Below, in pieces: positions 1 through 35,728 of a stretch of DNA of 35,728 nucleotides. Under the pieces are notes generated by a model, which was not told the origin of the DNA, did no database searches, and was given only the letters and a program-made list of their open reading frames with translations. Positions within the stretch are counted from its first letter, which is position 1. Every line of letters begins with the position of its first letter. This stretch comes from a virus (lineage: Duplodnaviria; Caudoviricetes). The stretch spans positions 1 to 35,728 of the IMG/VR virus record IMGVR_UViG_3300031452_000061; one strand, written 5' to 3'. The position numbers and the translations under genes were made by a program.

Positions 1-2
1 AG

Positions 3-377
3 GAAGACGCGGCGTGGGTGAGTAGCCGGCTCGGGACGGCCACGGTGATCGGCAAGAGCGCCAACGCGGGGCGACAGCGCGGCCAGGTGCTCGTCGGTCA
101 GGGCGGCTACGGCAAGGGCGAGATCGGGCGGCCGCTGCTGACGCCCGAGGAGATCCAGCAACTGCCCGAGGGCTGGATGATCCTCAACGGCCTGCACGCG
201 CGGCCCGCCCTGGTGCGCGCGCTCCCGTGGTACAAGCAGCGCGCCTTGCGGCGTCTGGTCGGACGCGCGCAGAGGCGGCAAACCGTGGCCGTGGCTACCG
301 TGGCTACCGCTGCCACGCCGATCTCTATTGACACGCCCCCCGCTGGCGAGCACGTCACCGTCGGCGAATCGGCGTAA
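3..377 (+). CDS. C-terminal part of a VirD4/TraG-like type IV coupling protein (5' truncated by the window)
   Basis: The frame is open from the window edge: EDAAWVSSRLGTATV...GRPLLTPEEIQQLP...PWY. This matches the typical TraG/VirD4 C-terminal pattern (xxxxSxxLGxxT ... RxLLTPxEIxxLP). Confidence 0.7.
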   Translation, partial: EDAAWVSSRLGTATVIGKSANAGRQRGQVLVGQGGYGKGEIGRPLLTPEEIQQLPEGWMILNGLHARPALVRALPWYKQRALRRLVGRAQRRQTVAVATVATAATPISIDTPPAGEHVTVGESA

Positions 378-660
378 CGCCTCTTTCTTTTTCCCAGCAG
401 CACAGTCGTCGCCGGCAGAAGGAAAGCGTACGATTGCTCCACAGACGGTGATGGGGCGGCTTTCCGCGATCGGGAGGTGGCGATCCTCTGCCGCTCTTAT
501 CGGGCGGCTACTCGTTTCTCAGGCGGTACCCGCCTTGCGCAACACCTGCCCTATCGTATCAGCGCCATGGCCGCAACCGCCGACTACTGGGGAAAAGAAT
601 AGAACTGCTACGCACCCCCCGACGCGGCCGCCCGTCGTGCGCCGTCGTGGCACAGGTCGC

Positions 661-688
661 CGCGCGCCCGCGCCCACGGGGAGTCGCC
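661..688 (+). repeat. Outlying degenerate copy of the array repeat
   Basis: CGCGCGCCCGCGCCCACGGGGAGTCGCC matches CTCGCGCCCGCACGCGCGGGGAGCCGCC at 23/28 positions. It is followed by a spacer-like stretch with an imperfect palindrome ATTGGTTAC-ATC-GTTACCAAT (697-717). Confidence 0.6.
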
Positions 689-775
689 GTTACCCTATTG
701 GTTACATCGTTACCAATCCTCGACCAGAAAGCCCACGGTTTTAGCCGTGGGATGAATGGGCGTCCATAGAGCGCG

Positions 776-1171
776 TCAGCGCGTCCGTTGCTCCGCGATG
801 TACCGCTTGATCGTGTCATTCGACACATCGCCGGCCGTCCCGCAATAGTAGCTCCTTGTCCAGAAGCTTGGGAGCCTGAGCAGGTGCGGAAACTCCTGGC
901 GTAGGACGCGCGATGATTGCCCCTTGATGCGGTACATTAGTTGATCCGGCGCGATATTCGGCGGGGCGTTCAGAAAAAGGTGGACATGATCGGGCATCAC
1001 TTCCAGCGCCAGCAGGTGGCACCCTAACGCCTCGACCTGTGCGTCAATCAGCGCCCGCGCACGTTCCCCCACCGCGCCAACAAGGAGCGCTTTGCGGCGC
1101 ACGGGTATCCACACGAAGTGATAGTTGATGAGCGTGACCGATGTCCGCTCCCGTCGATAGCTTGTATCCAT
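776..1171 (-). CDS. tnpA: IS200/IS605 Y1 (HUH) transposase
   Basis: YHFVWIP..RK N-terminal motif, HUH motif MPDHVHL, KG.SSR, FWTRSYY, and the catalytic Tyr in KRYIAEQ. Confidence 0.95.
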   Translation of the reverse strand: MDTSYRRERTSVTLINYHFVWIPVRRKALLVGAVGERARALIDAQVEALGCHLLALEVMPDHVHLFLNAPPNIAPDQLMYRIKGQSSRVLRQEFPHLLRLPSFWTRSYYCGTAGDVSNDTIKRYIAEQRTR

Positions 1172-1299
1172 CAACGACAGTATAGTATACTTAGGAGGAT
1201 AGCGCCGGATGTTCCGGGTCGCTGTTCCCCCGGATGTTCCGGGCTTCCCTAGCGTGGATAGCGGTATGAGGTGATCCGCTATCTGGAGACCGGCAACGG

Positions 1300-1498
1300 T
1301 CCTTCCCCGTCGTGCTTCAGAGGGGCATCGTTGTAATGGCGATGTTCGTTCGATGGGGAGCGGTGCATGGCACTCCGCTTGTCCTGGTCAAAAGGACAAC
1401 TGACACGCTCGAAAGGGCGGGCCAGCAGCTCCATGAATACCCACATCAGGTGGGGGCTACATGCGAGAATCCCACTCCTTTAGGGGTGGGAGTGTCAA
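1300..1498 (+). ncRNA. Probable remnant of the tnpB 3' end / omega (re)RNA scaffold
   Basis: Occupies the position between the divergent tnpA promoter region and the right-end hairpin, where TnpB reRNA scaffolds are encoded. No RuvC or Zn-finger TnpB coding sequence remains. The 5' boundary is a guess. Confidence 0.4.
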
Positions 1499-1515
1499 CA
1501 ATAGACCTCGTAGAC

Positions 1516-1916
1516 CTCGCGCCCGCACGCGCGGGGAGCCGCCGAGCAGGAGGAAAAAAAAGGTGTGAGTCACACCCTCGCGCCCGCACGCGCGGGGAGC
1601 CGCCCAAAACGGTTCTTGTTACGAACCGTTTTAAGGCCTCGCGCCCGCACGCGCGGGGAGCCACTCTCAAAAACAGCGGTTACATTGTCACTACTGTTCT
1701 CGCGCCCGCACGCGCGGGGAGCCGCCCCGTGAAACAACATGTTATTAATATTAATAATCCTCGCGCCCGCACGCGCGGGAAGCCGCCGTTGCCAGATAGT
1801 GAATTAATTCACTATCTGGCACTCGCGCCCGCACGCGCGGGGAGCCACTGTTGCCAGGTGATGAATTAATTCATCACCTGGCCTCGCGCCCGCACGCGCG
1901 GGTGCGGGGAGCCGCC
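1516..1916 (+). CRISPR. Orphan CRISPR-like array with type I-E geometry: 7 repeats and 6 palindromic spacers
   Basis: Repeat CTCGCGCCCGCACGCGCGGGGAGCC(GCC/ACT) starts at 1516, 1577, 1638, 1699, 1760, 1822 and 1883 (period 61, once 62). Spacers are 33-34 nt. Internal stem CCCGC-ACGC-GCGGG. The last repeat has a 6-nt insertion. No cas genes in the window. Orientation is inferred from the I-E-like stem plus 3' handle. Confidence 0.85.
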
Positions 1917-2056
1917 ACTAGCGATGCATGCCCCCGATAAACGGTCTACCCGCACGTCCCATGTGGCATGCTAAAGGTGCGGGCGGTCTGCGGTGTGTTT
2001 TGGAGCTACTCACCGTGGGCCGCTCGCCCTACGTGGCCCCGCGCGGAGCCGGCCGC

Positions 2057-2257
2057 TTAGGGTGTGCTGTCTCGGTGTTCGGCCTGCTGCCAACGGTCAC
2101 ACCGCTCACGCCAGGTCGCCTCGTGAGTGTTTGCGATGAACTTAGCCATGGGGGCGTTGTTACCCTCACTGACAACGTAGCCGCGTAAGTCATCATACAC
2201 AGCCCACTTTTGCGAGAAACGATGAGGGCGCGCGACAAAGCGTAGGCGAGGCGTCAT
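2057..2257 (-). CDS. Small hypothetical protein
   Basis: 66-aa ORF whose start overlaps the stop of the upstream HTH gene (ATGA coupling at 2254-2257). Confidence 0.5.
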   Translation of the reverse strand: MTPRLRFVARPHRFSQKWAVYDDLRGYVVSEGNNAPMAKFIANTHEATWRERCDRWQQAEHRDSTP

Positions 2258-2808
2258 AGTCCTCTAAACAACCTGAGCCACCACGGCACCTGTCGCCTGG
2301 CCCGGCGCAGTTCCGCCGCCTCCTGCTCGGCGACCTCGGCACGGTGGCGCTCACGGCCTAGCTCTTCGCGCACTGCGCCTAACTCACGCTGTGTCCGGTC
2401 GAGGTGGTCGACCAACGGGGCGACAAGCTGCTCCACGATGGTCTGCACGGCGGCAGACTGGACGCTCGTGTCTGCCAGGCTTGCCAGGCTTGCCCCGCGT
2501 ACTAGGCGTGCCTGGCTGTCTAGCGTGCTTGGCTGTCCAGTGTTGGCGGTGTCACTGTCGAGGGCATCACGCCGGCCCATCCACTCATCGAGCGTGGCCA
2601 AGCTGATGCGGTACTCGGAGCCACGCGGACCTTTGACGCGCCAGGATGGCAAATGACCGGGATGACCGCCACGCGCTTTCAAGGCACGCCTGATCGTGCG
2701 ATCGGACACGCCGGCGTGCGCCGCGGCCTCATCGACGGCCAGGCCGGCGTCGTTAGACACACCAGCGCCGGCGTGTCCAGTGTCTAGGTTGTCTAGGTTG
2801 TCCATCAT
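2254..2808 (-). CDS. HTH (excisionase/MerR-like) plus coiled-coil protein, possible single-protein partition factor
   Basis: LAVDEAAAHAGVSDRTIRRALK HTH, then GSEYRI, a C-terminal coiled coil (RELGAVREELGRERHRAEVAEQEAAELRR) and a PWWLRLF tail. Start moved to the MMDN ATG at 2808. Confidence 0.7.
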   Translation of the reverse strand: MMDNLDNLDTGHAGAGVSNDAGLAVDEAAAHAGVSDRTIRRALKARGGHPGHLPSWRVKGPRGSEYRISLATLDEWMGRRDALDSDTANTGQPSTLDSQARLVRGASLASLADTSVQSAAVQTIVEQLVAPLVDHLDRTQRELGAVREELGRERHRAEVAEQEAAELRRARRQVPWWLRLFRGL

Positions 2809-2872
2809 CGCCGCTAGTGTACCACGCCCTAACATCACGAGGGACGCGCATGGTAGCTGGAGCCTTAACCGG

Positions 2873-3136
2873 CTACAGACCCGCGTCAATACCCTCCAGG
2901 CGAAGCGGGCGGCAGGTGACACAGATGGGCTCGGTCGTCATCGCACCCGTCGTCTGTATGGATGCGTGCAAGGGTGTGCGGCGGGTCCGGCGTGAGAAGA
3001 GCATGCCGGGCGCGATAGGTCGGCCGCACACGCTGCACGCAAGCTCCGCGACGGCGCGGTAGGCGGTCGTGACGACGCCGGTATCCAGTGTCGCGCGCCC
3101 GACCTGATGACTCTTCACAGGGACCCTCACCATCAC
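2873..3136 (-). CDS. Small Zn-finger-like hypothetical protein
   Basis: CSVC...CVTC pairs; SD-like GGAGGGG upstream on the minus strand. Confidence 0.5.
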   Translation of the reverse strand: MMVRVPVKSHQVGRATLDTGVVTTAYRAVAELACSVCGRPIAPGMLFSRRTRRTPLHASIQTTGAMTTEPICVTCRPLRLEGIDAGL

Positions 3137-3178
3137 CTACCCCCTCCTACAACGAGTCTAGCACGTCCTCAACGCGAC

Positions 3179-3206
3179 GGGCCGTTCGCGTGATGCGAAC
3201 GGCCCT
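3179..3206. terminator. Intergenic hairpin
   Basis: GGGCCGTTCGC-GTGAT-GCGAACGGCCC, an 11-bp stem just downstream of the 3234-3947 gene. Confidence 0.45.
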
Positions 3207-3233
3207 GAGATACGCATGGGACAACGGGCAAGG

Positions 3234-3947
3234 CTAGCTTGCCGGGGCGACGGTCTCGTGGAGCACGCCGGTCGTGTCCTGTGCCGTCTGTTGCTCTTTA
3301 GCCCACGCCGCTGGGCTGTACCCCTCCCCGGCCTGCGCGCGTGGGATCAGCACGTCACGCTCGTACGAGGCCATGGCCTCGGTGAGATCTGTGATCGTAT
3401 GCGCCACGCTGGCGGCCCGCTGGTAATTGCCCAGCGTATCATCGGTGCCGTCGATATACCCGTTTAGAACACCCGAGAGTGCGACAAGCACGCGCTCCAC
3501 GCTATCAAACGGCAGGTCGAGCAGCGGGGCGGCGTCGAGCGCCGCGCTTGTCTCCGTGGTGTCTCTGTGGGGTGCCACCTTCCCCCGATGCGCGGCGAAG
3601 GCTTTCAGGAGATACGCCGTTGCCTCCAGGGGCAACTTAAGCTCCTTATAGCCGTCATACACGTCGGCCGTCTCGATGGCCCACACGGGATGCTCACCAA
3701 TCACGCGGCGCAAGATAGTCACGGCAGCGCGCAGGACCGCACGCTCGACCGAAACCACATCGGTGCACACGATCCCCGGCTCCAACCTCGACTCCCATTT
3801 ATAGTGCATAGGGCGCTGTGGGCGCAGCGGCGCATGAGGCGCGGTCAAGTCGGGGTTATCATCCTCGGCGAGGTCAGCCACCACTTGCGCGGTGTCTTGC
3901 GCTAGCACGAAGTTGGGTGTCAGTTGTGCGGTATGTGTCGTACTCAT
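3234..3947 (-). CDS. Hypothetical protein
   Basis: 237-aa ORF with natural composition and a GGAGG SD upstream; part of the leftward gene run. Confidence 0.7.
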   Translation of the reverse strand: MSTTHTAQLTPNFVLAQDTAQVVADLAEDDNPDLTAPHAPLRPQRPMHYKWESRLEPGIVCTDVVSVERAVLRAAVTILRRVIGEHPVWAIETADVYDGYKELKLPLEATAYLLKAFAAHRGKVAPHRDTTETSAALDAAPLLDLPFDSVERVLVALSGVLNGYIDGTDDTLGNYQRAASVAHTITDLTEAMASYERDVLIPRAQAGEGYSPAAWAKEQQTAQDTTGVLHETVAPAS

Positions 3948-4079
3948 GGTCGTGAAAACTCCTCCAGTGAATCATTGGTGCTGTAAGCGGGGCATGCATG
4001 CGGTGACGCGGGGCTTCATGGATTGTGAGGGGAGGGCGGCCCGCGTGCCCACGGCGCACGCCTGTACGTGGTGAGGCTC

Positions 4080-5084
4080 TCACGCATGCCCCACCTCTCC
4101 CACGCGCCCTATGCTCTCGTGCCCGCCCTCGGCCAGGACGCCCATCAGGTGCTGCGTCGCGCGCATCCACGCGCCCTCGTCCCCCGCGCCGATCTGTTGC
4201 CAGCGCGTGGCCCCTAACGCGTCGTGGCCGTCCTCACGCTCGATCACGTAGGGGCGCGTCCCTCTACCGTCCTCATCATCATCGTTAGAGGAGGTTGGGG
4301 CGCTCTCGCGTAACTGGACGATGCGGTAGCGCGCGTCCTGCCAGGCGAGGCGAGGCAGTGAGGGGTGTAGGGCTAGCGGTTCGGGCGCCGCTGCGGGTGT
4401 GGTGATGGTGGCCGTTGCCGGCGTGATCCGGTTGGGCACGGTCCGCACACCCTTCCTGGTCGCTGTTGTCCGTGGCGACGCGGCCTTGCCCCTCGTCTTA
4501 CCCGTAGCCTTACGCGTGGAGGTCGCCGCGCGGCGTGTGCCCTTGCGTGACGTGGCGCGCGGGCGCTCCTGCGCCTCGACGAGCGCACGCAGGAGGTCTG
4601 GGTCAACGGTCAGGGCCTCAGCTAGGCGCGGCGCCATAAAAGGCGACGGGCGACGCGCGTCCTCCTCATACGCTTTGACGACGCCAGACTGGATACCGAG
4701 CGCGTTCCCCAGTTGCGTGCGGGTTAAGCCTTTCTCCTCACGCGCCGCCACAAGGTATGCACCGAGCGTCGTGACGGTAGGGTCTGGGTCGTCAGATACA
4801 ACGGCGGGGCCTGAGTCATCAAGTACGTCGGACAGGCGACGCGACACCGGCCTGGTCGCTCGCGGTCGCCGCTCCACCTTGGGAGAGAGATCGGGAGCGG
4901 TGGCGTCCCATGACGCGCCTCTCTCTTCGTCGGGGGCAACGAGACGCGCCGCCGCGGCGGGGTCTGCGCGGTACAAGTCGATGGTCGCGTCCCGCGCGGC
5001 GGTGGGGGTGAGCTCGCCGGCCACCATGCGCCGGTTGACTTCGGCGCGTGACATCGGCGGCACGGTCGGCGTGCTGGTGTTCAT
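4080..5084 (-). CDS. XRE-family HTH protein with a basic, histone-like low-complexity segment
   Basis: LGAYLVAAREEKGLTRTQLGNALGIQSGVVKAYEEDARRPS...LAEALTV is an HTH_3 pattern, followed by an R/K/A/T-rich tract. Confidence 0.75.
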   Translation of the reverse strand: MNTSTPTVPPMSRAEVNRRMVAGELTPTAARDATIDLYRADPAAAARLVAPDEERGASWDATAPDLSPKVERRPRATRPVSRRLSDVLDDSGPAVVSDDPDPTVTTLGAYLVAAREEKGLTRTQLGNALGIQSGVVKAYEEDARRPSPFMAPRLAEALTVDPDLLRALVEAQERPRATSRKGTRRAATSTRKATGKTRGKAASPRTTATRKGVRTVPNRITPATATITTPAAAPEPLALHPSLPRLAWQDARYRIVQLRESAPTSSNDDDEDGRGTRPYVIEREDGHDALGATRWQQIGAGDEGAWMRATQHLMGVLAEGGHESIGRVGEVGHA

Positions 5085-5120
5085 GATGCGCTCCTACCCG
5101 CTGTGCGGGCTATCAGGCGA

Positions 5121-5543
5121 TCAAAGGTACCCATGATGCGCGCTCCGTCCGGCGCCGTCGTCCATCTCATCGCAGCCCGTGAGTTCCGCGAGGAAGGCGC
5201 GGCATGGGTCGCCATAGGCCGTGTCCACGTCCGCGAGTACCGCTTCTTCCAGCCGCGTCGTGAGCTGCCGCGTCGCAATCCGCAGCCGATACTGCGCGCC
5301 CAAATCGGCGCCGTCGTCTTTTAGCGGGTCGAGCGTGAGCACGAGAACTTGCAGAACCTCAATCGCCTGATACAACACATCGGCCTCAACGTGGATCGGG
5401 TTGCCGCTGGTAGGGCTGTCATGCACATGAGGGATCAAAACCTCAATCGTGTCCCGGCTGCGGCGGATGCCGCTCTCCCATGGGCGCTCTTTTGGGGCCG
5501 ACGTGCGTGTGCTGTTTGTAGCGTGGTCGGTGTGGTCAGTCAT
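5121..5543 (-). CDS. Hypothetical protein
   Basis: 140-aa ORF with an AGGAG SD, in the leftward operon. Confidence 0.6.
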   Translation of the reverse strand: MTDHTDHATNSTRTSAPKERPWESGIRRSRDTIEVLIPHVHDSPTSGNPIHVEADVLYQAIEVLQVLVLTLDPLKDDGADLGAQYRLRIATRQLTTRLEEAVLADVDTAYGDPCRAFLAELTGCDEMDDGAGRSAHHGYL

Positions 5544-5546
5544 AAC

Positions 5547-5751
5547 TCATACTCCTTGCTGGGTCGTGTGCGTGACGAGGCGCTGAAAGATAGCGTCAAT
5601 ACGTGTCTCCTGGGCTGGTGTCGCGACGGACGCCCACGCGATGAGGCGTCCGTTATGGGTCATGTAGGCGATGTCGTCGTAGACATAGCGCATCCAGGAC
5701 GGCGTGTAGGGCGCCGAGGGTGCCGGTGGCGCTAGCTGTGGGGTGGTCATT
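5547..5751 (-). CDS. Small hypothetical protein (start approximate)
   Basis: Fills the operon gap between adjacent minus-strand genes (MTTPQLAPP...). Confidence 0.45.
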
Positions 5752-5956
5752 GGCGTAGGCTCCCGGCGACCGTCCTGGCATTCCAACGGTCAGCAAAAGT
5801 ATTCCAGGCGGCGCATTCCTCTATCGCAGCTTGGTTATTGGGAAGAAACCGGCCCTCGCCGGCATAGCGATAGGTAGGGCGCTCGGCGGCGATCTCGGCG
5901 GCCGCCCCCGCATCACAGGATGCGGAGGCCATGGTGATAGCTGGTGTGCTGCGCAT
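5747..5956 (-). CDS. Small hypothetical protein
   Basis: Tightly packed between the SWIM gene and the next ORF. Confidence 0.45.
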   Translation of the reverse strand: MRSTPAITMASASCDAGAAAEIAAERPTYRYAGEGRFLPNNQAAIEECAAWNTFADRWNARTVAGSLRQ

Positions 5957-5959
5957 CGT

Positions 5960-6454
5960 CTACGCTACCCGCATTAACGCGTAGTGCAAGGCCGCCACTT
6001 CACGCTCCAAGCCGTCCACCTGGCACCACAGGACCGCATAGCTATCGTCGCGCGCGTCGGCGTCGTGCAGCGCCCGACGCGCGTGGGTGAGCCTGGCCTC
6101 GGCGGCGTCGGTCTCGGCGTCGAGGGTGGCGACGACGGGAGGCGTGGTCATGACGGGCCGCACGATGCCACTGGGGGCACCGGCCGTCATGGGCACGACC
6201 ACCGGGGCCTCGGCCTCCTTCTTGACGAAGAAGGCCACGTTCAACGCCCGGACGTACCGCTGATGTTTACAAGGCTTCCGCGCGGGACACGAACACGAGT
6301 TAGCTGAGGTCTCGTAGTAGACGCTGGGGTTAGATCCCGATTGAACGCGGTACCAGCCCCGGTGCGCTGTGAGCTTCACGGACGGCTTGTAAGTGCTGGC
6401 CGCCGTCGCGCGTTTGGCCGTAGACTGGGAGCTGGGTATGGGGTGGTTCTGCAT
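5960..6454 (-). CDS. SWIM zinc-finger protein
   Basis: WYRVQSGSNPSVYYE...CSCPARKPCKH fits the SWIM CxC...CxH motif; first gene of the leftward operon, with SD AGGAG. Confidence 0.75.
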   Translation of the reverse strand: MQNHPIPSSQSTAKRATAASTYKPSVKLTAHRGWYRVQSGSNPSVYYETSANSCSCPARKPCKHQRYVRALNVAFFVKKEAEAPVVVPMTAGAPSGIVRPVMTTPPVVATLDAETDAAEARLTHARRALHDADARDDSYAVLWCQVDGLEREVAALHYALMRVA

Positions 6455-6475
6455 GGCTCTTCTCCTGTACCTACC

Positions 6476-6650
6476 GCCCGGTGATCGTGTGAACGACGAT
6501 CACCGGGCATTTGTATTTATGGGAGCTATCTGCTCCCTACCCCTGTAGTATAGCATCCCGTAGAGTCTGTGTCAATCTATTACATTGTTTAAGATGGTGG
6601 ATAGTGGTACAGTATGGGTGGATAGCACGTAGTAGACTAAGGAGGTATGC
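6476..6650. promoter_or_regulatory. Divergent control region with inverted repeats
   Basis: AT-richer gap between divergent gene runs. 13-bp IR GCCCGGTGATCGT..ACGATCACCGGGC (6476-6508) and GGGAGC..GCTCCC. The minus strand has TTGACA (6570-6575) and a TATACT-like -10 near 6547-6552. Confidence 0.55.
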
Positions 6651-6653
6651 AGA

Positions 6654-6863
6654 ATGAATGCAGTGGGAGTGTTAGAGATGCCCATAGATGACAAGACATG
6701 GCAGGTCACGGTCCGGCTACCCCGTGACCTGGAGCCCGCCGTGAAAGAAGTAGCGCGCCAGCGGCTAGTGCCGCCAACGATCGCGCTACGGCAACTCATT
6801 AAAGAGCGGCTCGACCAGCTCGCGGCGGACTCGCGGCGACAGGAGCGCGAGGGGGAGCGATGA
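6654..6863 (+). CDS. Ribbon-helix-helix (CopG/Arc-like) regulator
   Basis: QVTVRLPRDLEPAVKEVARQRLVPPTIALRQLIKERL has an RHH pattern; SD AAGGAGG. Confidence 0.7.
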   Translation: MNAVGVLEMPIDDKTWQVTVRLPRDLEPAVKEVARQRLVPPTIALRQLIKERLDQLAADSRRQEREGER

Positions 6864-6904
6864 CTACTGACGAAAGGGGGATGGCGAAAGCCTCCTAGTG
6901 GGAG

Positions 6905-7408
6905 TTGGTTGAGCACACAGACACTAGAGCACTCTACGTTCTGGTGCGGACAGGCGGCAAAATCACCTCCGTATGTGATCTCAACTTGCTCGCCGAGGGC
7001 GTTGTACGTGACGAGCACGATGCTGTCCGTGAGGATTGGACACGCTACGTCTATTATTTGAGCAAGGCACAGGCGCCATGGGCACGCAACCAACCATGGC
7101 GCACACTAGATCGCGCCCGGAGACCCGCACGCTTTACCCCGCCACGGCTAGCCTTCCGTGCGCCACGGGAGGGGATGGTTCCCCTCTCTCGCCTGATATG
7201 TCACTACTGCGGCCAGACCTCACTGGAAGGATTAATCGACTCAGAGGGGTGGGTCTACTTTCCTGTGTCCTGCCGAGCATGTGGTCACCAATGGGACGAC
7301 ACGATACCCTACTCGGAGAGGTTTCTGAGAGCGCTAACGAGAGCTTCCAAAAAACGCCGAGCCGCTGCCCGAGGCAAGGGACACCATCAAAGCGAGGCGG
7401 GTCAGTGA
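6905..7408 (+). CDS. Hypothetical Zn-ribbon protein
   Basis: CHYC...CRAC pairs; start uncertain. Confidence 0.5.
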   Translation: MVEHTDTRALYVLVRTGGKITSVCDLNLLAEGVVRDEHDAVREDWTRYVYYLSKAQAPWARNQPWRTLDRARRPARFTPPRLAFRAPREGMVPLSRLICHYCGQTSLEGLIDSEGWVYFPVSCRACGHQWDDTIPYSERFLRALTRASKKRRAAARGKGHHQSEAGQ

Positions 7409-7620
7409 ACGGGCAAGGCGGTTTCATTGACGATCGCGACGCCTATACGCCAGCCGAACCCGCCATCGGCGACGACTTCCCGTGCGCGACCTGCGGCGAG
7501 CGCCCACCGCGACCAGGGCGGGTGCGCGGCCAGGAGTGCCTCGACGCCGAATGGTTGCGCCTGCGCGCCAAGGACCCGGCGTGGTACGAGTGCCACAAGG
7601 ATTATCACCGGCACGGCTAG
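7405..7620 (+). CDS. Small hypothetical protein
   Basis: GTGA overlap with the upstream stop; CATC..C motif. Confidence 0.4.
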   Translation: MNGQGGFIDDRDAYTPAEPAIGDDFPCATCGERPPRPGRVRGQECLDAEWLRLRAKDPAWYECHKDYHRHG

Positions 7621-7655
7621 GGCGTCTGTCTGTTGAGGGAATGTGATGAAACGAT

Positions 7656-7925
7656 ATGACGGGTAAGTGGGAGCGCAAGAGTCCGGCTCTGTGGACGTAT
7701 CGGCTCGTGGGCGCCACGCGACCATATGGGTATGTCGGGAAATACAAGGGGTCCGGGCGCTCCGACGCCGACTGGGACGCGACGGTCACAGCACACCACC
7801 TTGACGACGATGTGACCATCGCCGAGGGCGTATCGTTCGATGACGCCAGGGCGGCGCTGGAGCAGCACGCCCAGCAGCATGCCGACCCGGTGGACGGAGC
7901 GGGAGATAGGGGCACAGGTCTATGA
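7656..7925 (+). CDS. Hypothetical protein
   Basis: 89-aa ORF coupled (ATGA) to the next gene. Confidence 0.55.
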   Translation: MTGKWERKSPALWTYRLVGATRPYGYVGKYKGSGRSDADWDATVTAHHLDDDVTIAEGVSFDDARAALEQHAQQHADPVDGAGDRGTGL

Positions 7926-8188
7926 ACGCGGCGTCCTTGATCCGCTGGATTGAGCGCTCACCGTACCTCCACGAGGCGCGTGTGACAACCGCCGCCGGCG
8001 CGGACCTATACGTCGGCTACGTCGCCGTCACGCCGGACGCCGCTGTGTGGCGCGGCTATGTTGGCCGGGGGTTCGTCCTGCTCGGGATCGGGCCGTGCGC
8101 GGTGATGGAGCGCGCCGTCGAGCAACGGGTCGCGGAGCTTCTGCAAGGCGACGACACGGCGACTAAAGGTTGTTTAGACACGAAGTGA
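7922..8188 (+). CDS. Hypothetical protein
   Basis: 88-aa ORF, translationally coupled to the previous gene. Confidence 0.55.
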   Translation: MNAASLIRWIERSPYLHEARVTTAAGADLYVGYVAVTPDAAVWRGYVGRGFVLLGIGPCAVMERAVEQRVAELLQGDDTATKGCLDTK

Positions 8189-8248
8189 CAAGGAAGGGGG
8201 GAGATTAGTTATGAGAATGTTTGTTCTCACAGAAAACACGAGGGATGT

Positions 8249-8782
8249 ATGGTCACGAAAACGGAAGTGACTTCCGAAAGTAGCCACCGCACGGGTCGGC
8301 CCACACGGTTCAGCGATGACACGATGAACGTCCTAGCCGGCCTGTATCCCCATGTGCATAGTCGGCGTGGACTCGTAGACATCGCCTATCGCCAGCGCGC
8401 GATCGGGGTTCTCAAGGACATCCCTGCATGTCACTGGTTATGCGACTTTACGGCTATGAAGCAAGGCGGCGAGAACTCCTGGCAACCCGGTATTCTGACG
8501 GAACTGGGGCGCATTGACGACCTTGACACCCTGATCGCCGCCGCTATACAGGTATGTGAGCGTCAGCCGTCGCGTGAGGACGCGATACACCTGATACGTC
8601 GGTACCGGACCACGCCGCGTCCTCCTCTACCCGATCAGCTAGCCACCGAGATACTGGGCGCCATCAACGGCTTTATCCGGCGTTATCCGGGGACCACCTG
8701 GCCCGCGGTCCACGACGCCCTGGACCTCGCACAAGTCGCCGTACGTGGCGCACAACAGGACGTTGAGGATCGCCAGCCCTAG
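8249..8782 (+). CDS. Hypothetical protein directly upstream of the recombinase
   Basis: 177-aa ORF, SD GAGGG, 11 nt from the recombinase start. Confidence 0.65.
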   Translation: MVTKTEVTSESSHRTGRPTRFSDDTMNVLAGLYPHVHSRRGLVDIAYRQRAIGVLKDIPACHWLCDFTAMKQGGENSWQPGILTELGRIDDLDTLIAAAIQVCERQPSREDAIHLIRRYRTTPRPPLPDQLATEILGAINGFIRRYPGTTWPAVHDALDLAQVAVRGAQQDVEDRQP

Positions 8783-8793
8783 AGGGGGGAGTC

Positions 8794-9798
8794 ATGACCA
8801 CGACATCGACCACCATCAGCGACACCGTAGACGAGGGCTATCCTGGCGCGCGCGTGGTCGCCGCGGCGGTCGTCGCGCCGCTGGACCAACGTCCCGCCGC
8901 TGTCTATCTGGCGCGGTTGGCCGTGGGCGCGCGCCGCTCCCAGCTCGGCGCGCTGCGCACCATGGCCCACCTCCTGGCCGGCGCGGACGCCGACCCCTTC
9001 ATCCTGCCCTGGCAGCAGTTGGGCTATCAGCACACCCAGGCGCTGCGCACGCAGCTTGCCGCGCGGTATGCACCGGCCACCTGCAACCGCATGCTGGCGG
9101 CCCTACGTGGCGTGCTGATGGAGTGCTGGCGCTTGGGCCTGATGGACGCCGAGGCGCGGGCGCGAGCGTCCGATGTGGCGGCGGTGCGCGGGACCACGAT
9201 CCCACGCGGTCGCGCGCTCAAGGGCGGCGAGCTGCGCGCCCTCTTCGCCGTCTGCTCTGATGGGAGCGCGGCAGGGGCGCGGGACGCGGCTCTCCTGGCG
9301 ACGCTCTACGCTGGTGGCTTGCGTCGCTCCGAGGCCGTCGCGCTCGACCTCGCCGACTACGACCCGACCTATAGCGCCGACGCGAGCGCGCTGACGATCC
9401 GACATGGCAAGGGGCATAAGGAACGCGTCGTCTACGTCCAGAACGGGGCGCGCACGGCCATGGGCGACTGGCTGGCGATCCGGGGTGACGAGCTGGGGCC
9501 GCTCTTCCTGCGGCTGCGCAAGGGCGGCGTGCTCGTACCAACCCGCTTGACCGACCAGGCCGTACTGGACATTCTCCAGCGGCGCTGCGTGCAGGCCGGG
9601 GTGAAGGCGTGCTCACCACACGACTTACGGCGCACGATGATTAGCGACTTGCTCGACGCCGGCGCGGACATCTCGACCGTGCAGAAGCTGGCCGGCCACA
9701 GCAACGTCACCACCACCCAGCGCTATGACCGCCGCGGCGAGGCCGTCAAAGCGAAGGCGGCCGGATTGCTGCATGTGCCCTATGGTAGGCAGGGGTAA
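8794..9798 (+). CDS. Tyrosine recombinase (XerC/D-like integrase/resolvase)
   Basis: RDAALLATLYAGGLRRSE (catalytic R), GKGHKER (K), PHDLRR (HxxR), LAGHSNVTTTQRY (H, Y). Confidence 0.95.
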   Translation: MTTTSTTISDTVDEGYPGARVVAAAVVAPLDQRPAAVYLARLAVGARRSQLGALRTMAHLLAGADADPFILPWQQLGYQHTQALRTQLAARYAPATCNRMLAALRGVLMECWRLGLMDAEARARASDVAAVRGTTIPRGRALKGGELRALFAVCSDGSAAGARDAALLATLYAGGLRRSEAVALDLADYDPTYSADASALTIRHGKGHKERVVYVQNGARTAMGDWLAIRGDELGPLFLRLRKGGVLVPTRLTDQAVLDILQRRCVQAGVKACSPHDLRRTMISDLLDAGADISTVQKLAGHSNVTTTQRYDRRGEAVKAKAAGLLHVPYGRQG

Positions 9799-9857
9799 CG
9801 GGAGTGGCTATGTGCATCTTGGCGTAAGGCCACATCTAGGGGCCGGTGCTGCATATA

Positions 9858-10547
9858 ATGGATGCAGCACCGCACCACATAAACAAGACCCTGTACAGAA
9901 CAAAGGCCGTAGTAATTGAAATGCTAGAGCGTGACTATATCTTCCTGAGTGCACAGCAGTTTGCCGAGTGTACAGGTGACATTGCGGCTCCTTGCCCACG
10001 GTGTGCGTCGCTCGCCCGCATGGATGCTCCTAAAGAGACCAAGGGCGTTATTGCCGGAAAGATGACGCGCGTCAGATACATCGTGTGTGGGAAGTGCGGA
10101 TTACGGCTTTGTCTCCCTGGTACAGAGGATCTCGGAAACGACGATCACAAAGAGCACGCCCGTCGCGCCCGTCATTTCGAGAGGACGTTTGATACACGAA
10201 CCCATGTGGAAAAGCAACGCGTCAAGAAGGCTATTGAAACGCGCATCCGTCAGTGGATGGCTGATAATGATCTTGCGCCTACAGTCGATGGGATAACAGG
10301 CGTAGACCTGCGCTCCTTACGACATGAGGCGCTAGCCAAGATGTACTACGGAGCCACAGAGGACCTGGAACTCGTAGAACCCGAGATACGAACGGTCGGC
10401 GACGTTAGGCGTAAACTGGACAGTATCCTGGAACGTATAGTCACGAGTTCCCCTGCGTTTATCGAACAAGATGAGATCGCCGCCCGCTCCTGGACCACCA
10501 TCACGCGCGACGGAGTCGCCGCCCCGATGGCTATTGACAGCAATTAA
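9858..10547 (+). CDS. Hypothetical Zn-ribbon protein (lower GC)
   Basis: CPRC...CGKC pairs; start uncertain (9846 or 9858). Confidence 0.6.
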   Translation: MDAAPHHINKTLYRTKAVVIEMLERDYIFLSAQQFAECTGDIAAPCPRCASLARMDAPKETKGVIAGKMTRVRYIVCGKCGLRLCLPGTEDLGNDDHKEHARRARHFERTFDTRTHVEKQRVKKAIETRIRQWMADNDLAPTVDGITGVDLRSLRHEALAKMYYGATEDLELVEPEIRTVGDVRRKLDSILERIVTSSPAFIEQDEIAARSWTTITRDGVAAPMAIDSN

Positions 10548-10727
10548 CCCATTCGTATATACTTACAATAGTACATTAATAGATTGGGGCGAGCGCGGCA
10601 ATTATACCGTGCCCCCGCCGGCACCGAGTGGGATAGGCTAGCCGAAGCCCTTGGAGATGCCCACCACCATGATCCCCTAGGACACTGTGTCCTTTTTGGG
10701 GCTTTTTTCATGAGCAAGGGCACCCAC

Positions 10728-10761
10728 CACCGCCAAACGGTCACGTTATGGCGGTTTTTTT
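10728..10761 (+). terminator. Rho-independent terminator
   Basis: ACCGCCA...TGGCGGT stem followed by a T run. Confidence 0.5.
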
Positions 10762-10792
10762 GTGCCCGGATTCGCTTGCAGGAGCATCCGAG

Positions 10793-11011
10793 ATGAGAGA
10801 CAAAGCCGAACGACGCGGCCGACCCGTCACGCCGCTACCTAAGCGCAGTCATGGCTTGCACATCCCCGTCACCGAACAGCACTTTGAGATGCTCCGACGT
10901 GAGGCTGAGGCGGCCGGCTACTTCGACCTAGCGCCCTACATCCGCGAGGTCAAGCTACAAGAGCCTCCACTGATCTGGGTGCGCTCAACAGGAGGCTCGA
11001 CCGCCGCATAG
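10793..11011 (+). CDS. RHH/MobC-like small DNA-binding protein
   Basis: RGRP..KRSHGLHIPVTEQHFEMLRREAEAAGYFDLAPYIRE; SD AGGAG. Confidence 0.65.
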   Translation: MRDKAERRGRPVTPLPKRSHGLHIPVTEQHFEMLRREAEAAGYFDLAPYIREVKLQEPPLIWVRSTGGSTAA

Positions 11012-11056
11012 TCAGCAGTAGCCAACACGAACATTCTCCCCCGTTTTCTAACGCAC

Positions 11057-11087
11057 AACCGCCGTCCAATTGGACGGCGGTTTTTTG
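11057..11087 (+). terminator. Perfect palindrome / terminator
   Basis: AACCGCCGTCCAATTGGACGGCGGTT (26-bp palindrome) running into a T tract. Confidence 0.6.
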
Positions 11088-11324
11088 TTGCCCTTCGGCA
11101 CGCCTTTTGTGAGGAGTCCCCATGGATACCGACATTGTTCAACAGTTGATTGACCTGACTGACGGTAGCTATTACGTTCCCGACGATGCCCTCTCGCCTC
11201 TTGCACGAGAGATTCTGCGCGAATTCGTCACCCCCATTGTCGGCCATTATGGTCGTGTGGTGTGGCCCATTGGAGACCTCACAACCGACCTGTAACGACG
11301 ATGCGAGGGCAGAGCACTTCCCCA

Positions 11325-11372
11325 GACGCACTAAGGGCCTGTGGCTGCTTACAGGCCCTTAGTGCGTCTTTT
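11325..11372 (+). terminator. Long hairpin / terminator upstream of the replicase operon promoter
   Basis: AGACGCACTAAGGGCCTGT-GGCTGCTT-ACAGGCCCTTAGTGCGTCT, a 19-bp perfect stem followed by T residues. Confidence 0.65.
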
Positions 11373-11398
11373 CTAGCCAGGCCACCGATTACTGTCTA

Positions 11399-11435
11399 TT
11401 GACCCTGTACGTGTTTATCACATATAATACACGTA
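11399..11435 (+). promoter_or_regulatory. Sigma70-type promoter for a leaderless transcript, with overlapping operator
   Basis: TTGACC (11399-11404), 18 nt, TATAAT (11423-11428), then ATG 6 nt later. The inverted repeat TACGTGT...ACACGTA brackets the -10. Confidence 0.7.
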
Positions 11436-11617
11436 TGAAGAAAAACGCCACGTTCAGTCTAAGCGAGGAGGCGATACGCCTGCTTGCTGTGCTCGCCGCG
11501 AATAGGGGTATTAGTCGGACGGCCGTTCTAGAGTTGCTGATCAGGGAAGCGACGCGCAAAGAGGAGAAAGATCGTCGCGCGGCGGTAGAGATGACGCCGG
11601 TAGAGATGACCCGATAA
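11435..11617 (+). CDS. CopG-like RHH repressor
   Basis: MKKNATFSLSEEAIRLLAVLAANRGISRTAVLELLIRE is a classic RHH. Confidence 0.8.
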   Translation: MKKNATFSLSEEAIRLLAVLAANRGISRTAVLELLIREATRKEEKDRRAAVEMTPVEMTR

Positions 11618-11778
11618 GCAAAGGCGTCACCTGCTCGCGACCATCACACCGCGACCACATGACGCCTAAAACGTGTCAGGGAGTTGAGCCCCTGACGTAG
11701 CCCAACGAAGAGGACGATTATGGCAATCTTCGCCAGACCTGTATCCATTTTACCACAACACCGCAAGGGCGGCGCCTT

Positions 11779-14700
11779 ATGGTAGCGCAGACACTCTCTG
11801 CCCTTGAAGTAGCGCGCGCCACCAAGACCCGCGGCTACCCCCCATTGCCCGTCGCTTTTAAAGGTAAAAATCCATTGCCCACGGGGTGGCCAACGCTTGT
11901 CCTCGACGACGATGACCTACCCGCGCACTTCCCCGAAAATGAACGACCGCTCAATGTTGGCGGATTGCTGGGTGAGTTAGCGGGCGGCCGCGTCGATGTA
12001 GACATCGACGCACGCGAAGCGTGGAGCATCGCCGCCCAGTTTCTCCCCCCGACGGAGGCCGTATTTGGACGGCGCAGCTGCCCACGGTCACATTACGAAT
12101 TTGTCGTCACCAGCGGGCCGATCCCGCGTATTGTAGAGTACCTGGACCCCCTGCTTGAAAAGGGAGATGCGCGCGTCAAGTTAGTCGAGATTCGTGGCAC
12201 CGCACACCACACCGTCATGCCCGGATCGATCCATAGTTCGGGCGAAGAAGTCTGTTGGAACCAGGACGGAGAACCAGGCGCGGTCGATGCCCCGGATCTT
12301 GAACAACGCGCGGCCACGCTCGCCTCTGCCACACTGTTAGCACGCTACTGGCCAACGGGTGCGCGGCATGATACGGCTTTGGCGTTGGCTGGGGCGCTCC
12401 TGCGCAACGGCTGGACTCCTGAGCGGGCCGAACAATTCATCGTCGCCGTCGCCTCGGCCGCTGGCGACACCGATGAGCGCGACCGGCGCACGGCCGTGCA
12501 AACCACCGCCACGAGGCTCACAGCCGGTGAGACCGTGTTCGGTATCCCGCGTCTTAAAGAGTTGCTCGATGCACGGGTGGTTGATCGCGTCGTCGCGTGG
12601 TTACACCTTGTTGAGGTGGCCAAACCACGCACCGCGACCCCAGGCGCGGTGCGACCGCCGACGAGGGCGGATGCCCCAGGGGCTGTACCGGAGGTTGGAC
12701 GATTCCACCTCACAGACCTCGGCAATTCAGAGCGCCTGGTAGCGCAACACGGGGAACGCCTGCGTTATTGCTACGCGTGGAATAAATGGCTGGTTTATGA
12801 CGAAGGCTACTGGCGCGCTGATCGTCCCGGCTTGGTCGTCGCGTTGGCCAAAGAAACCGTCCGCTCAATCTACAAAGAGGCGGCCGACGAGCCCGATGAC
12901 AAGGTGCGTGCCGCTATAGCCTCCTGGGCTAAGGCGTCTGAATCACATAGCCGTATTGGCGCCATGGTCGCGCTGAGTCAGTCCGCGCTTCCCATCGACC
13001 ACACCGAGTTCGACCGCGACCCCTGGCTACTCAATTGCCGCAACGGGACGCTCGATCTCAATCGCGGCATCTTGCGACCGCATGACCCCGCGGACTGGCT
13101 GACTAAGCAGGTGCCGCTGGCGTACGACCCTGACGCCCAGGCTCCCATGTGGCGCGCGTTCCTGCATTCCATCATGGGCGAGGACGACGACCTCGTCGCC
13201 TTCCTGAAACGTGCGGCGGGGTATTGCCTCTCGGGCAGCACGCGCGAACAGTGCCTATTCTTTATGCACGGCAGCGGCAGCAACGGCAAGAGCACATTCC
13301 TCCTGACGCTGCAATCCGTATTAGGCCCGTACGCCATGCAAGCCAAAAGTGATCTGCTCATGGCCAAGGCCCACCAGGACCACCCGACCGAGGTCGCGGA
13401 CCTGTTCGGCGCGCGCCTGGTCGTCTCTATTGAGGTGGAAGACGGGAAACGCTTTTCTGAGTCGATGCTCAAGCAGCTGACCGGCGGTGATAAGATACGC
13501 GCCCGCCGTATGCGCGAGGACCACTGGGAGTTCGACCCGACCCACAAGATTATGCTCGCAGCCAACCATCGCCCCGCTGTACGCGGGACCGATCACGCCG
13601 TGTGGCGCCGCATCCATCTCATCCCGTTTACGACGACGATCCCGGAGGAACAGAAGGATGTGAACCTGCCCGAGAAGTTGAGGGCCGAGGCGCAGGGCAT
13701 CTTGACATGGATGGTCGAGGGGGGTGCCGAGTACATGCGCGCCGGCCTGCGCGTTCCGGGGGCAGTGCGGGCGGCGACCGCGGGCTATCGCGAGCAGATG
13801 GACCTCATCGGCCAGTTTCTGAACGATCGTTGCGACGTCGGCCCCACCCTCAAGGACACGACCGCCAACCTGTACCGCGCATATTGCGCCTACTGCGAGG
13901 ATAACGGCGAGAAAAGCGTGTTAAGCAACCGGCGGTATAGCGATGCGCTGACCGAGCGGGGTTTCGCGTTAGTGCGCGGCACGGGCGGGGTGCACCTGCG
14001 GAAAGGGCTGCGATTACGCCCCGACGTGCCACCGGACGATGGGTGGTTTGACGATGGGGCAGCTGGGTTTACCCCCTCACCACCCTCCGCCCCACCCTTT
14101 AGTGACGTAAGTGACGTGAGTGACGTTAAATCTACTATAAACGGGGATTTAATTTCTCACGAGGGTGTTATACCGAAAATAACGTCACTCACGTCACTTA
14201 CGTCACTATCAGCCAAGGAGTGGGTCCACGATACCGAAAACCATCCTAACGATGAAGGGGGCGCTGTTAACCTCGTTAACCTCGTTAACCTCGTTAACCT
14301 TTCCGTACCCAACCCACGCGGGCGCGCAGGTGCACACACACACGCACGCACACAAGATGAGTGTGAAAAGGTTAAGGAGGTTAAGGAGGTTAATCCAGAA
14401 GAGGTCGTGGGCGGGGCTGGCAAGGAGTCGTTACGTCCGTGCCCCGGCTGCGGGACACCAACCCTTCACGGCTGGACGTGTCGGGGGTGTCGCCTCGGGC
14501 AGCCGCCCGCGACGGCGGTTGTAGAGTCGGCAGACCGGCCGGTGGAGCCGTCAGACGCGCCTAGCGCCATCCCCGCCGCCGTGGTGCGCGACGAGGGGCC
14601 AGCGGCGCCCTACACGATGCTGACGACGGCCCGCGACGTTGAGGACATGCTGACGAGCGTGCGCGCCGCGCCAATCGTCGGCCTGGACACGGAAACGACG

Positions 14701-16341
14701 GGACTTGACGCGCTGACCGACCGCCTGCGCTTGATCCAGATTGCGACGCCGGGTGCGGTGTACATGCTCGATGCGTTCGCGCTCGACCCGCGGCTGATTG
14801 CGCCGCTCCTACAGGGAGACGGGCCGCTAGTGGTCGGGCACAACCTCAAGTTTGATGTGAGGTTCTTAGAAAGCGCCGGCATTCCGCTACCAGCGGGACA
14901 GCGCCTGTTCGATACGATGCTCGGCGCACAACTTCTGGGCGCGGGCGCGGGGCCGTCGGTTAGGTATGGTCTGAAGGACGTCGCCGAGCGTGCGTTGGGC
15001 CTCACAATAAGCAAGGATGAGCAGAAATCGGATTGGTCGGGTCCACTGCGCCCAGAGCAACTGAGCTACGCGGCGAAGGACGCCGCTATCCTGCCCGCGT
15101 TGGCGGAGCGCTTACGCGGCGACATTGACAGCGCCGGCCTCCAACGCGTGTGCGATATAGAGATGCGCGCGCTCCCGGCCATCGCGTGGGTCGAGCAGAC
15201 GGGCGTGCCGTTCGACGCGACCGCCTGGACACGGCTGGCCGGCGCGGCGTCGGCCGAACTGGTCGAGGTAGAACGTGAACTGACGGCGGTCACAGGCACG
15301 GGCGGATTGTTCGAGGGGAGCAGTACCGTCAACTGGGGGAGCGCGCCGCAGGTGGCCGCTCTGTTGCGTGCGCGGGGGCATACGGTCACATCGACCGATG
15401 AGGCGGCGCTGCTAGAACTCGCGGAGGCCGGTGAACCCCTCGCCGCGCTGCTGCTGCGCCATCGTGACGCGGCGAAGCGGGCGAGCACCTATGGCGCTGA
15501 CTATCTCAAGTGGGTGAATCCGCGCACGGGTCGCATCCACCCGCATTTCGGCCAACTCGGTTCCGACGCCGGGCGCATGACTTGTTCGTCGCCTAATCTT
15601 CAGCAGGTGCCACGCGACAAGCGGTATCGGGCGTGCATCCGACCGAAGGAGGGGCGTGTTCTGGTCAAATGCGATTATGCCCAAATCGAGCTCCGCCTGG
15701 CTGCCGAGATCGCTGGCGACAAGAGCCTCATTGAGGCGTTCCAGCGCGGGGACGACTTGCACGCGGTGACGGCGCGTACGGTACTCGGCAAGACGGACGT
15801 GACCAAGGATGACCGCCAGGCGGCCAAGGCCGTGAACTTCGGCCTGCTCTACGGCATGGGCGCGGAGGGGTTACGCGTCTACGCGAAAAACGAGTATGGG
15901 GTCCAATGGTCCTCAGAAAAGGCGGCGGCTGTGCGCGCCAAGTTCTTCGACACGTACCGGGGCCTGAAAGCGTGGCATCGCAGCCAGCCGGACGGCGCGC
16001 TCGACACCTCTACGGTGGCGGGTCGCCGCCGAAGCGGTATCACGGGTTTTACTCAGAAGCTCAATAGCCCGGTACAGGGCTCAGGCGCTGATGGTCTCAA
16101 GGCCGCGCTGGGACTGTTAGGGGAGACACGGGGGCGTGTCTCGTCTGCGGCGCCCGTTAACGTGGTTCACGACGAGATAGTGGTCGAGTGCGACCGTGAC
16201 CAGGCCGAAGAGGCGCGGGCCTGGGTCATGGACGCGATGCGGAGCGGTATGGAAACCGTCTTACATCGCGTGCCGGCCGAGGTCGAGGCGACTATTTGTA
16301 GCGATTGGTCGGGAACGGCGCTCAACGGAGGTGCGCCGTAA
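11779..16341 (+). CDS. Multidomain replicase: AEP Prim-Pol + PriCT + D5/P4-type SF3 helicase + 3'-5' exonuclease + family A DNA polymerase
   Basis: Prim-Pol: LNVGGLLG, VDVDID, SH, VMPGSIH. PriCT: RHDTALALAG. D5_N: TDLGNSERL, LLNCRNGTLDL. Walker A: GSGSNGKST; KQLTGGD. Exonuclease: LDTETTG, HNLKFD, YAAKDA. PolA: PNLQQVP, DYAQIELR, KAVNFGLLYG, VHDEI. Confidence 0.95.
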   Translation: MVAQTLSALEVARATKTRGYPPLPVAFKGKNPLPTGWPTLVLDDDDLPAHFPENERPLNVGGLLGELAGGRVDVDIDAREAWSIAAQFLPPTEAVFGRRSCPRSHYEFVVTSGPIPRIVEYLDPLLEKGDARVKLVEIRGTAHHTVMPGSIHSSGEEVCWNQDGEPGAVDAPDLEQRAATLASATLLARYWPTGARHDTALALAGALLRNGWTPERAEQFIVAVASAAGDTDERDRRTAVQTTATRLTAGETVFGIPRLKELLDARVVDRVVAWLHLVEVAKPRTATPGAVRPPTRADAPGAVPEVGRFHLTDLGNSERLVAQHGERLRYCYAWNKWLVYDEGYWRADRPGLVVALAKETVRSIYKEAADEPDDKVRAAIASWAKASESHSRIGAMVALSQSALPIDHTEFDRDPWLLNCRNGTLDLNRGILRPHDPADWLTKQVPLAYDPDAQAPMWRAFLHSIMGEDDDLVAFLKRAAGYCLSGSTREQCLFFMHGSGSNGKSTFLLTLQSVLGPYAMQAKSDLLMAKAHQDHPTEVADLFGARLVVSIEVEDGKRFSESMLKQLTGGDKIRARRMREDHWEFDPTHKIMLAANHRPAVRGTDHAVWRRIHLIPFTTTIPEEQKDVNLPEKLRAEAQGILTWMVEGGAEYMRAGLRVPGAVRAATAGYREQMDLIGQFLNDRCDVGPTLKDTTANLYRAYCAYCEDNGEKSVLSNRRYSDALTERGFALVRGTGGVHLRKGLRLRPDVPPDDGWFDDGAAGFTPSPPSAPPFSDVSDVSDVKSTINGDLISHEGVIPKITSLTSLTSLSAKEWVHDTENHPNDEGGAVNLVNLVNLVNLSVPNPRGRAGAHTHARTQDECEKVKEVKEVNPEEVVGGAGKESLRPCPGCGTPTLHGWTCRGCRLGQPPATAVVESADRPVEPSDAPSAIPAAVVRDEGPAAPYTMLTTARDVEDMLTSVRAAPIVGLDTETTGLDALTDRLRLIQIATPGAVYMLDAFALDPRLIAPLLQGDGPLVVGHNLKFDVRFLESAGIPLPAGQRLFDTMLGAQLLGAGAGPSVRYGLKDVAERALGLTISKDEQKSDWSGPLRPEQLSYAAKDAAILPALAERLRGDIDSAGLQRVCDIEMRALPAIAWVEQTGVPFDATAWTRLAGAASAELVEVERELTAVTGTGGLFEGSSTVNWGSAPQVAALLRARGHTVTSTDEAALLELAEAGEPLAALLLRHRDAAKRASTYGADYLKWVNPRTGRIHPHFGQLGSDAGRMTCSSPNLQQVPRDKRYRACIRPKEGRVLVKCDYAQIELRLAAEIAGDKSLIEAFQRGDDLHAVTARTVLGKTDVTKDDRQAAKAVNFGLLYGMGAEGLRVYAKNEYGVQWSSEKAAAVRAKFFDTYRGLKAWHRSQPDGALDTSTVAGRRRSGITGFTQKLNSPVQGSGADGLKAALGLLGETRGRVSSAAPVNVVHDEIVVECDRDQAEEARAWVMDAMRSGMETVLHRVPAEVEATICSDWSGTALNGGAP
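14100..14208. repeat. Iteron set 1: inverted arrays of 9-mers (putative replication origin)
   Basis: AGTGACGTN x3 (14101-14127) and its inverse x3 (14181-14207) form a perfect 29-bp inverted repeat around a 51-bp AT-rich core. Confidence 0.85.
14266..14393. repeat. Iteron set 2: inverted arrays of 9-mers (second putative origin)
   Basis: GTTAACCTC x4 (14266-14301, last copy ends in T) faces AAAGGTTAA-GGAGGTTAA-GGAGGTTAA (14367-14393) around a CGCG/CACA-rich core. Confidence 0.8.
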
Positions 16342-16413
16342 TCTGAAACCCAGGCTGTCCGCATAACCATTGTCCCCTACAGCTAGCGACTTACCCGTAG
16401 TTGTAGCGACTCA

Positions 16414-16443
16414 GAAGACCCGCCAATGTTGGCGGGTCTTTTC
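16414..16443 (+). terminator. Rho-independent terminator after the replicase
   Basis: AAGACCCGCCAA-TG-TTGGCGGGTCTT followed by TT. Confidence 0.7.
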
Positions 16444-16460
16444 AATATGGAGACCTTGCC

Positions 16461-16793
16461 ATGAGATTAGGAGTAAAATCCGCGCGCGTCCTGGTGTGGG
16501 AAGAGCGTGGGCGTATCTACGTGCTGTGGCGTAGCGCCGCGTATTGGGCCGACATCAAGCAATCGCTCAAGGAAACGTTCCCGCGTCATAGTCAAATCAG
16601 CTATGACGCGGGCCGGCAACGGTGGAGCGTGCCGGCGACGATGCGTCAACGGTTGGAGCAATGGCTAGTCTGGACATTCACGCGCGATGTCGTCGAATGG
16701 GTAGACGACGATCCGGTGAGTTTCTCCCGGTACGATCACCCCTCAAAAGAAACCGCCGCAACCGATAGCAGGGCGATGAAGGAGGCGTCATGA
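16461..16793 (+). CDS. Hypothetical protein
   Basis: 110-aa ORF with SD GGAG, coupled to the next gene. Confidence 0.6.
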   Translation: MRLGVKSARVLVWEERGRIYVLWRSAAYWADIKQSLKETFPRHSQISYDAGRQRWSVPATMRQRLEQWLVWTFTRDVVEWVDDDPVSFSRYDHPSKETAATDSRAMKEAS

Positions 16794-17008
16794 CTGACCT
16801 CCAGCAGCTCGTCGCGGCGGCCCGCAAAGCCGGTTGGTCAGTCCGAAAAAGACGTGGCGGGCATCTCGTTTGGCAACGACCGGACGGCGACGGCCTGATC
16901 TTCTCGGCCTCGACACCCTCCGATTGGCGCAGTCTGGCGAACGTGCGCGCGAGCCTCAGACGCGCTGGCCTTATCATAAATGGAGGCCAGCCCCATGGCG
17001 AGAGATGA
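16790..17008 (+). CDS. HicA-like (dsRBD-fold) protein
   Basis: GWSVRKRRGGHLVWQRPDG...STPSD.R...N..A.LRR, typical of phage HicA-like proteins; SD AAGGAGG. Confidence 0.7.
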   Translation: MTDLQQLVAAARKAGWSVRKRRGGHLVWQRPDGDGLIFSASTPSDWRSLANVRASLRRAGLIINGGQPHGER

Positions 17009-17441
17009 TGACGACCATATGCCCGGCAACGTCACGACCCGCGACACAGCCAGGGCGTTCCGCGGTACGCAGGGGCGTCTCGTCCCGCCGCGCCCGAACG
17101 CGCCTTTGCTCTATGGCACTGATGGTGCGCCTCGCATGAGTGACGCGATGGAGAGGTATCTCGCGGAGCCCCATGAGCGCATCGAACGCCGTAGCGATCT
17201 GCCCGCGCCTCTGTCGTTCGCCGATGCCTGGGCGCGGCTACACGCGGAGGAGCCACCCCTTGCTGTCGCCGTTGAGCAGACGGTTATTCATCGGTTGACG
17301 GTGCGCGATGCGGCGCTGGTGCTTGGCTGCGGATCGGCAACGGCCGCCCGCCGCAAAGGCGCCGGGTTGGCCGCGCTCTCCATCTGGACGGGCCTTCCTG
17401 TCCTTGCTGTGGCACGCCAGGTTGAGACATTGACAGCATGA
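16995..17441 (+). CDS. Sigma-70 region 4-like HTH protein
   Basis: LTVRDAALVLGCGSATAARRKGAGLAAL resembles a region-4 HTH; SD GGAGG before the ATG at 16995. Confidence 0.55.
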   Translation: MARDDDDHMPGNVTTRDTARAFRGTQGRLVPPRPNAPLLYGTDGAPRMSDAMERYLAEPHERIERRSDLPAPLSFADAWARLHAEEPPLAVAVEQTVIHRLTVRDAALVLGCGSATAARRKGAGLAALSIWTGLPVLAVARQVETLTA

Positions 17442-17483
17442 TACAAACATGATATGGTTATAGCATCAAGCGGTGTCTTCAAG

Positions 17484-17513
17484 GGCGGTTTCCATGCGGG
17501 AGCCGCCTTTTTT
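17484..17513 (+). terminator. Rho-independent terminator
   Basis: GGCGGTTTCC...GGGAGCCGCC followed by TTTTTT. Confidence 0.6.
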
Positions 17514-17539
17514 GTGTTGTGCGGAAGGAGACGGGGACT

Positions 17540-17758
17540 ATGGTAGCCGAGACAGACACGCGGCGCGGAGCACCAGGCAGGCCGGGAGGATCGACACTCC
17601 AGCCGGCGCGGCCGCTCCTGATACAGGTGCGTGTGACCCCTGGCGAGAAAGAACGCATCCTCGATCTAGCCAGGGCGCAAGGGGCCGAGAATATGTCCGC
17701 GTACATGCGCCGCTGTGCGCTGCGTCCGCTCAATGATGGGCCACGTTCGGCGGCGTAG
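17540..17758 (+). CDS. MobC-like RHH protein
   Basis: IQVRVTPGEKERILDLARAQGAENMSAYMRRCAL. Confidence 0.7.
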   Translation: MVAETDTRRGAPGRPGGSTLQPARPLLIQVRVTPGEKERILDLARAQGAENMSAYMRRCALRPLNDGPRSAA

Positions 17759-17770
17759 CAGGAGGTCGTT

Positions 17771-17974
17771 ATGGTAGACAATCAAAACGAACAGGTCCTG
17801 GCTAGTGTCATGGCCGAGGAACGGGCGGCGGCCGCGCGCGTCGCGGCGATCAGCGCCCGCCGGAGCGAGATGGCGCGGGAGGCATTGGCCCTTCAGCAGC
17901 AGTTGGCACGCCACCCGCGCCGGGCGTGCCAACAATGCCGGGACACATCGGCAGCCCTATCCGGCGTTAGCTGA
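17771..17974 (+). CDS. Small hypothetical protein
   Basis: SD AGGAGG; coiled-coil-like with CQQC. Confidence 0.5.
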   Translation: MVDNQNEQVLASVMAEERAAAARVAAISARRSEMAREALALQQQLARHPRRACQQCRDTSAALSGVS

Positions 17975-18000
17975 CATACAGAGGCGAAGGAATAGCACAC

Positions 18001-18426
18001 ATGACGAGTGAGCCTATGAACGGCATCCCACGGGCACAGGTGTTAACGGCTGAGTGCCTGCACCTCCTGGCCGAGGGGCAGGCACTGAAAGAGCGACTGG
18101 GCGAGCTGGAGCAGGGCCACCGTGAGGTGATGCAGCCCCGTTACTACTTTTTGTGGCGGCTCTTGGGCAGCCAGCGGGAGGTCGTCGAGCGCGGGGAGGC
18201 GCCCGATTGGACGGCTATACAGACGGCGGCCTCGGCGTTGATTGAGTACTGCGGTATCCACTTTCAAATGGTCTGTGAGCTGCACAAGACCATCGCGGCC
18301 TATATGACTGTCGCGGAAATGGCATTGCAGGTAGCGTCAGAAGAGATTGAGGCCCGCGCCGCTAGCCTCGTCGAGGAACGAGCACTGTCACCGCGCGCCG
18401 TCGCCGACGCGCCTCTGCTGCACTAA
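18001..18426 (+). CDS. Hypothetical helical protein
   Basis: 141-aa ORF in the operon. Confidence 0.6.
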   Translation: MTSEPMNGIPRAQVLTAECLHLLAEGQALKERLGELEQGHREVMQPRYYFLWRLLGSQREVVERGEAPDWTAIQTAASALIEYCGIHFQMVCELHKTIAAYMTVAEMALQVASEEIEARAASLVEERALSPRAVADAPLLH

Positions 18427-18441
18427 AAGGACGGCGCATTT

Positions 18442-20577
18442 ATGGGAACCTGGGCTTTTTCGCCGTCCTATGATCTGACTATTTCACGCAAAAACCCCAA
18501 GGCCGGGACGCGTGGCCAGCCGGACACGTTGTCGTGGCAATTGCGTACCCTCTCCGAGTTCCAGGGTCTGTTGGCGACGACGAACACGTCGAGCCAGGCC
18601 ACCATCACCCTGCACGACCCCACGGGCACGCTGATGGATACAGTCGCCCCGCAGGCCATGGACGCCATAACAGTGCGCCTGCGCAATCGTCGGGGGGTGT
18701 GGGCGGGCGCATGGGCCGGCTACGTCGATGAGTGTCACGAGATACACGACCCCGCACAGGGCCGCACCGTGACGCTCAAGTGCCGTGGCCCCTACAAGAA
18801 ATGGGAGGTGGGCCGCCAATCGGCGGGGGACGTCCTAGCCCTCGCCATGGCGAGCATGCGCAACGTGGCCGGCGCGGAAGTTGTTAGGTACTCGGCGCGC
18901 GCCGTGGGCTATAACCCGGCCAACATTACCTTTGACCCAGTGGCCGATAGCGGCACGGGTCTGTACCCGTCCATCGCGCAATCCACGATGGTCAACCCGG
19001 ATCAGCAGACATGGAGCGCGCCCGTCCAGCAGATGCTCGCCTCGTCGGGCCTGGAGTTCTTCTTCGATGAGGACGGCTACGGCCACTATCGGCGCGTGGG
19101 TTTCTTGGGCAGCGGGCAAAAATACATACCACAGATCCCGTTAGAGGACGTGCTGCACGCCGACCTCGGGACGGGCGACACGGGTCTCGTCACAAGCGTT
19201 GAAGTTCGTTGGGGTCCGTTCCCTGTCACCGGCAAGACGGCGGCGCACGCCTACGCGCCGCAGAGCATGGCCGACCAGTTGGGGACGCGCCCGCTGGTCA
19301 TTCAGGCACCGTGGATACTTGGTGGCTCCAGCGCGAGCGTCCTCGCCAACGCCGCGAATAATCAAGTCCCCGCGGGTGCGCAATTTCTGGCCGAGACACT
19401 TTTAGACCAATACGCGAGCGGCGCCGCCACCGCCTCCGTCATCGTCATAGCCGATCCCGCGCAATACAGGGTAGGCACACTGGTCGATATGCCGGGTGTC
19501 CGTAAGGGCCAGGGCGTCACGCGCTACTATATTTCATCGTGCACGTACCTGTGCCAGTGGGGATCTCAGTGGGTGCAGACCCTCGGCCTCAATTATGGGC
19601 GGGCGCCGGGCAACAGGTTCCCCTATGTGGACGGTATTGCTTATCCTGTTTTAAAGGTCGACCCAGCCTATGGACCACAGAGCAACATCCCGTTCCTGGC
19701 CTTCGACCCCACGAATACGGCCAAGGTCACGACGCCGTTGACGGTGCAGGCCCAACCCGGCCTCGCCACTAACCAGGCGTCATCTTCCTCACTGCCGGTG
19801 GGCGCCGTCATCGAGTTGCGGCAGACGGTGAGTGGTGGCGGGCAATGGGTCGGCCCGTCGCATCAGTATACGGTGGTGGCCGCGCCCGACACGCAAGACC
19901 CCGGTGTGATCGGCCTCCAGTCGGGCAGCGGCACGGCCTACGCCACCGTTATTACCTACGGGTCGGGTGATACGGGCAGCGGCACAGGCACGGGCGACGG
20001 GTCAACAACGACTACTTCGTTGATACAAGGCCCCCCGACGCGGGCGCAGGGCACGGCGTCTAATGGGCAACCTGTCAGTACATCGTTGACTCTTGATAGC
20101 CCACCGAACACACTGGCGCAACGCGCATTGGCGGCAGCGTTAAAACATAATGGCGCCCCCTATTCGAGTTTCCACGCGGGTCCAACGCATTTCGATTGTT
20201 CCGGGCTCGTGGCCGCCGCGTTCGGCGCGGTCGGCTTCCCCCTCGTCACGCAGAACAACTGGTCCAACGACGGCGAGAATGGCGACGAGGGGCAAAATGG
20301 CGGACCCGACGGGGAGTTCTACTACTTTCTCAATCATGGCGCCGTGGAGTATCTGAGCGTGGATGACGCACAGCCTGGTGATCTCATCTTTTGCTGGTCG
20401 CTAAATTATAAGTATCAGCGCGGCTTTAGCCATATCGCTTTTCTTCTGCGGCCCGGCGTCAGTTTTGGCGGCAATAGTCCGGCGCTTGGAGTCAGCCCCA
20501 TCGCCATCGCGGGTTTCACCAGTGACGCCGGGTCACCATTCAATCGCGCCTTAAACATGAGCCGCATCCATCTGTAG
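18442..20577 (+). CDS. Tail/baseplate-hub-like protein with a C-terminal NlpC/P60 peptidoglycan hydrolase
   Basis: C-terminus: GAPYS...HFDCSGLV (Cys), QPGDLIF, SHIAF (His). N-terminus has hub-like patterns (ATITLHDP, WAGYVD, LEFFFDEDGYGHYR, YYISSCTY). G/T/S-rich linker. The NlpC/P60 call is firm; the hub call is weaker. Confidence 0.7.
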   Translation: MGTWAFSPSYDLTISRKNPKAGTRGQPDTLSWQLRTLSEFQGLLATTNTSSQATITLHDPTGTLMDTVAPQAMDAITVRLRNRRGVWAGAWAGYVDECHEIHDPAQGRTVTLKCRGPYKKWEVGRQSAGDVLALAMASMRNVAGAEVVRYSARAVGYNPANITFDPVADSGTGLYPSIAQSTMVNPDQQTWSAPVQQMLASSGLEFFFDEDGYGHYRRVGFLGSGQKYIPQIPLEDVLHADLGTGDTGLVTSVEVRWGPFPVTGKTAAHAYAPQSMADQLGTRPLVIQAPWILGGSSASVLANAANNQVPAGAQFLAETLLDQYASGAATASVIVIADPAQYRVGTLVDMPGVRKGQGVTRYYISSCTYLCQWGSQWVQTLGLNYGRAPGNRFPYVDGIAYPVLKVDPAYGPQSNIPFLAFDPTNTAKVTTPLTVQAQPGLATNQASSSSLPVGAVIELRQTVSGGGQWVGPSHQYTVVAAPDTQDPGVIGLQSGSGTAYATVITYGSGDTGSGTGTGDGSTTTTSLIQGPPTRAQGTASNGQPVSTSLTLDSPPNTLAQRALAAALKHNGAPYSSFHAGPTHFDCSGLVAAAFGAVGFPLVTQNNWSNDGENGDEGQNGGPDGEFYYFLNHGAVEYLSVDDAQPGDLIFCWSLNYKYQRGFSHIAFLLRPGVSFGGNSPALGVSPIAIAGFTSDAGSPFNRALNMSRIHL

Positions 20578-20696
20578 CAGGGAAAGGGCGTCTATGTCCA
20601 TCGACGCACGCGATGTCCACGAGGGCACATCAAAGAGCGGCCTCGTCCTCAACGTCACCATCCTCTATCTCGCTCGCACACGAAAGGACACAGGAC

Positions 20697-20876
20697 ATGG
20701 ACGACATCACCCGGCTAATCGCCGAGGCCCATAGGCAATGCTGGGGCGTCGAGAGGCGGCGCTCAGGCCATTTCATGCTCACGCCGCCGGCGAGGGCGGC
20801 CCATACTGCCGGGTCACATCGACGCGTCAATTCGGCGTTAGTCCGCACGCGTAGAGGAGGGCCTAACGGCCAATGA
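20697..20876 (+). pseudogene. Truncated second HicA-like copy
   Basis: MDDITRLIAEAHRQCWGVERRRSGHFMLTPP parallels 16790-17008 but lacks the STPSD segment. Confidence 0.45.
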
Positions 20877-21194
20877 GCACGATAGACGATTTCCTGCGCG
20901 ACGCGTCGCCCTCTCAGATCGCGCCCCTGCTCACCAGCCACGACAAGGCGACGCAGGCCCGCGTCATTGTGGAGTGGGCGCGGGGGCGTCACCAGGACCT
21001 GGCAGAGCGGGTCCGGGCCTGCCATCGCATCGCCGGCAGCGTGACGGACGGCTACCACGGGGGGCGAGCCGCCGAGCCGCGAGGATCTAGAGGTAGCGGT
21101 CGTCCGCCTGATGGCCGTGGTCATCGACCTGTACGCCTTATCGCGGCAGACCATCGCGGCGTGCGATGCCGCGATCCCGTCGCGGGACGACTAG
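20873..21194 (+). pseudogene. Hypothetical gene frameshifted at a G6 run
   Basis: Removing one G at 21059-21064 gives ...YHGGEPPSREDLEVAVVRLMAVVIDLYALSRQTIAACDAAIPSRDD*, ending just before the next SD. Confidence 0.5.
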
Positions 21195-21212
21195 GCAGGA
21201 GAGGAGGAGAAG

Positions 21213-21716
21213 ATGCCCCGTATCTGCACGATCTGCGCGCATGATGACCGCAAGGCTATCGAGCGCGAGATTGTGGCCGGCACGTCAGCGCAGAAAATCT
21301 CCGCGCTACTCCGCGTTTCAGAGGATGCCGTGCAACGCCATAAAGCGGAACACCTACCCCCCCAGCTGGTCGAAGCGCGGAAAGCGACCGACGACGCGCA
21401 GGCGCTCGACGTGATCACGCAACTACGCACCATCAACGGAGCGTCCTTGCAGATTCTGTATAACGCCCGGCAGGCGCAGGACCCGCAGACGGCGCTCAAG
21501 GCGATCGACCGTATTCAGCGCCAGGTCGAATTGCAGGCCAAACTCCTCGGCCAACTGGACGAACGCCCCCAGGTCAACGTGCTGGTGAGCCCGGAATGGA
21601 CGCAGGTGCGTACGACGTTGCTCGTGGCGCTGGCGCCCTACCCCGACGCGCGGATGGCCGTCGCTGACGCGCTCACACGTCTCGACGCGCCCGTGGTTGC
21701 GGGGAGAGGTGCCTGA
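21213..21716 (+). CDS. Probable terminase small subunit (Zn-binding plus HTH)
   Basis: CTICAH...GTSAQKISALLRVSEDAVQRHKAEH, then a helical region ending AKLLGQLD; directly upstream of the terminase ATPase. Confidence 0.65.
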   Translation: MPRICTICAHDDRKAIEREIVAGTSAQKISALLRVSEDAVQRHKAEHLPPQLVEARKATDDAQALDVITQLRTINGASLQILYNARQAQDPQTALKAIDRIQRQVELQAKLLGQLDERPQVNVLVSPEWTQVRTTLLVALAPYPDARMAVADALTRLDAPVVAGRGA

Positions 21717-21718
21717 TA

Positions 21719-22474
21719 ATGACCGTCACGATGGCGTCCGATCTGGCCGTCGCCTTCGATCCCGTGCTCTTCGCACGTAGCGCCGGCATCGAGCCGGACC
21801 CCTGGCAAGCGCAAGTGCTGCGCAGCGCGTCCGATCGCTTGTTGCTCAATTGCTCGCGGCAGTCTGGGAAGAGCTTTATCACGTCGATTCTGGCGTTGCA
21901 CGGCGCGCTGTACACACCCGACAGCCTCATCCTGATGCTCAGTCCGAGCTTGCGGCAGTCGGGCGAATTATTCCGTAAGGCGCTCGCGCTCTACCGTGGC
22001 CTGGGCCGTCCGGTGCCGCCTGAATCGGAAACGGCCCTGACGCTGACGCTCACTAACGGGTCGCGTATCGTCAGCTTGCCTGGCACCAAAGACGGCACGG
22101 TGCGCGGTTTCTCCGGCGTGAACCTCATCGTCATCGACGAAGCCGCCTGGGTCCAGGACTCCCTGTACCTGTCCGTGCGCCCCATGCTGGCCGTGAGTGG
22201 TGGGCGCCTGGTGGCCCTCTCGACGCCGTACGGCACGCGTGGGTGGTTCTTCAATGCGTGGCGGGGCAGCGAACCATGGGAGCGCTACGAAGTGCCGGCG
22301 ACCTTATGCCCGCGCATCGCGTCCGCGTTCCTTGAGGAAGAGAAACGGAACATGGGCGAGTGGTGGTTCGCGCAGGAATACCTCAATCAGTTCCTGGAAT
22401 CCGAAGCGCAGCCGTTCGCCCGTGAGGACGTCGAGCGCGCCTTCGACGCCGACACGGAGGCATGGGACCTATGA
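21719..22474 (+). CDS. Terminase large subunit, stand-alone ATPase domain
   Basis: PDPWQ (Q motif), SRQSGKS (Walker A), IVIDEAA (Walker B), LSTPYG (coupling motif), FAQEY. Confidence 0.9.
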   Translation: MTVTMASDLAVAFDPVLFARSAGIEPDPWQAQVLRSASDRLLLNCSRQSGKSFITSILALHGALYTPDSLILMLSPSLRQSGELFRKALALYRGLGRPVPPESETALTLTLTNGSRIVSLPGTKDGTVRGFSGVNLIVIDEAAWVQDSLYLSVRPMLAVSGGRLVALSTPYGTRGWFFNAWRGSEPWERYEVPATLCPRIASAFLEEEKRNMGEWWFAQEYLNQFLESEAQPFAREDVERAFDADTEAWDL

Positions 22475-23100
22475 GCGCACTCACCGTGGGCGTCGATGTT
22501 GGACAAGTCCACGACCCGACTGCAATCGCTGTGGCTGAGGCCACCCCGTCCGTCCACGCCGGGCGTGGTGAAGACCGCTATATCGTGCGCCATCTCGAAC
22601 GATTGCCGCTTGGCACGCCCTATCCACAGGTCGGGGAGCGGCTCGCCGCCATCGTCGCGGGAGCCCGTCGGCGAAACCCCGGCGTCACGCTCTACATGGA
22701 CGCAACAGGGGTTGGTCGTCCCGTCGTCGATCTACTCACCCAGGCCGGCATGAGACCACACGCGGTCTATTTCGTGGCTGGTGACGACCTAGTGGTGCGC
22801 CCCGACGGCAGCATCGCGCTTGGCAAGGGGTGGCTCGTCTCCCGGCTCCAGGCGCTGCTGCATGCGGGGCGGTTATCGTTGCCGCACACGCCCGAGGCGC
22901 GAGCGTTAGCCAGTGAACTTTTGACCTACGAAATCAGGGTGCGGCCAAACGGGGGGACGTCGTTCGGGGCATTCCGCGCCGGCACGCACGACGACCTCGT
23001 GACCGCGGTGGGCCTGGCTGTCGTCGATGCCAGGTCACGCCCCGTTCAGCAGCGACGGGAAGGACGGATGACGGCATGGGACCAATCACGATCGGCCTGA
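22471..23100 (+). CDS. Terminase RNase H-like nuclease domain, copy 1 (catalytic residues intact)
   Basis: VGVDVGQVHDPTA, MDATGVG, HDDLVTAVGLA; ATGA overlap with the ATPase gene. Confidence 0.85.
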   Translation: MSALTVGVDVGQVHDPTAIAVAEATPSVHAGRGEDRYIVRHLERLPLGTPYPQVGERLAAIVAGARRRNPGVTLYMDATGVGRPVVDLLTQAGMRPHAVYFVAGDDLVVRPDGSIALGKGWLVSRLQALLHAGRLSLPHTPEARALASELLTYEIRVRPNGGTSFGAFRAGTHDDLVTAVGLAVVDARSRPVQQRREGRMTAWDQSRSA

Positions 23101-23828
23101 AGGTGGGCCAGCGCACGGAAGCGTCAGGGATCGCCGTGGCCGAACAGATAGAGTTCCCTGAGGGCAGTTGGGCGGTTGGGTCATTCAAGATTCGTTTCCT
23201 GGTCCGCCAGCCGCCCGGCACGCCCTACCGCGCCATCGCACGGCGCTTGGGCGAGACGGTGGGCAACATCCTGAACCTCACGGGCGGCGCCCTACCAGGG
23301 CTGGCGATCTACGCCGACGTGACCGCGCTGGGCGAGCCTGTCGTCAACATCCTGCGTGAGGGCGGGTATGACCTGATTCCCGTCTATTTCACGCACGGCG
23401 ACCGTCGCGTTGTGCATCCGACGGGTGCGGTGGTCCTCGGGAAAGCACACCTCGTCTCTCAGCTTCAGGTGCTGCTCCAAACCGGCCGTCTGAAGCTGCC
23501 GCGCACCCCCGAGGCTGAGACGCTCGCCCGTGAGCTCATCGACTACCAGATTGACGCCGACCAGGTGGACAACCTGCGCGAGGGCGCGTTCAGCGTCGGC
23601 ACCCAGGACGTCCTCGTGACGGCGCTCGGTCTGGCGACACAGGGCTTCCCTGAGGCGGAGACAACTGAAGTTGTCAGCCTCGCCGAGCAGTTCGGTATCG
23701 CACGCTATTCCATCGACCGGCGGTATGGCTATGAGGGTATGGGCGAGCCATTCGCGTCGTACGGCTCGCCCTACGGCGGTATGGACGACCCACTGGCGGA
23801 AGGCTGGACCATCGACGATAGGTACTGA
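23076..23828 (+). CDS. Terminase nuclease-domain paralogue, copy 2 (catalytic residues altered)
   Basis: Collinear with copy 1 (PPGTPY, LGKAHLVSQLQVLLQTGRLKLPRTPEAETLAREL), but has IGLKVGQRTEAS and QDVLVTALGLA. Confidence 0.8.
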   Translation: MGPITIGLKVGQRTEASGIAVAEQIEFPEGSWAVGSFKIRFLVRQPPGTPYRAIARRLGETVGNILNLTGGALPGLAIYADVTALGEPVVNILREGGYDLIPVYFTHGDRRVVHPTGAVVLGKAHLVSQLQVLLQTGRLKLPRTPEAETLARELIDYQIDADQVDNLREGAFSVGTQDVLVTALGLATQGFPEAETTEVVSLAEQFGIARYSIDRRYGYEGMGEPFASYGSPYGGMDDPLAEGWTIDDRY

Positions 23829-23853
23829 AACGATAGCAGAAGGAGACAGGAAC

Positions 23854-24189
23854 ATGGCACAAGGCATCATCGTACGAATCGTCACGGATCGGGGTTTTGG
23901 GTTCCTGAAACCGCTTGATGGTTCGAACGACGGCAAAGACATCTTTTTCCACGCCAGCGCGCTGCACGGCATCGACTTCAGCGCGCTGACGCTGCACGAT
24001 CACGTCACATTCAAGATGATGGACGACCCGCGTGGGCGCGGCGCACGCGCCATCGCCGTGGAGCGCACCGGCCCGCTGACCAAGGCCGCCCAAGCGGCAA
24101 CGTCGACAGACCGCTGGCCGACAGAAGTGGCGCCGGTTGTGGACGACGATGACGACGATAACAGGTACGATTGGGGGCAATCGGCATGA
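23854..24189 (+). CDS. Cold-shock domain protein with an acidic tail
   Basis: MAQGII...DRGFGFL (RNP1), DIFFHASAL (RNP2), V.F...RGARAIAVE; SD AGGAG. Confidence 0.9.
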   Translation: MAQGIIVRIVTDRGFGFLKPLDGSNDGKDIFFHASALHGIDFSALTLHDHVTFKMMDDPRGRGARAIAVERTGPLTKAAQAATSTDRWPTEVAPVVDDDDDDNRYDWGQSA

Positions 24190-24635
24190 CGACGAGCACA
24201 CAACAAGACGAGGGCACCAGTGACAACCCCGCCCTGACACGCATTGCGCCCTGGGAGGCCGACCCGCGCTGGCCCGTCGTTGCGAGCGCGACCCCACCGC
24301 GCTTCATCGTCAAACTCGCCGGCCCGCCTGAGGCGGCGACCCTCTTCGCGAAGGCGCGCGGCGACAAACGCCTCATGCAGCAGCAGATCGAAGTCGCGCA
24401 CGCCGAAAAGATCAACGCGGCGCGTGCCATCTTCAATGCCGGCGACTCGACACGCAAGGAGTTGCAAGCCGCTACCTATCAAGCGGACGCCGAGAGGATC
24501 GCGCGCGAGGACCGGCTGGCCGTGTTCGACGAGTACACGCGGGATGCAGTCATCGCGCGCGCGCGACAGGCGGCGCAGGCCGCGAACGAGCGCTCCTGGC
24601 GCGCGTCTATCGCCGCGTGGCAACGGCAGCCGTAA
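24186..24635 (+). CDS. Hypothetical helical protein
   Basis: ATGA-coupled to the cold-shock gene. Confidence 0.6.
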   Translation: MTTSTQQDEGTSDNPALTRIAPWEADPRWPVVASATPPRFIVKLAGPPEAATLFAKARGDKRLMQQQIEVAHAEKINAARAIFNAGDSTRKELQAATYQADAERIAREDRLAVFDEYTRDAVIARARQAAQAANERSWRASIAAWQRQP

Positions 24636-24684
24636 CCACCCCATCGTAGAAGGGCCTAGCGTGGCCCGAGAGAGAGAAAACGCC

Positions 24685-25131
24685 ATGGCACTACGTGATT
24701 ACCCATCAGCTCAGGACGCCCCGCGGAGCGCGTTACACGCGCTGCTACAGCCCTCGTCGCCCATCGGGCAACGGTTAGCCGCGCTCGATGCCGCGCGGGA
24801 GGCGCGCATCAGTCAGCTCCATCGAGCCGCAAGCCTCCGCTGGGAAAGTCGCGGCCGGTTGGCCCGTCAGCACCTGATCGACGGCACGGTGGACATCGGC
24901 GCCTACCGTCGGGAGATCGCCGACGCGGAGGATGCCCGTCAGCGTGAGGAACGGGACGTGCCGCCGGCGGTGGACCGCTCGGCGCTGCACGAGAAGGCCA
25001 TGGTCGTCGCGCAAGAGGCGGCGGCCCGTTACTATGACCGCGCCATCGTGGAAATCGAGCAGCACCAGAGCGCGTGGACGCCGGCGACGGTTGAGCAGAT
25101 CGCGGGAGGGAACGACGATGACGCAGTATAA
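24685..25131 (+). CDS. Hypothetical helical protein
   Basis: MALRDYPS... is the natural-looking C-terminal half of ORF 24244-25131. Confidence 0.6.
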   Translation: MALRDYPSAQDAPRSALHALLQPSSPIGQRLAALDAAREARISQLHRAASLRWESRGRLARQHLIDGTVDIGAYRREIADAEDARQREERDVPPAVDRSALHEKAMVVAQEAAARYYDRAIVEIEQHQSAWTPATVEQIAGGNDDDAV

Positions 25132-25540
25132 CGCCGACATGCTCGATGCCCTCGACCGTCGCGTGCAGTCCGTGGGCGCCCCGGCACACGCCGCGCTCGG
25201 CCCGGTGTTCCTGCCCGCGCCCCTGACGGCGACGCCCGAGGAAGTACGCGCCGCGCAAGGCCCGACCTTCACCGTGAGCATCACCCGCGACGCCCAGGCG
25301 TTCATCGACGCGCGACGGGCGGCGCGCGATACGGCGCGTGGGCGGGTGCTCGACACGTACCGCTCGGACAGAAAACCGGGCGCCGAGGATCGCCGTGTCG
25401 CGGGGCTAGCGGCCATTACGGCGACGATCCCGAACCGTCACGAGGCTGAGGAGCGCGCGGCCGTCGCCGTCGCCGTCGCCGTGGAAGAAACGTGGACCCG
25501 CGTGCTCGCTGAGCTGCGCAGCCTGTATCCGAACGATTAA
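25118..25540 (+). CDS. Hypothetical protein
   Basis: SD GGAGG before the ATG at 25118. Confidence 0.6.
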   Translation: MTQYNADMLDALDRRVQSVGAPAHAALGPVFLPAPLTATPEEVRAAQGPTFTVSITRDAQAFIDARRAARDTARGRVLDTYRSDRKPGAEDRRVAGLAAITATIPNRHEAEERAAVAVAVAVEETWTRVLAELRSLYPND

Positions 25541-25556
25541 CACAAGGAAAACCATC

Positions 25557-25871
25557 ATGACCGAAGATTTGATGCGTGACCTGTACGCCCCGATCGTAGC
25601 CATGGCCGCCGTGCGTGAGACCGCCGGCCCCGAGGACGTCGGCACGGCTGTTATCCGCGAGGCGAAAGCCGACCTGCGCACGCGCTACCGCCTGACCGAT
25701 AGCCAGGCTCAATACGTCGTCGATCGGGCGGTGCCCTCCATCTGGGAAAGGTGGGAGGAGACCGTAACGCGCGAGGCCCGCGCCTACATTGAGACCCTCC
25801 CCGAGCCGCTAGGGCCGGTCGGGGCCGTCCGGTTCTGGGACTCGTTGGTAGCCGCGAGGGGTGGCCGGTGA
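25557..25871 (+). CDS. Hypothetical protein
   Basis: 104-aa ORF with SD AAGGA. Confidence 0.6.
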   Translation: MTEDLMRDLYAPIVAMAAVRETAGPEDVGTAVIREAKADLRTRYRLTDSQAQYVVDRAVPSIWERWEETVTREARAYIETLPEPLGPVGAVRFWDSLVAARGGR

Positions 25872-26806
25872 GCGAACGCGCGGACCTGACGCAGGGCGGG
25901 ACGCTCATCCGCGTCGAGGGCGCCACTTTGGGCGAGGTGCCCGAGCAGAGCACACCTCGCCATGATTACCTTGACACATACGTGTCATGGACAGTGAGAC
26001 GAAAAGCGGCCACCCAACGCGCCAATCGGACCATCCGCACGCGTGGAAGGGCGTCACTACCGGCCAGCCACGCCGCGAAATCATCTCATTGCCCACTGCA
26101 AACATGTGTCAAGGTAATCGTGGCGAAGTGTCGAGCAGGGCATGACCTACAACAACGCCGCCGCACGTCTCTCCGCGTCCGAGGAGCCCACGCCAGGGCG
26201 GTGGCCGCTTTCAGCAGGGGGGGCGGCGGATGGTGAGGACGCCGAGGATGATTGGGGCGAAGGGACGCATCTCACTTTTGCGGACGGGGTAGATCGTGAC
26301 GGTCGCCCCTGTGCGGTTGATGTCTGTGTGCTCGACGATGATACGGCCGCCTGACCTACATTAAGATTTGGAGATGTTTTTGTGTTTAGCACTGAATTGG
26401 AACCGGGTGGCAACGTTCACGCGGTCATCGTCACGCCCACGGGCATCTATCCCGGCACGGCGCTCGTTGATCCTACATGGCCCTAATGTAGCGAAGGCCG
26501 AAATTTCGGCAAAGTAGCAGCCGCCTGACCGTCCTTACACGCGTCTAATGTGTCCGGCGAGATGTGGACCAGCCCTGAGAGGTTCGCTTTACGCATTTGA
26601 CCGTGAACAGAGCGCCCCGTCGTACCCTCTCCACCCCTGTAAAACCAGACGTAACCTCGAAAAGTTCGCACTAGCGTCATTCTACGACGTTCCAATTGCA
26701 GTGGATGGGTGTTCGGGTCTCAAACTGGCAATGAACGCCGTTTCAGTTTGCCGTTTTTTCCGCCTTCGCTACGTTAGGGCCTACATCGGGCAATCCCTAT
26801 GCGGCC

Positions 26807-27157
26807 GTGGTGAGTGGCGCCACGGTCCTGACTCAGGCGAGTGCCGTGCAGACCACGAATGGCGTGAGCGCAAATCTGCCCGTGGCAGGCTATCGCGAAT
26901 TGCTGGTCGAGGCGAACGTGACCGCCGTTTCCGGCACGACGCCCACTTTGACGCTTGCCGTTGACAGTCTGGGCGCGGACGGCGTGTGGTACACGCTGTG
27001 GACCTCGGCCGCTGTGACCGCCGTGGGACAGACGGTCGCGCATCTCGGCGTTGGCGCGGCCACGAATGTCGCGTTTGGCGCAACGGTGCGCCTGCGCTGG
27101 ACGATGGGCGGCACGACGCCCTCGTTCACCTTCTCGGTGTCAATCATCGGGAAGTAG
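26807..27157 (+). CDS. Small beta-sandwich, virion-like protein (5' end possibly lost)
   Basis: T/V/A/G-rich beta pattern (NVTAVSGTTPTLTLAVDS.DGVWY...VRLRWTMGGTTPSFTFSV); no clear SD. Confidence 0.55.
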   Translation: MVSGATVLTQASAVQTTNGVSANLPVAGYRELLVEANVTAVSGTTPTLTLAVDSLGADGVWYTLWTSAAVTAVGQTVAHLGVGAATNVAFGATVRLRWTMGGTTPSFTFSVSIIGK

Positions 27158-27463
27158 CGCATTGGCAGCGGGCGCCGGTAGGACAGTCGGCGCATTGTAC
27201 GGCGCCGACGTGCGCGCGATCGGTCGCGTACACTATGCTTGTCGCGTGGAGCTGCACGGACAGGGCTTGTGTCGGTGTGGCCGGGCGACGGGGTGAGGCC
27301 GTCGGTGTGTCTGCTGCCATTTGCGCGGCCGCCGATGGCTCCCCTCAATCTGATGGGTAAACTTGACGGCGGTCTAGATTGTGCAGTACAGTAGATCAAC
27401 CATGTTCTACGTTGTTTTATAGTAGTCGGCGAGGGATTCTACCACGAGAGAATAGGATGCGAC

Positions 27464-27844
27464 GTGAATGAGCCGCACTGGGTTGTCCGTGGTGGCATTG
27501 CTCAAGCGGCAGATTTGCAGAATGGTTATCGAGAGCACCTTGCAGTGCCGGGATTATCGGGGTTTTCGGTTCAAGCACATCCGGTTTTAAGCATAGATGA
27601 ACTTGCTGCCGCGGGGCAGTTCTCCAATCGACAAATTAGCTATGTTGCACATGATGACCTCGTGGCAGCCGCTCAATCCTGTGGATATAACGTTTCAATT
27701 ATTCCTAGCCCCGGTTGGGGATACCACCATACAGTCACGGCATCAACAATGGCAGGGAGCGCACTCGCGGATTTGCCGGATGATTTGGCGACCGCGTTGA
27801 GTGCGTGTTTTATGCGGATGCCGAACCCTGCTCCAAGACCATAA
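27464..27844 (+). CDS. Putative toxin-like domain protein (lower GC)
   Basis: VVRGG...GFSVQ...HHTV pattern reminiscent of polymorphic-toxin C-terminal/ART-like domains; paired with the next gene. Confidence 0.45.
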   Translation: MNEPHWVVRGGIAQAADLQNGYREHLAVPGLSGFSVQAHPVLSIDELAAAGQFSNRQISYVAHDDLVAAAQSCGYNVSIIPSPGWGYHHTVTASTMAGSALADLPDDLATALSACFMRMPNPAPRP

Positions 27845-28114
27845 ATGAGGATGTGTGTTATGCCGGCCCGTATTGCGGTGGACTTCAATACGATGATGAT
27901 GGACCCCAAAGAGAGGGTGTACATTGCCAAAGAAGGATCTGCACGACCAAAGGACCATGAGGTTCTGGAGATTTTACACCTTGGTCAAAGTGCCATACTC
28001 CTCTACGACGGGGAGATGGAGGTCGTAGCCACTCCCGAATTCGACACAGAATATCGGGTATGGTTTGGGAGGCCTGACTGGTCAACGCGGCGTGAACTGT
28101 CCATGTCCCACTAA
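27845..28114 (+). CDS. Small acidic protein, putative immunity/antitoxin partner
   Basis: Abuts the previous stop codon and shares its lower-GC composition. Confidence 0.45.
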   Translation: MRMCVMPARIAVDFNTMMMDPKERVYIAKEGSARPKDHEVLEILHLGQSAILLYDGEMEVVATPEFDTEYRVWFGRPDWSTRRELSMSH

Positions 28115-28530
28115 TAGATGCTAACGACTGCCAACACCGGCCGCCCGATCCCGTGCTGGGCGTGTCTCAAGCCCGCCCACGAGGCCATCGACGGCCATCC
28201 CTACTGCGCCGCTTGCATCGAGGCCAGCGTCCCGCAGCAGACGCGTTACCTCCCCGGCCAGGAAGACAGGCGCGCCGCTGGCAACGGCGGCACGGACTGG
28301 GGCGGCGATCCCAGCGTTGACCCGCCCGCGGCGCGCTGAGAGGCCGCCTGCGCCGTTCCCGCGTCACCTAGCGCCTTGGAACCGTTGGACGACTGCGCGC
28401 TGTACGCGGCTCGTCGTCGCCTCTAGTAGCTATCGTGGTCATTACAACGGCTGGTGCCGGACGTTCCTTTATGGGAACTGTCGGGTGCCAGCCCTTTTTG
28501 CGTTCCAGACAGCCCGCGCGGCGTTAGACT

Positions 28531-29766
28531 CTACCCAAATAGGCTTGATCCATAGGGGTCAGCCGGTAGATCATCCAACACAACGCCGGCGACTGGGCGC
28601 GGACAGTGGTCGTCGGAATCCCGATGCCCCCGCGCGGCTGCCCGGTCAGCGCCAATGGCCTGACGGCGCTGTGCCGCCCAGTCGCCACCCTCCACAGTGC
28701 GGGAGGCCGTTGCAAATTGCAACGCCTTAGCACCTTTACCTGTAGGCAAGGCACCTCCATCGACGGCAGCACTGTTCCCTGTCCCGCCCCCCTCGTCCAC
28801 ACTCGTCCTGGCCTCGTCTACAACGTAGGTGTTGCAATTTGCAACGGGGGTATGCGTGCCATGCGCTTCGACGCGGTCGGTTATCTCGGCTTCCGCCGTC
28901 ATGCCGGCCGCGCCGTCGTCATAGTCTGAGAGCTTGATAACGTGCGTCTTGTCTTTCATGATGTCGCCGCAGGATAGGCAGGCGATGCGTACCCGCGTGG
29001 AGCGCTCGAACGCGGTTCCGCCGCAACTCGGGCAGGGACGTAAGCGTTCGGTGGCACGCCGCGGCGAGTCGAACGCGAGGACCTTGTCGCGGGAAATCTC
29101 GTGTGGCATGGTGGGGGGCAGCGCGTACAGGTGGCGTCCCTGCTCATCCGGCCGCTCCTCCCGCGCGATGAGGCCGACGCGCACGAGCTGCGCCATCGCA
29201 TGGGAAACCGTGCTGTCGGACGCTGAGTTGGCCGCGATCGCGGCGCGATACAGCGGCACCGGATGCGTGGAGAGCGCGCCCCGATGGGCGGCGCGAATAT
29301 CCAGGATCGCGTTCGTGTGGCAGGTGCGGTCCGTCGCCGTGAGCACCGGGCGGGCGCGCTTGGCGGATGGGTCGTCCTCGGGTGTGATGACAGCCGCGTG
29401 CTTGCTGCCGCGTGCGATAAGGTCCAGGTAGGTGTTCGCGGCGTAGAGTTGCTTGGTTGTCTCCAGGTAACGGCGGGCCAGGCGGGGATGCGGCATAGCC
29501 AGTGCTTTACCCAGTAGGCGCTCGTCCGTGGCCAGTTCCACCGGGGGCATCTCTTCGTCACCATTATCCGCGCTGTCTTGTCCGACGGCGCGGAGTTCAT
29601 CGGCCACCTGGCACGCCAGGGCGCGCACGCTGGGGTCGTTGAGGCCGGGCCGCCTGACCAGGACGATTAAGCCCGCCGCGATCTCTATGAGACGTTCAGC
29701 GAGTTCGGAGGGTGGAGCGTCGACGCCGAACGGTGGGATATGATGAGTGTGGGCGGCGGCGCTCAT
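28531..29766 (-). CDS. Putative replication initiator (wHTH plus Zn ribbon)
   Basis: IAANSASDSTVSHAMAQLVRVGLIARE is a winged HTH; CPSC...CLSC; internal DNA palindromes. Lies downstream of an RHH gene. Start set at MSAAAH. Confidence 0.55.
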   Translation of the reverse strand: MSAAAHTHHIPPFGVDAPPSELAERLIEIAAGLIVLVRRPGLNDPSVRALACQVADELRAVGQDSADNGDEEMPPVELATDERLLGKALAMPHPRLARRYLETTKQLYAANTYLDLIARGSKHAAVITPEDDPSAKRARPVLTATDRTCHTNAILDIRAAHRGALSTHPVPLYRAAIAANSASDSTVSHAMAQLVRVGLIAREERPDEQGRHLYALPPTMPHEISRDKVLAFDSPRRATERLRPCPSCGGTAFERSTRVRIACLSCGDIMKDKTHVIKLSDYDDGAAGMTAEAEITDRVEAHGTHTPVANCNTYVVDEARTSVDEGGGTGNSAAVDGGALPTGKGAKALQFATASRTVEGGDWAAQRRQAIGADRAAARGHRDSDDHCPRPVAGVVLDDLPADPYGSSLFG

Positions 29767-29952
29767 CGGGCGCCCCCTAGCGCCGCGGCGGGCGGTTGTG
29801 CTACAGTAGAGATGGACATCCGATACCTCGGTTTCTCTAAAGGCCGGTCGCACACAACCTCCCGCGAAGATGGCGTGTACGATCGGCCTTTGGCGTGCCT
29901 GCGTCAAAACGGGGGCAGGCTCCCGTCCTCTCCCTCTTTTCCGTCCCCTCGT

Positions 29953-30126
29953 CTATTCGTCACCAGCGCCCGTGTCTTGCGATGCGGCGGCTTGCTTGTG
30001 CTCCCGCAACCACTGAATGAGCGCCATGCGCGCGAGAACGGTGGGACGTGTTCCATTCTCCTCCGCTTGCCGCTCCAGCTCGGCGGCCCACTCATCGGGC
30101 AGCAACACCTGGGCACGGTAGGTCAT
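29953..30126 (-). CDS. CopG-like RHH regulator
   Basis: RAQVLLPDEWAAELERQAEENGTRPTVLARMALIQWL. Confidence 0.65.
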   Translation of the reverse strand: MTYRAQVLLPDEWAAELERQAEENGTRPTVLARMALIQWLREHKQAAASQDTGAGDE

Positions 30127-30529
30127 TTTCTTTTCCCCTTCGTTCAGTCTTGGCACAACAAACACACCTCTAGTATACTCTAAGGAGAGTATCTTATACT
30201 CATTAGCGAGCGGTTCTGCTATCTACAGCATAAGCGAGCGCGATTCCATGCATGGAAGGAGGGGCATACGACGAGACGGAAGGAAAGAGAAAAGGAGCAC
30301 GACAAAGGCCGGCGCTGTGTGACCAGCCCGGCCCGGTGGAAGCAGCCCGTTCGACACAACCATAATCGAGTCCTCGCACATGCTTCACCCAACTTTACCA
30401 TAACGGGTACGGTGTAGCGACGACAGCGACAACTACCTCATTACTGGCGCTCAGTGACCGCCCCTGTGTTACCGCTGGGACGACACACGCAGCGAGTAGA
30501 CAATAGACAGAGAAAAGAGGCACAGACCC

Positions 30530-30778
30530 ATGTTGCATCTCATCCCGCATCTTACGACGGTCGCACTGTTCATCTTCGCCGACGCCTGGACGGACGGCCT
30601 GGGCAAGGTCAAGACGATTTATACCGAAGTCGCGCCGTACCTGATCGGCGCGGTCTGGTTCGGGACCGGTGTCCACCTGTGGCTGGCACAGCACCAGGCG
30701 AAGCAGCACCTCGCCGGCGCGGCTTTGGCCAGCATCATCCTCGGCGGCGCCGACGCCATCGCACTCACCATCAAGTAG
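30530..30778 (+). CDS. VirB2/TrbC pilin-like small membrane protein
   Basis: 82 aa with two to three hydrophobic segments, ending ASIILGGADAI; first gene before the VirB4-like gene. Confidence 0.65.
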   Translation: MLHLIPHLTTVALFIFADAWTDGLGKVKTIYTEVAPYLIGAVWFGTGVHLWLAQHQAKQHLAGAALASIILGGADAIALTIK

Positions 30779-30786
30779 GGGGCACG

Positions 30787-31185
30787 ATGACACAGAAGCA
30801 TCGGACCCCGACGACGCTGGATCTCGCCACGCGGGTCGGGCGACTCACGCTGGGCCACGTTGCCGCCATCCTGGTCGGTGGCCTGACCCTGCTGGGGCTG
30901 GGACAGCTCACGGCAGGCGTGCATGACCTGGGGCACCACTTCGCGCTCGTGGTGTTCCCGACCATCCTGGTGTGCGCGCCGATCCTGGCCCTGACGCGGG
31001 GCGGGATCGAGCGCTACCCGCAACAGTCCACGCGCTACGCCGGCCGCCTCATCGCCCGTCAGACGGGCCGGGCAGCGCGGGCCAGCATCGACCATACCAC
31101 CCGCGTGACACGGTTCGGCGCCAGCAAAGGAAAGGAGGGCTACTATGCGTGTCGTACGCGGGCGCGGCAGGGTCGCACACGTTGA
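30787..31185 (+). CDS. PrgI/VirB3-like membrane protein
   Basis: P..LD...RVGRLTLGH followed by two TM helices; lies between the pilin-like and VirB4-like genes. Confidence 0.6.
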   Translation: MTQKHRTPTTLDLATRVGRLTLGHVAAILVGGLTLLGLGQLTAGVHDLGHHFALVVFPTILVCAPILALTRGGIERYPQQSTRYAGRLIARQTGRAARASIDHTTRVTRFGASKGKEGYYACRTRARQGRTR

Positions 31186-33664
31186 CGCTGGCGGCCTCGT
31201 GTGGGGCAGTGACGGCGTGGCGCGTCGCTACGTGCGCGTGGAGGGCCTCCTACTCGACGGGATGGGCCTGGGTGAGCAGGACGACCGCGCCGCGCTGTGG
31301 TCGTTGATCGGGGCCAGCGTGCCCCACAAGGGCGCGCTCTCCGTGCTCATCGAGAACCTGCCCGCGGACGCGCCCCGCATCGTGCGGGATCTCCGGAGTC
31401 AGCTAGCTCCGGTTCCACACACGCCGGAGCTGGGCGCGCTCGGCGAACGCCTGCTGGCCTGGTGGGAGGCGCGCTTAACGGCACAGCAGACGGAGATAAC
31501 GGAGCTACAGGAGGGCGTCGAGTCAGAACCACGAGGAGCGCCGCCGCGCCACGTCGCCACCCTCGTCTACCACGTCATCGTGTCGCCACCGCCGGCGCAA
31601 CAGGGGTTCCCCGACGCGGGGCCGCTCGGCCGGTTAGAAGCGGCCACGGTGGCGCTGGAGCAACGCCTGATCGCGCTCGGCGCCACGCCCTATCGCCTCG
31701 ACGCCGCCGGCGTGCGTGCGGTCCTGGCGCGGCAGCAGATCACCGTCAACGCTGGCGGTGGCCGCCTGGTCGAGCCCGCGTCGGAGGAGCATGTGACCGC
31801 GCTGCGCATCCAGACGCCTGACGGACGGGATGTGTGGGTGCGCTCGATCTTCCTGGTCACACCACCACCGGAGACAAGCCCCGGCTGGATGGAACGGTTG
31901 ATCGCGTGGGAGGAGCCGCACACAGTCTTTGTCACCCTGCGCGGCTTGAAGAAGCGCCGCGAGCGCAAGCGGCAGGAGTGGCGCCTACGGTTGCTGTCAG
32001 CCTCGGCGACCGCGACGAACGTACAGGGAGACATCGCGCAGGCCGAGGCGCGGACGCAGGCCACGCGCCTCTACGAGGCCACGCAGACACTTATGCGCGT
32101 GGGCGTCTACGTCCGGCTGGAAGGCGCGACGCAACAGGAGGTTGACGCGCGCGCCGCGCGGTTGCTGACCATGCTCAAGGATGATATGTCCATCGAGCCG
32201 GGTTACGCCTGGACGCATCAGACGCCGTTGTGGCGCTCCGTCGCGCTGGGGTGCGACCTGGCGGGCAGCACCTACCGCTGGGACTCGGACACCTGGGGCA
32301 ACGCTCTACCGCTGCTGCGGCACTCTCCGGGCACGCGGGCCGGTATCCCCTTCGGCACGACGGACACGGCCGGCGCGCTGTTCACCCTGAGCCTGGAAGA
32401 TAGCTCGCTCTATAACCGCATCATGTGCATCTTGGGGCCGACCGGGCGCGGCAAATCGACGCTCCTGGGCAAGATCATTCTGTGGATGCTCTTGCGCGGG
32501 GACATGGCCACGGTGGTCGACGCGGTGGGCGGCCTGGCGCCGCTCTGTGCCATCGCTGGCGGCGCGATCGTGCGCCTGGGCGGGCCGACGAGCGCGACAC
32601 TCAACGTGTGGTCGGGGCAGCGCGCGATGCCAGAGGACGCCGCCGAGCGCGTCAAGTTCGTGACGACGGCGCTGGACCTGCTCCTGGGCGGGGTCAGCGG
32701 CGACGAGAAGCCGCTGCTCTACGAGGGCGTCGCGGCCGTCTACGATGCGTGCCCCGCCGCGGCGACGCCGGTTATGAGTGACCTAGCGGCCTGGCTGCGG
32801 CACATGGTCGACGCGACGGACCTGTACCAGAGCGGGCAACTGGACCCGCAGGACCGGCGCACCTACCGCTCCTTGCTGTGGAAGCTACGCCCCTACGTGG
32901 GGACGGGGATGCACGCGCGCCTGGTCGATGGACCAGACTCGCTCGACGTGCTGCACCCGCCGCTGCTGGTGCTCGACACCGAGCCGTTACACCAGGAGCC
33001 GGCCGTACGCGACTTCGCCGTGTTCACCGCCCTCTCCGTGGTCCAGCGGCGGCAGGCCGAGGCGCGGCGTCGGAGCACGCTACAAGGGCGTGGCACGGCT
33101 GACCACCTGACCGCGCTCGAAGAAGCGTGGAGCCTGCTGGCGAACGAGGACGCGCGCGGGTTTATCGCACGGACCGGGCGCACCGGGCGCCGTAACGGCT
33201 CGATTGTGGCCTTCGTCAGCCAGGAAGTCGCCGACATGACCGAGAACCGCGAGGCGGCCACGTTCTTTACGCAGTCGTCGATCAAGTTCCTGGCGGGCCT
33301 GGAGGACAGCGGGCAGCAGACGGAGAGCAACCCGCGCGTGTGGCTGGCACAGAAACTCAACCTGGCCCCGCATGAGGTCACCAAGGCCACGTCGATGGTC
33401 GGCGTCAAGGGCACGTATCACCCCATCTTCGTGAGCCGCCGCGACCGCACCAGTCCGCGCGATCTCCACGGCGTCGCGCGGATCGAGCTATCGGAGGAGG
33501 AGGCCGTCTTGCTCGAAACGAACCCTGACGACGTGCGCGTACGCGACGCCTGGGTAGAGAAGAACGGCGGCGACGTGGCGGCGGGGATCTTCGCCTACGC
33601 CGACTATAAGCGCGCCGAGGCACGCCGGCAGTACGAGATGCAGCAAAGGAGCGCGGCGGGATGA
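31145..33664 (+). CDS. VirB4-like conjugative ATPase
   Basis: N..CILGPTGRGKST (Walker A), VVDAVG, LNVW, LEEAW (Walker B), RTGRRNG..AFVSQ. Confidence 0.9.
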   Translation: MRVVRGRGRVAHVDAGGLVWGSDGVARRYVRVEGLLLDGMGLGEQDDRAALWSLIGASVPHKGALSVLIENLPADAPRIVRDLRSQLAPVPHTPELGALGERLLAWWEARLTAQQTEITELQEGVESEPRGAPPRHVATLVYHVIVSPPPAQQGFPDAGPLGRLEAATVALEQRLIALGATPYRLDAAGVRAVLARQQITVNAGGGRLVEPASEEHVTALRIQTPDGRDVWVRSIFLVTPPPETSPGWMERLIAWEEPHTVFVTLRGLKKRRERKRQEWRLRLLSASATATNVQGDIAQAEARTQATRLYEATQTLMRVGVYVRLEGATQQEVDARAARLLTMLKDDMSIEPGYAWTHQTPLWRSVALGCDLAGSTYRWDSDTWGNALPLLRHSPGTRAGIPFGTTDTAGALFTLSLEDSSLYNRIMCILGPTGRGKSTLLGKIILWMLLRGDMATVVDAVGGLAPLCAIAGGAIVRLGGPTSATLNVWSGQRAMPEDAAERVKFVTTALDLLLGGVSGDEKPLLYEGVAAVYDACPAAATPVMSDLAAWLRHMVDATDLYQSGQLDPQDRRTYRSLLWKLRPYVGTGMHARLVDGPDSLDVLHPPLLVLDTEPLHQEPAVRDFAVFTALSVVQRRQAEARRRSTLQGRGTADHLTALEEAWSLLANEDARGFIARTGRTGRRNGSIVAFVSQEVADMTENREAATFFTQSSIKFLAGLEDSGQQTESNPRVWLAQKLNLAPHEVTKATSMVGVKGTYHPIFVSRRDRTSPRDLHGVARIELSEEEAVLLETNPDDVRVRDAWVEKNGGDVAAGIFAYADYKRAEARRQYEMQQRSAAG

Positions 33665-35097
33665 TCACCACACGACACACGATTCTGGGCGCGCTGCTCG
33701 CGGTCCTGCTCGCGGTCACGCTTGCCGGGTCGAGCCTGACGGCGGCGTGGGCGACCGCGCCCCAAACCCCGGCCCCGCCACCGACCGTGGCGATCCTGCC
33801 GTCGCCGTTGGAGGCGACGGCGACGAGTACACCACGCCCCTCGCCGACCACGGTCCCGAGCGCGACGACGGTCCCCTCGCCGACCAACTCCCCGACGCCC
33901 GTCATCGGCAACGGAAGCGTGGGGCCGGGCACGTCGGACAACGGGTGCGCGGGGGGTATCCATATCGTGACGATCTTCGGGCAGCCCGTCTGCATGGACA
34001 CCGGTGGGCTAATGGGCGCCGTGGGGACGGCGGCGCACGACGCCCTGAGCAGTGTGTCGATGGCCGCCTATACGGCGGCGGACGCGGCCGTGCTGACCAA
34101 ACTCGCCGGCAGCGAGGACCTCACCAATAAGACGCGCTGGGGGGAGCTGATCGCCATGCAGGACCGGGCGGTGAGCCTGGAGAGCGAGGCGTTCGCCGTG
34201 GTGCTCGGGCTGGGTATCCTGATGATCATCTGGCCGCTGTTCTTCGGGGACGTGCGGCAAGGCGTGAGCCTGTTCTGGCACGCCGTGTTCGCGGAGATCG
34301 CCGTCAATGCCCTGCGGCCTCTGCTGCACATCGTGGCCCTGCTCGCCAGCGGCCTGGGGAAGCGCCTGGTGGGGCCGGGCCTGGCCGCCGATACGCTGAC
34401 GGCGGCGCTGCACGGTCTCATCAACCCGGCGGTGTTCGCGATCGGCGGACTACTGCTCGCTATCGCCGGGATCGAGCGGTCTATCGCGCTCTACGCCCAG
34501 GAGTTCCTGTTCGTGGTCGCGCCGCTCATGATCCTGTGTGCGGTGTATCCGGGCACACGCCGCAACGCGATTCAGTGGATGGCCGCCTACGCCAACCTGG
34601 CGTTACTGGGGCCGGCCTTCGGGATCGCCGTCCGCCTGTTCCTCATCACGGTCTCGGCGACGGGCGGCAACACCATCACGATCCTGGGTGGCTTCTTTTT
34701 GGCCTGGAATAAGCGTAGCTGTCACCAAGTGCAAGGTATGTTGATAGATAGGCACGCAAGGTTAGCCGAAGAGGGCTGACAAGTACCGAGAATTACCAAG
34801 AGTCGGCTCTTGTTTAGGATTAGGGATGGTCGATATGGGCCTTACACCGCGTTAATGATTGCCGTAAGGTCTCAAGTGCCACGTCCAACACCATAATCGG
34901 CACTTTATCAACACCTTGAGCGTCCATCTATAAAGCTACATTGCCCCTGGTGACAGCTACGCTTATTCTGGGCCTTTTTCATCGACTTGGTGCCGGCGAT
35001 CCTGGGCGCGCTGCTCGTGGCCGAGGTCCGGGGCATCGGACACGCGTTCGCCGAGCGCGCCGGGACAGCCGCGCAGGGCGCCATCGCGGCCGCATAG
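33661..35097 (+). pseudogene. VirB6/TrbL-like polytopic membrane protein interrupted by a MITE
   Basis: Signal peptide, P/T-rich linker, multiple TM helices (FVVAPLMILC). Removing the insert and one target copy (34701-34979) restores the frame: ILGGFFFIDLVPAILGALL...AAA* (stop ends at 35097). Confidence 0.8.
34701..34974. mobile_element. 274-bp MITE with 38-bp terminal inverted repeats and a 5-bp target duplication
   Basis: Left GGCCTGGAATAAGCGTAGCTGTCACCAAGTGCAAGGTA vs reverse complement of the right end GGCCCAGAATAAGCGTAGCTGTCACCAGGGGCAATGTA (33/38). TTTTT on both sides (34696-34700, 34975-34979). AT-rich interior with no transposase. Confidence 0.9.
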
Positions 35098-35108
35098 GAG
35101 GGTCACAC

Positions 35109-35378
35109 ATGATCGCGATAGACGATATTAGCCACAAGCGCCTCTGCCTGCGCTGCCACCGCTGGGGACCAGAGGAAGCTAACTTCTGCGGCCACTGTGG
35201 GCTCCAGCTACGGCCCCTCTTTGCACCGTCAGCGGTCCTCGACCAAGAGGCGCGCCGCCAACACCGACGTCGGCGGCGCATGGTGGCGGGGGTCATGTAC
35301 GGCCCCATGGGCGCGCTCGGCGCGCGGCTTGGGCAATGCCTAACCGCCGGCCCCGACGAGGACAGGAGGGGCTGGTGA
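35109..35378 (+). CDS. Small Zn-ribbon protein
   Basis: CLRC...NFCGHCG; SD GGAGG overlapping the restored VirB6-like stop. Confidence 0.65.
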   Translation: MIAIDDISHKRLCLRCHRWGPEEANFCGHCGLQLRPLFAPSAVLDQEARRQHRRRRRMVAGVMYGPMGALGARLGQCLTAGPDEDRRGW

Positions 35379-35584
35379 GCGGGGCACGGCGAGCCTCCGT
35401 GGGGCGCTCGCATGATGGGGGAGCGGGCCACGGAGGCCCCATCGAAAAAGCTCCCCCATCATGTCACAAGATAAAGGGGCATCCCTCCGTGTGACCGTCC
35501 GGGCGGCCACCACCAGCCCCTACGACGACGACGACACCCGCCGTTTCACGACGGCCATCAAGCGAGACAAGAGGGACACCGGCG

Positions 35585-35728
35585 ATGTGGGATGCGCTCG
35601 GCGACACGTTAGACGAGGCCCGCGGGCTTGACCGAGCGAGCGACGCGGGCGCGCACTGCATCGTCGAGAGTCGCTACGTGCCCAGCGCATCCCCCCATGC
35701 ACGGCAGCGGATGCAGGAGCAGGTCTAT
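35585..35728 (+). CDS. 5' end of a gene running off the window, possibly a relaxase
   Basis: SD-like GAGGGA at 35571. MWDALGDTLDE...HCIVESRYVPSASPHARQRMQEQVY is open to the edge and loosely resembles MOB(P) motif I context. Confidence 0.3.
   Translation, partial: MWDALGDTLDEARGLDRASDAGAHCIVESRYVPSASPHARQRMQEQVY

Follow-up and report, generated by a model that had tools for sequence, protein, structure and literature searches.

CRISPR spacers are understood as templates for guide RNAs; if some of them acted as DNA sites, adaptation would gain a second output, a memory of cis-elements. This question is raised by a repeat array carried on a single 35.7-kb record of a conjugative element, the whole of which is called here the window. 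An earlier note, made from the letters alone, had described it as a Cas-less, type I-E-like array with a palindrome in every spacer. From where were these palindromes taken, and do they serve as guides, as protein-binding sites or as neither?

The array and its conjugative carrier

The CRISPR-type array of the window consists of 8 repeats and 7 spacers (661-1916), and its features are collected in Table 1. The 28-nt repeat and its period of about 61 nt, both pointed out in the earlier note, were confirmed: seven repeats start at 1516, 1577, 1638, 1699, 1760, 1822 and 1883, at a period of 61-62 nt, the last one carrying a 6-nt insertion, and 0/100 shuffles of the sequence yielded repeat matches. 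The extent then given is right for these seven repeats, and missed the decayed repeat 0 with its neighbouring spacer S0. This 33-nt spacer is interrupted by an IS200-type element, and its dyad has 9 pairs, a number reached in 0/200 shuffles. The ends of the element were set by eye, from what we take to be IS200/605 end motifs; a joint from 716 to 1511 (side of 29 nt, weak) is found in 3/4 Logan runs.

Table 1. Features of the array and of its immediate surroundings in the window
Feature	Position	Strand	Remarks
virD4-like coupling-protein gene, 3' end	3..377	+	Pfam TraG-D_C, weak
Decayed trailer-end repeat (repeat 0)	661..688	-	
Spacer S0, left part	689..713	-	
IS200/IS605-type element within S0	714..1498	-	tnpA at 776-1174; Pfam Y1_Tnp E 1.8e-35
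S0 right part (1499-1506) and 9-nt duplication	1499..1515	-	sequence
Seven 28-nt repeats with spacers S1-S6	1516..1916	-	leader sense = minus strand
S1 dyad	spacer 1544..1576, dyad 1562-1576	-	7/7 pairs, shuffle p 0.003
S2 dyad	spacer 1605..1637, dyad 1606-1632	-	10/10 pairs, 7-nt centre, shuffle p 0.0005
S3 imperfect dyad	spacer 1666..1698	-	10/13 pairs
S4 dyad	spacer 1727..1759, dyad 1742-1757	-	8/8 pairs, shuffle p 0.018
S5 perfect 32-bp dyad	spacer 1788..1821, dyad 1790-1821	-	16/16, 0/2000 shuffles
S6 perfect 30-bp dyad	spacer 1850..1882, dyad 1853-1882	-	15/15, 0/2000 shuffles
Conserved leader-side flank	1917..2030	-	-10-like hexamer 1968-1973, minus strand
HTH_17 and coiled-coil backbone gene	2254..2922	-	oriented toward the array; also in array-less siblings

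Within the window all spacers are palindromic (7/7), S3 marginally so (shuffle p 0.10, or 0.02 in the corrected register). The dyads of S1, S2, S4, S5 and S6 lie where they had been placed before, and the pairing reported for S3 was found again; S5 is an allele of the same dyad class as S6. Folded as RNA, only S2 (-13.9), S5 (-21.6) and S6 (-18.9 kcal/mol) are strong, whereas S1, S3 and S4 fold no better than shuffles (p 0.09, 0.30 and 0.84), which indicates DNA dyads and not strong hairpins. The spacers S1-S6 are covered in letter-perfect pieces by Logan contigs of four rock-metagenome runs, one of which may be the source sample. The palindromes are therefore not assembly fold-backs, an artefact that the earlier note had envisaged. 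The remaining palindromes of the window (n=30) are nearly all GC-rich stem-loops, a type scarce among spacers, and an Rfam search gave no match. In the leader-side flank, A2 and T6 of the -10-like hexamer are invariant in an alignment of 11 flanks; a promoter scan does not flag this hexamer, which is also present in the array-less sibling L063.

By Pfam, the window encodes VirB4, VirB6, the end of VirD4, a tyrosine recombinase and an NlpC/P60 protein, and no capsid gene was seen. A search among plasmids gave no match for VirB4, 27% for VirD4, and about 50% for the recombinase, to cyanobacterial and Chloroflexota plasmids. ParA and ParB had no match in the window. The description as cas-less stands: cas families were found neither in 50 ORFs of the window, nor in 103 ORFs of siblings, nor among 81 ORFs compared with PADLOC, in a search whose scope is bounded by a window contig that may lack a few kb ahead of virD4. 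The same searches did not find csf1-5 or dinG, of type IV-A, beside the array.

Other features of the element were seen in passing. The gene at 11779-16341 encodes a 1520-residue protein in which a primase-polymerase, a D5-type helicase, a 3'-5' exonuclease and a family A polymerase are fused, and a 46-bp inverted repeat with 19-bp perfect arms (11324-11369) lies upstream of this replication gene. The terminase large subunit (21719-23100) is split into two ORFs, ATPase and nuclease; it is likewise split in L052, and undivided in L050.

A family of arrays enriched in dyads

In a scan of metagenomes, the repeat was found at 31 loci, spread over 28 contigs, the window's own included, with virD4 in 24/31; the gene end at 3..377 clusters with the full VirD4 genes of these loci. 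The arrays mostly adjoin virD4 on its downstream side and hold 1 to 7 spacers in the relatives, 7 in the window; the slot is free of any array in L048 and L063, two siblings that share the backbone. On sibling contigs, the DNA within 6 kb of the repeats was examined. VirB4 homologues are 87-93% identical (one at 46%), so that the 28 contigs represent one narrow lineage and are not independent cases. In the genome scan, 12/13 loci were single chance matches and 1/13 was a small array. On viral contigs, the exact repeat was found 0 times, a degenerate repeat at 1 locus and a generic I-E-like pattern 0 times. The earlier note had proposed searching for homologous arrays and for a cognate I-E cas locus: the former exist, on 28 contigs, but no cas-linked array with this repeat was found in the genome scan (13 loci) or the metagenome scan. 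Two more small arrays, apparently cas-less, were seen besides (Gammaproteobacteria genome G004, L035:10001-10200 and L049:4800-5150); their 28-nt repeats are related, some of their spacers are palindromes, and one of them adjoins a satellite-like element with terminase-small and capsid-like ORFs.

We then asked how general the palindromes are in this family. Briefly, unique spacers of 28-40 nt were retained from 92 repeat-to-repeat intervals, one 24-nt and one 55-nt spacer were dropped, S0 was added and near-identical spacers were merged, resulting in 59 spacers in 50 clusters. Shuffles were beaten at p 0.05 by 27/50, and the dyad score was at least 7 in 26/50 and at least 8 in 22/50. Among tiles of plasmid DNA (n=1448), the respective values were 3.6% and 1.3% (5.2% of 97 AT-rich tiles), and ordinary type I-E spacers, from two Streptomyces plasmid loci (L065, L066), reached 7 in 6/97 cases and 8 in 0/97. 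As had been proposed, the array is thus not an ordinary spacer set. That every spacer is palindromic holds for the window but not for the family, in which 24/50 spacers score below 7: dyads make up 8/9 spacers in L026 and 5/5 in L004, 1/6 in L001, and none in L024 (0/5) and L015 (0/3). Homologous arrays with ordinary spacers, which the earlier note had named as evidence against its reading, therefore do exist in part.

The dyad centre falls at spacer positions 13-19 in 18/26 dyad spacers. Spacer S3 is common to L004, L019 and L026. In loci without a ParAB match 38/57 spacers are dyads, versus 4/12 in loci with one, a comparison drawn with duplicates dropped, from loci too incomplete and non-independent to support a link between the lack of ParAB and dyad-rich arrays. 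Two spacers have an unusual structure: in L018 (6025-6089) the dyad is lengthened to about 58 bp into the adjacent repeat, as template switching would give, and in L021 (5916-5999) a 55-nt spacer repeats an 11-nt unit about 4 times, like an iteron-type direct repeat.

Spacers taken from palindromes within genes

Spacers S2 and S4 match sibling DNA outside arrays at 33/33 positions, the former in the dyad of a family-R gene fragment (L026:8455; family described below), the latter in the in-gene dyad of a 173-aa HTH gene (L021:5291). A spacer of L003 matches L057 at 32/33, and a non-dyad spacer of L015 matches L050 at 29/33. Read on the minus strand, the PAM is AAG in 3/4 of these close targets, that of S4 included, and TCG for the S2 target; AAG and ATG are reported for E. 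coli I-E adaptation, in the accessible part of the source (PMC4027179). The first base at the leader end is G in 36/50 spacers, and this G is PAM-derived. No spacer matches the window itself with fewer than 12 mismatches. By eye, the left ends of the arrays are decayed and shared and the right ends variable; this polarity, together with the side of the PAM, places the leader from 1917 onward. The idea that dyads are kept since they survive a flip of the spacer was rejected: on the plus strand, S2, S4 and the L003 spacer have no PAM on their known targets.

A 28-nt hairpin repeat, 32-33-nt spacers and a 61-nt period fit the geometry of type I-E arrays such as L065 and L066, which have the same 28+33 period and GC hairpin core; on the plus strand, 22/28 letters are those of the L065 repeat. 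No linked cas operon was found in the ORFs searched, and, unlike in these arrays, the hairpin is shifted by 2 nt in the leader/PAM sense (7 before, 5 after), a mirror-image register. The register in that sense is 7+16+5, whereas the canonical I-E register of 5+16+7, with its 8-nt handle, fits the opposite strand only. This geometry permits a 6-nt 5' handle, the value known from type IV-A3, whose arrays, as far as the accessible text of that study goes, are filled in trans by I-E Cas1/2 (10.1101/2023.06.23.546257). By analogy, spacer insertion is most likely the work of an I-E-type Cas1-Cas2 provided in trans.

The dyads matched by spacers sit within coding sequence, and not between genes as the earlier note had expected. 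Of the spacers that match 10.1 kb of source genes with at most 9 mismatches, all extend over the centre of the dyad (13/13, and 0 elsewhere in the genes), a count that is partly circular as the source genes were picked for resembling spacers; chance coverage would be about 6% by an arithmetic estimate, and shuffled spacers never fell below 10 mismatches to the same genes. The genes behind the 13 matches are ParB-like, HTH or members of an unnamed family, and their palindrome is hypervariable.

This unnamed family, R, comprises 157 homologues of about 200-230 residues (for instance L054:9629-10267, proteins P0001-P0120). The proteins are all-helical, with a hypervariable segment followed by a conserved helix pair, and variation affects the dyad but not the flanking helices. 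Most of the ten family-R loci fetched with their DNA hold a different palindrome at the hypervariable site. When spacers were compared as peptides with 115 family-R proteins, the 7 best matches all lay in the variable segment (null 14%). In the window, the peptide reading of S0 matches this segment (score 46 to P0070, null maximum 39), the best match of S3 is a family-R dyad in L053, with 7 mismatches, and S1 resembles the segment by eye, the peptide test being not significant (p 0.5). In full-length family-R genes (L054, L059, L060), the dyad occurs once in flanks of up to 10 kb. For the structural model of family R (pLDDT 84), Foldseek gave nothing at E 0.001 (best VIA Z 5.0), neither a PDB match nor a consistent Pfam one was obtained, and Atlas matches were below 0.9. 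A ParB-type domain was considered for family R and not borne out, profile comparisons to ParB giving probabilities below 3%, although an absent match is compatible with such a fold.

The gene matched by S4 belongs to a small HTH family (L021, L005 and L019, with L025 at 34%). Its three alleles are about 80% identical overall and differ mainly in the HTH and in the dyad next to it. At least six spacers derive from the dyad of one and the same HTH family, in differing registers and on both strands, and L021 and L019 each own one HTH allele together with a spacer for another. As for S6, its 10-residue reading is found letter for letter in the linker of a ParB-like protein, P0271 (PHROG 4715, E 6e-8), whose C-terminal domain is shared with a sibling ParB (41% over 114 aa). 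A scan of 39 ParB-like homologues showed DNA-methylase fusions in 13, a weak ParB HTH match in 4 and a match to the ParB N-terminus in 3. In their C-terminal linker, plasmid parB genes (L033:12645, L020:4638, L001:6588 and L001:6658) were also seen to have an AT-centred palindrome of their own, 16-20 bp long, which is a candidate parS. These alleles of L033, L020 and L001 were not matched by any spacer.

The same dyad classes occur outside repeats. Scraps of family-R genes, cut back to the surroundings of their dyads, are stacked at one locus (L062:5678-5782, L055:9972-10231, L053:9815-10356). They lie downstream of a hairpin that resembles a terminator and are free of any CRISPR repeat; in L062, three dyads lie inside 105 bp. 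Homologues of the XRE-HTH gene of the window (4080-5084) carry an in-frame insert, about 46 residues long and seen in five alleles, that combines a dyad with an HTH; the window gene does not have it, and a viral scan found no match for this dyad-plus-HTH fragment. In L025, about 550 bp of an HTH gene lie between two repeats, and in L005 and L008 gene sequence continues from the repeat.

Sites, guides or by-products of capture

It is likely, judging from the sequences compared here, that the spacer palindromes are docking sites of the source proteins themselves, which would serve the carrier as decoys or as guides against rivals. Going further, we tentatively favour a reading that falls a little short of being probable: this cas-less array, with its spacers from in-gene palindromes of related mobile elements, would be a collection of docking sites acting as DNA. 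The 33-nt pieces of other elements that lie between the repeats, with a PAM-derived G at their leader end, would have been put there by a type I-E-like Cas1-Cas2 acting in trans. Those that can be assigned cover the hypervariable dyad of ParB-like, HTH or family-R genes, and this dyad would be the binding site of the protein that its gene encodes, parS-like in the ParB-like cases. Carrying the site of a rival would then draw off or borrow the rival's protein, the outcome being partition interference, hitchhiking or escape, and pieces with an intact dyad would be kept. Lying between repeats, with no PAM, such a site would also be safe from the guides of siblings. Two options of the earlier note, decoy sites and guides aimed at dyad cis-sites, thus survive, with their targets now identified as in-gene dyads and with binding that is putative.

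Operators of the ParB-parS, SopB-sopC and KorB systems are AT-centred dyads, and an extra centromere can destabilise a resident plasmid. The dyads described here are similarly AT-centred and adjoin coding sequence of ParB-type HTH domains. Unlike in parS or sopC arrays, which repeat one site on a replicon that also encodes the cognate ParB, all sites are different, of foreign alleles, in single copy and set between CRISPR repeats. Function at the DNA level is favoured by the repeat-free dyad collections, by the lack of spacers in conserved parts of the source genes, and by the L018 dyad grown into its repeat, which would be harmful to a guide though not to a DNA site. The enrichment in dyads, the coverage of in-gene dyads and the ParB-like nature of P0271, in face of a window that has no ParA or ParB match, suggest the same, as does the scarcity of GC-rich stem-loops among spacers. 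Against it, one copy per site is a weak sponge, 24/50 spacers are not dyads, and PAMs, a conserved leader-side flank and absent self-matches are the traits of a working guide array. Moreover, in family R, which has no detected DNA-binding fold, the dyad varies and the helices do not, the dyad of the full-length genes is found once within their flanks, and the repeat-free scraps could be recombination scars.

A conflict between siblings guided by RNA is quite conceivable, if on balance doubtful. Transcripts starting at the leader would be processed and taken up by a borrowed type I-E or type IV-A-like effector, and dyads would be kept either because the allele-specific part of swapped modules can be targeted with no hit on self, or because blocking the site is effective. 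The perfect or near-perfect sibling targets, the AAG PAM (3/4), the first base G (36/50), the flank, the window's lack of self-match and the L021 and L019 elements, with one HTH allele and a spacer for another, all speak for this. Precedents exist in the virus mini-arrays of SPV1/SPV2, which, in the accessible parts of the reports, have a leader but no cas, and spacers against related, co-occurring elements and not against the carrier (PMC6858448; PMC11656645). The window array resembles them in lying on a mobile element with no cas, a leader-side flank and related, non-self targets; in contrast to their one or two spacers, it has up to 7, sits on a conjugative element with I-E-type geometry, has in-gene dyads for half of the family's spacers, and its identical host repeat was not found in our scans. 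Another precedent is type IV-A3 (10.1101/2023.06.23.546257): as far as the accessible text goes, the two have in common a conjugative array, an AAG motif whose G enters the array, a short 3' side of the repeat, which the 6-nt handle of IV-A3 would fit, and plasmid-versus-plasmid targets, but csf and dinG were not found here and no dyad bias is seen in what is available on IV-A3. Guides account less well for other observations. The window, which has none of the source genes, could target their conserved parts, and no spacer does; the PAM of S2 is TCG; in five predicted repeat-spacer-repeat folds, all of dyad spacers, pairing between repeats replaces the single-repeat hairpin; the repeat-free dyad stacks are left unexplained; and no cognate cas locus was found in the genome and metagenome scans. 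DNA-level function and RNA-guided conflict can both hold.

Passive build-up with little function, in which protein-covered or cruciform dyads are hot spots for Cas1-Cas2 and for illegitimate recombination, appears unlikely. It would agree with the centring of 18/26 dyads, which looks like a footprint, but long dyads fit only centrally, so that this centring is partly geometric. Type III-A adaptation does prefer hairpin-forming DNA and takes spacers from inverted repeats; in the accessible part of that report the preference concerns type III-A of the host studied and not its type II-A system, and the spacers come from sso, oriT, attenuators and tRNA/rRNA genes, unlike the PAM-flanked in-gene dyads found here (PMC8860593). 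Ordinary I-E arrays show no such bias, and terminator-type hairpins are scarce among spacers. Still less credible is an array of RNA anti-CRISPRs, as proposed in the earlier note, whose hairpin units would occupy host Cas6 or Cascade with non-productive RNA. The array is indeed cas-less and immediately follows an HTH gene that is read on the same strand, its repeat register is non-canonical in the leader sense, and S2, S5 and S6 fold strongly. This proposal is nevertheless weakened by the perfect, PAM-flanked sibling targets and by the weak folding of 3/6 RNAs (S1, S3, S4); any hairpin would do, yet one class of in-gene dyads dominates; and in contrast to the solitary-repeat RNA anti-CRISPRs (Racr) there are 8 repeats and two spacers with 33/33 targets. 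Finally, a role of the perfect dyads in telomere resolution, or as recombinase sites, in these replicons is highly improbable. Many dyads have 6- or 7-bp centres, and a 26,008-bp record of a viral collection (L032/G001) mirrors itself around a repeat-flanked S5/S6-class spacer that lies at the midpoint, just after parB, the 6,030 bp compared being a perfect palindrome. This mirror may be a hairpin end or an assembler fold-back, a check of L032 across four runs having found no strand-change joint and no read-through. However, the S5/S6 class sits internally, between repeats, in the window and in six other arrays, unlike protelomerase hairpin telomeres at replicon ends, and it reads as the linker peptide of a ParB-like protein.

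Orphan arrays on mobile elements are already known. In a search of largely open-access literature, no description of an array family aimed at in-gene dyads was found. To return to docking sites acting as DNA, it is imaginable, though rather uncertain, that spacer capture has been repurposed as a whole: a borrowed Cas1-Cas2 would store an updatable library of rivals' centromere- or operator-like sites with no guide RNA, and the sources would be widespread, undescribed genes for self-addressed DNA-binding proteins, each with its own hypervariable palindrome in the gene. If the spacers act as guides, plasmid-versus-plasmid targeting can converge on one 20-35 bp site per gene. In either case, they point to hypervariable palindromes in ParB-like, methylase-fused and unnamed genes of mobile elements, and they provide matched candidate pairs of protein and site, P0271 with S6 and the L021 HTH protein with S4.

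Follow-up and report, generated by a model that had tools for sequence, protein, structure and literature searches.

A cas-less mini-array of largely palindromic spacers on a conjugative phage-plasmid

The stretch of DNA analyzed here (the window) is an entire contig of 35,728 bp, and the carrier is a 35.7-kb conjugative phage-plasmid. Pfam searches of its 38 ORFs found the end of a coupling protein, an IS200 transposase, two HTH proteins, a tyrosine integrase, a primase-helicase-polymerase A fusion, NlpC/P60, a split terminase, VirB4, and VirB6. The 1,520-aa fusion (11779-16341) joins Prim-Pol, a D5-type helicase, a 3'-5' exonuclease, and polymerase A; among plasmid records, none reached 80% coverage of it, and in sister elements the replication modules are exchanged for others. 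A palindrome of 11+7+11 right behind the integrase gene (9844-9872) is a candidate recombination site. No cas gene was found among the 38 ORFs by Pfam or among 30 by PADLOC, in a contig that is possibly short by a few kb, nor by Pfam among ORFs of sister elements (117 of the 129 listed, plus 17 others). ParA and ParB are likewise absent among the window ORFs scanned with Pfam; the sister G001 has both. Rfam gave no matches in positions 1-12000.

The left end of the window holds a short CRISPR array and its neighbors (Table 1). The array directly follows the coupling protein gene, as it does in the sister loci L001 and L005, and full-length homologues of this protein in sister loci match PF02534. 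On the other side lies an excisionase-type HTH gene with 40 homologues; in three viral relatives no array adjoins it. This gene contains an internal repeated motif, different in each element, in the window as in L001 (5518-6084), L005 (5117-5800), and L006 (4263-4970). The right flank is found in many related contigs of the sequencing runs, at high depth, and could be a transfer origin or another cis site. The IS200/IS605-type element that interrupts the array has no tnpB-sized ORF.

Table 1. Features at the left end of the window.
Feature	Position	Strand	Remarks
Type IV coupling protein gene, 3' end (VirD4/TraG-like)	3..377	+	PF12696, E 4.7e-4, below curated cut-off
Conserved left flank, candidate leader	590..660		By-eye alignment of window, L001, L005, L007, L021
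Orphan degenerate repeat R0, separated from array by IS	661..688		85% to reference repeat
Spacer S0, imperfect palindrome	689..718		Palindrome score 6.5
IS200/IS605-type element between S0 and R1 (ends approximate)	724..1498	-	Terminal hairpins read from sequence
tnpA of IS200/IS605-type element	776-1174	-	PF01797, E 1.8e-35
Mini CRISPR array	1516..1916		7 repeats of 28 nt, 6 spacers, period 61-62
Spacer S1, palindrome 7+1+7	1544..1576		Core matches L007 and L024 palindromes
Spacer S2, palindrome 10+7+10	1605..1637		Exact protospacer in L007
Spacer S3, imperfect palindrome	1666..1698		Common to window, L001, L005, L007
Spacer S4, contains 16-bp loop-less palindrome	1727..1759		Donor not found
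Spacer S5, 34 nt, 32-bp perfect palindrome	1788..1821		Palindrome 1790-1821
Repeat R6, between S5 and S6	1822..1849
Spacer S6, 33 nt, 30-bp perfect palindrome	1850..1882		Identical copy in L001
Conserved right flank	1917..2100		Present too in elements without array
Excisionase-type HTH gene, array neighbor	2254..2922	-	PF12728, E 4.9e-6

Canonical type I-E arrays have a 29-nt hairpin repeat and a 32-nt spacer. The repeats here are hairpins of 28-29 nt with a fixed period of 61 (R7 carries a 6-nt insertion), and the geometry of 28+33, equal to 29+32, fits that type; 17 of 22 distinct spacers in the array family are 33 nt long. A look-alike repeat adjoins an annotated type I-E cas operon on a Rhodococcus plasmid (L034), and it aligns with the plus strand of the window repeat. 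Cues to array orientation conflict, repeat anatomy pointing to the plus strand and the left flank and an excess of G at the right-hand ends of the spacers to the minus strand. The junction between flank and R0 is the same as in sister arrays, and the left flank is a candidate leader. A leader on the right side was considered and not upheld, repeat anatomy favoring the plus strand and left flank; three 9/12 matches in a promoter scan were uninformative. The exact repeat occurs in no viral record, and a relaxed pattern gave one new array there, the same record that a search with the left flank returns. The species-genome collection yielded a single lone repeat match, outside any array; the whole array, used as a query against plasmids and phages, gave weak repeat-level matches only.

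The initial annotation had described S5 and S6 as perfect palindromes with three mirrored differences, and this holds. The arms are 16+16 in S5 and 15+15 in S6 (1853-1882), in both cases without a loop, and over 33 nt the two spacers differ at positions 9, 11, and 12 and at their exact mirrors 28, 26, and 25. The expected number of loop-less palindromes with arms of at least 15 in the window is 1e-4, and the chance of six substitutions forming three complementary mirrored pairs is 3e-5. A mis-assembled duplication, which would have undercut the observation, was looked for in the runs and rejected: contig pieces without differences span S4-R5-S5 and S5-R6-S6, no strand-switch joint was seen among the pieces, and S6 with its flanks lies unchanged within one contig piece in all four runs (X1, X2, X4, X5), which are all labelled rock metagenome and possibly derive from one campaign, the best perhaps being the source sample itself. 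Among the runs listed as containing the sequence there is no RNA run. The full 36-bp consensus given in the initial annotation is present in the relatives L006 and L010 but not in the window, because there the next repeat truncates the right arms; the right end of the site is supplied by flipped copies in L005 and L006.

A metagenome scan for the S5/S6 pattern returned seven loci, comprising the window's own contig, five sister arrays, and one chance match. This last locus, L002, is an unmirrored match in an AT-rich gene and was discarded as a family member. The full pattern gave no matches in the viral collection, where the relaxed one gave a single match (the fold of G001, below), and none in the species genomes. 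Ten further copies of the 36-bp site were found in sister elements, and the resulting 12 members at seven loci align without gaps in a single register, which agrees with the proposal that variants of one site family were captured in identical register. They occur in both orientations and in lengths of 30, 33, 34, and 36 nt, and two of them (in L005 and L006) are flipped copies of one 33-bp piece. The symmetry itself had been proposed to be selected or copied from arm to arm, and a covariation analysis was suggested. Across the 12 members, pairing holds in 98.4% of cells, and at four pairs both sides change; none of 500 shuffles reached the pairing, changed-cell, or covariation values, but 48 of 500 reached the pair count, and G-T was counted as paired and kinship inflates the result. 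Nine of the 12 are perfect palindromes. The other three have unmirrored differences, the kind of homologue named as counter-evidence at the outset, and to this extent strict selection for symmetry is weakened. Changes are confined to five of 18 arm positions, the three outermost well-covered pairs and four of the five central pairs being invariant.

The outer end of the S5/S6 palindrome is a 5-mer that is repeated 17-19 times in the HTH genes of L001, L005, and L006, and only 1-5 times in those of four other elements. Post hoc, S5/S6 may thus be a candidate dyad site of a variant of the adjacent HTH protein. Two blocks of 9-10 nt are also in common between S5/S6 and a mini-array spacer near a coupling-protein gene on a Streptomyces plasmid (L033:7020-7051); this resemblance is likely due to chance, since it was found by searching with that query (E 0.2).

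Long loop-less palindromes with AT-rich centers are typical of N15-type protelomerase target sites, and the initial annotation had raised this possibility for S5 and S6. G001, a record of 26,008 bp classified under inverted terminal repeats, consists of two arms that are complementary to each other along 9,949 bp or more, and its center coincides exactly with a member of the S5/S6 family, after parA-parB (L010:5017/5018). The family could on this basis represent hairpin-telomere junctions of linear elements (left-left, right-right, and left-right) or telomere sites in place, and the co-occurrence of perfect and hybrid forms would be consistent with either. However, the G001 copy follows a diverged repeat in array register, at the syntenic position of the array; the variant at the center of G001 is an ordinary spacer in L007; and other spacers originate in gene interiors. 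No telomere resolvase or protelomerase was matched among the 38 window ORFs and 17 and 117 sister ORFs, from records that are fragments, and the runs contain no fold-back joints. Because of the repeat in array register and the plain-spacer copy in L007, an assembly fold-back is the simpler explanation, and G001 is probably one. With that repeat, and with no protelomerase found, a telomere origin of the family is improbable, and little beyond the fold itself speaks for a protelomerase target.

Ordinarily, the spacers of CRISPR arrays sample the DNA of invaders almost at random. At six loci of this array family, 19 of 22 distinct spacers score at least 7 for palindromy, as do 2.4% of 12,048 33-mers from the same elements and 2.7% of the AT-rich ones among them. 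Spacer GC is at most 0.48 in all 22, with 8.8% of the background at or below 0.5. In a seventh array, the two spacers likewise reach 7 or more. Counted once per family, and with S0 added, 11 of 13 spacer families are palindromic, and the two misses score 5.5 and 6.5. As a control, just one of 34 spacers is palindromic in three plasmid arrays with look-alike repeats, whose boundaries are approximate and which are GC-richer than the arrays studied. The dyad center falls within the spacer in every scored family. Two overlapping windows of another site, offset by 9 nt, are both present as spacers, and therefore indicate repeated independent capture. The palindromes on which the initial annotation focused are thus real, but the bias extends well past S5 and S6 to nearly all spacers of the family. 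Cas-less mini-arrays as such are known; searches of open-access full texts for palindromic-spacer or decoy arrays gave no paper describing them, nor a bias toward palindromes this close to complete and leading back to a single gene segment. Dyads in 11 of 13 families imply either an unrecognized strong bias in capture or a different use of arrays.

The donors of several spacers lie in sister elements. S2 is identical over 33/33 positions to L007:6026-6058, which is outside any array and within a gene of a family marked by the motif YLTARIARD; the site encodes a variable segment immediately upstream of this conserved motif. The minus-strand peptide of S3 equals 11/11 residues of the variable segment in protein P0274, and its DNA matches L012:12165-12197 at 26/33. 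For S0, the minus-strand peptide matches the variable segments of P0323 and P0276 at 8/10, and the S1 core matches L007:5862-5880 at 16/17 and L024:6050-6064 at 14/15, both palindromes. Two spacers of L007 match variable segments at 26/33 and 25/33, and one partly matches L007's own site (25/33). Judged by these matches, at least two spacers are traced firmly, and four more tentatively, to one segment of this gene family. The donor gene is absent from the window, and S0-S3 are therefore non-self. Flanks could be deduced for three donors (one from DNA, one from protein codons, one from flipped copies), and they have no common PAM on either strand.

The variable segments are palindromic in all seven donor-family copies in the fetched sister DNA, and homologues of the donor sites differ through mirrored changes. 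Copies of the gene carrying the hypervariable in-frame palindrome include L007:5853-6058, L025:10440-11054, L012:11901-12622, and L024:5795-6562; the genes are frequently truncated, or consist of tandem modules with differing palindromes. The family, with 617 hits, is an uncharacterized and widespread mobile-element protein family with a hypervariable palindrome in its own gene, which is likely an identity tag among competing elements. The donor protein has no match in Pfam, PHROG, PDB sequences, or the phage collection, and no named match in the Atlas. Two confident models are all-helical and match no solved fold, and a wide structural search, covering the protein apart from its C-terminal domain, gave uncharacterized phage proteins only. 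As it resembles nothing named or solved, binding of the protein to its own palindrome is putative.

No donor was found for S4, for S5/S6, or for four sister spacer families. For S5/S6, no protospacer was present in the viral, genome, and metagenome collections or in contigs of the four runs; the best matches were 19-22 of 30-36 positions in 332 kb of sister DNA and, for their peptides, 6 of 10-11 aa among 327 fetched proteins. The nearest natural relative is a 12-bp core within a 26-bp palindrome at L017:8829-8854, and this core is common to several S5/S6 variants. Perfect loop-less palindromes of 26-42 bp occur outside arrays at that position and at L001:7398-7433, L021:5452-5477, L005:4318-4347, and L022:11572-11613. 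The early suggestion of an operator-like site thus agrees with the mapping of other spacers to in-gene palindromes of sister elements; no such origin was traced for S5/S6 themselves.

Without a donor, S5 and S6 could also be paralogues, descended from one ancestral palindromic spacer that was duplicated and diversified in the arrays through recombination between repeats and template switching at hairpins, the mirroring being a mutational by-product. Template-switch correction of quasi-palindromes is a known process, according to the available part of PMC3820800. A single mirrored pair separates the window S5 from the spacer at the corresponding position in L001, which is likewise 34 nt long and has the same repeat end, so that mirrored change may also follow capture; hybrid forms adjoin their parent types in L006 and L007, and repeat variants and spacer order are reshuffled between arrays. 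Such a history would leave unexplained the palindromy of 10 of the 12 other families and the donors of S2 and S3, as well as the restriction of changes to so few arm positions, with outer and most central pairs invariant, and it is at odds with the repeated capture seen in the 9-nt-shifted windows. As the whole explanation it is improbable.

We tentatively prefer to read the array as one for competition between elements, directed at dyad control sites: S5 and S6 would be two host-captured variants of a 36-bp control site belonging to sister elements, and would serve, together with host Cas proteins, to keep relatives out. Host Cas1-Cas2 would capture two natural variants of the one palindromic site, in trans, and the array on its cas-less carrier would then act with host Cas proteins, RNA-guided, against sister elements. 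The bias toward dyad DNA could arise at capture, from hairpins or cruciforms or from protein-protected sites, or alternatively by selection, since such segments tell sister elements apart. The mirrored changes would result from copying between arms together with the constraints of symmetric binding, for the most part in the donors and perhaps in the array as well. Hairpin-biased capture has not, to our knowledge, been described for type I-E. For other systems, the portions available describe virus-borne mini-arrays acting against relatives via host Cas (PMC6858448, PMC11656645) and, in type III-A, hairpin-biased capture independent of PAM and orientation (PMC8860593). As in mini-arrays, the spacers are unique and of constant length, no cas gene was found on the mobile element, and, apart from S4-S6 with no donors, they match relatives and not the carrier. 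Of the marks of type I-E, the repeat and spacer geometry is present, but a common PAM (over three deduced flanks) and a fixed spacer orientation (two of 12 family members being flipped) are not.

Several observations count against use as guides. The computed folds of the S5 and S6 RNAs have energies of about -22 kcal/mol and pair about 80% of the bases, which would make them poor guides. Palindromic spacers also have a near-perfect twin on the other strand of the array (32/34 and 31/33), a self-target risk for whichever orientation keeps the seed intact; for a plus-strand guide, the window twins mismatch near the 5' end, unlike the flipped copies of L005 and L006. In addition, the three deduced flanks have no common PAM, flipped, 30-nt, and 36-nt copies are retained, and the IS lies between S1-S6 and the likelier leader.

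The hairpin-locked RNAs, the other-strand twins, and the lack of a common PAM therefore favor the main rival, an action of the array at the level of DNA. It would be a CRISPR-built, updatable library of the dyad sites of others, titrating regulators or borrowing partition proteins with no need for guide RNA, the carrier being stabilized and the rival element destabilized. This would explain why the dyad center lies inside the spacer in every scored family, and why orientation, length, and PAM appear irrelevant, and it agrees with the IS having cut the array off from its conserved left flank. It would also suit a carrier with neither ParA nor ParB among its scanned ORFs and a sister with both, and, post hoc, the match of the S5/S6 outer ends to the motif in the adjacent HTH genes. 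ParB relatives (P0065-P0097) carry two to three copies of a lineage-specific short linker peptide, as expected of in-gene centromere sites. These linker repeats are likely in-gene parS palindromes, the DNA having been seen only for L011:12645-12662. Precedent exists in the parS mimics of SGI1, in the part of PMC10954446 available. On the other side, the repeats retain a hairpin suited to processing, their period is fixed, none of the spacers matched a ParB site, and the donor protein, with no Pfam, PHROG, or solved-fold match, is a DNA-binding protein only putatively. Matches to a site of another element exist for S2, S3, and, in part, other spacers, but not for S5/S6. A DNA-level role is on balance unlikely, though the most probable of the rivals.

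The strong spacer hairpins and intact repeat stems would also suit an RNA anti-CRISPR, the transcript soaking up host Cas6/Cas7 with hairpin-locked spacers that do not guide. Repeat-unit inhibitors of this kind are reviewed in the accessible parts of PMC11656645 and PMC10651486. Such a role gives no reason for exact spacer matches to a specific gene segment of sister elements, and is the least probable of the readings considered.

Among known systems, the preferred competition array is perhaps best compared with the mini-arrays of the viruses SPV1 and SPV2. As far as the available text of PMC6858448 and the review PMC11656645 goes, these are likewise short, cas-less, and on a mobile element, with spacers that match same-habitat relatives rather than the carrier, and palindromic spacers are not described there. 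The arrays here differ in having up to seven spacers, nearly all palindromes from one gene segment, and in retaining flipped and near-duplicate variants. With type I-E arrays such as that of the Rhodococcus plasmid they share the 61-bp period and a GC hairpin repeat with a 4-nt loop, but they lack a cas operon and, over three flanks, a common PAM, and 11 of 13 families are palindromic versus 1 of 34 control spacers. Type III-A acquisition also prefers structure-forming DNA, with uptake independent of PAM and orientation (PMC8860593, in the part available); unlike it, the present arrays have a ruler of mostly 33 nt and an I-E-like repeat, and the near-total bias is seen in natural, retained arrays. 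The type IV-A and V-M systems in plasmid competition resemble them in that conjugative elements target relatives with spacers acquired in trans, according to the available sections of PMC11656645, but no effector genes were found on the element here. Protelomerase targets are similar in the long, loop-less, AT-centered palindrome and in the one fold-back contig beside parAB; here, however, no protelomerase was found, and the motif was seen only in array context. Promoter-repressing RNAs derived from repeats (10.1101/2024.10.29.618823) are another relative, but with short partial matches. The closest parallel to a DNA-level role is SGI1, which hijacks the IncC ParABS with parS mimics and so, like the array in that reading, carries copies of a rival's dyad site; in the portion of PMC10954446 available there are two fixed mimics without CRISPR repeats and with demonstrated binding, which is putative for the palindromes here.
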